DNA from: Alphaproteobacteria bacterium
GTDB taxonomy: Bacteria; Pseudomonadota; Alphaproteobacteria; SP197
Direction: 5' to 3'
Assembly (NCBI GenBank): GCA_964291265.2
Contig: OZ219747.1
Coordinates: 4,192,001 to 4,256,000, forward strand
Length of the DNA: 64,000 bases
Made by a program: the position numbers and the translations under genes. Below are positions 1-64,000 of the stretch, piece after piece. Numbering within the stretch: the stretch's first letter is position 1; every line of letters starts with the position of its first letter. Below the pieces are notes generated by a model. That model did not search any database. It was not told the DNA's origin and worked only from the letters and a program-made list of their open reading frames with translations.

Positions 1-1236
1 GGTTACACTGTCGATGAGCGGATAACAGGACTCCATATATCGTGCCAGGCACGGCGCGCCCTGAATGATCTCCGAGATCAAGGGGAGCGATTCGGGCCGG
101 TGACGGTAAGCCTCGCTGGAGAGTGCTCGCCAATCCTTGATATCCGGATAGAACTTGCGGCGCCACTCGTCGACAAGCGGGTTCATTTTCCTGAACCAGA
201 CAGCTGGAAAAAGCAGCAGCGTCATCATCGAACCGTAATGCGACGGAAGGCTCGGAGCCTTGTCCTCGGGAAGACCGTGCAGCAGTGGATACGGCTTGGT
301 GGGCTTGTCGTGATGATCCGAGTGCCGCTGTATGGAGAAGTACAGATAGTTCGAAGCACTGGAATGATTCCAGGAATGATGCGGCTGGATCCGTTCATAC
401 TTGCCATTCGGCCTCAGGATGCGTTGCAGGCCATAGTGTTGCATGTAGTCGACGGCTCTGATCCCCCAGGCTGCGAACAAGACGATGAACAGCCAAGCGG
501 CGAGCCCTGCCCATCCTCCCACAGCAAGCGCCAGGGCGGGCCAGGCGACCCACATGGCGGTCCAGAACCAGACCGGGTTCGACTTGTGCCAGAACGATAG
601 ACCGCGACGGGCCAACCGGCGATGCTGTAAGCGAATCGCCTCCGTGTAGACGTGGGGAAGTACCGCAAGGAGGTAGCTGTAGAAGCTCTGTCCCATTCGC
701 GCGGACTCCTTGTCCCGCGGCGTTGCGACATTCGCATGATGCATGTAGACATGCTCCGTGTGCATATGCGGCATGGCAATTGTGCCCATCGTGAATGCCG
801 CCAGCCGCCGCATCCATGCTTTGGGCCTGTGAATCAGGTCATGCGACGTTATGGTGACGAGCCTGCCGAGCATTCCGCAAAACACGAGCAGAACAAGACG
901 CTCGTAGAGCAACAAGGTCGGCATGTTGCATACGGCCCACAGTATGAACATCACCAACAAGGGATAAAGTACTGCCCACAGGACGAGGATGGCCATGTGC
1001 CAGAACACCTGGGACTCCGGCGTACTGCGATCCAGGTTCGGAACATCGTTCCTGCACAGCGTCTCCAGGATCTTGATGTAGGGTACAAGCGGCAGGATAA
1101 CCCATGGAACGACCCATGGAACGAAGTCGGGCAGCAAATCCAGCGCCATGGCTATCACCAGTGGCACAAGCAGCAGCGTGATCGAAAACGGAACTGCACC
1201 CATCAGGCCAGTTCCGGCTGCGCGGGACGGGTTCAT
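1..1236 (-). CDS. alkB: AlkB-family alkane 1-monooxygenase / membrane di-iron hydroxylase, 3' end beyond the window edge
   Basis: Hand translation from ATG 1236 (overlaps the upstream stop, ATGA) is open to position 1. Hydrophobic N-terminus and His boxes HDLIH, EHVYMHH, DYMQHYG, QRHSDHH. Absent from the ORF track because there is no stop in the window. Confidence 0.88.
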   Translation of the reverse strand, partial: MNPSRAAGTGLMGAVPFSITLLLVPLVIAMALDLLPDFVPWVVPWVILPLVPYIKILETLCRNDVPNLDRSTPESQVFWHMAILVLWAVLYPLLVMFILWAVCNMPTLLLYERLVLLVFCGMLGRLVTITSHDLIHRPKAWMRRLAAFTMGTIAMPHMHTEHVYMHHANVATPRDKESARMGQSFYSYLLAVLPHVYTEAIRLQHRRLARRGLSFWHKSNPVWFWTAMWVAWPALALAVGGWAGLAAWLFIVLFAAWGIRAVDYMQHYGLQRILRPNGKYERIQPHHSWNHSSASNYLYFSIQRHSDHHDKPTKPYPLLHGLPEDKAPSLPSHYGSMMTLLLFPAVWFRKMNPLVDEWRRKFYPDIKDWRALSSEAYRHRPESLPLISEIIQGAPCLARYMESCYPLIDSVT

Positions 1237-2279
1237 GACTTTCCCAGATCATAACCGAGACGTTCGAGGCTCGGTCGGCATGCTTCGGTCAAGGCGGCGC
1301 GTTCGGCGGGATTGAGGTCTCCCAGCTTCGAGTGTGTCGGGCGGGGGATCCGCGCCGCCTCCTTGACCCATTCCGGATTTTCGAGAGACGGGTCGAGAAA
1401 CCGCACCAAGCGCGCAATCTCCTTTTCCGGTTCGCTCTGCATGTCCTCGAATCGCACACGCAGAACCCTTTCCGGCGGAAGCGTGTCGAGAAACCGATCC
1501 GCCAGCTCCACTATGTCCGACCAGAACTTCCCGAATTCAGGAAGGGAGAATTCCCGGTCTCTGGTTCTGCTGAACAGAAAGACGACATAGACAAGGAGTT
1601 GCGTGCGCAGCATCGCCCAGTCTCGGAACGCATGTCCCGAGACCCCTGTCATCGGTTTCAATGCATCCACGCCATACTTCCTCATGGTCACGATGTAGCG
1701 CATGGCTTCGCGGAACACAGGATGCTTCTTCATTGACATGGCTGTATCGCGCCCGTCGCGGTAGAGGTGGATGAACTTCGCCTCGGGAAACATCGCAGCC
1801 AACCTCGGCGCATACATCCCGGCCCCGCCGGAGCGCTCCACCCAGACCCTTCGGTCGAACTTCCGGCGTAGCCAGGCAAACATCGCTCGATAGTGATCGG
1901 CCGCATACTGGCGCGGCTGCGAGCGGATCATCGGCTCGAGTTCGTCGAGCAGGTCGTCGGGCCTGTCGGTGATGTGCGGAAGCGTAACCCACGAAATGGG
2001 GGGTATCCTGGCGCCGGAATAGCGGCCACGCGGGGTGCCGACCGGGTACAGAAGAGCTTCGGAGTGGCCGCCGAGTTGCCGGCGCTGGGCCCTTGTCTGC
2101 TTGCTCATGATGTTCCACATCTCGTTGCCGGTCAGGCGCCGGAAGTGAAACAGGGCGCGACCCTGCAGGATGAACAGCTCGGATATGCTGAGAATGTCCG
2201 GGTGCGAATTCAGAACATCGGACAGCATGGTCGAACCACAGCGCCCGGAACTGACGACGATTGCTGGAGGGATGTCCAT
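1233..2279 (-). CDS. Sulfotransferase family protein
   Basis: PAPS-binding motif SSGRCGSTML; FPEAKFIHLYRDGRD; RVRFEDM. Confidence 0.88.
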   Translation of the reverse strand: MDIPPAIVVSSGRCGSTMLSDVLNSHPDILSISELFILQGRALFHFRRLTGNEMWNIMSKQTRAQRRQLGGHSEALLYPVGTPRGRYSGARIPPISWVTLPHITDRPDDLLDELEPMIRSQPRQYAADHYRAMFAWLRRKFDRRVWVERSGGAGMYAPRLAAMFPEAKFIHLYRDGRDTAMSMKKHPVFREAMRYIVTMRKYGVDALKPMTGVSGHAFRDWAMLRTQLLVYVVFLFSRTRDREFSLPEFGKFWSDIVELADRFLDTLPPERVLRVRFEDMQSEPEKEIARLVRFLDPSLENPEWVKEAARIPRPTHSKLGDLNPAERAALTEACRPSLERLGYDLGKS

Positions 2280-2479
2280 GTCCTGGCTCGATTTTACCCT
2301 TCAGAAAGGTGCGGAAGAACCCGGTGGGCCGGGATTCTCATGGACGGCTTCGGACATGACCGTCCAGGTCGGCTCGATGTGTTCGCAGGGACGCAGGCGG
2401 CAGACTTCGACGCAGCGATGCGGACCTGCGCAAGGGGAAGCCCTGAGGAAGCCACCGGCGCCAGCGTGACGGAGCGCCA

Positions 2480-3548
2480 TGCAGTCATCTGCAGCCCTCG
2501 AGAGCTTCGGCAGACAGCTCAGGTCGCAAGCCGCACGTGCCAGGGTGGTCTGCCGGTCAATCCGCGGCAGTCCGCGATGCCGGATCTGCGAGGAGCGCGC
2601 TGCCGTCCTCACCCGACCGAAGGTCTCTTCGGTCCATGTGCCGCGAACCTCGCTCGCCGACACTGGAGCGTCGAACCGCGACCTTGCGCCCCACATGCGC
2701 CTGGGCGTCGAAGGCCTTGCAGATCCTGTGGAACTCCGCCGTGTCACGCGGGTCTTGTCCGCTCCCACCCTCGCGGTCCGGTGGGGCTCCTCCCGGCGTA
2801 TCACCATGACCTCGTCGCCCAGGCATACCACCCGTCCCGTCGCCCGCCTCGCCAGACTGTCAACCTCCAGCCTGCTGCGCTTCTCCGTCAGCGCCTGGCC
2901 CATGTCGCTGACCTTCGCCTCCTTGAGCTTCCCCGTGCGGCAGAGCCGGCGATCGTCATCCATGGTCGAGCGATGCGTCGCGTTCAACCACCGTGCGCCA
3001 TGGAGGTCGCAGGCGGCATGGCGACCGCAGCCGTCGTCGTCGTCCTCTCCCGCAGGAACCTCATCAAACTCCCGGAAGCTCCAGGTCGATGTCCATGCCT
3101 CGACCTGCGTCCCGCCCGCCGAGCAGCGGCCCTGCGTCGGCAATCGCTGCACCGCTGTCAAGGAGACCGGGTGCATCAGAAAGAGCGACCCCACAACGCC
3201 CGCCAGAGGACGCTCGCGGTTCTCCGTGAACACGATCGGATCACACACCCGCGCGTCGATTCCCAGCCCCGCAAACCATCGCAACAGAAGGTTGAACCCT
3301 TGCTGCTCCAACAGCCGGAGCTCCAGGCGGATCAAGCAGAACGGCTGACGCAACAGCGCCCGCAACAGCTTCTCGGGCGCCATCCTCGAACGACCTGTGC
3401 GCGACCAAGGCGTCTCGAACTCTGCCGACACGACCGACAGCGCCACGTTCGTCAGATCCCGGATCGCTCGCAAGGATTGGTCCCGAATGACACGCGCCTC
3501 CAGATCAACATCGCCGCAAGGGCTGATGCTGCTTGCGTCCTTAGCCAT
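2480..3548 (-). pseudogene. Degenerate IS5-family transposase
   Basis: VDLEARV..LRAIR, GRSRMAPEKLLRALL, FNLLLRWFAGLG, NATHRST..D.RL are recognisable but heavily substituted. Boundaries approximate. Confidence 0.7.
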
Positions 3549-3679
3549 GCATTGTAGAGCCTTATCGGGCCGTTTGCAGGGCAGTGAAGCACATCAAACC
3601 CAGACGTGCCAAGAGTTTTTCGGTCCAGGAACACTTCATTGTCGGGCCTGGAGTGCTGACATGACAGGGACCGGGCATG

Positions 3680-4524
3680 CTCGAGGCCGTCCGGGTGCTC
3701 CGTGTGCCGGTTTCTGTGGTCGCTTCCGGTGCATCAGGGATGTTCGGGCACAGCTGCCCCTTCGCGTCGTCTGGCAGCACGTTCCCGGCGCATCGCGCGG
3801 GGTCGCGTGCGGGCAAGCAGCCTGACGGCGGCGCCGAGACCCGCAAAGCCAAGCTTGCGGTGGTGCGAGGCCGCCCCGTGCGCGATCCCGGTTCCGCCCC
3901 CTACAACGCGGCCATCGAAACCGTCGCCTGTCGGGATACCGACGCCGAGCCCGCGCCCTTCGCACGGCGCATCCTGCGCGAGGCCCAGCGTCGCGGCCTC
4001 GACTCGACACCACAGCGCGCCAGGTCCTGCTCTGCGACGGTCCGCGATGGATATGGAACTTCGCCAACGAGCACTTCCCCGACGCCATCCAGATCGTCGA
4101 CATCTTCCACGCCAAGGGCCATCTGTTCGAGGTCGCTGAGGTGAACTTAAGGACACGGCAGCGAGATCGGCGAACGATGGGCCGGAAAGCGGCGCGAGGA
4201 GCTGGACGAGGGCCGCATCGACGACCTCATCGCCGCCCTGCTGGGCCATGCTGCAGGAACGCCGAGACCTTCGCCACCAACCGTGAGCGCATGAACGATC
4301 CAAGGTTCAGGGCGGGGCCTGTGCGTTGCCTCCGGCGTGGTCGAGGGAGGCTGCAGGAACATCGTCGACGTCCGCCTCAGGCAAGGCCGCATGCGCTGGA
4401 CCGTCGACGCCGCCAACACCATCATCGCCCTGCGCTGCGCCGTCGGCAGCAACCGCTTCGACGACCTCTGAGAACTGCGCGCCAGCCAAGGGCATGAGTC
4501 TCACGAATTCAGACGCTACACCCG
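3680..4524 (+). pseudogene. Frameshifted ISKra4-family transposase remnant with right end
   Basis: Fragments in different frames: GKQPDGGAETRKAKLA, WIWNFANEHFPDAIQIVDIFHAKGHL, SGVVEGGC..RLRQGRMRWTVDAANTIIALRC. Confidence 0.7.
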
Positions 4525-4786
4525 GTCGACTCCACCTGGAGTGGCGCGGACTCCGCGTCGAGGCGGACCATTCCGACGGCTGGAGCGGCGGCGCACAGCT
4601 CCATCCGGTGCCTTGCATGCAGACACGCACAGACGAAGCGAGGGGTCTCGTGAACCGGCTTCACACTCAAGGCGCACCGTTCGGCCGGATGGCCCGCCTG
4701 GAAGTTCGAAATCGCGACTCGACGACGCTGATGACGAACGGTTTCAGATCAACGACGACCGCAGCCTCACTCACGCTTCCTGCCGC

Positions 4787-6970
4787 TCACATGATGGTCA
4801 GTTCGTCTTCGTCGTAGGCATCCGCCGTCAGGAAGTCGACATCTTCGTCGGTCAACTGCCCCGAGGTAACCCCATGCACCGTGATCTTCTGGCCCTCGGC
4901 GAACTCCTCCGACGTGATGACGACATAGTTGCGGCCCTCGCTGTCCTGATCGTCGCCCAGATTGAGGTCATCGAAATCGATGAACATCTCCTCATGGCCG
5001 ACCTGCGCCTGCGCCTCGGTCTGCGCCACGATCACGATGGTATCGGCGCCGTCCTCAAAGTCGGTGATGACATCCTCCCCGTCTCCCGTGTGGAACAGGA
5101 AGCCGTCGTGGCCCGCGCCGCCGCTCAGGGTGTCGTCGCCCGCGCCGCCGTGGAGCCGATCGTCGCCCGCGCCGCCGCTCAGGGTGTCGTCGCCCGCGCC
5201 GCCGTGGAGCCGATCGTCGCCCGTGCCGCCGCTCAGGGTGTCGTCGCCCGCGCCGCCGTGGAGCCGATCGTCGCCCGCGCCGCCGCTCAGGGTGTCGTCG
5301 TCCGCGCCGCCGTGGAGCCGGTCGTCGCCCGCGCCGCCGCTCAGGATGTCGTCGCCCGCGCCGCCGTGGAGCCGGTCGTCGCCCGCGCCGCCGCTCAGGA
5401 TGTCGTCGCCCGCGCCGCCGTGGAGCTGATCGTCGCCTGCGCCGCCGCTCAGGATGTCGTCGCCCGCGCCGCCGTGGAGGATGTCATTGTCCTTGCCTCC
5501 TTCGAGGGTGTCGTTGCCCTGTTCGCCGTGGAGCCGGTCATTGCCCTGATCACCGTAGAGATGGTCGCCGCCGATGCCGCCGAAGAGGTAGTCGTTGCCG
5601 ACGCCCCCGAAGAGCGTGTCATCGCCTTCATTGCCGTACAGAACATCGCGCTTCTCGCCGCCGTCCATCGTGTCATCACCGCCCTGGCCGTGGAGTGCGT
5701 CCATGCCGCCAAGGCTGTAGATGGTGTGGGCGCCGGCGCCGTGGCCACCGATGAACAGGTCCTTTCTTTCCGTACCGTCGATTGTCCTTCCGGGGGCCGG
5801 TTCGGGAGCGGGACCGAAGTTCCAGATGAAATGGACGTTCGCATTCAGGTAAGCCGCATTGTGGGCGGACCCCAGGTTCGCGAAGCGCGCCATCACCTTC
5901 TGCGACGCGCCCGTGCCCGTGACGAGCTGGTGCTCTTTCCGGGCATCGTTCCATACGAACCGCACGTCGGCCTGGCGCATGCCGACCGGCAGCCAGATGA
6001 CATCTTCGGAAACGTTGAAGTCCATGATGATGTCCGGATCGGCCTGCAACGACGTGATGACGAAGGTGTCCCGGCCGCCCTCGCCGAAAAGTGTGTCCCG
6101 GCCGGTGCCGCCGTCGAGACGGTCATTGCCGTCACCGCCACGCAGATCGTCATCCCCAGCACTGCCATAGAGCACATCGTTGCCCTTGCCGCCGATGATG
6201 AAGTCGTCGCCGTCGCCGCCCCGGAGGATGTCGTCGCCATGCTGGCCGTGCACTTCATCGTTACCGTCGCCGCCTTCGAGCACATCGTTGCCCTTGCCGC
6301 CGATAATGAAGTCGTCGCCGTCGCCGCCCCGGAGGATGTCGTCGCCATGCATGCCGCGCACTTCATCGTTACCGTCGCCGCCTTCGAGGACATCGTTGCC
6401 CTTGCCACCGATGATGAAGTCGTCGCCGTCGCCGCCCCAGAGTAAGTCGTCGCCTGCGGCGCCGTTGAGCCATCCGCCCTTCTCGTAGTCGATCTGTCCG
6501 GAGATCTGCCGGATCGCGGTGGCGACAGCCTCCTCGTCGTCGGGATCAATCGGATCGTGGTAGTTGATCTCGGCGAGCACCTTGTTGCCGATCTTGAGCT
6601 GGAACGTGGCCGTGCCGTACGTCCCGCCGGGGTGGTGAACCACGGTAAGCTCGTCCGTCGTGTAGTCGCCACCAAGCTCAGACACCACGATACGGTCCCA
6701 ATTCGCAGAGCACTCCGTCATGTGGGGCAGCGCAAGATCTTGAAGGCAGACGTAACTGTCGGAATTCAGCAAGAACAAGTCGTCGCCGCGGCGGCCCAGG
6801 AACTGGACGTTGCCGTGTCCTCCGACGACATACAGCGGTCCGTCGTATCCCTGCGCCTCGCTGTAGATGTTCCCCCGGGTATCGCCGGAGTGGTCCCCGG
6901 CGGTCTTGCTGGCGATGGATACGCGGTCGTGTGCCTCCGACATATCAAGGAACTCCTTGTCGAGGTGCAT
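4787..6970 (-). CDS. RTX Ca2+-binding repeat protein, probable type I secretion substrate; 5' end uncertain or truncated
   Basis: Many GGxGxDxLx nonapeptides and an acidic C-terminus (DVITDFEDGADTI). The ORF-track start at 7354 lies inside an IS remnant; ATG 6970 is more plausible. Confidence 0.85.
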   Translation of the reverse strand: MHLDKEFLDMSEAHDRVSIASKTAGDHSGDTRGNIYSEAQGYDGPLYVVGGHGNVQFLGRRGDDLFLLNSDSYVCLQDLALPHMTECSANWDRIVVSELGGDYTTDELTVVHHPGGTYGTATFQLKIGNKVLAEINYHDPIDPDDEEAVATAIRQISGQIDYEKGGWLNGAAGDDLLWGGDGDDFIIGGKGNDVLEGGDGNDEVRGMHGDDILRGGDGDDFIIGGKGNDVLEGGDGNDEVHGQHGDDILRGGDGDDFIIGGKGNDVLYGSAGDDDLRGGDGNDRLDGGTGRDTLFGEGGRDTFVITSLQADPDIIMDFNVSEDVIWLPVGMRQADVRFVWNDARKEHQLVTGTGASQKVMARFANLGSAHNAAYLNANVHFIWNFGPAPEPAPGRTIDGTERKDLFIGGHGAGAHTIYSLGGMDALHGQGGDDTMDGGEKRDVLYGNEGDDTLFGGVGNDYLFGGIGGDHLYGDQGNDRLHGEQGNDTLEGGKDNDILHGGAGDDILSGGAGDDQLHGGAGDDILSGGAGDDRLHGGAGDDILSGGAGDDRLHGGADDDTLSGGAGDDRLHGGAGDDTLSGGTGDDRLHGGAGDDTLSGGAGDDRLHGGAGDDTLSGGAGHDGFLFHTGDGEDVITDFEDGADTIVIVAQTEAQAQVGHEEMFIDFDDLNLGDDQDSEGRNYVVITSEEFAEGQKITVHGVTSGQLTDEDVDFLTADAYDEDELTIM
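5112..5480. repeat. About 7 near-identical 54-bp tandem repeats (GGAGDDRLHGGAGDDTLS) in the RTX gene
   Basis: Recurring gtcgtcgcccgcgccgccgtggagcc / gccgccgctcagg units. Confidence 0.9.
6176..6445. repeat. About 2.5 copies of a 108-bp repeat (36 aa) in the RTX gene
   Basis: cccttgcc..gat.atgaagtcgtcgccgtcgccgcccc starts at 6183, 6291 and 6399. Confidence 0.88.
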
Positions 6971-7199
6971 GAAGACGTCAGTCTCAAGCAACCTTGTTAC
7001 ACGGCGAACCTGACAGCCAGTCTGCCACACGAAAGACCGTGCGGCAAATGACGCGTCGACAGGCAAACTGAATACTCGCGCAGGACCAAGTTCAGGCATC
7101 TTGACCTGGTGCCACGTCAGGTCAGACGATTCCGGAGTGTTGCGCCGTCGATGTCGTGGACATGGACAGTCCCGGACTGGTCGAGTTCCTCGATCAGCG

Positions 7200-7420
7200 C
7201 CAGCAGGGCTCAAGGCTTCCAGGCGGTCCACCGGTCGCGGGGAGCTTGACTTGAAGGCGCCGTTTAAGCCACGCCGCCAGACCCAGCCACTGACACCTGA
7301 AGGTGGCAACGCAGCGCCGACGGCGGCCCGCCAGACGACGGAAACCGAGATCATGGTGCCCGTTCATCAGAGCGTCCCACAGCGGACGCTCATCCGGCCT
7401 CGTCAGGCGAACCTCGGAAA
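7200..7420 (-). pseudogene. DUF4338 (DruA-like) domain remnant, probably from a transposase fusion
   Basis: EVRLTRPDERPLWDALMNGHHDLGFRRLAGR..VATF..QWLGLAAW, then GAFK in another frame. Confidence 0.6.
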
Positions 7421-7690
7421 GGGAAGCATGGATGCTCGGGAGCCTCCCGATGGATCGGGCAGGCTTCCATGCGCTTGCGAATCGACAGGGACGGACCGTC
7501 GCACACACACAGCGCTGGATGGTCAGCGGAACCTGCCCGCAGTGCGCGCGCGCAACGCATGAATGCCCGACATCAAGAGGAATCAAGCGGATTCCAGCGT
7601 GAAGCGATTCCGTGATGCCTGCCCGCTCCCTTTCCCTTCATCGCAAAGATGTGCTACCCGGACAGGGTGCAGGGGTGAGTAGAGAGCGAC

Positions 7691-10162
7691 GTGAGGCGCG
7701 TATCAGAATCTTGCCGGCCCTGGCTTTCGGGCGCAGCTGGTACAGTTGCGTTGTGCCTCGTATCGGTTCTACTCGTGTCGGCATGCGGTGGCGGGGGCAA
7801 GGAAGCGCCACCTCCGCCACAATCGTTACCGCCACAGTCTGATCCTTGCGCACTCGATGACGTCATCCGGACGCCGAGCTTCGGCTGTCTCTCCCCGCGG
7901 GACTATCGGCAACAGAGGCAGATCCTTGCGGCGCGCCATGCTGATCGGGCGGGCTTCAGGGAACAGTGGGGGTTGACCGCGGTTCGCGCCGACCAAGCCT
8001 GGGCGCAGGTCGAACTGACGCGCGGCGCAGGCGTCGAGGCAGGCTCCGGCTACATCGCCGGGCTGATCGACGATGGTATCGATACCGGCCACCCGATGTT
8101 TGCCGGCAAGACGGTGACCGAGAGCATCATCAGTGGGTCGGGCGCCGGAGACCGCAGCGTGTCGTCGCATGGCACGACAGTTGCGAGCGTGCTCGCCGGG
8201 CGGCCGCCGGCCGCCTATGTCGCAAGGGGCGCCGGCCCCGGAATCGCGCCGGGCGCCGACATTGCCATGCTCGCCATCGCTCTCCGACCGGGTGGACGTT
8301 ATTACAAGCCGGCATCCCTCGCCTCCTTGCGCGCCGCCGACCGTGGCTCAGACGGGTGGGGGAGTCTCTTCACCCGCGCCGCCAACTGGTCGCAAGGCGG
8401 GCGGAAGATCGACTTCGTCAATGCGAGCTGGGGTCCGGAGGGGATGATCGAGCAGTACGACAAGGAGGAACTCCGCCTCAACCTGAACCAGACGATCACC
8501 GCGCTGGCGCAGGCCGGCGCGGCCGACAAGACCGTCTTCGTGTTCTCGGCCGGCAATGCCCACGATTTCCTCTGCAATCCGGTGGATTTCGCCGACAACC
8601 CCGATCTTTGCACGGGGGGCGCATTGCAAGCCCGCGTCAATGCCCGATCGGTCAAGATCCTCCCCGGTCTGCCGGTGCACTTCCCCGAGCTGCGCGGCCA
8701 CGTGATCGCCGCTGCCGCTGTGGCGCCCGACTTCGACGGCGACGGCGACTATGAAATCACCGATTTCTCCAACCGCTGCGGCGTCGCGGCCGAGTGGTGC
8801 ATCGCAGCCCCCGGGGACGCGGTCAGGGCGGCCTATTCCGGCCCTCCCTGCGGCGACGACCCCGATTGTCGCGCTGTTTCGGGCAGCGGCTCCGGTACGC
8901 GAGGCGTTGCCACCTATGTCAGGGGCACCTCCGCCGCCGCGCCGTTCGTCACCGGCGGCCTTGTCGTGATGAAGCAAGTCTTCCGCGGCCAGATGACCAA
9001 TACGGAACTGGTCGCCCGGATGATGGCGACGGCCAACAAGCAGGGCATCTACGCCAACAGCAGCATCTATGGCCAGGGACTGATGGACCTGGGCGCCGCG
9101 ACGGCGCCGGTCGGCGCCGCCATGCTCACTCTGGGCGGCCGTGTTGACAGCCCCGGCAGCCCTGTGACGGAAACCGGCTTTGTCCCCGGCGGCGCGTTGG
9201 GCAACGGGCTGGCGCAGGCACTCTCCGGCGGCGGGGAAGTCGCGGCCTTCGACACGTTGGGGGCGCCTTTCTGGTATCCCCTTGGCGGGTTCGTCGCCGA
9301 GAGGGCCGGGCCCGGCCTTGCCAACCGGCTGCACGCCTTCATGTCGCCACAGCGGACCGGTCGGACCTTCGCAACCCTGCAGCCCGGCCTCGTCCCGCTG
9401 ACCGACGGCGTCGGGGCAGCGGACACCCCCGTCCGCCTGGGCTTTCTGGGCGCGGCGCCATTCGACGGCGGTGGACACCTCGCGCTGGCCGAATCGGGTC
9501 TGGCTGTGGACGTGCCGGGGGCGCACGGTTTCGCCGTCACCGCCTTTTCCACCGAAGGAGTGCACAGCCGGCCCCCGGTATCGGGCGCGATCCTGACATG
9601 GCGGGCCCCGGAACAGCCCTTCGCCCTTACAAGCGGCATGGTGGCCGAGCGGCAAACCGTGCTCGGCAGCACTGCCAGCGGCGCCTTCGGAAACATCGCT
9701 GGCCAGTCCGTCTTCGTCGGCATCGAGGCTGAGTTCCGTGCCGACGCCTGGCATCTGGGCGCCGACGCGGAAATCGGCACCGTCAGGACAGCAACGCGCG
9801 GCGGAATGCTCGCTGGCATCTCGCCGCTGACCACCAGCGCTTTCGGGCTGCGGGCGCGGAGACCGCTGGGCGAACGGGACACACTCACTCTCTCGGTGAG
9901 CCAGCCCCTGCGCGTCGAGGCCGGCCAGGCCCGGCTTTCGGTTCCGGTCGGCCGCACCAAGGACAGACGCGTCCTGCGCCGGTCGATGGTCGCGGACCTC
10001 GAACCCTCGGGCCGGCAATTCGACATGGCTGCCCAATGGCGCCGGTTGCTCGATAACGGCAGCGAATTGCGCCTGGACGCAGGCTGGAGCCGGCAGCCAG
10101 GCCACGACGCCACCGCCGCCTCCGAACTCAGCATCCTCGCGGGCTGGCGCCACGCCTTCTGA
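7691..10162 (+). CDS. S8 subtilisin-like serine protease with lipoprotein-like signal and C-terminal beta-barrel-like region
   Basis: Catalytic triad IDDG / SHGT / GTSAAAP; FSAGN oxyanion motif; LLVSAC lipobox; terminal Phe. Confidence 0.88.
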   Translation: MRRVSESCRPWLSGAAGTVALCLVSVLLVSACGGGGKEAPPPPQSLPPQSDPCALDDVIRTPSFGCLSPRDYRQQRQILAARHADRAGFREQWGLTAVRADQAWAQVELTRGAGVEAGSGYIAGLIDDGIDTGHPMFAGKTVTESIISGSGAGDRSVSSHGTTVASVLAGRPPAAYVARGAGPGIAPGADIAMLAIALRPGGRYYKPASLASLRAADRGSDGWGSLFTRAANWSQGGRKIDFVNASWGPEGMIEQYDKEELRLNLNQTITALAQAGAADKTVFVFSAGNAHDFLCNPVDFADNPDLCTGGALQARVNARSVKILPGLPVHFPELRGHVIAAAAVAPDFDGDGDYEITDFSNRCGVAAEWCIAAPGDAVRAAYSGPPCGDDPDCRAVSGSGSGTRGVATYVRGTSAAAPFVTGGLVVMKQVFRGQMTNTELVARMMATANKQGIYANSSIYGQGLMDLGAATAPVGAAMLTLGGRVDSPGSPVTETGFVPGGALGNGLAQALSGGGEVAAFDTLGAPFWYPLGGFVAERAGPGLANRLHAFMSPQRTGRTFATLQPGLVPLTDGVGAADTPVRLGFLGAAPFDGGGHLALAESGLAVDVPGAHGFAVTAFSTEGVHSRPPVSGAILTWRAPEQPFALTSGMVAERQTVLGSTASGAFGNIAGQSVFVGIEAEFRADAWHLGADAEIGTVRTATRGGMLAGISPLTTSAFGLRARRPLGERDTLTLSVSQPLRVEAGQARLSVPVGRTKDRRVLRRSMVADLEPSGRQFDMAAQWRRLLDNGSELRLDAGWSRQPGHDATAASELSILAGWRHAF

Positions 10163-10534
10163 TCCGCTTCCCGTGCGCATCCGGGCGCCCTCGAAGCCGG
10201 CGGACAGGATGGCCTCCTCCCGGCTGTCCCCGAGTGCGCCAGCCGTCTTCTGGTGGGCCGGACCGTGGAAACTGCCGCCGACTCCGCTGCCTGATCCAGC
10301 CATGAGACGCCGCCAGAACATCGGAAACCAGGCATCCGGGCCGGGAAGACACGGAATCCGCCCCCGACATGCCACTCAGCCTGCCAACAAAAATCAGCTG
10401 ACCGATACGACATCGATCCTTCGGCCGCACGCAGGATCAGCCGTGGCAGGGGACAAGTCCAGGACCTGAGCATCTTGAGATGGCGCGGATGCCTGCCTTA
10501 TGATGGTAGCGTCCTGTTGTGAGGGTGCCCGGAC

Positions 10535-11137
10535 ATGTGGAAGCGACGCGAATTCGTGGGACTGGTGGCGGGTTCCCTGATGGTGGCGCCGTTCATCCGG
10601 TCCGGTGTGCGGGCCGACGGGGGCGACATGATCCTCGGCGATCCCGCGGCTCCCATCGAGATCATCGAGTATTCCTCGATGACCTGTGGCGCCTGCGCCG
10701 CCTTCCATGCCGACACGCTTCCCGATCTCAAGACCCACTGGCTCGAAACGGGACGCGCCAGACTGGTGTTCCGCGAGTATCCCCTCGACGGCCTGGCCTT
10801 GAGGGTGGCGGCCCTGGCCCGGTGTGCCGGCAACGGCCACTTCTTCGGATTCATCGACGTCCTCTTCCGCACCAGGGAACGCTGGGTCGGCGCGAATGAT
10901 CCGGTGGCGGAGTTGAGGTCCATCGTCGCATCGGGAGGCCGTGATCCGGCCATCGTCGATCGGTGCATCGACGATCGCGTGGTGATGCAGCAGATCCTCG
11001 AGGGCCTGGAAGAGGCGCGCACGACCCATGGTGTCAGGGCAACGCCGACGCTCGTCGTCAACGGAGAGGTGATCTCCGGCGATCCGGGCTACGCAGCGCT
11101 CGACGCGATGCTCCAGGACATCGAGGCCGCCTTGTGA
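10535..11137 (+). CDS. DsbA-family thioredoxin-fold protein
   Basis: LGDPAAPIEIIEYSSMTCGACAAFH, VFREYPLD, ATPT; twin-Arg-like N-terminus. Confidence 0.9.
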   Translation: MWKRREFVGLVAGSLMVAPFIRSGVRADGGDMILGDPAAPIEIIEYSSMTCGACAAFHADTLPDLKTHWLETGRARLVFREYPLDGLALRVAALARCAGNGHFFGFIDVLFRTRERWVGANDPVAELRSIVASGGRDPAIVDRCIDDRVVMQQILEGLEEARTTHGVRATPTLVVNGEVISGDPGYAALDAMLQDIEAAL

Positions 11138-11160
11138 GCGGAGCGTGCTCGTAGACCGGC

Positions 11161-14100
11161 ATGCACTTTTCCCGTCTGCGCCTCGTCGGTTTCAAGTCCT
11201 TCGTCGACCCCGCCGACCTTCTGATCGAACCCGGCCTGACCGGCGTCGTCGGTCCCAATGGGTGCGGAAAGTCTAACCTGCTCGAGGCCCTGCGCTGGAT
11301 CATGGGCGAGGCCTCGCCTTCAAGGGTGCGCGGCGGCGGCATGGAGGACGTCATCTTCGCCGGAACGCATCTCAGACCATCGCGCAACCTGGCGGAAGTG
11401 ACGCTCTCCCTCGCCAATCCCGGCCGCGATGCCCCGGAGCGATGGAACGATGCCGACGAGATCGAGATCACGCGGCGAATCGAGCGTGGCGGCGGCTCGG
11501 CCTACGCCATCAACGGCCAGGACATGCGGGCGCGGGACGTGCGCCACTTCTTCGCCGACATCTCCTCGGGCACGTCGAGTTCGGCCCTGGTGAACCAGGG
11601 CCAGATCTCGGACCTCATCAACCGCAAGCCGGCCAGTCGCCGTCATGTTCTCGAGGAAGCGGCGGGAATCGCCGGTCTGCAGGCGCGCCGCCACGAGGCC
11701 GAACTGCGTCTCCAGGGAGCGGAGAGGAATCTCGACCAGTTGATCGTCGTCATCGAGAACCTGGAAACCCGCCATGCCGCCCTGCGCCGCCAGGAACGCA
11801 TGGCGCAGCGCTACCGCAATCTGGCAAAGCGCATCAGGGACGCCGAAATGCGCTGGCGCCTGCGCCTGTGGCAGGACGCCGTCGAGGCCCTCAGCGCCGC
11901 CCAGGCGGCCTTCTCCGCCAGCGAGTCCGAGGTTGCCGAGCTCACTGGCACCGTGGCGGCGGCCACCTCCGCCCGCGAAGGTGCTGCAGCAGCGGTGCCA
12001 CCGACACGCCAGGCGCTCGGCGAGACTGATCGCGCGCTCCACGAACTCGACGTGGCGCGCGGCGTTCTCGAGACCGAGGGTGGGCGAATCGACGCCGCCC
12101 TCACGGAGGCACGAACCGCTCTCGCGCAACTCGCCGATGACCGGGATCGCGAACAGGCGCTGGAAGCCGAGGCCGACGAGGCCCTCGCCCGTCTCGATGC
12201 GGAACACGAAGGACTTGTGAACGAGAGTGACGGGGCGCGCATCGCTGCGGCCGAGGAAGCCCTTCACTCGGCGCTGCGGGAGGTCCAGGACATCGATGCC
12301 CAGGTGATCGAGGCGACGAAGAGGGCCGCATCGCTCACCGCCGAACGTCAGGCGCTCGTCAGGGAGATCGCCGAGGGCGAGTCCCGTCTAGCCGCCCTTG
12401 ACGAGGGCGACCGGAGCGACGACGGCGCGGCAATCGATGCGGCCCGGGCCGATCTCGCCCGGTGGCGTCGGCAGGAAGGCGAGGCACGCGGAGCGCGCGA
12501 GGACGCCCGCCAGGACCTCCTGCGCCTCGAGGAGGCCCACGTGACGGCGCGGCATGCGGAAGAGGAGACACGACTTGCCCTGCGGGCCGCCGAGCAACGT
12601 GTCGAAAAACTCGAGAGCGCAGCCGAAGCCCTCGAGGCCCAGGCCTGGAGCCATGAAACGGGAGACCTGAAGCCGCTGCTCGATTCGGTCGAGGTGGCGG
12701 CCGGATACGAGAACGCTCTGGGCGCCGCCCTGGGAGACGACCTCGACGCCCCCACCGGCGAGGGGCACGAACGGGGCTGGCGTCTCGTTCCGTCGCCCGC
12801 TGCCTCCCCTTCCCTGCCGGCCGGCGCCGAACCCCTGTCATGTCATGTGACCGGTCCCCCGGAACTCACCCGCCGCCTCGAGCGCACCGGGGTTGTCGAT
12901 GCCCTCTCCGGCCGCGAACTGGCGGCGTTCCTTGGACCCGGTGAACGCCTCGTCAGTCGCGACGGCGACATGTGGCGCTGGGACGGCTACTACGTCACCG
13001 GATCCCGTTCGGGCGCCGCGATCCGCCTCGCCCAGAGAGCCCGCCTCGAAGCCTTGCGCCGGGATCTGGACACGGCCCGGCCCGCCCGGCAACGGGCCGA
13101 CGAGGCGCACGCGACCGCCGTGGAAGCCGAAGCCGCAGCGCGCCTTGCCGAGGACGATGCAAGGCGCATGGCCGCCGGTCTCGGCGACCGTCTCGCGGCT
13201 GCGGTCAACGAGGCCGCCGCGGCAGCAAGAACGCTCAGCGACCTGGAAGAACGCCAGGAGCGGCGCGTCGTCGAGGCGAAGCGCATGGCAGCCGAACGGG
13301 CCTCTCTCGAAGAGACCCTCGTCCGGTGTCGCAGCGATCTTGCCGGTCTTCCGGAGGCGGACGATGACACCATCCTCGAGGCCCAGCGCCACCGCCTCGA
13401 TCTCCTGCGTCAGGAGTCTCTGGAACGCCAGCGGGTCTGCGACAGGCTCCATCAGGAGCGCGACAACCGTCTCGCTCGCATCGAGGCCATCGGCAGCGAG
13501 CGGAATTCCTGGCGCTCGCGCGCCAGTGAGGCGCGCCAGCGCATCGCCGATCTGGACGAACGCATCGCATCGCGACAGGCCACGTGCGAGGAACTCGAGA
13601 GTGCACCGGAACGCATTGCCCGCCAAAGGCGCGACCTCGCTGACCGGATCAGCGCCGCCCGGGACCGCCGCAAGGCGGCCGACGATCAGCTCGCCACGGC
13701 CGAAACACAGCTCGCCGAACGCGAGCGCTCGCTGCGTCGGCAGGAACGGGAACTCTATGCGAAACGCGAGGAGCGAGCGCGTCGCGAGGGAGTCCTTGGC
13801 CAGGCGAATGAGCGTTCCAGGGACCTTGCCGAACAGATCCGCCACCACCTTTCCCTGACGCCCGAGGACCTGGCAGGCGAGGTGCCGGATGCCAATGCTC
13901 TCGCCGAGGCAGGGGAACTGGAACAACGCTACGCGAGGGCCGTGCGCGAACGCGACAACATGGGTCCGGTCAACCTGACGGCCGGAACGGAGATGGCGGA
14001 GATCGGCGAACAGCTCTCCGCCATGGAGCGCGAGCGCAGCGACCTCGAGAAAGCCATCCAGCGGCTGCGCCGCGGCATCAGCGAACTCAACCACGAGGGC

Positions 14101-14592
14101 CGCGAACGGCTGCTCGCCGCCTTCCATGACATCGATCGCCATTTCCAGGACCTGCACCGCCGTCTGACAGGCGGCGAGGCGCGCCTCTCGCTGGTGGATT
14201 CCGATGATCCCCTAGAGGCCGGTCTCGAGGTCGACGCCAATCCGTCCGGCAAGAAACTGCAGGCGCTGTCTCTCCTTTCCGGTGGCGAACAGGCGATGGC
14301 CGCCCTCGCCCTCATCTTTGCCCTCTTCCTCACCAACCCGTCGCCGGTCTGCGTCCTCGACGAGGTGGACGCCCCTCTCGATGACGCCAATGTGACGCGA
14401 TTCTGCGACCTGCTCGACGAGTTCGCCGCCACCGACACCACCCGGTTTCTGGTCATCACCCATCATCGCGTCACCATGGCTCGCATGCACCGCCTGTTCG
14501 GCGTCACCATGAGTGAACCGGGCGTCTCGCAACTCGTCTCCGTCGATCTCGACGCGGCCGAAGGACTGCGTGAGAGCGCCGCAGCCGGCTGA
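11161..14592 (+). CDS. smc: Chromosome segregation protein SMC
   Basis: Walker A GPNGCGKSN, long coiled coils, LSGGEQ signature, VLDEVDAPLD. Confidence 0.96.
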   Translation: MHFSRLRLVGFKSFVDPADLLIEPGLTGVVGPNGCGKSNLLEALRWIMGEASPSRVRGGGMEDVIFAGTHLRPSRNLAEVTLSLANPGRDAPERWNDADEIEITRRIERGGGSAYAINGQDMRARDVRHFFADISSGTSSSALVNQGQISDLINRKPASRRHVLEEAAGIAGLQARRHEAELRLQGAERNLDQLIVVIENLETRHAALRRQERMAQRYRNLAKRIRDAEMRWRLRLWQDAVEALSAAQAAFSASESEVAELTGTVAAATSAREGAAAAVPPTRQALGETDRALHELDVARGVLETEGGRIDAALTEARTALAQLADDRDREQALEAEADEALARLDAEHEGLVNESDGARIAAAEEALHSALREVQDIDAQVIEATKRAASLTAERQALVREIAEGESRLAALDEGDRSDDGAAIDAARADLARWRRQEGEARGAREDARQDLLRLEEAHVTARHAEEETRLALRAAEQRVEKLESAAEALEAQAWSHETGDLKPLLDSVEVAAGYENALGAALGDDLDAPTGEGHERGWRLVPSPAASPSLPAGAEPLSCHVTGPPELTRRLERTGVVDALSGRELAAFLGPGERLVSRDGDMWRWDGYYVTGSRSGAAIRLAQRARLEALRRDLDTARPARQRADEAHATAVEAEAAARLAEDDARRMAAGLGDRLAAAVNEAAAAARTLSDLEERQERRVVEAKRMAAERASLEETLVRCRSDLAGLPEADDDTILEAQRHRLDLLRQESLERQRVCDRLHQERDNRLARIEAIGSERNSWRSRASEARQRIADLDERIASRQATCEELESAPERIARQRRDLADRISAARDRRKAADDQLATAETQLAERERSLRRQERELYAKREERARREGVLGQANERSRDLAEQIRHHLSLTPEDLAGEVPDANALAEAGELEQRYARAVRERDNMGPVNLTAGTEMAEIGEQLSAMERERSDLEKAIQRLRRGISELNHEGRERLLAAFHDIDRHFQDLHRRLTGGEARLSLVDSDDPLEAGLEVDANPSGKKLQALSLLSGGEQAMAALALIFALFLTNPSPVCVLDEVDAPLDDANVTRFCDLLDEFAATDTTRFLVITHHRVTMARMHRLFGVTMSEPGVSQLVSVDLDAAEGLRESAAAG

Positions 14593-14681
14593 CGGTCGAC
14601 GCCCGCCGGGAAAGGGAGTCCGCAGTCAGGGGACGATGACCGGGCTGCCTCGCGAAGCTGGGTGGAACATTGCGTTCATTG

Positions 14682-14697
14682 TGTCGCTTTTGCGACA
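14682..14697. promoter_or_regulatory. Palindromic candidate operator TGTCGC-N4-GCGACA upstream of the methyl-transfer operon
   Basis: Perfect 6-4-6 inverted repeat in the intergenic region, about 80 bp before the ATG at 14779. Confidence 0.4.
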
Positions 14698-14778
14698 ACG
14701 AGAGTCGCGAAGAGACTACACTCTGGAATATGATGGTCATACGTGTGCCCTTGGAGATCGACTGAGGGGAGCAGGCTG

Positions 14779-15486
14779 ATGGCCGACGTCGACGACGATC
14801 TTGATCTCACGACCCTGGAGGACGATGAACTCGTGCAGCAGATGCACGAGGACCTCTATGACGGTCTCGCCGACGAGATCGTCGAGGGCACCAACATCCT
14901 CCTCGAGCGTGGCTGGACGCCCTACAAGGTCCTCACGGAAGCCCTCGTCGAGGGCATGAGGATTGTCGGCATCGATTTCCGCGATGGCATCCTCTTCGTG
15001 CCGGAAGTTCTGCTGGCCGCCAACTCCATGAAAGCGGGCATGTCCATCCTTCGTCCGCTGCTGGCGGAGACCGGCGCACCCAAGCTCGGCTCCATCGTCA
15101 TCGGCACGGTCAAGGGGGACATCCACGATATCGGCAAGAACCTCGTCGGCATGATGCTCGAGGGCGCCGGTTTCGACGTGTTCGACATCGGCATCAACAA
15201 CGACGCCGACTCCTACCTCAGCGCTCTCGACGAGCACCGGCCGGACTTCCTCGGCATGTCGGCTCTCCTTACCACCACCATGCCCTATATGAAGGTGGTG
15301 ATCGATACACTCAAGGAACGCGGACTGCGCAACGACTACATGGTGCTGGTGGGCGGTGCACCGCTGAACGAGGCCTTCGCGAAGAGCGTCGGCGCCGACG
15401 CCTACTGCCGCGACGCGGCGGTGGCCGTGGAAACCGCCAAGGCCATGGTCGACGAACTCCGCCAGCAAGCCGGGGCGGCAGCCTGA
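14779..15486 (+). CDS. Cobalamin-binding (corrinoid) protein
   Basis: B12 motif GTVKGDIHDIGKNLV, MSALLTTTM, VGGAP; cap domain LFVPEVLLAA. Confidence 0.93.
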   Translation: MADVDDDLDLTTLEDDELVQQMHEDLYDGLADEIVEGTNILLERGWTPYKVLTEALVEGMRIVGIDFRDGILFVPEVLLAANSMKAGMSILRPLLAETGAPKLGSIVIGTVKGDIHDIGKNLVGMMLEGAGFDVFDIGINNDADSYLSALDEHRPDFLGMSALLTTTMPYMKVVIDTLKERGLRNDYMVLVGGAPLNEAFAKSVGADAYCRDAAVAVETAKAMVDELRQQAGAAA

Positions 15487-16100
15487 ACAGGAACCACCAG
15501 GCAGGCAGCCTCGTCATCGCCTGCGGAGCACTGGCCCATGATATCATGACACTCGTGCGCGCCCACGGCTGGGATGCGATCGAGGTTCAGTGCCTGCCGG
15601 CCGATTGGCACAATCGGCCTTCGCTGATTCCCGACGGCGTGCGCCGCAAGATCCGCGAGGCGCGAGGCACCTTCGAGAACATCTTTGTCGCCTACGCTGA
15701 TTGCGGGACCGGCGGTGCCCTTGACGAGGTGCTGGAAGACGAGGGCGTAACGAAGATCTGCGGACCCCACTGCTACCAGTTCTTCGCCGGACGGGATGCC
15801 TTCGAAGCCCTCCACGACGAGGAACCCGGCACCTTCTATCTCACCGACTACCTGGTGCGTCACTTCAACACCCTGATCATCAAGGGGCTGGGCATCGACC
15901 GCCACCCGGAACTCGAATCCCTCTACTTCGGCAACTACCGCCGGCTGATGTGGTTGTCCCAGGCGCCGGATCCCGAACTCGAGGCGAAGGCGAGGGCCGC
16001 GGCGGCACGCCTGGGGCTGGACTTCGCCATGCGCCATGCAGGATACGGCGCCCTGGAGACCCTGCTGGCGGAAGCGCAGCAGGCGGCAGGAGAACGTTGA
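15483..16100 (+). CDS. DUF1638 domain protein; start uncertain
   Basis: VIACGALA is in frame upstream of the track start; YADCGTGG, GPHCY, FYLTDYL. Confidence 0.8.
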   Translation: MNRNHQAGSLVIACGALAHDIMTLVRAHGWDAIEVQCLPADWHNRPSLIPDGVRRKIREARGTFENIFVAYADCGTGGALDEVLEDEGVTKICGPHCYQFFAGRDAFEALHDEEPGTFYLTDYLVRHFNTLIIKGLGIDRHPELESLYFGNYRRLMWLSQAPDPELEAKARAAAARLGLDFAMRHAGYGALETLLAEAQQAAGER

Positions 16101-16152
16101 TGGCCGATGGCGGCGTTCGGCCGGGAGTGCAGCGCATGGCCGGGTGCATGTG

Positions 16153-16455
16153 ATGGCGGCGGCCCTCACCGTCGTCTACTGGCGCGACATACCGGCCCAG
16201 GTGATAGCGAAGGCCGGCCGCCGGTCCGAGAGGCGCGTGCTCTCGACCCGATTCGAGAAGGCGATCGACCAGGCGGCCATGCATGCCGGTCTCCACGGGT
16301 CGGATGCCTATCTGGAACACTGGCGCCGTGCCGAGCCGGTCGCCTGTGATGACGATCTTGCGGCGGCCGCCGATGAAGCGGTGGCGCGCCTCGAGGCGAC
16401 ATTCACACCAGACGTGCTGGCGGCCCATGTCCGGGCCGGCGGCCGGGAACCCTGA
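16153..16455 (+). CDS. Small 'virulence factor' family protein typical of these methyl-transfer clusters
   Basis: VVYWRDIPAQV...RFEKAIDQAAM..DAYLEHWRR. Confidence 0.8.
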   Translation: MAAALTVVYWRDIPAQVIAKAGRRSERRVLSTRFEKAIDQAAMHAGLHGSDAYLEHWRRAEPVACDDDLAAAADEAVARLEATFTPDVLAAHVRAGGREP

Positions 16456-16471
16456 GGAACGGTGCCGATCG

Positions 16472-17377
16472 ATGAAATCTCCCGGGCAGCTCGAAGCGCG
16501 CCTCGCCGCAGGCAACTTCGTCATCACCGCCGAAACCACGCCACCCGATGCCGCCACAAGCGATGCGGTGATGGATCGGACCGGCTGTCTCAAGGGTCTC
16601 GTCGATGCCGTCAACGTGACCGACGGCGCCGGGGCGAGGACCCACATGTCCGCTCTCCCCTGCGCGGCGATCCTGGCCGCGAACGGTATCGAGCCGGTGC
16701 TGCAATTCACGGTTCGCGACCGCAATCGCCTCGCCATCCAGGGCGACATGATCGGTGCGGCGGCGCTCGGCGTTCCGTCGATCCTGTGTCTCCACGGCGA
16801 CAGCATCACCAAGGGTGACCAGCCTGATGCGAAGGCGGTGGAGGACACCGACAGCCGTGGTCTCATCTCCATGGCGCGCCGGATGCGCGACGAGGGATGC
16901 CTGCCGTCGGGTCGCACCATCGATCCGCCTCCGGGCCTGCTGATCGGTGCTGCCGACACGCCGCGAGATCCCGGCGCCGGATTCAACACCGACGGCCTCG
17001 ATGCCAAGATCGCCGCCGGAGTCGACTTCTTCCAGACCCAGTTTGCCTACGACATCGACGTCCTCAAGCGCTACATGGCGGCACTCGACGATCACGGAAT
17101 CACCCAGAAGACATGGTTCATCGTCGGCGTCGGGCCGATCATGTCGGCCCGCTCGGCCCGCTGGATGGACGCGAACCTCTTTGGCGTGCACGTGCCCGAT
17201 CATGTCATCCGCCGAATCGAGGGCGCGGCGGACGAGAAAGGGGAAGGACGCAGGGTCTGCGCCGAGCTCGTCGAGCAGTTCAGGGAAATCAGGGGCATCG
17301 CCGGCGCCCACATGATGGCGCCGAGGGGCGAGAAGGCGATCGCCCGGACCCTCACCGACTACCGGATCCGCGGCTGA
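16472..17377 (+). CDS. Methylenetetrahydrofolate reductase family protein (paralog 1)
   Basis: ITAETTPP, DAVNVTDG, RDRNRLAIQGD, FFQTQFAYD. Confidence 0.9.
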   Translation: MKSPGQLEARLAAGNFVITAETTPPDAATSDAVMDRTGCLKGLVDAVNVTDGAGARTHMSALPCAAILAANGIEPVLQFTVRDRNRLAIQGDMIGAAALGVPSILCLHGDSITKGDQPDAKAVEDTDSRGLISMARRMRDEGCLPSGRTIDPPPGLLIGAADTPRDPGAGFNTDGLDAKIAAGVDFFQTQFAYDIDVLKRYMAALDDHGITQKTWFIVGVGPIMSARSARWMDANLFGVHVPDHVIRRIEGAADEKGEGRRVCAELVEQFREIRGIAGAHMMAPRGEKAIARTLTDYRIRG

Positions 17378-17405
17378 TCCGCAGGCTGGCGGAAGGCATT
17401 TCTCC

Positions 17406-17858
17406 ATGCGGTCCATGAGAGACTGGTCGGTGCGTCATGCTCATGGCCTTGTCCGTCTCTATGCCGTCTTCGAGCATCTCATGGTTGCCATCGAACCACT
17501 GGCGCGCCTTGTTGGCCATGAACGTCTCGAACGGCCGGTGGCCGCAGTCGAGCGAACGGTCAAGGGAACCCTCTTCGACTGCCGCATGTGCGGCGCCTGC
17601 GTGCTCTCCTCGACCGGCATGTCCTGCCCCCGCAACTGCCCGAAGAACCTGCTGAACGGCCCCTGTGGCGGCGTGCGCTCCGACGGCGCATGCGAGGTTC
17701 TGCCCGACATGACCTGTGTCTGGGTCAAGGCCGTCGAAGGGGATCGCAACATGGGGGGTGGCACCATCGGCCTCCTGCCTGCCAGCGATCACCGTCTCAT
17801 CAGCCGATCGTCCTGGCTGCGCATCCTGCGCCAGCGTTCGGCGGGCAGCTCCCGGTGA
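17406..17858 (+). CDS. Cys-rich MTHFR C-terminal / MetV-like protein
   Basis: FDCRMCGACVL..TGMSCPRNCPKNLLNGPCGG...CEV..CVW. Confidence 0.85.
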   Translation: MRSMRDWSVRHAHGLVRLYAVFEHLMVAIEPLARLVGHERLERPVAAVERTVKGTLFDCRMCGACVLSSTGMSCPRNCPKNLLNGPCGGVRSDGACEVLPDMTCVWVKAVEGDRNMGGGTIGLLPASDHRLISRSSWLRILRQRSAGSSR

Positions 17859-17914
17859 CCGGACCCGCACGGCCGGGCATCGGTCCGCTCAACGAGGGAC
17901 CGGCGTTCCCCGCC

Positions 17915-18943
17915 ATGAAATCCACCGCATCCATCGACCCGGGCGCCCCCCTTGAACCGCTGCCGGAACACAGTTCCCGTGGCCGCCTCGAACGGGTGCT
18001 GAGGTCCGGCGAATTCGCCGTCACGGCGGAACTCTCGCCACCCGATTCCGCGGATCCGATGGATGTCTTCGACCGGGCGGCGATCTTCGATGGCTGGGTC
18101 GACGCCATCAATGCAACCGACGGCTCCGGCGCCAACTGTCACATGTCCAGTCTCGGCGTGTGCGCCCTCCTCACCCGCGTCGGCTACGCGCCGGTGATGC
18201 AGATCTCGGCCCGCGACCGCAACCGGATCGCCATCCAGGGGGATGTCCTGTCGGCGGCGGCGATGGGGGTCACCAACATTCTCTGCCTGACCGGCGACGG
18301 CGTCGAATGCGGTGATCACCCGCAGGCACGGCCCGTCTTCGATCTCGACTGCATGACGACACTCGCCGTGCTGTCCACCATGCGCGACGAGGGCACCTTC
18401 GCATCGGGTCGCCGTCTCGACCGCGCCCCTGAGCTCTTTCTCGGGGCCGCCGCCAATCCCTTCGCCCCGCCCTTCGACTACCGGCCGCTGCGACTGCAAC
18501 GCAAGATCGAGGCGGGTGCGCAGTTCGTGCAGACCCAGTACTGCTTCGACATCCCTCGCCTCGAACGCTACATGGAGCGTGTGCGCGACCTGGGGCTTCA
18601 CGAGAGATGCTTCATCCTGGTGGGGGTCGGACCACTGGCCTCGGCCCGCGCGGCGCGATGGATCCGGACCCATGTGCCCGGTGTCCACATCCCCGACGCC
18701 GTCATCGACAGGCTGGCTGGTGCGGCGGACGCCCGGGAGGAAGGAAAGCGGCTCTGTGTTGAACTTGTCCAGCGCATACGCGACATCGAGGGCATTTCCG
18801 GGATACACCTCATGGCCTATCGTCAGGAGGAAAGCGTTGCCTGGATCATTGCGGAGTCGGATGTGCTCAAGGGACGCACTCCGCATGCCGTTCATCCCGT
18901 TGTTCCCGACTACATGCAAAGGAAGGCATGGGCCAAGGCATGA
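17915..18943 (+). CDS. Methylenetetrahydrofolate reductase family protein (paralog 2)
   Basis: FAVTAELSPPDS, DAINATDGSGANCHMSS, RDRNRIAIQGD, FVQTQYCFD. Start may be GTG 17855. Confidence 0.9.
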   Translation: MKSTASIDPGAPLEPLPEHSSRGRLERVLRSGEFAVTAELSPPDSADPMDVFDRAAIFDGWVDAINATDGSGANCHMSSLGVCALLTRVGYAPVMQISARDRNRIAIQGDVLSAAAMGVTNILCLTGDGVECGDHPQARPVFDLDCMTTLAVLSTMRDEGTFASGRRLDRAPELFLGAAANPFAPPFDYRPLRLQRKIEAGAQFVQTQYCFDIPRLERYMERVRDLGLHERCFILVGVGPLASARAARWIRTHVPGVHIPDAVIDRLAGAADAREEGKRLCVELVQRIRDIEGISGIHLMAYRQEESVAWIIAESDVLKGRTPHAVHPVVPDYMQRKAWAKA

Positions 18944-19851
18944 CCGAGACCGTGATCAGTTCGGCGACGAAGACCGTCGTCATCGGCTTCGACCGCCCGT
19001 TTACCGTCATCGGTGAGCGGATCAACCCCACGGGCCGCAAGCGCCTCGCCGCGGAAATGGCCGACGGCGACTACTCTCGCGTTGAGTCCGATACCCTGGC
19101 CCAGGTGGCCGCAGGGGCCCACATGCTCGACGTCAACGCAGGCGTACCGCTCGCCGACGAACCGCAGATTCTCCATGACTGCATCAAGCTCGTGCAGTCC
19201 CTGACCGATGCCCCGCTATCGATCGACAGTTCCATCGTCGCCGCCCTCGAAAGAGGCCTTGACGCCTATGTCGGCAAGCCCCTGGTCAATTCCGTCACCG
19301 GCGAGGAGGAACGGCTCGAATCCGTGTTGCCCCTGGTAGCGAAGCACGGTGCCGCGGTGGTCGCCATCTCCAACGACGAGACGGGAATCTCTGAGGATCC
19401 CGACGAGCGCTTCGATGTCGCCCGCAAGATCGTCGAACGCGCAGCCGACTACGGCATCCCTCCAGCCGATATCGTGGTCGACCCGCTGGTCATGCCCATC
19501 GGCGCCATCGGCGAAGCCGGGCGCACCAGCTTCCGCATCATCCGACGACTGCGCGAGGAACTGAAGGTCAACACCACCTGCGGCGCCTCCAACATTTCCT
19601 TCGGGTTGCCGGCCCGCCCGGCTCTGAATGCCGCATTCCTCACCATGGCCATGGCCAGCGGGATGACGTCGGCGATCACCAATCCGCTGGAATCCGAAAT
19701 CATGACGGCCATCCGTGCCGGTGACGTGATGATGGGCGTGGACCGCAACTGCCGGACCTGGATTGCCCTCAACTCGAGCGCCAGCGCGGCAGGCGATGCC
19801 ATCTCCCAGGCGCGGGCGCGACGGCGCGAAGGCCGCAGGCGCCGTGGCTGA
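18940..19851 (+). CDS. Methyltetrahydrofolate:corrinoid methyltransferase (pterin-binding)
   Basis: VIGERINPTGRK, LDVNAG, LSIDSS, VNSVTGEE, GASNISFGLP. Confidence 0.92.
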   Translation: MTETVISSATKTVVIGFDRPFTVIGERINPTGRKRLAAEMADGDYSRVESDTLAQVAAGAHMLDVNAGVPLADEPQILHDCIKLVQSLTDAPLSIDSSIVAALERGLDAYVGKPLVNSVTGEEERLESVLPLVAKHGAAVVAISNDETGISEDPDERFDVARKIVERAADYGIPPADIVVDPLVMPIGAIGEAGRTSFRIIRRLREELKVNTTCGASNISFGLPARPALNAAFLTMAMASGMTSAITNPLESEIMTAIRAGDVMMGVDRNCRTWIALNSSASAAGDAISQARARRREGRRRRG

Positions 19852-21835
19852 CGACCCCCTCGTCGTCTTTACGCCCTCGGGCCTGAGAAAGCGGTTCCGC
19901 CGCGGTACGGGCCTCCTGGAGGCGGCGCGCGAACTTGGCGTCGATCTCGATTCGGTATGCGGTGGACGCGGCATCTGCACGCGTTGCCAGGTGAGAATCG
20001 CCGAGGGCGACTTCGCCAAGCACGGAATCGTTTCCTCCGGTGAACACCTGACGCCGCTCGGTGACGCCGAGCACCGCCAGAGGGCCAGCGGGTTGCTGAA
20101 GCCCAACCGCCGGCTGTCCTGCCAGGCACGGATCGGCGGCGACCTTGTGGTGGATGTGCCGGCGGAAAGCCAGGTGCACCGCCAGATCGTCCGCAAGCGC
20201 GCCGACGCCCGGGCCATAGAGGTCGATCCGGTGATCAGAGCCATGTATGTCGAGATCGCCGAACCCGATATGCATGAGCCGGCATCGCACCTGCGCCGGC
20301 TCGAGACGGAGCTGAAGGAGACCTGGAACGTCACCGTCGCCGGTGTCGACGCCCATGTCCTGAGGAAACTCCACGCCTCCCTCGAGGAAGGCGGCTACCG
20401 GGCCACGGTTCTGGTGCGTCGCGGCAAGCGAATCGTCGACATCCGCCCCGGCTTTCATGACCGGCTCCACGGTCTTGCCATCGATGTCGGCTCGACCACC
20501 ATCGCCGCTCATCTATGCGATCTTCAGACAGGCGATGTTCTCGCCTCGGCGGGGTGCATGAATCCGCAGATCCGCTTCGGCGAGGACCTGATGAGCCGAG
20601 TGTCCTACGCGATGATGAACGAGGACGGCGCAGCGGCCATGACCGCTGTCGTGCGCACGACGCTGAACGATCTCGCCGGCGAGACGGCACGGGAAGCGGG
20701 TGTCGATCTCCATGACATTCTCGAGGTCACCATCGCCGGCAATCCCGTCATGCATCACCTCGTCCTGGGCCTCGATCCCACGCCGCTGGGATTCTCTCCC
20801 TTCGCGCTCGCCACCGACGACGCGACGATCATGCTGGCCAGCGACATCGATCTCGAGCTCAATCCGGGAAGCCGCATCTACGTGCTTCCCTGCATCGCCG
20901 GCCATGTTGGCGCCGATGCCGCCGGCGTCCTGCTGGCCGAGATGCCCTACCGCAACGACGAGATGACACTCATCGTCGATGTCGGCACCAACGCGGAGAT
21001 CATCCTCGGCAACCGCATGCGGCTGCTTGCCGCTTCCTCTCCCACCGGGCCCGCCTTCGAGGGAGCCCAGATCAGTTCCGGACAGCGCGCCGCGCCGGGC
21101 GCCATCGAACGGGTGCGGATCGATGCCGAGACCTTCGAACCGGTGTTCAGGGTGATCGGCGACGGACACTGGTCGAACGAAGCGGGCTTTGCCGGCGAAC
21201 CGACAGGAATCTGCGGATCGGGAATCATCGAACTTCTGGCCGAGATGTACCTCGCCGGACTGCTCACCGAGGACGGGGTGATAGACGGCGCAATGGCCGA
21301 CCGCACACCGCGCATCATCCCGCAGGACCGCACCTTCGCCTATGTCCTCCACCAGGGGCTATCACCCATCATCGTGACCCAGAACGACATCCGGCAGATC
21401 CAGCTCGCCAAGGGCGCGCTCTATGCCGGCGCTCGGCTTCTGATGGATCACATGGGCGTGGACTCGGTTGATCGCGTCACCCTGGCCGGCGCCTTCGGGA
21501 GCCATATCGACACCCGCCACGCCATGGTCCTTGGCCTGATTCCGGACTGTCCCCTCGAGTGCACCGGCTCGGCCGGCAACGCGGCTGGCACCGGTGCCCG
21601 CCTTGCCCTTCTGAACGGCGGCCTCAGAAAGGAGCTCGAACGGGAGGTGCGGCGCATCGAGAAGATCGAGACGGCAGTGGAACCGAAGTTCCAGGAGCAC
21701 TTTGTCGATGCCATGGCGATCCCCCACAAGACCGCCGACTATCCCTGCCTCAAGCGGGTTGTCTCCCTGCCCCGGCGCAAGGCGGCGACAGCGGAGGTCG
21801 GCGCGGGGCGGCGGCGGCGGAGAGCACGGACATGA
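19844..21835 (+). CDS. ASKHA-domain reductive activator of corrinoid proteins (RACo) with N-terminal 2Fe-2S domain
   Basis: CGGRGICTRC..RLSCQA, IDVGSTT, VDVGTNAE, GPAFEGAQI, GICGSG, LAGAFG. Confidence 0.92.
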   Translation: MADDPLVVFTPSGLRKRFRRGTGLLEAARELGVDLDSVCGGRGICTRCQVRIAEGDFAKHGIVSSGEHLTPLGDAEHRQRASGLLKPNRRLSCQARIGGDLVVDVPAESQVHRQIVRKRADARAIEVDPVIRAMYVEIAEPDMHEPASHLRRLETELKETWNVTVAGVDAHVLRKLHASLEEGGYRATVLVRRGKRIVDIRPGFHDRLHGLAIDVGSTTIAAHLCDLQTGDVLASAGCMNPQIRFGEDLMSRVSYAMMNEDGAAAMTAVVRTTLNDLAGETAREAGVDLHDILEVTIAGNPVMHHLVLGLDPTPLGFSPFALATDDATIMLASDIDLELNPGSRIYVLPCIAGHVGADAAGVLLAEMPYRNDEMTLIVDVGTNAEIILGNRMRLLAASSPTGPAFEGAQISSGQRAAPGAIERVRIDAETFEPVFRVIGDGHWSNEAGFAGEPTGICGSGIIELLAEMYLAGLLTEDGVIDGAMADRTPRIIPQDRTFAYVLHQGLSPIIVTQNDIRQIQLAKGALYAGARLLMDHMGVDSVDRVTLAGAFGSHIDTRHAMVLGLIPDCPLECTGSAGNAAGTGARLALLNGGLRKELEREVRRIEKIETAVEPKFQEHFVDAMAIPHKTADYPCLKRVVSLPRRKAATAEVGAGRRRRRART

Positions 21836-23148
21836 TACCCCGATACTCCCGCCCCGAGATGGCAGCGCTGTGGGAACCGGAGAACCGTTTCGGGATCATG
21901 CTCGAGATCGAGATCCTCGCTGCCGAGGCGATGGAGGCGGCCGGCTCCATTCCGACAGGGGTGGCAAGGGCCACGCGGGAGCGTGCCCGCATCGATGTCG
22001 GGCGCATCGACGACATCGAGCGCGAGACACGCCATGACGTCATCGCGTTTCTCACGAGTATCACCGAACAGGTGGGCGGGGAAGCCCGCTGGCTGCACCA
22101 GGGCATGACCTCGTCCGATGTTCTCGACACCGCCCTTGCGGTGCAGCTCAGGGATGCCGCCACCCTCCTCATCGAGGGAACGAATCACCTGCTCGATGTC
22201 CTCGAACGGCGGTCCCGCGAACACGCCGCAACGCTGTGCGCCGGACGCAGCCACGGCATTCACGCGGAACCCACCACCTTTGGTCTCAAGCTTGCCGGCC
22301 ACCATGCGGAGTTCACCCGCGCGAAGCGGCGCCTCGAGACGGCACGCGACGAGATCGCAGTGTGCGCCATCTCGGGGCCTGTGGGAACTTTCGCGACCGT
22401 GGATCCCTCAATCGAGGCCCACGTCGCGACGCAGCTCGGTCTGAGAGTGGAAACGGTCTCCTCCCAGGTGATCCCGCGGGATCGCCATGCCGCCTTCTTC
22501 GCCGCTCTCGGCGTGGTGGCGGCCTCGGTCGAACGCCTCGCCGTCGAGATCCGTCACCTGCAGCGCACCGAGGTGCGCGAGGTCGAGGAGGCCTTTGCCG
22601 CCGGACAGAAGGGCAGTTCGGCCATGCCGCACAAGAAGAACCCCGTGCTCTCGGAAAACCTGACGGGCCTGGCACGCCTCGTGCGTTCGTCGGTGGTGCC
22701 GGCCCTGGAGAACGTCGCCCTGTGGCACGAACGCGACATCTCCCATTCCGCGGTGGAACGCAACATCGCCCCCGACGCCACAATCGGTCTCGACTTTGCC
22801 CTCTGCCGCCTCGCCGACGTCGTCGACGGCCTCGTGATCCATGCCACGCGCATGCGCCACAACCTCGAGGCGACGCGCGGTCTCGTCTTCAGCCAGCGGG
22901 TCCTGCTGGCCCTCGTCGACAAGGGCATGGGCCGCGAGACGGCCTACGCCATGGTGCAACGCCACGCCCTGGCCGCCTGGGAGGAAGGCGACGACTTCAG
23001 GACCAGACTGGGCAACGACCCGGCCGTCGGGGACATCCTCGGAGCGCGTGACCTCGAAGGCCTCTTCGACTACCGCTTCTTCACGCGGCACGCCAATGCC
23101 ATCATCGAACGGGCGCTGACTGTGCCGGGCGACGACGCCTCGACGTGA
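21832..23148 (+). CDS. purB: Adenylosuccinate lyase
   Basis: MIPRYSRPEM start, GMTSSD, GRSHGIHAEP, GSSAMPHKKNP. Confidence 0.96.
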   Translation: MIPRYSRPEMAALWEPENRFGIMLEIEILAAEAMEAAGSIPTGVARATRERARIDVGRIDDIERETRHDVIAFLTSITEQVGGEARWLHQGMTSSDVLDTALAVQLRDAATLLIEGTNHLLDVLERRSREHAATLCAGRSHGIHAEPTTFGLKLAGHHAEFTRAKRRLETARDEIAVCAISGPVGTFATVDPSIEAHVATQLGLRVETVSSQVIPRDRHAAFFAALGVVAASVERLAVEIRHLQRTEVREVEEAFAAGQKGSSAMPHKKNPVLSENLTGLARLVRSSVVPALENVALWHERDISHSAVERNIAPDATIGLDFALCRLADVVDGLVIHATRMRHNLEATRGLVFSQRVLLALVDKGMGRETAYAMVQRHALAAWEEGDDFRTRLGNDPAVGDILGARDLEGLFDYRFFTRHANAIIERALTVPGDDAST

Positions 23149-23166
23149 CCGGGGCCCTTGTCGGGC

Positions 23167-23487
23167 CTATTCGGAGCGGACCTGATCCTCGGCTTCGCGA
23201 GCGAAGGCTGTCAGGCGCGCCCTCACCTTGTGCTCGTCGATGTCAAGGTCGGCGTCGCGGATGTCCGCCATCACCTTTTCGACCACGTCGTCGTCGCCGG
23301 GACGCTCGAAATCCGCCTCGATGACCTCCCGGGCATAGGATTCGGCACTCTCTCCGCTGCGGCCGAGTTCTGCGGCAAGCCACAGCCCGAACAACCTGTT
23401 GCGCCGTGCCGTTACCTTGAACCTGAAATCCTGGTCACGGGCGAACTTGCCCTCCTCACCCTTCTTGCGATCATCAAACAGTGCCAT
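23167..23487 (-). CDS. DUF1476 / F1Fo-ATPase inhibitor zeta subunit
   Basis: FDDRKKGEEGKFARDQDFRFKVTARRNRLFGLWLA. Confidence 0.85.
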   Translation of the reverse strand: MALFDDRKKGEEGKFARDQDFRFKVTARRNRLFGLWLAAELGRSGESAESYAREVIEADFERPGDDDVVEKVMADIRDADLDIDEHKVRARLTAFAREAEDQVRSE

Positions 23488-23718
23488 GGCAATCTTCCTT
23501 ACCGACTGGTGCGTGGAGTGGGGCGGGAACTATAGGCATGTTCGGGAGCCCTGTCTCCCCTTCATGGCCGACGCCGGCAGCACCTGGAGGCCCGCCTGAA
23601 TGCATCAGGATGTGACGGATGATCCCTCCTGTGGACACAGCCCATTGTGTTGAAGAGGCGGCGCCTTTAGGGTATGAAGCGGTTCGTCACGGCACACATC
23701 AGGTACGGGAACCATCGC

Positions 23719-24474
23719 ATGGCTCGTCGCAGGTGTGTTTACGAAGGCAGGGAAAAGGACCTCTTCGAAGGCCCGGGCCCGGGCCTCCTCGTTCAGCACT
23801 TCAAGGATTCCGCCTGGGTCCGCCGATCCAGGAAGGTCGGCGTGATCGACGGCAAGGGAGTCATCAACAACCGCATCAGCGCGTACCTGATGACCCGCCT
23901 GACGGAAATCCGCGTACCGACGAATTTCGTGCGGTGCCTCAACATGAGGGAGCAGCTCATCCACGAGGTCGAGGTGCTGCCCGTCGAGGTGGTGGTGCGC
24001 AACATCGCCGCCGGAGAGTTCGCCGAGAAATTCTCGCTCACTGAAGGGACCGTGCTGCCGCGTTCCATCATCGAGTTCTATCTTCGATCGGAGGATATCG
24101 CGGACCCCTTGGTAAGCGAGGAGCACATGACCGCCTTCGGCTGGGCCTCGACCCACGATATCGACGACATGGTGCACCTCTCCATGCGGGTCAACGATTT
24201 CATGACCGGTCTCTTTACCGGTGTCGGCATCCGCCTCGTCGACTTCAGCCTGACCTTCGGGCGCCTCTACCACGAGGACGACATGCGCCTCGTGGTGGCC
24301 GACGAGATCAGTCCGGACCGGTGCCGACTGTGGGATGCGCGGACCAACGAACCGATGGACAAGGACCGCTTCGCCCGTGATCTCGACAATGTCGTCGAGG
24401 GCTACCGCGAGGTGGCGACACGCCTGGGGATTCTCTCCGAGCTCAACAATCTCTCAGAGGCGCCGGGACATTGA
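23719..24474 (+). CDS. purC: SAICAR synthetase homolog with divergent catalytic motifs
   Basis: [40 protein letters not shown]; position directly before purS. Confidence 0.88.
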
Positions 24475-24710
24475 AGGCCCGTGTGCACGTGACCCTCAAG
24501 GACGGTGTTCTCGATCCCCAGGGCAAGGCCATCCACCGCGCCCTGGAAACCCTGGGATTTGTCGGCGTCAGGGACGCCCGCCAGGGCAAGGTGATCGATC
24601 TCGAACTCGATGGCGCCGACGAGTCCGACGCCAGACAGCAGGTGGAACGCATGTGCCGTCAGCTGCTCGCCAACACGGTGATCGAAGACTACACCATTGA
24701 GTTCGTCTGA
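24471..24710 (+). CDS. purS: FGAM synthase subunit PurS
   Basis: [29 protein letters not shown]. Confidence 0.95.
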
Positions 24711-24764
24711 CGTGACCATAGCGCAGGCGGCCCAGCATGCCCGGTCTGGCGCGGGGCCGGACCG

Positions 24765-25435
24765 GTGAAGGCCGCGCTCGTCCACTTTCCAGGCACCAAC
24801 CGCGAAACCGACATGGCCGATGCGCTGCGCCGTGCCGGTGCCGATGTCGTCACCGCCTGGCATCGCGACCGCGAGCTTCCGGCCGCCGACCTCATCGTGC
24901 TCCCGGGTGGCTTTTCCCACGGCGACTACCTGCGCTGCGGCGCCATGGCGGCGCGCGCACCCGTCATGGCTGCCATCGTCGAGAGCGTCGGAAGGGGCGT
25001 TCCGGTGCTCGGCGTGTGCAACGGATTCCAGGTCCTCATCGAGGCGGGACTCCTGCCTGGCGCCCTGTTGAAGAATGCCGGACTGCGATTCGTGTGCCGG
25101 ACCGTTCACCTGCGCCTCGAAAGGCGCTGCCGCCTGAGCGGACACCTCGAAGCGGGCGACATCATCCGTGTTCCGGTGGCCCACGGAGACGGCAACTACT
25201 TCGCCGGCCGGGACCTCGCCGCCCGACTCGAGGACGAGGACCGTGTCGTCTTTCGCTATGTCCCGGATGGTCGCGGTGACGGCAACCCCAACGGAAGCAC
25301 CGACGACATTGCCGGGATCATCAACCGGGCAGGCAATGTCCTGGGAATGATGCCGCACCCCGAGGATGCCACCGGCCTCCGCCAGCAGAGCCAGGATGCC
25401 CTGCCCTTCTTCCAGGGCCTTGTCGACAGCCTGTC

Positions 25436-25439
<4 letters not shown>
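24765..25439 (+). CDS. purQ: FGAM synthase glutaminase subunit PurQ
   Basis: FPGTN, LPGGFSHGDYLRCG, GVCNGFQ, GMMPHPE. Confidence 0.96.
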
Positions 25440-27630
<2,191 letters not shown>

Positions 27631-27631
<1 letters not shown>

Positions 27632-27864
27632 TGGCCATGAGTGCTGCGGAAATTGAACATCTCATTCTCGAGGCCTTCCCCGACGCCTCGATCGAGATCG
27701 AGGATCTGCGTGGCGACGGCGACCACTATGCCGCCACCGTCGTCAGCGGCGCCTTTGCCGGAAAGACACGGGTGCAGCAACACCAGCTGGTCTATCGGGC
27801 GCTCAAGGGAAAGATGGGTGGTGAGCTGCATGCCCTCGCACTCACCACGCGCACGCCGGACTAG
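27631..27864 (+). CDS. bolA: BolA family protein
   Basis: DLRGDGDHY, FAGKTRVQQHQLVY, LHALAL. Confidence 0.92.
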
Positions 27865-27953
27865 CACTCCTCGCCTGTGGTCTTCGGCACGCGGGTTGAC
27901 TATTGTAACCGCCGGGCACGGCACATGACGACGCTTCGAAGGAGACCGACACC

Positions 27954-28295
27954 ATGGAACTGAACGAACACACAAGACAGCAGATCGACAGGGAACTCGG
28001 CGACAACGACGTGGTTCTCTTCATGAAGGGAACGCCGGTGTTCCCGATGTGCGGCTTTTCGGCGGCGTCGGTCCAGATGCTGTCCCACCTCGGGGTGCGC
28101 TTCAAGGGAATCAATGTCCTCGAGGCACCGGAGATTCGCGAGGGAATCAAGGCCTACAGCGACTGGCCGACCATTCCGCAACTCTACGTCAAGGGTGAGT
28201 TCGTGGGCGGATGCGACATCATGAAGGAGATGTACGCCAGCGGCGAACTGCAGGGTCACCTCGCCGAAATGGGTATCGAGACCGACCCTGTCTGA
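27954..28295 (+). CDS. grxD: Monothiol glutaredoxin Grx4
   Basis: FMKGTP..PMCGFS, WPTIPQLYVKGEFVGGCDI. Confidence 0.95.
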   Translation: MELNEHTRQQIDRELGDNDVVLFMKGTPVFPMCGFSAASVQMLSHLGVRFKGINVLEAPEIREGIKAYSDWPTIPQLYVKGEFVGGCDIMKEMYASGELQGHLAEMGIETDPV

Positions 28296-28630
28296 TGACC
28301 TTCGCCGACCCGGGTGACATCACGGTCTGGCATGCCCATGTCAGCTATGACCCTGCAACCCGCGGCCAGGCGCTCCTGTTGCGCGAGACGATCGGTGAGG
28401 CGTTCGATGTCCGTCTCGGGCGCATGAGGGACAAGCCGGTCGGGCCCCATCCAAGGCCCATGTTCATGGCGGAGTTCCCCGCCGGCGAGTTCGTTCGCCT
28501 GGTTCCCTGGCTCAGCCTCAATCACCAAGGTCTCCCCATCCTCATCCACCCGGAGACCGGCAACTTCATCGCCGATCACCGCGACAACGCCCTGTGGATC
28601 AACGAGCGCCTCGAACTCAACCTCACCTGA
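28295..28630 (+). CDS. DOPA 4,5-dioxygenase family protein
   Basis: WHAHV, PVGPHP, WLSLNHQGLPILIHPETG..DH..ALW. Confidence 0.85.
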   Translation: MTFADPGDITVWHAHVSYDPATRGQALLLRETIGEAFDVRLGRMRDKPVGPHPRPMFMAEFPAGEFVRLVPWLSLNHQGLPILIHPETGNFIADHRDNALWINERLELNLT

Positions 28631-28649
28631 CACCCCGTCGGGCAGGCAG

Positions 28650-28990
28650 TGCAGATGGGAGGATCCCCCGACGTCACCGGTGACGCCCGTTTTCGTGCCC
28701 CCCGGGGCGACCTGCTTCAAGGCCAGGTTCATCATTCCCTGGCCCTGTCCCCACGCTGCACCCGGCGCCCGCTTCTGTTCCTTGGCCGTGGCAGGTTGGC
28801 GGCGATCAGCCGGACCATGAGGTCCGTCCCAGCGGGTGCGTTCCGGTTGATGGCGATCAGCGCCTGGGGTTCCACCCCCTCCTGCCACACCGCCTGGTCC
28901 AGCCACCGGTCCCCGAAGGTCGCGACTTGCTAAGCCGGCGGAAACCGAGATCGTGGTGCTCGTCCCCATCAGCGCGTGCGGAGCGGACAT
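28650..28990 (-). pseudogene. Internally deleted DUF4338 / IS remnant related to the one at 7.2-7.4 kb
   Basis: Minus strand gcaccacgatctcggtttccgccggct nearly matches gcaccatgatctcggtttccgtcgtct near 7340; reads HHDLGFRRL..VATFGDRWL. Confidence 0.5.
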
Positions 28991-29274
28991 CGAAGCTCGG
29001 ACGCGGAAAAACCCGGGAACGCGCTTAGTGAATCGACATGCCGGGGGCGCAGCGCGGGAAAGACAGAGGAAACCGCTTGTGCGTTAAGCGCATGAATGCC
29101 CGGCGCCAAGAGGAATCAGGCGTGGGACGGTTCCGCCGCGACAAGCGCCGGCGATTGAAGAGCCGACAGTGCCCGGCGTAGGGTGCCGTCATGTCGAATG
29201 CCCTTCCTCTTCCGGCCCGTGGACGGACTGTCCGTCGGGAACCTCCCGGAGAAGACGCCGGAGCTCTTTCCCGA

Positions 29275-29744
29275 TGAGCCTTCCGGCGACGCCGCACGAT
29301 GCGCTGTTCCGAGCACTGCTCTGCGAGCCGCGTCGCGTCGTTTCGCTGCCTGCGGAGTACCTGCCGCAAGAGGTGACCGCCCTCATCGACCCCGAGGCGG
29401 TCGAGGGGAGATTCATCGACGAGGACGCCGCGCGGATGCTCTTCCGAGCCAGACCGAGGAGCGGCCACGATGCGCGCCTCTCCGTGCTGCTCGAACGCAA
29501 GAGCCGCGTCGACGCCGACACGGTGCTCCAGGTCCTGAGGCGCCGCGGGACCGAGAATGGCGCTGCCGGGAACAGGCTGCCGACGGTCGTCCCGCTGGTC
29601 TTCTACCATGGCCGGGACCGCTGGAGAGTGCCGCGCTCGGCGCCGGACATGACCGAACGCCTGCAATCCTTGAACAGAGATCTCACGATGACACTGGATG
29701 GCGGCATGATTTCGGAAACTCCAGCCCTGGAAACCGGACCATGA
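29275..29744 (+). pseudogene. Rpn/YhgA-like recombination-promoting nuclease, truncated and degenerate
   Basis: PHDALFRALL, GRFIDE, VLLERKS (normally EHKS), VVPLVFYHGRDRW. Confidence 0.7.
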
Positions 29745-31306
29745 CGCGCCGGCGGCTCCCGATCGGCATCCAGGATTTCAGAACCATTCGGGAACAGGAC
29801 TTCTACTACGTCGACAAGACCGCCCATATCGCCCGGCTTGTCGACCGGGGGCGCCATTATTTCCTCTCCCGCCCGCGCCGCTTCGGCAAGAGCCTCCTGG
29901 TGGATACCCTCCAGGAACTCTTCAGTGGCAACGAACCACTCTTTCGAGACCTCGACATCCACGCCTGCTGGGACTGGTCCATCCGGCATCCGGTGGTCCG
30001 GCTCAGTTTCGACGGTAAGCACGACGAACCGGGTGACCTCGCCCGCAGCATCGCAAGCCAACTGGCGATCATCGAACGAAACGCCGGCCTTGATCCGGCT
30101 CAATCGCCCTCTTCGGGTCCGGAACGCCTGCGACACCTCCTGAACCGCCTGCACCATGCCACCGGCCAGCAGGTGGTGGTGCTGGTGGATGAGTATGACA
30201 AGCCGATCCTGGACGTCATCGACCGTCCCGACATGGCCATCGCAAACCGGGACTACCTGCGGGGTTTCTACGGCATCGTCAAGGGCAGTGCCCGTGATGT
30301 CCGTTTCGTCTTCGTTACCGGGGTGAGCATGTTCTCCCGGGTGAACCTCTTTTCAGGTCTCAACAACCTTCTGAACATCAGCCTCGATCCCGGATACGCC
30401 ACCATCTGCGGCTACACCGAGGCCGACCTGGACACGGTGTTCGCCCCGGAGCTTCCGGGGCTCGACCGAAACGAGGTCCGGGAATGGTACAACGGCTACC
30501 ACTGGCTCGGTGACGCACGACTCTACAACCCGTTCGATCTCCTCCTGCTGTTCGAAACCCGCAGATTCGAGGCCCACTGGTTCGAGACCGGCTCTCCCAC
30601 CTTCCTGTTCCGGATGATGATGGACCGGGAGATCAGCCCCCTGGAACTGGAGCAAAGAACTGCGGACATCCGGCAGCTGTCCAGATTCGATGTCGACGAC
30701 ATCAGCATCGAGGCGTTGCTCTTCCAGACCGGATACCTGACCATCACCGCCCAGGAACGGCGGGGCCCGCGGACCTTGTATACGCTGGACTATCCCAACT
30801 TCGAGGTTCGGCAGAGCCTCAGCGATGGGCTGCTGCGGTACGTCACTGATCAGAGGGGAGAGACAGCGGACCAGGGCGACAAGCTCGGCCAACTCATGGC
30901 CGCAAACGACTTCGAGGGGTTTGCGGATCGCCTGAGATCGTTCTTTGCCGGTCTCCCCTGTCAGTGGCAGGGCCGCAACGGGCCCGCCCGCTATGAGGCC
31001 TGGTATGCCGGCATGCTCTACGCCTGTTTCCGCACCATCGGACTGGACCTCCGGGTTGAGGAGTCCTCCGGCAGGGGCCGTGCGGACATGGTGGTGTTCC
31101 ACGCCGGGCAGGTGTTCGTGTTCGAGTTCAAGATGGCCGACGGCGTGGAGGACGGGGATGCCGCGGCCCGACAGGCCATCGGACAGATACGGGAAAGGGG
31201 CTACGCCGAAAAGTACCGGGACCGGGGTGAACCGATCCATCTCGTGGGCGTGGCCTTCAGCAGAGAGAAACGGAATCTGGCAGCAGTCAAGGTCGTTCCG
31301 GCCTGA
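29741..31306 (+). CDS. AAA-ATPase-like protein with C-terminal PD-(D/E)XK nuclease
   Basis: LPIGIQDF, YYVDKT, RPRRFGKSL, VLVDEYDKP, GRADMV..FEFK. Confidence 0.92.
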   Translation: MTRRRLPIGIQDFRTIREQDFYYVDKTAHIARLVDRGRHYFLSRPRRFGKSLLVDTLQELFSGNEPLFRDLDIHACWDWSIRHPVVRLSFDGKHDEPGDLARSIASQLAIIERNAGLDPAQSPSSGPERLRHLLNRLHHATGQQVVVLVDEYDKPILDVIDRPDMAIANRDYLRGFYGIVKGSARDVRFVFVTGVSMFSRVNLFSGLNNLLNISLDPGYATICGYTEADLDTVFAPELPGLDRNEVREWYNGYHWLGDARLYNPFDLLLLFETRRFEAHWFETGSPTFLFRMMMDREISPLELEQRTADIRQLSRFDVDDISIEALLFQTGYLTITAQERRGPRTLYTLDYPNFEVRQSLSDGLLRYVTDQRGETADQGDKLGQLMAANDFEGFADRLRSFFAGLPCQWQGRNGPARYEAWYAGMLYACFRTIGLDLRVEESSGRGRADMVVFHAGQVFVFEFKMADGVEDGDAAARQAIGQIRERGYAEKYRDRGEPIHLVGVAFSREKRNLAAVKVVPA

Positions 31307-31368
31307 CGAGGGTGCGGGTCAATCCGCCACAGCGACGCACTCCTGATGTCAGCCACCTCCACCTCGGA

Positions 31369-32220
31369 TCATTCGTCGAGGCTGGAGCCTGCTCCCTTCA
31401 CACGCGTCTGGCGCATGAAGCGCCGGAAGCGGTCGGCGTCGTATCCCGTACCCCGGTGGAGCAGACAACGGTTGTCCCAGATCACGAGGTCACCGGGCTG
31501 CCAGCGGTGGACGAGGACATGGTCGTCGGCCGTGGTCTCTTCGAGCAGGCCGTCCAGAAGTTCCCTGCTCTTCTCGAATGTCCACCCCTCCACCTCGCGG
31601 GCATGGGATCCGATGAAGAGATTCCTGGCGCCGGTCGCCGGATTTCGGCGCACCAGGCGTTGGCGCACGGGGGGCAGGGAAACGGCGTGGGACCTCGTCA
31701 CGGCGTCGGGATGGACCTTGGACCTCGAGAACACGTAATCGTGGATGGCAACGAGCGGTTCGAGCCGTTCCTGTTCTACCGCATCGAGACGCGCGAAGGC
31801 GCTGCGCTGGCTGGCGAACAGGGTTTCGCCACCTTCGTCGGGGGTTTCGTAGGCACAGGTGATGGACACGAAGGAAGGCACGGCGCGGAAGGACGAATCC
31901 GAATGCCACATATTGTTTCCCGTCTGATAGAGAGTCTCACCGTGGCTGCTGTTGCGCACCGTGCCATCCTCTCGCACGTTGCCGACAGTGCCGAACCACG
32001 CGACCTTGCCTTCCCGCCCCAGGCGGACATGTTCCTCCTCGGGTTCGCCCAGACTGCGGGTCAGGTCGAGCTGGGCCCCGTCACCACAGGCCACGCTCGG
32101 CACATGAATGAAGGAATACCGGTCGATGAGCCGCCGCAGCGCGGCGATGTCGAGTGCTTCCATCGAGGAGCACTCGATCTTCACGCCGAACTCGGCGTGC
32201 AGCGGAGTCAGATTCTTCAT
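31369..32220 (-). CDS. TauD/TfdA family 2-oxoglutarate-dependent dioxygenase
   Basis: WHSDSSF, GGETLFAS, WQPGDLVIWDNRCLLHR; GGAGG RBS before ATG 32220. Confidence 0.92.
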   Translation of the reverse strand: MKNLTPLHAEFGVKIECSSMEALDIAALRRLIDRYSFIHVPSVACGDGAQLDLTRSLGEPEEEHVRLGREGKVAWFGTVGNVREDGTVRNSSHGETLYQTGNNMWHSDSSFRAVPSFVSITCAYETPDEGGETLFASQRSAFARLDAVEQERLEPLVAIHDYVFSRSKVHPDAVTRSHAVSLPPVRQRLVRRNPATGARNLFIGSHAREVEGWTFEKSRELLDGLLEETTADDHVLVHRWQPGDLVIWDNRCLLHRGTGYDADRFRRFMRQTRVKGAGSSLDE

Positions 32221-32254
32221 GTCACCTCCGTAGTCACGCCAGATCAGTGATCGG

Positions 32255-33496
32255 TCACCATGTCCAGGTTTCATCCATGGGGTAGGTATCCAGGCGTTCG
32301 TATCCGGTCTCGGTAACGAGAATCTGCTGTTCGAGCTTGACCGATTCGCGCCCACCCTCGGTGCCGACCAGTGATTCGACGCAGAGCACCATGCCCGGGT
32401 GAACGATGCCGTCATAGCCGCGTTCGGCGAAGTCCTCCCGGTGGGCAATGGCGGGATACTCGTCGACCAGGCCGACACCGTGGGCAATGATGCCATATCG
32501 GCTGGCGAGGAACTCTTCGGGGATGAGCCATGCGTTCTCGGCCCACTCCCGGAACGACAGTCCCGGTTTCAGCAGTTCCCTGTTGTGCTCGAGCTGTTCC
32601 ATGGCAGCCATGTAGAGCCGTTGCTGCTCGTTGGTGGGACGGGAATCGCAGATCCACGCCCGCGAGATGTCCGAACAGTAGCCGTAGGGTCCCACGAGAT
32701 CGGTGTCGAAACTCACCATGTCGCCCTTCTCGATCACCCTCATGGAGCACTCCTGCATCCAGGGGTTGGTGCGCGGCCCCGACGACAGAAGGCGGGTCTC
32801 GATCCATTCGCCGCCTTCGGCGATATTGGCCTCGTGCAGCTTTGCCCACAGGGCGTTTTCGGTGATGCCGGGCCGCAGGTTCTCGCGCATCGCGCGGATT
32901 CCCTTCTCGGATGCCTCGATGGCGCAGCGCATCAGGACGATTTCCTCGGGCGTCTTGATCTTGCGCGCCTCCTCCATCAGCGCAAATCCGTCATGGATGT
33001 CGAGATTCTCGTTGACGAGCGCGTGATGGAGGTCGGCGCCCATGCGGTCGATGCCGATTCGCCGATTGCCGGCCCCGTGCTCGCGCACCACGTCGGCGAT
33101 TTCCCGTGCACATTGCAGGGCATGTTCGGCGACCCGGCTACCGGACGTGAAGTATGTGGCCGCGCGGGCCGGCCGCCGCTCGCTGATTCCCGGATATCCC
33201 CGGGTGAGATGGTCGCCATGGCCGAACTCGAAGAGGATGACCGGACCGTCCGTCGCCACGAAGCAGTAGCGCACCTCGTTGTGCAGGCACCATACCTGCA
33301 TGTTGGTCGCATCGATGGCGTAGCGCACATTGAGCTGGTCGAAGAGCAGGACCCCGGCGAGGTCGCTGCGGGCGAGCTGGCGGTGAACGTTGGCAAGGCG
33401 GTCGCGCCGGACCTTGTCGAGATCGACTGGTGCCTCGCTGCCTTCCATGGCACCACGCTGCACGGCTTCGGCTGCCGAAATGCGAGAAGAGGTCAT
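32255..33496 (-). CDS. dddP: M24-fold enzyme, DddP-like DMSP lyase
   Basis: GGEWIETRLLSSGPRTNPW.QEC, FDTDLVG.YG, HGVGLVDEYP, VLCVE, KLEQQILVTE match the DddP clade as recalled; function not proven. Confidence 0.72.
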   Translation of the reverse strand: MTSSRISAAEAVQRGAMEGSEAPVDLDKVRRDRLANVHRQLARSDLAGVLLFDQLNVRYAIDATNMQVWCLHNEVRYCFVATDGPVILFEFGHGDHLTRGYPGISERRPARAATYFTSGSRVAEHALQCAREIADVVREHGAGNRRIGIDRMGADLHHALVNENLDIHDGFALMEEARKIKTPEEIVLMRCAIEASEKGIRAMRENLRPGITENALWAKLHEANIAEGGEWIETRLLSSGPRTNPWMQECSMRVIEKGDMVSFDTDLVGPYGYCSDISRAWICDSRPTNEQQRLYMAAMEQLEHNRELLKPGLSFREWAENAWLIPEEFLASRYGIIAHGVGLVDEYPAIAHREDFAERGYDGIVHPGMVLCVESLVGTEGGRESVKLEQQILVTETGYERLDTYPMDETWTW

Positions 33497-33533
33497 GTTG
33501 TCCGATCTCCCGTGCTGCCCCGAGGAGCAGTTG

Positions 33534-33609
<76 letters not shown>

Positions 33610-33674
33610 CCGTGATGGCAGCGAGCCCTTTCCTGAACCCGCACGTGATGCTGACCGTCTGCAAGGCCGAACCG

Positions 33675-33974
33675 TCAGCTGCCCGGCCTCTCCCAGCGGA
33701 AATTGTCCGCATAGGACTTCGGCCTGACCTTCCTGCTGCGTCTTTCGATCACGCTGTAGCTGATGCCATGGCGTTCCGCATAGGCCACGGCCGCATCGCG
33801 GGTCTCGAACCACAGTCTGATCTCGTCGGCCATCATGTCGGACGATCCTGTCCAGCCGGTCAGGGAGTCGACCGGTTTCGCTGCAGACGGGACGTACTCG
33901 AGAAGCCAGCGGCGGGTTCCGGCGCGTCCCGACTGCATGGCCGTCTTGGCCGGGCAGTAGATTCTCGCGGTCAT
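33675..33974 (-). CDS. ETC complex I subunit (NDUFS4-like)
   Basis: ARIYCPAKTAMQSG, LTGWTGSSD, KSYADNF. Confidence 0.92.
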   Translation of the reverse strand: MTARIYCPAKTAMQSGRAGTRRWLLEYVPSAAKPVDSLTGWTGSSDMMADEIRLWFETRDAAVAYAERHGISYSVIERRSRKVRPKSYADNFRWERPGS

Positions 33975-34006
33975 CGGCGTTTCCTCCGGAAAGGGCGGTC
34001 ATGATG

Positions 34007-34083
34007 TGGTCGGGGCGGCTGGATTCGAACCAGCGGCCCCCTGCTCCCAAAGCAGGTGCGCTACCGGACTGCGCCACGCCCCG
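34007..34083 (-). tRNA. tRNA-Pro(TGG)
   Basis: CGGGGCGTGGCGCAG...TTTGGGA loop...GGTTCGAATCC...CCA. Confidence 0.95.
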
Positions 34084-34117
34084 TACATCGCTTTCTTGGC
34101 CTTGACCGACAGCAACG

Positions 34118-35248
34118 TCAAGTGCCAGCCAATGTCTGCTCCAGGAGATCCCCCATGACTGCCGTGAGAGCCGCCTCGCCCCCGGCGTCGCCGCCGGCCT
34201 CGTGGAAGACCGATCGCTGGCGTTCCGCCGACGTTCCCCTGGAGGCGATCGTGCGGCTGTGTTCGACCTCGGCCCGGCAACCGAGGGCATGAGCGTCGTC
34301 GCCCACCAGCCCGATCAGTTCATCGAGGAGTTCCTCGAAGGGAACCAGCTTTCGCTTGCCGAAATCCACCAGTTCACTGCGCACGCCAAAACGCTGCGCC
34401 AGCCACCGGTTCTCCTCGACCAGGATGTTGGGGTACTCACGCCACGCCTGATTCGCCAGGCGCAGACGGAAGAGCATGCGCAGGATGCACTGGAAGAGTG
34501 CGGCCACGGCAAGGGCATCCTCGATATCGGGACAGACGTCGCAGATGCGCATCTCCAGTGTCGGGAACCGGGCGCTTGGACGCAGGTCCCACCAGATCTT
34601 GGTGCCGTCTTCAAGAAGGCCGGAACTCGTCATGTGCCGGACCAGGCGCTCGTACTCGGACCAACTCTGCAGCCTGTCGGGAAGGCCCGTGCGCGGCAGG
34701 CTGTCGAACACGGCGAGGCGGTAGGAACTGAGACCGGTATCGCGGCCCTGCCAGAAGGGCGACGACGTGGTCAGGCACAGAAGGTGTGGCAGGAAGTACT
34801 TTGCCTGGTTCATCAGGTCGATGCGTGTCTCCGCGTCATCGATTCCGATGTGGACATGCATGCCGCAAATCAGCAGTCGACGCGCCACCGCCTGATGGTC
34901 CCGCGCCAGACCCTCGTAGCGTTCCTTGGGGGTGTAGTCCTGTTCGCGCCAGTCGCCGAAGGGGTGCGTCGAACAGGCAACGGGAGCGAGCCCGTGGCGC
35001 CCGGCGATCCGCGCAACACCGCTTCTCAGACGCTTGAGTTCTTCGCGCGCGTCACCGATGCGGCGGCACACCTTCGTCTCGATCTCCACCTGTGCGCACA
35101 GAAATTCCGTCGTCACCTGTTCACCGAGTTCATCGACACACTCACCGATCAATGTCTCCGGCACATCGCGGGCGAGCGCACCGCTGGCAACGTCGACGAG
35201 GTGGTACTCCTCCTCGATGCCGATGGTGAAATCCGGGTCGGCGATCAT
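34118..35248 (-). CDS. Carboxylate-amine ligase (GCS2/YbdK family)
   Basis: FTIGIEEEY, ICGMHVHIG, SSPFWQG, WWDLRPSARFPTLEMRICD. Confidence 0.92.
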   Translation of the reverse strand: MIADPDFTIGIEEEYHLVDVASGALARDVPETLIGECVDELGEQVTTEFLCAQVEIETKVCRRIGDAREELKRLRSGVARIAGRHGLAPVACSTHPFGDWREQDYTPKERYEGLARDHQAVARRLLICGMHVHIGIDDAETRIDLMNQAKYFLPHLLCLTTSSPFWQGRDTGLSSYRLAVFDSLPRTGLPDRLQSWSEYERLVRHMTSSGLLEDGTKIWWDLRPSARFPTLEMRICDVCPDIEDALAVAALFQCILRMLFRLRLANQAWREYPNILVEENRWLAQRFGVRSELVDFGKRKLVPFEELLDELIGLVGDDAHALGCRAEVEHSRTIASRGTSAERQRSVFHEAGGDAGGEAALTAVMGDLLEQTLAGT

Positions 35249-35258
35249 CGGGGTCCCT

Positions 35259-36275
35259 TCAGTAGCCGAGTTCGGGTCGCACGACATTGCGAAGCCCTTC
35301 GCCCGCCACGAACCGACGCATGTTGTCGAAGAAGATGGCGAGAGTCGTCTCGACGTAGGTCTCGCCATCGTCGGCGGAGATGTGGGGCATCACCATCAGG
35401 TTGGGGGTCGTCCACAGGGGAGAGTCCGCCGGCAGGGGTTCCGGGTCGAAGACATCGAGTATGGCGCCCGAGAGATGACCGCTCTCCAGCAGCTCGACGA
35501 CCGCGTCATGGTCTACCGTGGCGGCACGGCCGATGTTGATGAGACCGGCGCCCGGTTTCAGGGCCTGAAGTCGGTTGCGGTCGATGAGCCCGACGGTCTC
35601 GGGCGTGGCTGGAACGCACACCAGAACATGATCGGCCTCGGGAAGGAGGGTGTCGAGGTCTCGAGACGTTCCCATCCTCTCCACCGAGGGATGGGGTCTT
35701 CCATGCCGGCTGATTCCGAGAACTCTCAATCCGGCGCCGTGCAGGCGGTCGGCTGCTCCACCTCCGAGGCTGCCGACGCCGACGATGAGCACCGTCGTCC
35801 CCTCCACCGGTGTCGCGTAGAGCGAGGTCCAGACCTTGCGGCGCTGGTTGGTGGCGATGGCGGGAATGCGGGAGTGCAGCATGAGAACGGCCATGAGGGC
35901 GAAGTCGCCTGCCTTCCTTGTCTGGGCGCCCTTGTTGTTGGTGACCAGCACACCTTCCGGAATCCAATCCATGGGGCAGAGATGCTCCACGCCGGCACCG
36001 ATGATGTGGATCCACTTGAGGTTGGGCGCCACCACCGCCAGGTTCTCCGTCGGCAGGTCCCAGCACATCAGGACCTCGGCCGTCCTCATTGCCTCGGCGA
36101 AGTTCTCGGTATCCCAGTCGATCGTGGTCAAGAGCCTGTGCTTCAGGTCGGGCCACGACTCCAGCGCCGCATCATAGCGCCTTCGCGTCGTGGTGAAGAC
36201 CGGTTCTGCCTCAGGCGTTGGCGGAAAGGTAGCGGGATGGGCGCGGTTGTTCTTGACGTGAACCCGGATCGTCAT
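35259..36275 (-). CDS. D-2-hydroxyacid dehydrogenase family protein
   Basis: GVGSLGG, INIGRA, LDVFDPEPLP, MPHIS. Confidence 0.9.
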   Translation of the reverse strand: MTIRVHVKNNRAHPATFPPTPEAEPVFTTTRRRYDAALESWPDLKHRLLTTIDWDTENFAEAMRTAEVLMCWDLPTENLAVVAPNLKWIHIIGAGVEHLCPMDWIPEGVLVTNNKGAQTRKAGDFALMAVLMLHSRIPAIATNQRRKVWTSLYATPVEGTTVLIVGVGSLGGGAADRLHGAGLRVLGISRHGRPHPSVERMGTSRDLDTLLPEADHVLVCVPATPETVGLIDRNRLQALKPGAGLINIGRAATVDHDAVVELLESGHLSGAILDVFDPEPLPADSPLWTTPNLMVMPHISADDGETYVETTLAIFFDNMRRFVAGEGLRNVVRPELGY

Positions 36276-37606
36276 GCCGGCAGCCCGTTCGCTTCCAGAT
36301 CCTTCAGTGCGGCGATGACATAAGCGTCCCGCTCGTCGGGCGCCAGGGACTCGGCGGCGAACTGGAGTTCCATCACCGCCATGCCGACACGCCTCAGGAA
36401 CGCTTGGTCGTCACCGTTGGCAGGGAGGCGCAGAACCGTGTCGCCACCGTAGGTTGGCACCGTCGAAGCCCACGTGGAGGTGACATGGGAAGGTTCGCCG
36501 CCCTCCTGTAGGGCGGCGACGATGTGGCGCATGCGGCGGCGGCAGAGGGTGATGCCGCGGTCACTGGGAACAAGGTTCTCACGGTCATGTTCCGTAATCG
36601 CACCCATGCCCTCGGTGGCCTCGGCATCTGCCGGAAAACGCTGACGTTCCTCGTACGGCCTGTCGAACAACTCCCCCTGTTCGATGAGCTCCGGTCCCCC
36701 GGACGTGTTGCAAGTCTCCGGGTCTCCGCGTTCGCCGAAGATCGCCCAGGCAAGGCAGGTGGTGTCGTGATCATCCACCGGCACCACCCAGCGGGCGAAG
36801 GACGTGCGGCCAAAGTAGCGCTGTCGTGTGCCATCGGCCGCAAATGCCGCTCCGGCCTGGGTGAAGTTCGGCAGGACGAGTTCATTGACGCGGACCCAGA
36901 CATTGTCGTCGACCCGCCTCGTCGCCGTACCGAGAAATCCCGAGGGTCTCTCGTAGAACTTCATCTCGCCAATCTCGCCGAAGCCGCGGCTGAACTGCTC
37001 GCGGCTCATGCGGGAATGAAGGAAGGCGGTGTGGAGCGGGTCGAGAATGGCGTCGAGAACCTGCAACCAGTTGCAGCGGAAGGGTGCCCTGTAGGGCACC
37101 AGGACGTGTCCCGGCATTTCCAGGGTGTCATAGACGGGAAAGTCCGGCACGTGTTCGGGAGGACCGAGATAGGCGAAGACCAACCCCTTGTACTCCTTCA
37201 CCGGATAGGAGCCGAGACGAATCGAGGATCGGATCCTCTCTTCCACGCCGTCCGGCTGGCCAGGCACCTCCAGGATGGTCCCGTCGATATCGAAGAGCCA
37301 GCCGTGGTAACAGCACCGGATGCCGCCATCCTCGCAGACGCCGAACTCCAGGGAGGCACGGCGATGCGGGCAGTTCCTGTGAACCAGTCCGTAACGCCCG
37401 CTCGTATCGCGAAACAGCACCAGGTCCTCACCGAGAATGCGTATGCGCCCCGGCATGCGCCCGACCTCCTCAGCCATGGCCACAGGATGCCAGTAGCGTC
37501 GCAGGTATTCGCCGGCCGGCGTTCCCGGACCGACACGGACCAGCAGTTCGTCATGACCTCCCGGGCCGGTGCGCCGGTATCCATCGAAGGGCACTGAAGT
37601 CATCAT
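36272..37606 (-). CDS. Rieske non-heme iron oxygenase alpha subunit (phthalate 4,5-dioxygenase-like)
   Basis: CPHRRASL..CCYHGW Rieske motif; NWLQ..D..DPLHTAFLH iron site. Confidence 0.9.
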   Translation of the reverse strand: MMTSVPFDGYRRTGPGGHDELLVRVGPGTPAGEYLRRYWHPVAMAEEVGRMPGRIRILGEDLVLFRDTSGRYGLVHRNCPHRRASLEFGVCEDGGIRCCYHGWLFDIDGTILEVPGQPDGVEERIRSSIRLGSYPVKEYKGLVFAYLGPPEHVPDFPVYDTLEMPGHVLVPYRAPFRCNWLQVLDAILDPLHTAFLHSRMSREQFSRGFGEIGEMKFYERPSGFLGTATRRVDDNVWVRVNELVLPNFTQAGAAFAADGTRQRYFGRTSFARWVVPVDDHDTTCLAWAIFGERGDPETCNTSGGPELIEQGELFDRPYEERQRFPADAEATEGMGAITEHDRENLVPSDRGITLCRRRMRHIVAALQEGGEPSHVTSTWASTVPTYGGDTVLRLPANGDDQAFLRRVGMAVMELQFAAESLAPDERDAYVIAALKDLEANGLPA

Positions 37607-37682
37607 GCAGAGGGCGACATTGACGTGTTCCGACCACCGATGATTCACCACGCCATCGTCGAATACAACCTTCCCTGGAGCA

Positions 37683-37711
37683 TTGACAGGGTGACAGCTC
37701 CGGGCTAGGTT
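37683..37711 (+). promoter_or_regulatory. Sigma70-type promoter of tRNA-Glu
   Basis: TTGACA (37683-37688), 17-bp spacer, TAGGTT (37706-37711). Confidence 0.65.
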
Positions 37712-37722
37712 GCGGTCACAGG

Positions 37723-37798
37723 GTCCCCATCGTCTAGCGGCCTAGGACATCGGCCTCTCACGCCGAAAACAGGGGTTCGAGTCCCCTTGGGGACGCCA
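37723..37798 (+). tRNA. tRNA-Glu(CTC)
   Basis: GTCCCCATCGTCTAG...CTCTCAC loop...GGTTCGAGTCCCC...GCCA. Confidence 0.95.
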
Positions 37799-38376
37799 CA
37801 AACAGCGGCCATGTGGCCGTCGGTCTCATGGCTGACATGATACCGATGCCAGCGGCGGAAGCAATCCCCGCCGATTCCACCCTTGGCCTGACGGCACCCA
37901 ACGCAACGGGAGCGCCGCACGAATCCGGAAATCTCAAGGGCAGGCAGGCCCCGCATTGACGTGCGGAAGCTGTTTGACACGAAGCCCATCCCTTTCTCGT
38001 GCGGCGCCCTTCTCGAAGGGGATTCGCAGGATGAATACGCAGGGAACCGAACCTGACAACACCACTCGCGGCATGCGGTGCAACACCCCTCAAGACACGT
38101 GCAGCGGCTCTCGCCGGCGTCTGTTTCGACGGGTTTCCCGACGGCGCCGCGCGTCAGGATCCTCCCGCCGCTCTCCACCGCGGGCGGCCTGGACTGCGGG
38201 CTCAAGCGGCACGCGGCAAGCCTGGTGCAGGGTTGTTCCGCTGACAGGCCAGCGTCACGACAAGCGCAATGGTGCCGCGACCTGATCAACCGCACTCGCT
38301 TCTCGATTGATCGCGTGGACGTGCCGGAAGAGCCTCGCATCCCTGTTTCCGGCATATGCCGCCTGCGGTGTCGGCG

Positions 38377-39228
38377 TCATTCGCTGATGGCAACCTGCAG
38401 GTTGCCCGCAACGGTCAGCGCACGTTTGGTGCCGATGTCGTGCAGGGCATCCAGCACGACACCGGCGAGGTGCGGATGGCGATTCGCGCATCGGCCGAGA
38501 AACACGATCACATCGTCATCCCAGACGGCCGCAACGGCCTCGATGACCTGCGGCGAGGGAGAACGCGAGAGTTCCCGGAGCAGGGGCTGGCGGGCTTGCG
38601 CGTCGCCGCGACGGCCGAGCGCGATACCGGCCAGACGGCGGATTCCGTCCGTCGGATCCTGCAGACCTTCCCGGAGACGGTCAATGGAAACGGCAGACCG
38701 AAGAGCGAGGCAGAACGCCGCACGGCGCACCGTGGCATCGTCATGGACAAGGAGCGGCTCGATGAACGTGGCAGGCAGGGCAAGTTCCGCCTGAACCGCC
38801 GCCTGCAACGCCGTGGGCAGGAGGGAACCGGGCAGTGTCCTTGACAGCACTATCCGCCTCAGCGCCGCATGTGGTGTCGCGCCGTCGAGCCGTGCGAGGG
38901 TGTCGATGACCGCCAGTTGCTGGCGATGCGGTTTGTTGGGACCGTATCCGGTGAAGTTCCGCCACAGTGCTTCAAGCGCCGGAACCGCCGCCGACAGGGA
39001 GCGTGCGACAATCTCGGAACACAGGGCATCGACATTCGACAGTCCAGCTCTTGGAAGCGCTTCAATCAGGTCCTCGTCCGTGAACTCCTCCAGGGGCGTC
39101 ACGGCCTCCGTCACAGGCGTGTCCGGAGCGTGACCGGACACGTCGTCATCGCGTGCGTCAAAGAGGTCCGGTTGAAAGGCAGGCGCATGCGGATCCGGAA
39201 ATCGCGATGAGGAGGGTGGCGGAGTCAT
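38377..39228 (-). CDS. HEAT-repeat-like hypothetical protein
   Basis: Helical repeats LLVHDDATVRRAA, LQDPTDGIRRLAGIALGRRGD. Confidence 0.7.
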   Translation of the reverse strand: MTPPPSSSRFPDPHAPAFQPDLFDARDDDVSGHAPDTPVTEAVTPLEEFTDEDLIEALPRAGLSNVDALCSEIVARSLSAAVPALEALWRNFTGYGPNKPHRQQLAVIDTLARLDGATPHAALRRIVLSRTLPGSLLPTALQAAVQAELALPATFIEPLLVHDDATVRRAAFCLALRSAVSIDRLREGLQDPTDGIRRLAGIALGRRGDAQARQPLLRELSRSPSPQVIEAVAAVWDDDVIVFLGRCANRHPHLAGVVLDALHDIGTKRALTVAGNLQVAISE

Positions 39229-40162
39229 CGTCGCGTCGACCTCAGGTGAGGCAACCGGACATCTGGAGACACTCCCTGACGGTGGTGTCCGCGAGCGCCG
39301 TGCGTCATCCCGTCACCGGCACGGCGCCTGCCCGGCGACACGACGATTGTCGCGGACATTCCGAATGGACTCCCGCACTGTGGCACAGCACGCATCGAGA
39401 GTGTGAAGGCAAAGAGTCGCATGAAGCGCCATGTGCCCTCTCTCGACACAGAAGGTCGGGATCAACCTGCCGGTCGCCTTGCGAACGCCGGTGCCTGCAG
39501 TGCACAGCGTACGATGGTTTCGGGTGCGCTCGAGAGCGTCGGCGCGACCGACCATCGGCTGGAAGATGTGTGTTTCCAGCACTGATTGCGCGATGCAGAA
39601 TTCCCGATCGTCGCCAGAGCCCGACAGAGCCTCGACCATCACGAGGTCTCCGGTGACAACTGCTTCCTTGTCGGGAATGCCGTCCGGAAGGGCCGCCGAT
39701 GCGGACCGGACAATCGACGGCCATCACCGGTCCCTCCGCCTCCCGTCGAAAAGGCCTTTCCAGTGGATCCGGCCACGCAAAGAGTGTACTCGGCCCTGTG
39801 GTCCCTGCCTGCATCAACAGGCGCTGGCCTTCCTCGACAGCTGTCTTCCCGACCCTGCATCCGCCCGATTCCATGACCTCCACCATATGAGTGTTGTCGA
39901 TGTCGATACACATTGTTGCTCTGGTCCGTCACGCTTTCCAGACCAGACCATGCACATTGCACGGCACTCACGAGGACTGTTCCGGGGCACCACCCTCATT
40001 CGGCTCTGTGGAGACGCGGGGTCGAGACCATGCGATGTACCGGCGCGTGGAGCGTTGGAGGCGTGGGGGCGTGCAGCCATCATCGTTCATGAGGCAGGAC
40101 TCAGCCTCCGGGCTTGAGGGCCGCGGAGGATTGCTGCACAAGGCGGAGGACGGCCCGGGAGG

Positions 40163-41281
40163 ATGCAACGGATGATCGGTTCCGCGCTCGAGACCCATTG
40201 CGCTCGCGTGGCCAGGGACGCTGCTTCCTGGGAAGGGACCAGACACTATCCCCTCGACGCGATGCGCGAGGCAGGCAGATCAGGGCTGACCGGCATGCTG
40301 ACGCCACGGGAGCAAGGCGGTCTCGGACTGACTCTGGGGGATGCCTGCGACATCGTCGCGCGATTGGCCGCCGAGGACTTCGGCCATGCCTTCGCTCTCA
40401 AGGTCCACGCCAACATGACGGCCAGCCTCGCCCGGTCCGCGAGGGAAGATCTCATCTCGCGCCATCTCGACGACCTCCTTCACGCAAGGCAAATTGGCGC
40501 CTTCCTCCTCACCGAGCCCGGTGCCGGCAGCGATGCGGCAGCCATCACCGCATCGGCGCGCCCCGACGGCGACCACTGGGTGCTGGAGGGAGAAAAGGCC
40601 TGGGTCACCAATGGCGTGGCTGCGGGAGTCCTGCTGGTCTTCCTGCAGACCAATCCATCCCAGGGGTGGCGTGGCGTCGCCGGATTCCTTGTCGACGCCG
40701 ACATCCCGGGCATTGCACGAACCGATCCCTACACGCTTCTCGGCGGCCATTCCGCCGGGCTGTGCGGATTCAGCTTTTCGTCGGCACGAGTGGATCAGGC
40801 AGCGATGATCCTCGCTCCCGGTGATGCCTTCCGGGCCGCGATGCGGGGCATCGATGCCGCGCGGACCGGGGTGGCCGCGATGTGCTGTGGCATGGTGGAG
40901 GCTGCCCTTGATCAGGCGCTCGATGCCGTGTCCTCCCGGGCCGCATTCGGCCGCATGATCGGTGATTTCCAGGGGGTGCAGTGGATGCTGGCCGATGTGG
41001 CAACGGAGCTCAGGGCGGCGCAATTGCTGACCCGCGATGCCGCCGCCGCCTTCGAGAGCGGCGAGGATGTCCAGGTGGCCTGTGCCCACGCCAAGAAGTT
41101 CGCCACACGGGTGGCCTGGAAAGCGATCAGCGACTGCATGCAGGTCATGGGCGCCCGGGGATTCCGTGGAGATGCCGGTGATTCCCTGACGCGCCATCTC
41201 GTCTGCGCCCGGATGGCCCAGTGGCTCGACGGCGCCACGGAGATTCAGAACGTCGTCATCGCCCGCAGCCTTGCGCGCTGA
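40163..41281 (+). CDS. Acyl-CoA dehydrogenase family protein
   Basis: LTEPGAGSD, GEKAWVTNG, FQGVQWMLAD, DGATEIQ. Confidence 0.92.
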   Translation: MQRMIGSALETHCARVARDAASWEGTRHYPLDAMREAGRSGLTGMLTPREQGGLGLTLGDACDIVARLAAEDFGHAFALKVHANMTASLARSAREDLISRHLDDLLHARQIGAFLLTEPGAGSDAAAITASARPDGDHWVLEGEKAWVTNGVAAGVLLVFLQTNPSQGWRGVAGFLVDADIPGIARTDPYTLLGGHSAGLCGFSFSSARVDQAAMILAPGDAFRAAMRGIDAARTGVAAMCCGMVEAALDQALDAVSSRAAFGRMIGDFQGVQWMLADVATELRAAQLLTRDAAAAFESGEDVQVACAHAKKFATRVAWKAISDCMQVMGARGFRGDAGDSLTRHLVCARMAQWLDGATEIQNVVIARSLAR

Positions 41282-41295
41282 GGGAAGTCGTCACG

Positions 41296-42258
41296 TCAAC
41301 CGGTGGCTCTCGCCTCTCTCACGGTGTCGCAAGTCAGCAGCGCCATGGCAGCCAGCAACACCGTGGCGGCGCCCCAGACCGACACGTCGTGACGCTCACC
41401 GAAGATGACGATGCCCCAGGCAATTCCGGCGAACAGGGAGGTGAACACGCAGAAATTGACCAGCACTCCGCCGGTCCTGTTGATGAGCCAGAAGTAGAGA
41501 ACGATCTCGACAAGGCCGATCAGGGAAAAGAGCACGATTCCAACCTCGGCCGTGGTCCATGCGAGTCCGGGCCATGGTTCACCGAACACGATGACAAGGG
41601 GCGCGACGAGTACCATGGCGGCTGCCGCCTCGCCAAATCCGACCTGCCAGATATCGAAACCTGCCGGCCAGCACCTGTCCACATAGATCGATTCGACGCC
41701 GTAACAGAGCGGCACGAGGCCAACCAGCAGCATCCATTCCAGGAGCCCCATTCCCGGCAGGGAAAGTTGTGGCACCAGCACCATGACGGCGGCGGTCATG
41801 CCCAGCACCACCGCCACCAGCCTGGTGCGCGACAGCCGCTCTGTCCGGGCGAGAATCGCTACGGCGATCGAGATCATCGGCGTGAAGCAGACTATCAACG
41901 TGATGACGCCTGCCGGCAGGTACGGTGCGGCGTGGAGCACAGCAGCCAGGGGCAGGGCATAGCCGAGAAACCCGGTGATGGCGAAGAACTCCAGGGACTT
42001 GGCCGTCAGGCAAATCGGGCGCCGGCGCACCAGGACAATCACGAAGTAGCTGAAGCTGATGAGAAACATGGCGATGACCAGCACCGTCAACTCGTCGTAG
42101 CCTCCCTCGGCTGCGAGTTTCAGCATCGCGAACTGGGCACCCCATGCGGTACCCTGAACGATGACAGCGAAGACGTAGACGAGTTGCTGCAAGAACCTGT
42201 GACCGCCGAGATCTCCTGGACGAGGGCGTGCTTGCCATGGCGGAAGGCGCATGACCAT
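41296..42258 (-). CDS. DMT/EamA family transporter
   Basis: About 10 hydrophobic segments; WG start of the EamA repeat; GIVIFGE. Confidence 0.85.
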   Translation of the reverse strand: MVMRLPPWQARPRPGDLGGHRFLQQLVYVFAVIVQGTAWGAQFAMLKLAAEGGYDELTVLVIAMFLISFSYFVIVLVRRRPICLTAKSLEFFAITGFLGYALPLAAVLHAAPYLPAGVITLIVCFTPMISIAVAILARTERLSRTRLVAVVLGMTAAVMVLVPQLSLPGMGLLEWMLLVGLVPLCYGVESIYVDRCWPAGFDIWQVGFGEAAAAMVLVAPLVIVFGEPWPGLAWTTAEVGIVLFSLIGLVEIVLYFWLINRTGGVLVNFCVFTSLFAGIAWGIVIFGERHDVSVWGAATVLLAAMALLTCDTVREARATG

Positions 42259-42367
42259 CCTGTCGGTCGTGTTGTCGCACCGGTGCCGCCGACACTCAAC
42301 ACCGGGGATGGATGTCGACCGGATCTCCAGCGATCCGGATCTGGAAGCAAGAGGAGACTGGAACCGC

Positions 42368-43477
42368 GTGGAGAGCGTTGAAACGGTCGTCGTCGGCGCC
42401 GGGGTCATCGGTCTTGCGGTGGCACGCGCACTGGCATGCAGCGGGCGCGAGGTCATGGTCCTTGATGCCGCCAACGCCATGGGAACAGGGATCTCCTCGC
42501 GCAACAGCGAGGTCATCCATGCCGGCATCTACTATCCGCCCGGGAGCCTGAAAGCCTGCCTGTGTGTCGCCGGCAGGATCATGCTCCATGACTACTGCCG
42601 ATCACGCCACGTCGCCTTCCGTACCTGTGGCAAGCTGATCGTTGCCGTCAGTGAAGACGACCATGACGTCCTCTCGAAACTCGAGCGGCGGGCCATCGCC
42701 AACGGCGTAGACGACCTCGCCACCCTGGGAGCGGCAGACGTGGCCGCCCTGGAACCCGAACTGGAGACGTGCGGCGCCCTCCTGTCGCCATCGACCGGCA
42801 TCATCGACAGTCATGGTCTGATGCTGTCCTTGCTGGGAGAGGCCGAGGCAGCAGGCGCGTGGCTGGCCCTGGACTCACCTGTCCGCAGCATTGCCGCGGA
42901 GGACAGTGCGCTGCTTGTCACGGTAGGCCGCGGGGAGACCATGGTGCTGAGGGCCCGGGAGCTGGTGAATGCTGCCGGTCTCGGGGCGCAACACCTCGCA
43001 TCGGCAACATCCGGGCTCGATCCCCATCACGTTCCCGCTCTCCATCTCGCCAGGGGCAGCTACTTCACCTTGTCGGGCCCCTCCCCCTTCTCCCGTCTCG
43101 TCTATCCGACACCGGTCGCCGGCGGCCTCGGCGTTCACGCGACACTCGACCTTGCCGGCCGCTGCCGGTTCGGACCGGACGTCGAGTGGGTACGCGAGAT
43201 CTCCTATGACGTCGACCCAGCCCGTGCAGACGCCTTCCGTGATGCCGTGCGCCGCTACTGGCCCAGCCTTCCCGACGATGCCCTGGCTCCCGACTACAGC
43301 GGCGTCCGTCCCAAGCTGCGGACATCGGGGGACTCGGACTTCCGGATCGACGGGCCCGTCGAACACGGAACAGGCGGCCTCGTGAATCTCTTCGGAATCG
43401 AATCACCGGGATTGACGGCGTCCCTGGCCATTGCAACGCTTGTGGTGCGCAAACTCGACGCTTGGAAGAAGAGATGA
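42368..43477 (+). CDS. FAD-dependent oxidoreductase, L-2-hydroxyglutarate oxidase (LhgO) family
   Basis: VVGAGVIGLA, SSRNSEVIHAGIYY, FGPDVEW, GIESPGLTAS. Confidence 0.9.
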   Translation: MESVETVVVGAGVIGLAVARALACSGREVMVLDAANAMGTGISSRNSEVIHAGIYYPPGSLKACLCVAGRIMLHDYCRSRHVAFRTCGKLIVAVSEDDHDVLSKLERRAIANGVDDLATLGAADVAALEPELETCGALLSPSTGIIDSHGLMLSLLGEAEAAGAWLALDSPVRSIAAEDSALLVTVGRGETMVLRARELVNAAGLGAQHLASATSGLDPHHVPALHLARGSYFTLSGPSPFSRLVYPTPVAGGLGVHATLDLAGRCRFGPDVEWVREISYDVDPARADAFRDAVRRYWPSLPDDALAPDYSGVRPKLRTSGDSDFRIDGPVEHGTGGLVNLFGIESPGLTASLAIATLVVRKLDAWKKR

Positions 43478-44166
43478 TCGACCTCTACACATGGCCGACA
43501 CCCAACGGACACAAGATTCACATCATGCTGGAGGAGACCGGCCTCGCCTACCGCGTCATCCCCGTGGACATCGGCCGTGGCGATCAGTTCGATCCCGCAT
43601 TCCTTGCCATCAGCCCCAACAACAGGATGCCGGCCATCGTCGACCACGACGGACCTGGCGGAGAAGCGATCAGCATCTTCGAATCGGGCGCCATCCTGGT
43701 CTATCTCGCCGAAAAGACTGGGCGCTTCATGCCCGACGATACCCGTGGCCGCACTCTCGTCATGCAATGGCTGATGTTCCAGATGGGCGGCATCGGACCC
43801 ATGTTCGGCCAGTGCCACCACTTCCGAAACTACGCGCCCGAACCAATCGCCTATGCCATCGATCGCTACACGAACGAGGCCGGGCGTCTCTATGGCGTGC
43901 TCGACAGGAGGCTGAGCGAAGCCGACTTCATGGCGGGAGACTACTCGATCGCCGATATGGCAACCTATCCCTGGACACGCTCCATCGATCGCCAGGGGGT
44001 CGATGCGGGAGACTTTCCGAACGTAACCCGCTGGCAGCAACGCCTGGAGGAACGCCCTGCGGTGGCTCGCGGGTGTGCGGTCCTGAGTGACCGCCAGCGC
44101 TCGGCAGGGATGACGGAGGAGGAGCGCAACAACCTGTTCGGCACTGCACAGTATGAACGGAGGTGA
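43474..44166 (+). CDS. Glutathione S-transferase (YfcG-like)
   Basis: WPTPNGHK, ISPNNRMPAI, FESGAIL, YSIADMATYPW. Confidence 0.93.
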   Translation: MIDLYTWPTPNGHKIHIMLEETGLAYRVIPVDIGRGDQFDPAFLAISPNNRMPAIVDHDGPGGEAISIFESGAILVYLAEKTGRFMPDDTRGRTLVMQWLMFQMGGIGPMFGQCHHFRNYAPEPIAYAIDRYTNEAGRLYGVLDRRLSEADFMAGDYSIADMATYPWTRSIDRQGVDAGDFPNVTRWQQRLEERPAVARGCAVLSDRQRSAGMTEEERNNLFGTAQYERR

Positions 44167-44747
44167 CCTGCATGACCGCCCTTGGATCCCGGATGGTCCC
44201 GTTCGGGTCCTCGGTCCGGTACCTGGTATTGCAGACAACACCTTGCCCGCAGGCCCCTGCCCTTCCTGACATCTCTCCTTGCCTCGTACCGCTTCTCTCG
44301 CCCGGCATGACCCGGCGCCTCATGGGCCTTGCCTTCACCCACAGTTCCAGCGCCGATCAGGCGCAAGCAAGCTGTCGACGAAGTCCAGCGCCAGGTCGCC
44401 CGGCGTCGGCGGGTGGAAATCCGGGTATGCGTCAGCACGCGGAGCATACCGCCGGGCACGAGCTCCGAAAGCCCAGGCCGCTCCCGGCTCACCGACGCCT
44501 CGACCGGCCACCCGCGGCAGGGTGCATGATGCTCACGGTCCACTCGGAAGGCCGATACGAGGACGTCGAGGGCTCTGCACCCATGATGTCCTGAAGCGTC
44601 GCACTGTCCACAAGGTCCACACCCGCCTGTGCGCTGACACCGGTCGCGCCTGTCGAGGGTCTCCGTTGAATCCTTTCAGGACCGGCGACGTTCCGGATCG
44701 GAGCGTGGCACTGTCCATTGTCGAAGCAGAGGGTGGAGCACGGAATC

Positions 44748-45409
44748 ATGAAGATCGCCGCCGTCAGGGTCTACCAGATGGATCTGCCGTATGTCGGAGG
44801 CTTCTATGCCTGGGGACCGGGATGTGTTCTCGATGTCGCAAGGACGACGGTGGTGGTTCTCGAAACCGACTGCGAACTCGCGGGATGCGGCGAATCGTGC
44901 CCGCTCGGCACCACCTACCTTGCCGCCCATGCGCCAGGCATTCTCGCCGCTGCCCGACTCTTGCCCGCGCGGTCATCGGTCTTGATCCCTTGCAGACGGA
45001 AGCCGTCGGGCAGGCCATGGACATGGCCCTCAAGGGGCACGGGTACGCCAAGTCCGCCTTCGATGCCGCGTGCTGGGACATCCTCGGCAAGGCCACCGGA
45101 CTGCCGGTGTCAACACTCCTGGGAGGCAGGCTGACCGACGGTGCGCCCATGTACCGGGTGGTGCCCCAGAAACCGCTCGAGGCAACCGTCGAGGAGATGG
45201 AGAGGCACCGGCAGGCGGACTACCGCCAGTTCCAGATCAAGGTCGGTCAGGACCCCGACAGCGACATCGAGCGGATCCGCACCGTTGCCGGTCTGCTTCG
45301 GCCGGGGGAGACGGCGTTCGCGGACGCCAACACCGCGTACTCGGTTCGTGACGCGGTGCGCGTGGTTCGAGCCGTCCGTGATGTCAATGTCGTCATCGAA
45401 CAGCCGTGC
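44748..45409 (+). pseudogene. Mandelate racemase/enolase-superfamily enzyme (proline-betaine epimerase-like), frameshifted and truncated by the IS21-like element
   Basis: GCGESCPLGTTYL, frameshift near 44960, LKGHGYAKS.FD.ACWDILGK, FQIKVG, ADAN, IEQPC, then the element end at 45410. Confidence 0.85.
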
Positions 45410-45477
45410 TGTTGATGGCTGCATAGAACGGCGGGATTTCGGCGATTTGCCGCGCTTTGTCAGGGTCGTGTTTCTTC

Positions 45478-45569
45478 CCTGTTGTCAGGTCCTATTGTCA
45501 CGTCCTGTTGTCGTGGTTTGAGTGTTCGGCTGGTTGTCTCCCCGAGCGCCGCCGTCTTTTCCTATTGTC
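45478..45569 (+). repeat. CCT(G/A)TTGTC repeats in the element left end
   Basis: Copies at 45478, 45491, 45504 (13-bp period) and 45561. Confidence 0.75.
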
Positions 45570-45695
45570 GTTTTGGTCCGGTTCGGGTTCCGTCGACCTC
45601 TGCTTCGGTCTTGGTGACGGTTGCCGGGAGGGTTCCGGTTCCGAGGCACTCGCGGGATTGTTTGTCTTCCCTGTGGGCGGGTCGCGTTGTCCGGT

Positions 45696-45863
45696 CCCGG
45701 GGCGGCGTCTTTGCCGCCGCCCCGGGTGGATGCTAGATCGGCATCAAGAGAAAGAGCGATGCGATGCCGGGCGGAGTTGTGACGCCCCCCGGCGCAGCAC
45801 CCGGACGAGCCGGTCACGGGGGACCGAACTCCCGTGTATTGTCGAGCCATTTTGCGTCCGGGT
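45696..45863 (+). ncRNA. Candidate structured leader RNA upstream of orf1 (also 51055-51222 minus and 61453-61620 plus)
   Basis: Stems 45696-45707/45715-45726, 45766-45771/45788-45793, 45799-45807/45855-45863 and 45815-45822/45829-45836. Confidence 0.4.
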
Positions 45864-46188
45864 CCACCCCCGCTCTCGAGACGGACGGTGTGCACGACGG
45901 GACGACTGTTCAACTGCAAGCGGTGTCAGCGGCAGGTTGTTCTCTGCCGGTCGTGTGACCGGGGGCATGTGTATTGCTCCAAGGAGTGCAGGGAATCGTC
46001 CCGGATCGAGCGGCGCCGCGCGTCGCGTCGTCGCTACCAGAGCACGCTGAAGGGCCGTGAGACGGGCCGTCACCGCCAGCGGCGTTATCGGCTCCGCAAG
46101 GCGGAGGAGGCGCGTGCGTTGAAGGCCAGGGCGGCGATGGTTGCCGAGATCATGGGCACGCAGACGTCTGCTGTGGTGCTGCTTGGCG
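45834..46188 (+). pseudogene. orf1 of copy A, split by copy B (remainder 51514-51689)
   Basis: Near-identical to intact orf1 up to VVLLG, resumes at DVPAVSG after copy B. Confidence 0.85.
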
Positions 46189-47132
46189 TGTCGGCGGCGA
46201 TTTAGAACGGCGGGATATTGGCGGAGAACCGCTCTTTTGGGCGCTGATCGTGTGAGTGGGTGACCACGACAGGAGAACGTGCGGCATTGGACGAAGGTCC
46301 GCCCGGTCTTTGTTTTCTGCCTATTGTTGGATCCCATTGGTCTTGCATTGACGTTGACGATGTCGTTCCGGTCGGCGTTTTCTGGCGTTCGGCGTTTGTG
46401 GAACGTGATGTGGGAGGGGAGCTTCAGGCTTTTGCGCGTGGTTTCGTTCTGGCGTTCTCCGTCCTCGTCGTGGTTCGTCGGGCGGGACGATCTCGAGGCT
46501 GGAGAGCTGACGGTTTCTGTTGCGCTGGGCGAAGAGGCTGCGTGCGTTGCGGTTGCGGCGGCGCAGGGTGCGGCAGGCGTCGAGTGTTTTCGGGCGGATG
46601 CTGCGACCTGTGAGCCAGTCCGGCGGCGGATCGGGCGTTGCTGCGGCTCAGCGGCTGCGGCAGTCTCGTGATGTGGTGTCGTTTGGACGGCCCGGGGGTT
46701 TCCCGGGGAGGCTGAGCGGCGCGTCGGGGTGAGACGTTCTCATTCCTGGATGGTAACGCGTGACCGCGTTCAAGGGTCTTGCGAGATTACGTGTCCCTTC
46801 CGTAGCCGCGTGGCGGTTCGATGTCCTCGAGAGCCTCGATGTCGGCATCGGCGACGCTCTGCAGGCGTTCTCCGTAAGGCGTGTCACGGAGGGTTTCGGG
46901 GATGCTGTCGAGGCGGTCACGCCATTCGTCCTGCAGGGTGCGGCAGGCGTCGAGTGTTTTCGGGCGGATGCTGCGACCTGTAAGCCAGTCCGGCCAGCGG
47001 CTGCGGCAGTCTCGTGATGCGGTGTCGTTTGGACGGCCCGGGAGTTTCCCGGGGAGGCTGAGCGGCGCGTCGGGGTGAGACGTTCTCATTCCTGGATGGT
47101 AACGCGTGACCGCGTTCAAGGGTCTTGCGGGA

Positions 47133-47423
47133 TCACGTATCCCTTCCGTAGCCGCGTGGCGGTTCGATGTCCTCGAGGGCCTCGATGTCGGCATCGGCGA
47201 CGCTCTGCAGGCGTTCTCCGTAAGGCGTGTCACGGAGGCTTTCGGGGATGCTGTCGAGGTGGTCACGCCATTCGTCCTGCAGGGCGCGCAGTTCGGCCAC
47301 GGCGTCGTTCCAGCGTTGCGGTCGCGAGCGCCGGTCACGGTGCTTTGGGGTGTGGACGGGAGGGATGCCGGCCTTGCGCCGTTCCCGGTATCGCCGCTGC
47401 TTTTCGGCGGGCGTGAGGGGCAT
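47133..47423 (-). CDS. orf5, 96-aa hypothetical protein (copy B, intact)
   Basis: AAGGAG RBS; MPLTPAEKQRRYRERR...QRWNDAVAEL...IEPPRGYGRDT. Confidence 0.75.
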   Translation of the reverse strand: MPLTPAEKQRRYRERRKAGIPPVHTPKHRDRRSRPQRWNDAVAELRALQDEWRDHLDSIPESLRDTPYGERLQSVADADIEALEDIEPPRGYGRDT

Positions 47424-47449
47424 GAGTGGTCTCCTTGTGACGGACGTGG

Positions 47450-48343
47450 TCATGATCTCGCTTGTGGTTCTTTGGTCCTGGCGTTGACGACGTCGTTCCA
47501 GTCGGCGTTTTCCGGCGGTCTGCGTCTGTGGAACGAGACGTGGGAGGGGAGCTTCATCTTTTTGCGCAGGGTTTCGGCCTGTCGCTCTCCGGCCTCGTCG
47601 TGGTCCTGGGCGAGGACGATGGTCCTGACGTTGGGCAGGCTGCTTGCGGCGAGGCTGATCTGTTCGTGCTGTCTTCGCGAGGGTGCCCCGGCGGTGGAGA
47701 GGAAGGCGTGGCTGGGGGGACATTGGTCGATCTGGGCCAGGCTGAGGGCGTCGACGGCGCTTTCGGTGATGACGAGGGCCTCGAGGTCCGCGGCGGTTCC
47801 GGCGCGGACGGCGAACAGGCTTCGGGTTCCACCGGTGGCGAAGCGTTTCGGTCCGTCGGGGGGACCGATCTCGAAGCCGGTGAGCTTTCGCTTCCTGTTG
47901 CGATGGGCGAAGAGGACGCGTCCGTTGTGGTCGCGGCGGACCAGGGGGCGGCAGGTGTCGAGGGTCTCCGGGAGGATGCCGCGCCCGGTGAGCCAGTCCG
48001 GGGCCGCATCGGGCGTTGCCGCGGCCCAGAGGCTGCGGAAGTCGCGTGGCGCGGTGTCGGGTGCTGTGAAGCGGGTGCAGATGTCGGCGAAGGCCAGTCC
48101 GCGGTTGAGCATGAAGTCGATGACGGTTCCGTTGTCTTCATCGTTCTGGGTGTTGAAGTAGACCCAGTGTCCGTTGTTGAGGCACTTCGTGACGAGCTTC
48201 GGCAGGCCGGGTGCGCACAGGACGGGGTTGGCGCGTGTCGAGGCCTGTTCGTCGCGGACGTATCCCCAGTCGGCGGCGATGCGTTCGAACGGCATGCGCT
48301 TGACGGCGTCGAAGTCGACGCGGCGGGGTTTATCGGGTTTCAC
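47450..48343 (-). CDS. orf4, Toprim-domain primase-like protein (DUF3991/Toprim-like), copy B
   Basis: LVITESAVDALS and VLAQDHDEAG Toprim motifs, WL..RGI, DNGTVIDF, terminal DWND. Confidence 0.82.
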   Translation of the reverse strand: MKPDKPRRVDFDAVKRMPFERIAADWGYVRDEQASTRANPVLCAPGLPKLVTKCLNNGHWVYFNTQNDEDNGTVIDFMLNRGLAFADICTRFTAPDTAPRDFRSLWAAATPDAAPDWLTGRGILPETLDTCRPLVRRDHNGRVLFAHRNRKRKLTGFEIGPPDGPKRFATGGTRSLFAVRAGTAADLEALVITESAVDALSLAQIDQCPPSHAFLSTAGAPSRRQHEQISLAASSLPNVRTIVLAQDHDEAGERQAETLRKKMKLPSHVSFHRRRPPENADWNDVVNARTKEPQARS

Positions 48344-49031
48344 GCCTGAGCCGCCAGGAGTCGCTGTCGATGGAGATGAGGGTTGCGTCGTGCATGAGCC
48401 GGTCGACGGTGCCGGCGATGCCGGAGGCGCTGGGGAAGACGCGGTCCCACTGGGCGAAGGCGAGGCTTGTCGTGACCATGGTCGAGCGGCGCTGATAGCG
48501 CCGCGAGACGATGGCGTAGAGGATGTCGGCATGGTGGCTTTCGAGGGTCACGTAGCCGATTTCGTCGAGGATGAGCAGGCGGGGCCTGGCGAGGATCGCG
48601 AGGCGGCGGCGCAGCTCGCTGCGCGAGACGGTCTCGGCGAGTGCCTCGAGCAGTTCCGGCGCCTTCTCGAAGCGGACGGTGTGGCCGTGCAGCAGGGCCT
48701 GGTGAGCCACGTTGGCGGCGATCATGGTCTTTCCGGTGCCCTGCCCGCCGACGAGCACGGCGTTGTCCGCACGGTCGACGAAGCCGAGGCCGAGGAGCGC
48801 TTCGACATGAGCCCGGCTGATGTCGCGCGGCCATGTCCAGTCGAAGTCCGCCAGGGGCTTGAAGGCGGGCAGCCGCGCCGCGGCGCGGCGGCGCTCGTGG
48901 CTGCGGGCCCTGCGGGCCTGTTCCTCGCCGCTGACCACCTCCTCGATCCATGCGGTCCCGGCGACCTCGTCCCAGCGTTCGACGAGCCCGTGGAGGCCGA
49001 GCGCCCGGGCACGCTCCCTGAGCTCGCTCAT
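48330..49031 (-). CDS. istB: IS21 helper ATPase (copy B)
   Basis: LADFDW, Walker A GGQGTGKT, Walker B LLILDEIGY, VDRLMH. Confidence 0.93.
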   Translation of the reverse strand: MSELRERARALGLHGLVERWDEVAGTAWIEEVVSGEEQARRARSHERRRAAARLPAFKPLADFDWTWPRDISRAHVEALLGLGFVDRADNAVLVGGQGTGKTMIAANVAHQALLHGHTVRFEKAPELLEALAETVSRSELRRRLAILARPRLLILDEIGYVTLESHHADILYAIVSRRYQRRSTMVTTSLAFAQWDRVFPSASGIAGTVDRLMHDATLISIDSDSWRLRRETR

Positions 49032-50521
49032 GTCTTGTTCCTGGCGCTGGCTTCGGGCCTGTCGTAGGCGTCGAGAGCGGTCCCCCGCGGCGTCGTGCCA
49101 CGGCCGCCGCGGCCGTCGTCGGCGATGCTGAGGGGCGGCAGGCCCTGCTCCCGGCGGCGCTCCTCGATGATGACGCGCACGGTTTCGGGGTGGCACGAGC
49201 CGCGCTCCAGCGCCGTGGCGACAGCCCGGTCGAGAGCGTCGGCGCCGTGCGCGTTGAGAAGCGTCTCCAGCATCCGGGCGCAGGAGGCCACGTTGCGCCC
49301 GTTGGTCCCGGCGCGCGCCAGCATCTCCTCGGCCCGCGGCACGGTGCGCAGGACCCGGTCGCGGACGCTCATGGAGCGGGCCCGCCGCTTGCCCGCGGCG
49401 ATCGCCCTGGCATGCTCCGGATCGGTGACGGCCTGCTTCCTGTTGTAGGAGCGTCGGTGGCGCGCGACCTCGTCGGCGCCGTCGAGGATGCGAACCTCGT
49501 CGCGGTCGGCGACCAGCGTCAGCAGGGCCTTGGAGAAGCTACCCGGAACGCTGTAGTCGTTGGTGTCGAAGCGGGCGTGGCAGGTCTTGTCGATGCGCAC
49601 CGGGCGGACCTCGTGATGCGGGAAGGGATCGGCGGGAAGGACGATCAGGTGCTCCCTCTCCCGGGCGAAGGCGTCCCGCACCAGGAGACTGTCGTCGTCC
49701 GGCCAGGGCCGCTCCGCGGCGGCGCCGAAGCACCACTCCCGAACTGCGGCGTTGAGCTCGCCGAGCGGGACCGTGATGTCGCGCCCGGCGAAGAACCCGG
49801 TGCGCGCGAAGCGCACACGGCGTTCCACGCGGCCCTTCTCCTGCGGGCTCCTGGGCCAGGCGGCGCTCGGTTCGAAGGCATAGTGGGCCGCGAGGCCGAG
49901 CAGCATCGGATGATAGGTGACCGCCTTGCCGCGGCGCGTCACCACGGCACTCTTCAGGTTGTCGTACAGAAGCCTCCGCGGCACACCCCCGAATGCCGCG
50001 AAAGCCTCGACATGGCCTTGCAGGAAGCTGGCCATCCGCGCGTCGTGGAACAGGCTCAGGACAGTCTGGCGCGAGTAGCTGAGGGTGACGAGAAGCCCCA
50101 TGAGCCTGCGCTCCGCCCGGCCGATGCGGACCTTCCCGAACTCGGCCCAGTCAACCTGCGCCTGCTCGCCCGGAAGGAAGCTCAGCCGCAGCGACGGCTC
50201 GGGCCTCTTCACCGGCCTCAGCCCGAGGCGGCGCAGGTCGTGACGGAAGTGATCCTCGCCGCCGCGGTAGCCCAGAGCCACGACCTGTCGCCAGAGCGTG
50301 CTGGCCGGAAGGTCCGGCGACGCCTCAAGACGCTCCCCGAGGAAGGCAACGAAGGGGTCGATGAGCTTGGCCCGCGGCCGCCGCTCCTGCCCCGACGCCT
50401 TGAGCGCCCGCGTCACCGTGCCGTGGTGCACGCCGAGATGCCGGGCAATCGTCCCCACAGCCCAGCCCTCGGCCCGCGACAGCCGCACGATCGTCGCCCG
50501 CGTGTCCTCGTCGATCGCCAT
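49028..50521 (-). CDS. istA: IS21 transposase (copy B)
   Basis: N-terminal HTH, PGEQAQVDW, LYDNLKSAV, PQEKGRVER, FDTNDYSVP. Confidence 0.95.
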   Translation of the reverse strand: MAIDEDTRATIVRLSRAEGWAVGTIARHLGVHHGTVTRALKASGQERRPRAKLIDPFVAFLGERLEASPDLPASTLWRQVVALGYRGGEDHFRHDLRRLGLRPVKRPEPSLRLSFLPGEQAQVDWAEFGKVRIGRAERRLMGLLVTLSYSRQTVLSLFHDARMASFLQGHVEAFAAFGGVPRRLLYDNLKSAVVTRRGKAVTYHPMLLGLAAHYAFEPSAAWPRSPQEKGRVERRVRFARTGFFAGRDITVPLGELNAAVREWCFGAAAERPWPDDDSLLVRDAFAREREHLIVLPADPFPHHEVRPVRIDKTCHARFDTNDYSVPGSFSKALLTLVADRDEVRILDGADEVARHRRSYNRKQAVTDPEHARAIAAGKRRARSMSVRDRVLRTVPRAEEMLARAGTNGRNVASCARMLETLLNAHGADALDRAVATALERGSCHPETVRVIIEERRREQGLPPLSIADDGRGGRGTTPRGTALDAYDRPEASARNKT

Positions 50522-50553
50522 GAACTCCCTCCCTTTGGTTCCTCAACGCCGCA

Positions 50554-51084
50554 TCACGGGTCCCTCAGCACCACATGCGTCACGACCCGTCCGCATCTGG
50601 CGCACCGAAGCGGCGATTCGCGCCGCTCTTGCGCCTTCACAACCGCAGGTAGGGAGGTCGGCAGCAGTCGGGAAGGGTGGTCCGTAACGATTTCTTCAGA
50701 ACCGGCGTCTCCAGACACCGCCGGAACGTCGCCAAGCAGCACCACAGCAGACGTCTGCGTGCCCATGATCTCGGCAACCATCGCCGCCCTGGCCTTCAAC
50801 GCACGCGCCTCCTCCGCCTTGCGGAGCCGGTAACGCCGCTGGCGGTGACGGCCCGTCTCACGGCCCTTCAGCGTGCTCTGGTAGCGACGACGCGACGCGC
50901 GGCGCCGCTCGATCCGGGACCGCTCCCTGCACTCCTTGGAGCAATACACATGTCCCCGGTCACACGACCGGCAGAGAACAACCTGCCGCTGACACCGCCT
51001 GCAGTTGAACAGTCGTCCTGTCGTGCACACCGTCCGTCTCGAGAGCGGGGGTGGACCCGGACGCAAAATGGCTCGACAATACAC
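50554..51084 (-). CDS. orf1, Cys-rich putative Zn-binding basic protein (copy B); true start possibly GTG 51030
   Basis: CRRC-x6-CRSC-x6-CSKEC, Arg-rich helix, C-terminal CARC. Confidence 0.75.
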   Translation of the reverse strand: MYCRAILRPGPPPLSRRTVCTTGRLFNCRRCQRQVVLCRSCDRGHVYCSKECRERSRIERRRASRRRYQSTLKGRETGRHRQRRYRLRKAEEARALKARAAMVAEIMGTQTSAVVLLGDVPAVSGDAGSEEIVTDHPSRLLPTSLPAVVKAQERRESPLRCARCGRVVTHVVLRDP

Positions 51085-51721
51085 GGGAGTTCGGTCCCCC
51101 GTGACCGGCTCGTCCGGGTGCTGCGCCGGGGGGCGTCACAACTCCGCCCGGCATCGCATCGCTCTTTCTCTTGATGCCGATCTAGCATCCACCCGGGGCG
51201 GCGGCAAAGACGCCGCCCCGGGACCGGACAACGCGACCCGCCCACAGGGAAGACAAACAATCCCGCGAGTGCCTCGGAACCGGAACCCTCCCGGCAACCG
51301 TCACCAAGACCGAAGCAGAGGTCGACGGAACCCGAACCGGACCAAAACGACAATAGGAAAAGACGGCGGCGCTCGGGGAGACAACCAGCCGAACACTCAA
51401 ACCACGACAACAGGACGTGACAATAGGACCTGACAACAGGGAAGAAACACGACCCTGACAAAGCGCGGCAAATCGCCGAAATCCCGCCGTTCTATGCAGC
51501 CATCAACATGGCGACGTTCCGGCGGTGTCTGGAGACGCCGGTTCTGAAGAAATCGTTACGGACCACCCTTCCCGACTGCTGCCGACCTCCCTACCTGCGG
51601 TTGTGAAGGCGCGAGAGCGGCGCGAATCGCCGCTTCGGTGCGCCCGGTGCGGACGGGTCGTGACGCATGTGGTGCTGAGGGACCTGTGATGCGGCGTTGA
51701 GGAACCAAAGGGAGGGAGTTC

Positions 51722-53215
51722 ATGGCGATCGACGAGGACACGCGGGCGACGATCGTGCGGCTGTCGCGGGCCGAGGGCTGGGCTGTGGGGACGATTGCCC
51801 GGCATCTCGGCGTGCACCACGGCACGGTGACGCGGGCGCTCAAGGCGTCGGGGCAGGAGCGGCGGCCGCGGGCCAAGCTCATCGACCCCTTCGTTGCCTT
51901 CCTCGGGGAGCGTCTTGAGGCGTCGCCGGACCTTCCGGCCAGCACGCTCTGGCGACAGGTCGTGGCTCTGGGCTACCGCGGCGGCGAGGATCACTTCCGT
52001 CACGACCTGCGCCGCCTCGGGCTGAGGCCGGTGAAGAGGCCCGAGCCGTCGCTGCGGCTGAGCTTCCTTCCGGGCGAGCAGGCGCAGGTTGACTGGGCCG
52101 AGTTCGGGAAGGTCCGCATTGGCCGGGCGGAGCGCAGGCTCATGGGGCTTCTCGTCACCCTCAGCTACTCGCGCCAGACTGTCCTGAGCCTGTTCCACGA
52201 CGCGCGGATGGCCAGCTTCCTGCAAGGCCATGTCGAGGCTTTCGCGGCATTCGGGGGTGTGCCGCGGAGGCTTCTGTACGACAACCTGAAGAGTGCCGTG
52301 GTGACGCGCCGCGGCAAGGCGGTCACCTATCATCCGATGCTGCTCGGCCTCGCGGCCCACTATGCCTTCGAACCGAGCGCCGCCTGGCCCAGGAGCCCGC
52401 AGGAGAAGGGCCGCGTGGAACGCCGTGTGCGCTTCGCGCGCACCGGGTTCTTCGCCGGGCGCGACATCACGGTCCCGCTCGGCGAGCTCAACGCCGCAGT
52501 TCGGGAGTGGTGCTTCGGCGCCGCCGCGGAGCGGCCCTGGCCGGACGACGACAGTCTCCTGGTGCGGGACGCCTTCGCCCGGGAGAGGGAGCACCTGATC
52601 GTCCTTCCCGCCGATCCCTTCCCGCATCACGAGGTCCGCCCGGTGCGCATCGACAAGACCTGCCACGCCCGCTTCGACACCAACGACTACAGCGTTCCGG
52701 GTAGCTTCTCCAAGGCCCTGCTGACGCTGGTCGCCGACCGCGACGAGGTTCGCATCCTCGACGGCGCCGACGAGGTCGCGCGCCACCGACGCTCCTACGA
52801 CAGGAAGCAGGCCGTCACCGATCCGGAGCATGCCAGGGCGATCGCCGCGGGCAAGCGGCGGGCCCGCTCCATGAGCGTCCGCGACCGGGTCCTGCGCACC
52901 GTGCCGCGGGCCGAGGAGATGCTGGCGCGCGCCGGGACCAACGGGCGCAACGTGGCCTCCTGCGCCCGGATGCTGGAGACGCTTCTCAACGCGCACGGCG
53001 CCGACGCTCTCGACCGGGCTGTCGCCACGGCGCTGGAGCGCGGCTCGTGCCACCCCGAAACCGTGCGCGTCATCATCGAGGAGCGCCGCCGGGAGCAGGG
53101 CCTGCCGCCCCTCAGCATCGCCGACGACGGCCGCGGCGGCCGTGGCACGACGCCGCGGGGGACCGCTCTCGACGCCTACGACAGGCCCGAAGCCAGCGCC
53201 AGGAACAAGACATGA
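51722..53215 (+). CDS. istA: IS21 transposase (copy A)
   Basis: Same motifs as copy B; GGAGGGAG RBS. Confidence 0.95.
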   Translation: MAIDEDTRATIVRLSRAEGWAVGTIARHLGVHHGTVTRALKASGQERRPRAKLIDPFVAFLGERLEASPDLPASTLWRQVVALGYRGGEDHFRHDLRRLGLRPVKRPEPSLRLSFLPGEQAQVDWAEFGKVRIGRAERRLMGLLVTLSYSRQTVLSLFHDARMASFLQGHVEAFAAFGGVPRRLLYDNLKSAVVTRRGKAVTYHPMLLGLAAHYAFEPSAAWPRSPQEKGRVERRVRFARTGFFAGRDITVPLGELNAAVREWCFGAAAERPWPDDDSLLVRDAFAREREHLIVLPADPFPHHEVRPVRIDKTCHARFDTNDYSVPGSFSKALLTLVADRDEVRILDGADEVARHRRSYDRKQAVTDPEHARAIAAGKRRARSMSVRDRVLRTVPRAEEMLARAGTNGRNVASCARMLETLLNAHGADALDRAVATALERGSCHPETVRVIIEERRREQGLPPLSIADDGRGGRGTTPRGTALDAYDRPEASARNKT

Positions 53216-53913
53216 GCGAGCTCAGGGAGCGTGCCCGGGCGCTCGGCCTCCACGGGCTCGTCGAACGCTGGGACGAGGTCGCCGGGACCGCATGGATCGA
53301 GGAGGTGGTCAGCGGCGAGGAACAGGCCCGCAGGGCCCGCAGCCACGAGCGCCGCCGCGCCGCGGCGCGGCTGCCCGCCTTCAAGCCCCTGGCGGACTTC
53401 GACTGGACATGGCCGCGCGACATCAGCCGGGCTCATGTCGAAGCGCTCCTCGGCCTCGGCTTCGTCGACCGTGCGGACAACGCCGTGCTCGTCGGCGGGC
53501 AGGGCACCGGAAAGACCATGATCGCCGCCAACGTGGCTCACCAGGCCCTGCTGCACGGCCACACCGTCCGCTTCGAGAAGGCGCCGGAACTGCTCGAGGC
53601 ACTCGCCGAGACCGTCTCGCGCAGCGAGCTGCGCCGCCGCCTCGCGATCCTCGCCAGGCCCCGCCTGCTCGTCCTCGACGAAATCGGCTACGTGACCCTC
53701 GAAAGCCACCATGCCGACATCCTCTACGCCATCGTCTCGCGGCGCTATCAGCGCCGCTCGACCATGGTCACGACAAGCCTCGCCTTCGCCCAGTGGGACC
53801 GCGTCTTCCCCAGCGCCTCCGGCATCGCCGGCACCGTCGACCGGCTCATGCACGACGCAACCCTCATCTCCATCGACAGCGACTCCTGGCGGCTCAGGCG
53901 TGAAACCCGATAA
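53212..53913 (+). CDS. istB: IS21 helper ATPase (copy A)
   Basis: ATGA overlap with istA; Walker A and B motifs. Confidence 0.93.
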   Translation: MSELRERARALGLHGLVERWDEVAGTAWIEEVVSGEEQARRARSHERRRAAARLPAFKPLADFDWTWPRDISRAHVEALLGLGFVDRADNAVLVGGQGTGKTMIAANVAHQALLHGHTVRFEKAPELLEALAETVSRSELRRRLAILARPRLLVLDEIGYVTLESHHADILYAIVSRRYQRRSTMVTTSLAFAQWDRVFPSASGIAGTVDRLMHDATLISIDSDSWRLRRETR

Positions 53914-54793
53914 ACCCCGCCGCGTCGACTTCGACGCCGTCAAGCGCATGCCGTTCGAACGCATCGCCGCCGACTGGGGATACGTCCGCGACGAACAGGC
54001 CTCGACACGCGCCAACCCCGTCCTGTGCGCACCCGGCCTGCCGAAGCTCGTCACGAAGTGCCTCAACAACGGACACTGGGTCTACTTCAACACCCAGAAC
54101 GATGAAGACAACGGAACCGTCATCGACTTCATGCTCAACCGCGGACTGGCCTTCGCCGACATCTGCACCCGCTTCGCAGCACCCGACGCCGCGCCACGCG
54201 ACTTCCGCAGCCTCTGGGCCGCGGCAACGCCCGATGCGGCCCCGGACTGGCTCACCGGGCGCGGCATCCTCCCGGAGACCCTCGACACCTGCCGCCCCCT
54301 GGTCCGCCGCGACCACAACGGACGCGTCCTCTTCGCCCATCGCAACAGGAAGCGAAAGCTCACCGGCTTCGAGATCGGTCCCCCCGACGGACCGAAACGC
54401 TTCGCCACCGGTGGAACCCGAAGCCTGTTCGCCGTCCGCGCCGGAACCGCCGCGGACCTCGAGGCCCTCGTCATCACCGAAAGCGCCGTCGACGCCCTCA
54501 GCCTGGCCCAGATCGACCAATGTCCCCCCAGCCACGCCTTCCTCTCCACCGCCGGGGCACCCTCGCGAAGACAGCACGAACAGATCAGCCTCGCCGCAAG
54601 CAGCCTGCCCAACGTCAGGACCATCGTCCTCGCCCAGGACCACGACGAGGCCGGAGAGCGACAGGCCGAAACCCTGCGCAAAAAGATGAAGCTCCCCTCC
54701 CACGTCTCGTTCCACAGACGCAGACCGCCGGAAAACGCCGACTGGAACGACGTCGTCAACGCCAGGACCAAAGAACCACAAGCGAGATCATGA
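53900..54793 (+). CDS. orf4, Toprim-domain primase-like protein (copy A)
   Basis: GTG overlapping the istB end; TESAVDALS and QDHDEAG motifs. Confidence 0.82.
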   Translation: MKPDKPRRVDFDAVKRMPFERIAADWGYVRDEQASTRANPVLCAPGLPKLVTKCLNNGHWVYFNTQNDEDNGTVIDFMLNRGLAFADICTRFAAPDAAPRDFRSLWAAATPDAAPDWLTGRGILPETLDTCRPLVRRDHNGRVLFAHRNRKRKLTGFEIGPPDGPKRFATGGTRSLFAVRAGTAADLEALVITESAVDALSLAQIDQCPPSHAFLSTAGAPSRRQHEQISLAASSLPNVRTIVLAQDHDEAGERQAETLRKKMKLPSHVSFHRRRPPENADWNDVVNARTKEPQARS

Positions 54794-54819
54794 CCACGTC
54801 CGTCACAAGGAGACCACTC

Positions 54820-55110
54820 ATGCCCCTCACGCCCGCCGAAAAGCAGCGGTGATACCGGGAACGGCGCAAGGCCGGCATCCCTCCCGTCCACACCCCAAAG
54901 CACCGTGACCGGCGCTCGCGACCGCAACGCTGGAACGACGCCGTGGCCGAACTGCGCTCCCTGCAGGACGAATGGCGTGACCACCTCGACAGCATCCCCG
55001 AAAGCCTCCGTGACACGCCTTACGGAGAACGCCTGCAGAGCGTCGCCGATGCCGACATCGAGGCCCTCGAGGACATCGAACCGCCACGCGGCTACGGAAG
55101 GGATACGTGA
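54820..55110 (+). pseudogene. orf5 of copy A with premature stop
   Basis: CGA in copy B is TGA here (54850-54852). Confidence 0.75.
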
Positions 55111-55930
55111 TCCCGCAAGACCCTTGAACGCGGTCACGCGTTACCATCCAGGAATGAGAACGTCTCACCCCGACGCGCCGCTCAGCCTCCCCGGGAAACA
55201 CCCGGGCCGTCCAAACGACACCGCATCACGAGACTGCCGCAGCCTCTGAGCCGCAGCGACGCCCGATCCGCCGCCGGACTGGCTCACAGGTCGCAGCATC
55301 CGCCCGAAAACACTCGACGCCTGCCGCACCCTGCAGGACGAATGGCGTGACCGCCTCGACAGCATCCCCGAAACCCTCCGTGACACGCCTTACGGAGAAC
55401 GCCTGCAGAGCGTCGCCGATGCCGACATCGAGGCTCTCGAGGACATCGAACCGCCACGCGGCTACGGAAGGGACACGTAATCTCGCAAGACCCTTGAACG
55501 CGGTCACGCGTTACCATCCAGGAATGAGAACGTCTCACCCCGACGCGCCGCTCAGCCTCCCCGGGAAACCCCCGGGCCGTCCAAACGACACCACATCACG
55601 AGACTGCCGCAGCCGCTGAGCCGCAGCAACGCCCGATCCGCCGCCGGACTGGCTCACAGGTCGCAGCATCCGCCCGAAAACACTCGACGCCTGCCGCACC
55701 CTGCGCCGCCGCAACCGCAACGCACGCAGCCTCTTCGCCCAGCGCAACAGAAACCGTCAGCTCTCCAGCCTCGAGATCGTCCCGCCCGACGAACCACGAC
55801 GAGGACGGAGAACGCCAGAACGAAACCACGCGCAAAAGCCTGAAGCTCCCCTCCCACATCACGTTCCACAAACGCCGAACGCCAGAAAACGCCGACCGGA
55901 ACGACATCGTCAACGTCAATGCAAGACCAA
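54961..55930 (+). repeat. 370-bp tandem duplication plus degenerate primase fragments inside the element right arm
   Basis: ctgcaggacgaatggcgtgacc at 54961 and 55331; deleted primase paralog at about 55600-55920; mirrored in copy B at about 46340-47283. Confidence 0.85.
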
Positions 55931-56078
55931 TGGGATCCAACAATAGGCAGAAAACAAAGACCGGGCGGACCTTCGTCCAATGCCGCACGTTCTCCTGTCG
56001 TGGTCACCCACTCACACGATCAGCGCCCAAAAGAGCGGTTCTCCGCCAATATCCCGCCGTTCTAAATCGCCGCCGACA

Positions 56079-56423
56079 ACAGGTCCGAAAACGCATCGTG
56101 GCTCGGAATGCCGTGCTTCAAGCTCATGAAACGGCGCAGAAACCCCTCCTTGGCCCGACCGAACCGCTCCATGTCCGCGCATCCCTCCCCGCCGCACAAG
56201 GTCGAAAGCAACGCAATCATCAGCATCTCGTGCAGCGAATGGCGCGTCGCATTGCTGCGACGCGGGTCCGCAACCCCTTCGAATACGGACGAAAACTCTT
56301 CCATCCCACACCTCCACTCTCCAGAAACCCAAGCGTGATCGACGTCCGGCGGTACCAACCGGCATGCATGCCGCGCCGCGCAAAATTTTTTACATCATGC
56401 CACAGGGTGCGCATGCGGGGCCT
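56079..56423 (-). pseudogene. ISAs1-family element left end and transposase N-terminus, truncated by copy A
   Basis: ATG 56304: MEEFSSVFEGVADPRRSNATRHSLHEMLMIALL..GIPSHDAF; CAGG-type end near 56423. Confidence 0.85.
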
Positions 56424-56463
56424 GCCGGTAAGCGTTCGGTCGCGCAGTGATTGTTGGTGATAT

Positions 56464-56521
56464 TCACCGGTTGAGGATGAGTTTCCAGTCTTTGCGGAGA
56501 GGCCTCAGCCAGATGTCCTTT
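56464..56521 (-). pseudogene. C-terminal fragment of a DUF4338-like protein
   Basis: KDIWLRPLRKDWKLILNR*, similar to RSVWMKPLSSDWRAVL in the IS4 fusion. Confidence 0.5.
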
Positions 56522-56697
56522 TTGGACGAAGGCCGCTTCGCGGCCTTGGGTGCTTGTGATCGAGCACTGTGCTGAGCAATCGATGTGAGCGGTTGTGTTG
56601 AGAGATCGACGTTCCTGATGTTTCGATGATCTGATCGAGGCACCACACTTCCTGGTCTCCCGACTGTTCGGGAGGGCCATCAACCAGGGAGTGAGAG

Positions 56698-57283
56698 ATG
56701 AAGGCAAAGGAAGTTTCGCCTCTGCGCCAGAAGACGATCGATGTGATGACGATGAAGGGTCTGTCGTCTGGCACGCAGGAGAACTATCTGCGTGAGATTA
56801 CGATGTTCGACCTCTATACCGGACATCAGCTGGAGAGTCAGACGGGCGAGGCGATCGGGGCCTGGATCCTGGAGCGGATTGGCAAGGGTCTGGCGCCGCG
56901 CACGACCAACGTCACGGTGACGGCGATCCGCCTGTTCTATGATAGTGTGCTCGGTCAGCCCGAGAAGGTCGAACATCTGCGTTGTCGCCGGGTTCCCGAC
57001 CGCCTGCCGCGGACGATCCCTTCAAGAGGATGTCGAGCATCTGATCCAGGCGTTCACCGACGTACGCTACCGCACGGCAACCGTTGTTGCCTACGGCGCT
57101 GCGCTGCGCATCTCGGAAGTGGTGTCGCTGCAGGTCACGGACATCCGCCGTGAGCAAGGTCTCCTGCACATCCGCGAGGGCAAGGGCCACCACGAGCGCA
57201 TGGCCTATCTGCCCGACGCCGTGCTCAAGGAACTGGAGCGCTACTGGAAGACCACCTGGCCACGTCCAGGACCATTCTTTTGT
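56698..57283 (+). pseudogene. Tyrosine integrase of the type found with IS91-like elements, frameshifted and truncated
   Basis: SPLRQKTIDVM..TQENY, frameshift near 57020, YGAALRISEVVSLQVTDI, IREGKG..ER. Confidence 0.8.
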
Positions 57284-57529
57284 CAGTCCTGTGGATTGTT
57301 GATGTGACAGGGACCGGCATGGTTGAGGCGCCCGGGTTCACTGTGGGCTGGTTTCAGTGGGCACTGCTGGTGCATCAGGGCTCACCAGGCACGTTTTTTC
57401 GAGTGTGCGAACAGAGCTGTCCTGTTGCGCCGTCAGGCGGCGCGTTCCCGGCTTGTGGCGCGGGGTCAGGAGCGAAGGTTCATCCGCCGGGCGGGATGAG
57501 GATAGCGTCGAGTGCGTCCTGGGCGCGAG

Positions 57530-59900
57530 CTTTCAACCAGACACTGTTGAATCCATCTTTTTCAGCATATCGAGTTCCTGCAGTTTCCGCATATTTCGGT
57601 GATGTTCGACGAAGGTGAGGAGGATTTCGTATCCCTGCCAGAGTTTCTCAGTCCCCGGCAGGGGTTGACGTTTTCTGGGAATGAAGCCCGCCAGGCGTGC
57701 GACGTCGACGGCGAAGGCTGCGATGGTCGGTTCGGGATCGGGAGGTCCACGCGGCGTGCGCTGTCGGCTGACCTTATAGATGTTCAGGACCGTGATCTCG
57801 TCGCGGTGGACGATGTGGCTTGCCGGGGTGTCTGGTGCCGAGCGTGCGAGGCGCTCGACGGTCATGACGCGGCATGCGGTGATGGCGTCGAAGGCCAGAC
57901 ACTTCCTCAGATCGTCGGCCTGGTTGAGGCGCCGGTCCTTGATCCGGGTGCCGACCTTCAGGGCCTTGAAATACTCTTCGATCCACCATCGCCTCTCGTA
58001 GAAGGAGACGGTCTTGAGGGCATCGTCTGCGGTGACGTCGCCTTCGGTGGTGAGCAGCATCCAGTCGAGAGGATCGCGGCCTGGCGGTGGAGCGGGTTCC
58101 GTGACCCGCACGGCCATCATGGAGAGCGGCGGCGTTGCCTGAGGCTTCTTGTCCGGCGGAGCCAGGTCGACCCTTGCCGCACGGACTTCGAGGCGTACGC
58201 CCTTGCGCTCCTTGCGACGACGCGGCCCTCCGCAGGCTGCGATGTCGATCTGCTTCGTTGCGATGCACGGCTCGTCCGCCATGTAGTCCCAAAGGTCCCG
58301 GCAGGCGCCCGTTGCGGTGACCACGCGGCGCCGTGTCGAGCGCCTGACGCGCACCAGCAGACCGGCCTCGTGCTCCGTGCTCCGGGCCAGCAGGTCCCAG
58401 ATGTCGCCTTCACGGTCACAGATCACCAACACCCTTGTCGAAGGACAGGCAGCGGCAAGTTCCACGGCCTTGTCGTACCCGTCGAGCCAGCGCCGGCTCT
58501 CCTTGTCGTCTGGCTCGTCCTTCTTCTGATCCGGCTTGAGACGGAAGTCGGCGTCGAGATGGAACAGGCCGAGGGATGAGCCGCCTTCGCTGAAGGCAAC
58601 TCCGGCATGGGCCGCCATGCCAAGGGCGCCCGAGCCGCCGCCGCCGATGTCAACAAGACCCTTGGTCGCCTCCAAGCCGTTGTCATTCAAGAACGTCGTG
58701 TCCTGGATGGCAAGAATCAGGCGCTGCGAACGGCAGCGTTCCACCATCGCTTCCTGGTGCCCCTCAAGGATATGCTCCATCGTCACCCTCGGATTCGACA
58801 ACAGGCGGTAGGCCGCCTTCTGCTCCGCCTCGCCGGGGAAGATCACCGGCAGGATCGCGCCGGGACGATCGTTCCACGCCCGGCCCATGGTGACAAGGCG
58901 CTCGCGGATGCGCACGTCACTGTGGCTGCTGCGGGCGTACTCCCTCATCGCCCAGTCGGTCCTGTCATCACCGACAAGGGGCGCCGCCTGGCCCATGACA
59001 CGCTCAGGCTCCCGGCACAGCACGGCGCGCCAGTCAGACGACAGGGGCTTCATCCATACGGACCGCTGCACGCCCGGGCCGGTGGCCCCGGGAGGTCGAC
59101 CCGAGGTCATCTCCTCACAGCGCTCCCAGCCCGCCGCCCGGTAGCTCACGCCGCTGTGCTCGGGACCCACATACGTGTACGCCAGAACCGGCTTCACCCC
59201 GTACTTCTCGTGCCAGTCCGTAGCCAGACGCCGGCAGGCACAGGCCAGGGCATGGGAGGCCAACTCCTTCACATCCACCGATGGAAGAATCAGGAAGCGA
59301 TCATTGTTGACGATCTCGCCGAGGTGGGCGACACGGGCTCCCTGGGACCAGCCGATGAAGTCGTCGCGCGCCTTCTGGTGCCAACTCGCCGCACCAAACA
59401 CCAGGCCGCCGAGGCGACCGTGGCGCGACGAGGTGATCCAGTAGCTCACCCGGGCTCCGGGTGCGCACGCCTCGCCTTCGGGATGCCAGGTCGCCATCAT
59501 CGAACGGGCCAGGCGCTTGTCCTCGCCCTCGCCCACAGGCTCCAAGGTGACCTCTCCAAGGTCCTCCAGAGAACAGGCGAGGAGCTTGTCGGGATAGTCC
59601 CGCTCAAGGGTGTCGGCGCCGGTGCCGAAGGCATCAGGCCTTGGTGCAGGAAGGGCGATGTCGAGCGACGCAGCAAGGTCAGGCAGGGCCGCACGCGCCG
59701 AGGCAAGACACAGCTCGCCCTTCGCGTTGCGCCACTCCTCGCGCTCGCACAATCCCCGCGCCAGAGACGAGCGTGTGCTGCCCTCGGCAGCCGACGCCGC
59801 CTTCAGCCAGTCAACCGTCGTCGCAGATGTCGAAAGCCGATCCTCATGGGCCACTATGTAAGGCCTCATGAACATCGAGTCAAGCCTGTCCCGTTGAAAG
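57530..59900 (-). mobile_element. IS4-family (IS50/Tn5-like) element, 2371 bp
   Basis: IRs CTTTCAACCAGACA / CTTTCAACGGGACA; 9-bp TSD GGGCGCGAG at 57521-57529 and 59901-59909. Confidence 0.93.
57533..59875 (-). CDS. DUF4338 (DruA-like) domain fused to an IS4/IS50-like DDE transposase, about 780 aa
   Basis: ARDDFIGW, VNNDRFLILP, LASHAL, G.SYRAAGW; then KAAYRLL, IQDTT, DREGD, YERRWWIEEYFKALK, LAGF..PG...WQG. Confidence 0.88.
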   Translation of the reverse strand: MFMRPYIVAHEDRLSTSATTVDWLKAASAAEGSTRSSLARGLCEREEWRNAKGELCLASARAALPDLAASLDIALPAPRPDAFGTGADTLERDYPDKLLACSLEDLGEVTLEPVGEGEDKRLARSMMATWHPEGEACAPGARVSYWITSSRHGRLGGLVFGAASWHQKARDDFIGWSQGARVAHLGEIVNNDRFLILPSVDVKELASHALACACRRLATDWHEKYGVKPVLAYTYVGPEHSGVSYRAAGWERCEEMTSGRPPGATGPGVQRSVWMKPLSSDWRAVLCREPERVMGQAAPLVGDDRTDWAMREYARSSHSDVRIRERLVTMGRAWNDRPGAILPVIFPGEAEQKAAYRLLSNPRVTMEHILEGHQEAMVERCRSQRLILAIQDTTFLNDNGLEATKGLVDIGGGGSGALGMAAHAGVAFSEGGSSLGLFHLDADFRLKPDQKKDEPDDKESRRWLDGYDKAVELAAACPSTRVLVICDREGDIWDLLARSTEHEAGLLVRVRRSTRRRVVTATGACRDLWDYMADEPCIATKQIDIAACGGPRRRKERKGVRLEVRAARVDLAPPDKKPQATPPLSMMAVRVTEPAPPPGRDPLDWMLLTTEGDVTADDALKTVSFYERRWWIEEYFKALKVGTRIKDRRLNQADDLRKCLAFDAITACRVMTVERLARSAPDTPASHIVHRDEITVLNIYKVSRQRTPRGPPDPEPTIAAFAVDVARLAGFIPRKRQPLPGTEKLWQGYEILLTFVEHHRNMRKLQELDMLKKMDSTVSG

Positions 59901-61590
59901 GGGCGCGAGCGGCGTCGTGCCGGTTGGCTTCGGGCATATAGTCGAAATGTCCGCCGCAGCGCACGATGGCGATGGCGGCGTTTGTCAGGCAGGAGAGGTT
60001 GCGTGGCAGATGGCGCACATGGACCCTGCAGCGGTCCTCGTCGTAGGTGAAGTCGCGTACGTAGTGGAGTCGATTTTCGATGACCCAGTGGTCGCGCACG
60101 AGGGCCAGAAGCATCTCGGGTCCGGCGCGTTCGGGAGCGAGCGAGGTGAGGCACCAGGTGGTCTCGACACTGCGTTCTTTGGTCTTGCAGATCTCGCGTT
60201 CGCGCTCGATGCGGATGGCTTGGTGGCGACCGTGGAGAGCGGCGTAGCCGTCCCACTCAGCGCCGGAGATGTCGACCACGGCACAGCGGCGGCGCTCGAT
60301 GCGTCCGTGCCCCTTGTCGAGTGTCTCGAACGAAGCCGCGCCCTTGAAGTCGATGGCCTTGAGGTCGTCGAGCATGGTCTCCTGGTTATCCTTGATCGCC
60401 GTGATGACATAATCGGCGCGGCGCTCGAGAAGCCGTTGCGCGGTCTCGTGCTGAGCGTGCATCGCGTTCAGGGTGACGATGCGGCCCGTGACGTCGATGC
60501 TGCTGGCGAGGTCCCGCACGGCGGGGATCTCGTTGCTCTTCGCGTCGACCTCGACCTGGCCGAGGACCATGCCGGTTCCGTGCTCGACCGCTGCGACCAT
60601 CATCCGCCGCCCGTTTTTGGTCTGCCTGGAGGCGCCGCGGATGTCCTTGCCGTCCATGGCGAGCGGTGTGTCTGCACCGGCCTGCTGGGCCGTCCACAGG
60701 CCGATGGCGTGGTCCAGGGTCTCGGGCGGCAGGTTGGCGAGGATGCTGTGGAAGGTTGTGGACGTGGGCGCCGTGTAGCGCTTCTTCGACGGGCTGTAGA
60801 ACGCACCCACCGCCGCCAGCTGTTCCTGGGTGAGCAGGGCGGCGAACTGAGCGAATGCGCTCACGCCGCGGTAGCCGGCGAGCCGGGCTGCGACGGCGAT
60901 CGCGAGAATGGTTCTCAGCGGATAGCGCTTGCCCCGGGGCTTGCGGCACTCGGGCACCTCGCCCAGGCAGGCGAACAGACTGCGCAGCCCGGACGCGGCC
61001 ATCGGTCCGGCTTGGTCGTGCTGCTCCGCGTTCCAGCTCTCCGGGATCGCGTCCCGGCTCAGCGCCTCGGCGGCGTCGTCGGTCAGTTCGTACATGAAGA
61101 TCTCCTTGGGCTGGCCGTGGTGACGGAAGCGTGCGGCGCCGCCGGGCTTGCGACCGAAGCCTGAGCTGTTGATGGCTGCATAGAACGGCGGGATTTCGGC
61201 GATTTGCCGCGCTTTGTCAGGGTCGTGTTTCTTCCCTGTTGTCAGGTCCTATTGTCACGTCCTGTTGTCGTGGTTTGAGTGTTCGGCTGGTTGTCTCCCC
61301 GAGCGCCGCCGTCTTTTCCTATTGTCGTTTTGGTCCGGTTCGGGTTCCGTCGACCTCTGCTTCGGTCTTGGTGACGGTTGCCGGGAGGGTTCCGGTTCCG
61401 AGGCACTCGCGGGATTGTTTGTCTTCCCTGTGGGCGGGTCGCGTTGTCCGGTCCCGGGGCGGCGTCTTTGCCGCCGCCCCGGGTGGATGCTAGATCGGCA
61501 TCAAGAGAAAGAGCGATGCGATGCCGGGCGGAGTTGTGACGCCCCCCGGCGCAGCACCCGGACGAGCCGGTCACGGGGGACCGAACTCCC

Positions 61591-62121
61591 GTGTATTGTC
61601 GAGCCATTTTGCGTCCGGGTCCACCCCCGCTCTCGAGACGGACGGTGTGCACGACAGGACGACTGTTCAACTGCAGGCGGTGCCAACAGCAGGTTGTTCT
61701 CTGCCGGTCGTGTGACCGGGGGCATGTGTATTGCTCCGATGAGTGCAGGGAGCGGTCCCGGATCGAGCGGCGCCGCGCGTCGCGTCGTCGCTACCAGAGC
61801 ACGCTGAGGGGCCGTGAGACGGGCCGTCACCGCCAGCGGCGTTACCGGCTCCGCAAGGCGGAGGAGGCGCGTGCGTTGAAGGCCAGGGCGGCGATGCTTG
61901 CCGAGATCATGGACACGCAGACGTCTGCTGTGGTGCTGCTTGGCGACGTTCCGGCGGTGTCTGGAGACGCCGGTTCCGAAGAAATCGTTACGGACCACCC
62001 TTCCCGACTGCTGCCGACCTCCCTACCTGCGGTTGTGAAGGCGCAAGAGCGACGCGAATCGCCGCTTCGGTGCGCCCGTTGCGGACGGGTCGTGACGCAT
62101 GTGGTGCTGAGGGACCCGTGA
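61591..62121 (+). CDS. orf1, Cys-rich putative Zn-binding protein (copy C)
   Basis: Intact paralog of 50554-51084. Confidence 0.75.
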   Translation: MYCRAILRPGPPPLSRRTVCTTGRLFNCRRCQQQVVLCRSCDRGHVYCSDECRERSRIERRRASRRRYQSTLRGRETGRHRQRRYRLRKAEEARALKARAAMLAEIMDTQTSAVVLLGDVPAVSGDAGSEEIVTDHPSRLLPTSLPAVVKAQERRESPLRCARCGRVVTHVVLRDP

Positions 62122-62153
62122 TGCGGCGTTGAGGAACCAAAGGGAGGGAGTTC

Positions 62154-63647
62154 ATGGCGATCGACGAGGACACGCGGGCGACGATCGTGCGGCTGTCGCG
62201 GGCCGAGGGCTGGGCTGTGGGGACGATTGCCCGGCATCTCGGCGTGCACCACGGCACGGTGACGCGGGCGCTCAAGGCGTCGGGGCAGGAGCGGCGGCCG
62301 CGGGCCAAGCTCATCGACCCCTTCGTTGCCTTCCTCGGGGAGCGTCTTGAGGCGTCGCCGGACCTTCCGGCCAGCACGCTCTGGCGACAGGTCGTGGCCC
62401 TGGGCTACCGCGGCGGCGAGGATCACTTCCGTCACGACCTGCGCCGCCTTGGGCTGAGGCCGGTGAAGAGGCCCGAGCCGTCGCTGCGGCTGAGCTTCCT
62501 TCCGGGCGAGCAGGCGCAGGTTGACTGGGCCGAGTTCGGGAAGGTCCGCATTGGCCGGGCGGAGCGCAGGCTCATGGGGCTTCTCGTCACCCTCAGCTAC
62601 TCGCGCCAGACTGTCCTGAGCCTGTTCCACGACGCGCGGATGGCCAGCTTCCTGCAAGGCCATGTCGAGGCTTTCGCGGCATTCGGGGGTGTGCCGCGGA
62701 GGCTTCTGTACGACAACCTGAAGAGTGCCGTGGTGACGCGCCGCGGCAAGGCGGTCACCTATCATCCGATGCTGCTCGGCCTTGCGGCCCACTATGCCTT
62801 CGAACCGAGCGCCGCCTGGCCCAGGAGCCCGCAGGAGAAGGGCCGCGTGGAACGCCGTGTGCGCTTCGCGCGCACCGGGTTCTTCGCCGGGCGCGACATC
62901 ACGGTCCCGCTCGGCGAGCTCAACGCCGCGGTTCGGGAGTGGTGCTTCGGCGCCGCCGCGGAGCGGCCCTGGCCGGACGACGACAGTCTCCTGGTGCGGG
63001 ACGCCTTCGCCCGGGAGAGGGAGCACCTGATCGTCCTTCCCGCCGATCCCTTCCCGCATCACGAGGTCCGCCCGGTGCGCATCGACAAGACCTGCCACGC
63101 CCGCTTCGACACCAACGACTACAGCGTTCCGGGTAGCTTCTCCAAGGCCCTGCTGACGCTGGTCGCCGACCGCGACGAGGTTCGCATCCTCGACGGCGCC
63201 GACGAGGTCGCGCGCCACCGACGCTCCTACGACAGGAAGCAGGCCGTCACCGATCCGGAGCATGCCAGGGCGATCGCCGCGGGCAAGCGGCGGGCCCGCT
63301 CCATGAGCGTCCGCGACCGGGTCCTGCGCACCGTGCCGCGGGCCGAGGAGATGCTGGCGCGCGCCGGGACCAACGGGCGCAACGTGGCCTCCTGCGCCCG
63401 GATGCTGGAGACGCTTCTCAACGCGCACGGCGCCGACGCTCTCGACCGGGCTGTCGCCACGGCCCTGGAGCGCGGCTCGTGCCACCCCGAAACCGTGCGC
63501 GTCATCATCGAGGAGCGCCGCCGGGAGCAGGGCCTGCCGCCCCTCAGCATCGCCGACGACGGCCGCGGCGGCCGTGGCACGACGCCGCGGGGGACCGCTC
63601 TCGACGCCTACGACAGGCCCGAAGCCAGCGCCAGGAACAAGACATGA
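62154..63647 (+). CDS. istA: IS21 transposase (copy C)
   Basis: 497 aa; translation matches copy A. Confidence 0.95.
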   Translation: MAIDEDTRATIVRLSRAEGWAVGTIARHLGVHHGTVTRALKASGQERRPRAKLIDPFVAFLGERLEASPDLPASTLWRQVVALGYRGGEDHFRHDLRRLGLRPVKRPEPSLRLSFLPGEQAQVDWAEFGKVRIGRAERRLMGLLVTLSYSRQTVLSLFHDARMASFLQGHVEAFAAFGGVPRRLLYDNLKSAVVTRRGKAVTYHPMLLGLAAHYAFEPSAAWPRSPQEKGRVERRVRFARTGFFAGRDITVPLGELNAAVREWCFGAAAERPWPDDDSLLVRDAFAREREHLIVLPADPFPHHEVRPVRIDKTCHARFDTNDYSVPGSFSKALLTLVADRDEVRILDGADEVARHRRSYDRKQAVTDPEHARAIAAGKRRARSMSVRDRVLRTVPRAEEMLARAGTNGRNVASCARMLETLLNAHGADALDRAVATALERGSCHPETVRVIIEERRREQGLPPLSIADDGRGGRGTTPRGTALDAYDRPEASARNKT

Positions 63648-64000
63648 GCAACCTCAGGGAGCGTGCCCGGGCGCTCGGCCTCCACGGGCTCGTCGAACGC
63701 TGGGACGAGGTCGCCGGGACCGCATGGATCGAGGAGGTGGTCAGCGGCGAGGAACAGGCCCGCAGGGCCCGCAGCCACGAGCGCCGCCGCGCCGCGGCGC
63801 GGCTGCCCGCCTTCAAGCCCCTGGCGGACTTCGACTGGACATGGCCGCGCGACATCAGCCGGGCTCATGTCGAAGCGCTCCTCGGCCTCGGCTTCGTCGA
63901 CCGTGCGGACAACGCCGTGCTCGTCGGCGGGCAGGGCACCGGAAAGACCATGATCGCCGCCAACGTGGCGCACCAGGCCCTGCTGCACGGCCACACCGTC
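63644..64000 (+). CDS. istB: IS21 helper ATPase (copy C), partial
   Basis: MSNLRERAR...GGQGTGKT; truncated by the window edge. Confidence 0.9.
   Translation, partial: MSNLRERARALGLHGLVERWDEVAGTAWIEEVVSGEEQARRARSHERRRAAARLPAFKPLADFDWTWPRDISRAHVEALLGLGFVDRADNAVLVGGQGTGKTMIAANVAHQALLHGHTV

Follow-up and report, generated by a model that had tools for sequence, protein, structure and literature searches.

We describe a highly active element of the IS21 type, more active than the original prediction had held, whose fourth core gene encodes a primase-like Toprim protein, Orf4. The reading that we favour, and regard as evenly poised, is that this is an active transposon of a four-gene IS21 subgroup in which Orf4, captured from a conjugation system, primes the second strand during copy-out transposition. 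Copy-out is the presumed pathway of IS21 (PMC11208146, 10.1101/2023.06.07.543989), as yet only a proposal (PMC11208146), and the conversion of the strand-bridged intermediate to a double-stranded circle is commonly assigned to "the host replication machinery" (PMC7780238). Copy-out is least well resolved at that conversion, which the primase-bearing element, its sisters with SSB-like tails and a strand-specific hairpin together make directly testable by gene swaps. If the proposal is true, insertion sequences would have domesticated a conjugation enzyme on more than one occasion, and the primase-like gene would offer a possible explanation of how the element came to occupy ~4% of its host genome. 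A search of published papers found none on an IS21 element with a primase-like gene.

Element structure and activity in the genome

The element spans 46189–51508 on the minus strand of the window (the whole 64,000-nucleotide stretch analysed) and starts with TGT at both ends. The original prediction of a 5,320-bp unit with imperfect 35-bp TGT...ACA inverted repeats and a 5-bp target duplication is borne out, with 26 of the first 35 positions identical between the repeats and TGGCG on both sides. The gene order orf1-istA-istB-orf4-orf5 is likewise as proposed, including the overlaps: istA and istB share 4 nt, and orf4, starting with GTG at 48343, shares 14 nt with the end of istB. The start of orf1 is most likely GTG 51030, giving 158 aa; a start codon precedes the TGRLF motif by three codons in 18 of 22 compared elements. 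A structured leader of 0.45 kb precedes the genes, and the ~0.9 kb from orf5 to the right end consists mostly of decayed duplicates of orf4 and orf5.

Table 1. Features of the element and its neighbouring copies (window coordinates)
Feature	Position	Strand	Description
IRL	51474..51508	-	starts TGT; 26 of 35 positions as in IRR; 49 left ends genome-wide
IRR	46189..46223	-	ends ACA
Target duplication TGGCG	46184..46188 (left copy); 51509-51513 (right copy)	+ (left copy)	
Two-hairpin leader element, conserved	51091..51160	+	stem 1 51117-51160, stem 2 51091-51108
orf1	50554..51030	-	158 aa (most likely start), Cys-rich, Arg-rich; no Pfam family
istA	49028..50521	-	497-aa DDE transposase
istB	48330..49031	-	233-aa AAA+ helper ATPase
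orf4	47450..48343	-	297-aa DUF3991/Toprim protein, predicted DnaG/T7-primase fold
orf5	47133..47423	-	96 aa, large unnamed family; optional passenger
3' tail	46224..47132	-	largely duplicated, decayed orf5 (91%) and orf4 (81-83%) pieces
Second element copy	45410..56078	+	split at 46188/51509 by described copy; 99.1-99.2% identical
Third element copy	61167..64000	+	crosses window edge; end = window position 66495 on contig C2

Three near-identical copies had been reported. Further copies are indeed present, but they do not lie side by side, one being nested, and the genome holds 36 paired copies rather than three. The described copy is inserted in opposite orientation within orf1 of the second copy (45410-46188 plus 51509-56078), so its target duplication is a piece of orf1; such self-insertion was found for 5 of the 36. 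Target duplications of 5–7 bp flank 30 of 36 copies (5 bp, n = 24; 6 bp, n = 4; 7 bp, n = 2; absent, n = 6). All 32 uninterrupted copies have open orf1, istA and istB frames, 31 have an open orf4 (the remaining copy carries a stop codon) and 28 an open orf5; the genes are therefore not chance reading frames. Comparison of 24 insertion sites gave no target consensus, and 15 of 35 copies are oriented with the leading strand. No IRR-IRL junction, circular or tandem, occurs in the assembly, where assembled contigs cannot show rare molecules.

Both transposition genes place the element in the IS21 family. IstA matches rve and Mu-transpos_C_2, its D124, D187 and E233 are invariant in 12 sequences, and its best plasmid matches are annotated istA; istB, directly after istA, matches PF01695 (E 2e-50). 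The intact DDE triad, the adjacent IstB, inverted repeats ending in CA and a short, mostly 5-bp duplication are all as in IS21, and TGT...ACA ends are common to eight multi-copy relatives. IS21 and IS5376 share with it the IstA DDE and IstB AAA+ proteins, TG...CA ends, mostly 5-bp duplications and the lack of a target consensus. However, the family is described as two-ORF elements (PMC10122671), whereas here there are four core genes in 4.0–5.3 kb, a structured leader and self-insertion. With four core genes plus orf5, the element is therefore a variant rather than a prototypical member.

The leader hairpin is imperfect and weak in the described copy alone (z -1.7). Across 22 elements, stem 1 is 86% paired, with two-sided change at 6 of 13 pairs, and the wobble pattern favours the non-coding (+) strand (A.C versus G.T on the coding strand, 34 versus 6 cells). 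The hairpin is not frame-conserved, is present in primase-less sisters too, and may be a candidate single-strand priming site or an antisense RNA.

Orf4 resembles DnaG/T7-type primases

The TESAVD and DHD motifs previously noted in orf4 are both found in the sequence. A profile match to T7 gp4 primase (E 6e-7) equates E194, D198, D247 and D249 with E157, D161, D207 and D209; D281, outside the aligned stretch, presumably corresponds to T7 D237. The best Foldseek matches of the Orf4 model are Twinkle, Aquifex primase, DnaG and T7 gp4, with TM-scores of just 0.3–0.4 over the whole model. Seven residues (E194, D247, D249, R121, R167, R174 and W106) are invariant in 30/30 clade sequences; D198 is replaced by N in 16/30. 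The positions aligned with T7 K122 and R124, basic ridge residues for nucleotide binding, are E158 and G160 in Orf4, where the model is unreliable (it is poor at residues 159-185). At the R124-aligned position the clade has G/A/S in 30/30, whereas 33 of 37 wider-family rows have K/R.

Orf4 is thus predicted to be an RNA-polymerase domain with a Toprim fold of the DnaG/T7 type, and both the modelled fold and the acidic residues are consistent with a primase. Neither its well-modelled, beta-rich N-terminal domain nor the wider DUF3991 family has a zinc-ligand or conserved Cys motif; Orf4, lacking these Cys/His ligands, is not a canonical DnaG but is predicted to work like one. T7 gp4, DnaG and the DUF3991/Toprim proteins linked to relaxases on plasmids and ICEs share its domain pair, acidic motifs and fold at 28–38% identity; unlike them, Orf4 stands alone in an insertion sequence with neither a helicase nor a relaxase partner, lacks a zinc-ligand motif and has lost a conserved basic residue. 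IEE is comparable as a primase-type enzyme proposed to act on replication during copy-out of insertion sequences, but is described as an AEP PrimPol-helicase rather than a DnaG-type Toprim, encoded as a separate gene, active on several IS families and promoting excision (10.1101/2023.06.07.543989).

Linkage, selection and origin of orf4

The linkage of orf4 to the transposition genes extends beyond the source genome: istB adjoins orf4 in 58 of 61 loci, covering 16 of 18 alphaproteobacterial assemblies. Eight multi-copy genomes enclose orf1-istA-istB-orf4 within TGT...ACA ends in 4.0–4.7 kb, and the minimal family members have these four genes in 4,045 bp. Starting from IstB, a search of 33 family genomes yielded eight clade matches outside the source genome, one of them partial, with orf4 next in 8/8; we found no orf4 loss within the clade down to 49% IstA divergence. 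Median dN/dS is 0.46 for orf4, 0.41 for istA and 0.37 for istB, and orf4 is below 1 in 78/78 between-element pairs (range 0.19–0.76; closest pairs 0.19 and 0.22). Its second codon position is the most conserved, its motifs are invariant at 60–79% identity, and Orf4 co-diverges with IstA and IstB (rho 0.80 and 0.82, 13 elements). Within the genome, orf4 changes (2 synonymous, 4 non-synonymous) are too few to show selection. These comparisons support the view that orf4 belongs to the core of this element family and is coupled to its other genes, rather than being recent cargo. Of the three observations that the original prediction held would mark orf4 as passive cargo, two, linkage unique to this genome and neutral evolution, are contradicted, because the linkage recurs elsewhere and orf4 is constrained and co-diverging. 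Its two accessory ORFs fared differently: orf1 is core, while orf5, with 1,097 homologs, is an optional passenger, disrupted or missing in 4 of 32 copies and present in 1 of 18 other assemblies.

The wider Orf4 family is linked to relaxases and conjugation modules, with a relaxase domain in 21 of 27 long homologs scanned and 41 of 80 metagenome loci labelled plasmid- or ICE-like, and a conjugative or mobilisable element is the likely source of Orf4. Two distant IS21 lineages likewise enclose a Toprim gene within their ends, and Tn6049-like elements have one after DDE-ExeA pairs. In at least five DDE/AAA lineages the Toprim gene always directly follows the ATPase gene, with frames overlapping or near-abutting, and the other Toprim-bearing lineages keep all motifs, the basic residue included. 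The L160 and L162 Toprim falls within the T4SS/ICE Toprims. The source genome also holds a Tn6049-like element that pairs AAA_25 with Toprim in a helicase-primase-like arrangement.

The fourth gene position in related elements

Four-gene IS21 sisters on proteobacterial plasmids (for example NC_006823, NZ_AP023183 and NC_016108; annotated istA, istB, hypothetical) form the sister clade in the IstB tree and share orf1, istA (42–47%), istB (44–50%), similar ends and the same leader hairpin. They differ in length (3.4 kb) and in slot 4, where a 61–73-aa protein, often with an SSB-like tail, takes the place of Toprim. One such ORF ends in DFNDEIPF, compared with DFDDGIPF in the host SSB; just five of seven end in acidic residues plus F, three of these in PF. 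Because primase-less sisters share orf1, it must predate the primase gene.

Tn6049, a 3.5-kb element with a gspA ATPase that is present in 12 copies in Cupriavidus metallidurans CH34 (PMC2864759), has a similar plan of Cys-rich ORF, DDE transposase, AAA ATPase and fourth gene. The pMOL28 element, inferred to be Tn6049, has a small fourth ORF that shares 65% identity with its counterpart in an IS21 sister, and Tn6049 relatives carry Toprim and/or AAA_25 in this slot; however, the transposase is not alignable to IstA by BLASTP, the ATPase is ExeA-type, and no leader-hairpin match was found. Toprim is present or absent among Tn6049-like relatives 71–73% identical, and relatives with AAA_25 alone reach six copies in assembly G008. 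Sisters that have orf1-istA-istB but no primase are widespread, and AAA_25-only relatives multiply, so the primase is dispensable in kin.

Proposed role of Orf4

In the favoured scheme, IstA would join the element ends on one strand, and extension of the free 3'-OH by host polymerase would restore the donor. Orf4 would prime the single-stranded circle so displaced, perhaps at the non-coding strand's leader hairpin, and thereby yield a double-stranded circle for integration by IstA/IstB. Primase-less sisters may instead recruit host priming proteins through the small SSB-like-tail protein, Orf4 raising efficiency or host independence without being strictly required. In favour of the scheme are the element's activity, the istB-orf4 linkage, purifying selection, co-divergence, the primase fold, the conjugative setting of the Orf4 family, the recurrence of Toprim in other lineages, the exchangeable slot 4 and the presumed copy-out pathway of IS21. 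Against it are the primase-less kin, the lost basic residue, the D198N replacements, the missing zinc motif, the poorly modelled stretch, the hairpin's presence in primase-less sisters and its weakness in the described copy, the small ORFs without an SSB-like tail, and the fact that IstA and IstB are enough for integration in vitro (PMC10122671). More tentatively, several DDE/AAA+ families may share a four-gene plan with a swappable last "replication-start" slot (own primase, own helicase or host-recruiting SSB-tail mimic) paired with a leader single-strand origin, the present element being a self-priming IS that makes its own second strand in copy-out without the host primosome.

Orf4 could instead be a transposition accessory that makes no primers, binding single-stranded or forked DNA to protect the intermediate or recruit host replication proteins. 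The lost basic residue, D198N in half of the clade, the missing zinc ligands and the exchange of slot 4 with a small non-enzymatic protein or an AAA_25 protein would suit this role, which we nonetheless consider unlikely given the seven invariant residues, the full motifs of other Toprim-bearing lineages, and the absence of a targeting signature in strand orientation or insertion sites. We doubt still more that Orf4 is selected cargo acting outside transposition, for instance for co-resident plasmids, ICEs or the host. Its family is at home on plasmids and ICEs, among which the L160/L162 Toprims nest, the element also gains passengers such as orf5, and Toprim presence varies among close Tn6049-like relatives; however, its slot after the ATPase is constant, no clade loss was found, the element has no relaxase or oriT-type gene, and a trans-acting host benefit would not need 36 copies.

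The original prediction of a transposon-replicon hybrid, with the circle replicating autonomously, appears very improbable. A primase-like gene, a structured leader and the AAA_25-Toprim pair in the same genome are what such a replicon might carry, but a Pfam search of all six ORFs found no Rep initiator, helicase or polymerase gene, the minimal relatives have only four genes, and every copy in the assembly is integrated, most with target duplications, as for an ordinary IS. That orf4 is neutral baggage hitchhiking on a recent burst is scarcely credible and already largely refuted: its single disrupted copy and the scant within-genome changes would allow it, but the uniformly low dN/dS, the conserved second codon position and the invariant motifs all oppose it.

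Architecture and activity of the element in the host genome

The element is a real, highly active and new IS21-family variant with a conserved primase-like gene. Its predicted boundaries were confirmed, delimiting a 5,320-bp minus-strand unit with TGT...ACA ends, alike at 26/35 positions, and the target duplication TGGCG. The prediction of three copies held within the window, where the described copy is nested in orf1 of copy 2 in opposite orientation, but fell short for the 4.83-Mb, two-contig genome, in which 49 left and 42 right ends form 36 pairs, 30 of them with duplications of 5–7 bp. With four composite or interrupted pairs set aside, 32 uninterrupted copies remain. Every one has open orf1, istA and istB frames; orf4 is open in 31 of them, orf5 in 28. 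Five of the 36 insertions lie in another copy, compared to ≤1.5 expected for an element occupying 4% of the genome (Poisson p 0.017), an excess that survival of harmless insertions could explain. Two insertions lie in a second transposon. Effective target immunity was not visible among the 36 paired copies, and neither replichore-strand bias nor a target motif was found for the insertions.

The IstA triad D124/D187/E233 is invariant, and IstB belongs to PF01695 (Pfam). Orf4 (297 aa) overlaps the istB stop; Orf5 has 1,097 homologs and no Pfam family, and the last 0.9 kb of the element is mostly duplicated pieces of orf4 and orf5. In this genome, a repeated element (locus L002) with a 684-aa ORF labelled recombinase-like by eye carries an Orf5 relative (64%) at its 3′ end.

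Coordinates of the element and associated features (window positions, or contigs C1 and C2 of the host genome)
Feature	Window	Host contig
Described element (–)	46189-51508	
orf1 start (most likely)	51030	
orf4 start (GTG)	48343	
Copy 2, split by described copy	45410-46188 + 51509-56078	
Copy 3	from 61167, past window edge	
Composite unit	45410-66495	C2:4237410-4258495
907-aa ORF and overlapping ORF between copies 2 and 3	57533-61095	
Tandem-like repeats	5101-5546; 6164-6465	
Tn6049-like transposon (L001)		C2:47069-52229
Orf5 relative with 684-aa ORF (L002, 2624-4986)		C2:3295623-3297985
Lone ends		C2:3640823-3646150, 1502052, 2787657, 3520867; C1:251362, 366894
Truncated left end		C2:3642932

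Conservation of orf4 within an IS21 family

Descriptions of IS21 members give them two ORFs (PMC10122671) and no target selector (PMC10293859). Full-text searches yielded no paper on an IS21 element with a Toprim or primase gene; subscription journals, ISfinder and TnPedia lie outside this scope and may hold an entry. The nearest known system is the insertion sequence excision enhancer (IEE), and related literature includes PMC8649781, PMC2864759, PMC11952213 and PMC7367122.

The anticipated istAB-Toprim synteny recurs elsewhere. An Orf4 profile matched 61 loci, spread over 18 assemblies with Paracoccaceae or Alphaproteobacteria in their titles: istB adjoins orf4 at 58 (the other three being Toprim fragments), both istA and istB at 55, and all three upstream genes at 52, with orf5 at 25 loci of a single assembly. 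Multiple copies fixed the ends in eight assemblies, giving units of 4,045–4,721 bp with TGT...ACA termini, short duplications and orf4 inside. Conversely, searching 33 host-family genomes with IstB gave eight clade matches outside the host, all followed by orf4 (one matched over residues 4–102 only), and one 50% relative without it. Orf4 distances follow those of IstA (rho 0.80) and IstB (0.82) across 13 elements, supporting the expected co-phylogeny; the IstA–IstB value is 0.91. These comparisons indicate that the linkage is a family trait rather than an accident. A relative with 20 or more copies in OZ241893.1 (L025, L026, L052) likewise shows self-nested insertions.

Occupants of the fourth gene position

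The nearest plasmid IstA relatives share 42–47% identity (five of the top 30 inspected). These 3.4-kb elements, whose ends were located in four of the five (the fifth is interrupted), carry orf1, istA, istB and a 61–73-aa ORF overlapping the istB stop; none of the five has a Toprim gene. The orf4-bearing elements form one branch of the IstB tree (99/99), sister to these primase-less elements, a grouping that the IstA tree leaves without resolution. The small ORF is present on 56 plasmids. Of the seven examined, three have a C-terminal PF, another two finish with acidic residues and F, and two show neither ending; one tail reads DFNDEIPF, resembling the DFDDGIPF of the host SSB, and SSB tails recruit priming proteins. 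On pMOL28, an ORF 65% identical to the IS21-sister one lies behind DDE and ExeA-type genes, in an element inferred to be Tn6049 of Cupriavidus metallidurans CH34. Several of the small unnamed proteins behind the ATPase in plasmid IS21 sisters and Tn6049-like elements (L068-L072, L200, L201) have SSB-like acidic tails.

A second, Tn6049-like transposon of the host (5.16 kb, 5-bp duplications, five more long copies) encodes a Cys-rich ORF, a 505-aa DDE transposase, an ExeA-type ATPase, an AAA_25 protein and, with its motifs intact, a DUF3991/Toprim protein 30% like Orf4. Its relatives carry AAA_25 only (genomes G008 and G027) or AAA_25 plus Toprim (G026), and locus L060 combines DDE, ExeA and Toprim. 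In metagenomes (18 of 64 parts scanned), a wider profile, of whose 313 confirmed matches the best 80 were analysed, gave five loci with Toprim after istB, inside inverted repeats, from two distant IS21 lineages (IstA 26–28%). These loci (L160, L165, L166, L172 and L162) comprise two unrelated istAB pairs with different inverted repeats that share only Toprim DNA (75%), which suggests that the module was swapped between elements. These Toprims nest among T4SS/ICE Toprims, but the AU test (p 0.097) does not reject one origin shared with Orf4.

The profile matches 1,961 clusters. A relaxase domain occurs in 21 of 27 long matches scanned, and a transposase or IstB domain in none of the 27. Of the 80 metagenome loci, 41 were labelled plasmid- or ICE-like by relaxase fusion (partly by eye), T4SS, Rep, KfrA, TopB or integrase, in a scan of 135/214 neighbouring ORFs; the rest were short or uninformative. 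Such a context makes it probable that the family ordinarily primes the single-stranded DNA generated by rolling-circle transfer.

Possible roles of Orf4

The proposed IS21 route is copy-out/paste-in, according to PMC11208146; in copy-out, as 10.1101/2023.06.07.543989 and PMC7780238 describe it, synthesis of one strand starts from a free 3′-OH, and a double-stranded circle is the outcome of replication. The second strand would need fresh priming, a gap suited to a primase that originates in systems of single-strand transfer, and the other fourth-slot occupants point in this direction too. We consider it an even prospect that Orf4 is a captured transfer primase for this second strand. HMM searches upheld its Toprim identity (Toprim_2, E 5e-13; DUF3991 weakly). 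A profile of 30 close homologs matches T7 gp4 primase (E 6e-7), aligning E194, D198, D247 and D249 with E157, D161, D207 and D209 (numbering read off the alignment), presumably the catalytic positions. The top structural matches are likewise Twinkle, Aquifex primase, DnaG and T7 gp4, with TM-scores of 0.3–0.4 for a model of pLDDT 72.7, poor at residues 159–185. E194, D247, D249, W106, R121, R167 and R174 are invariant in all 30 homologs.

Full activity is, however, argued against by D198N in 16/30 homologs, by G/A/S at position 160 in 30/30 (K/R in 33/37 wider-family rows) and by the absence of a zinc-ligand motif from Orf4. A non-catalytic accessory, to which these losses point, is a lesser but appreciable possibility, and selected cargo is somewhat less probable again. 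Neutrality of orf4 is scarcely credible, with a median dN/dS of 0.46 (Nei-Gojobori, 78 pairs) and 0.19 and 0.22 in the closest pairs; istA, istB and orf1 gave 0.41 (66 pairs), 0.37 (105) and 0.59 (91), the pairs being non-independent and broken genes under 80% coverage omitted. Autonomous replication, as the predicted transposon–replicon hybrid would have it, is very improbable.

A hairpin in the leader may bear on priming. Approximately 90–140 nt before orf1, 16 orf4-bearing and six primase-less elements share a 13-bp stem, with a variable loop of 18–23 nt (14 nt in one element), together with a second, weaker stem. Pairing in stem 1 holds for 86% of cells, compared to 26–44% in slid controls, with two-sided changes at 6/13 pairs; the structure was derived from the consensus, which favours its score. 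Taken by itself, this copy gives no significant fold (z –1.7). On the coding strand, the mismatches are A.C in 34 cells spread over 9 columns, one of which accounts for 17, and G.T in 6 cells over 4 columns; the non-coding strand should therefore form the better hairpin, with a pyrimidine tract behind it. The hairpin agrees about as well with a single-strand priming site as with an antisense RNA.

Additional repeats

Copy 2 on its left side and copy 3 on its right carry one 5-bp duplication, CGTGC, while their inner flanks do not match; together they bound a 21-kb composite unit that moved as one or arose from a cointegrate-type event. Between these copies, the 907-aa ORF, a putative fusion of a DruA/DUF4338-type domain with an IS4-type transposase, is overlapped by a second, presumably ISAs1-like, transposase ORF, and both are repeated in sequencing runs. 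Lone ends sharing only the outer 26–35 bp with the element are possibly non-autonomous derivatives or a related element; one left end breaks off after 34 bp, where a further left end follows. Self-comparison of the window also revealed short tandem-like repeats with periods of about 54 and 108 bp.
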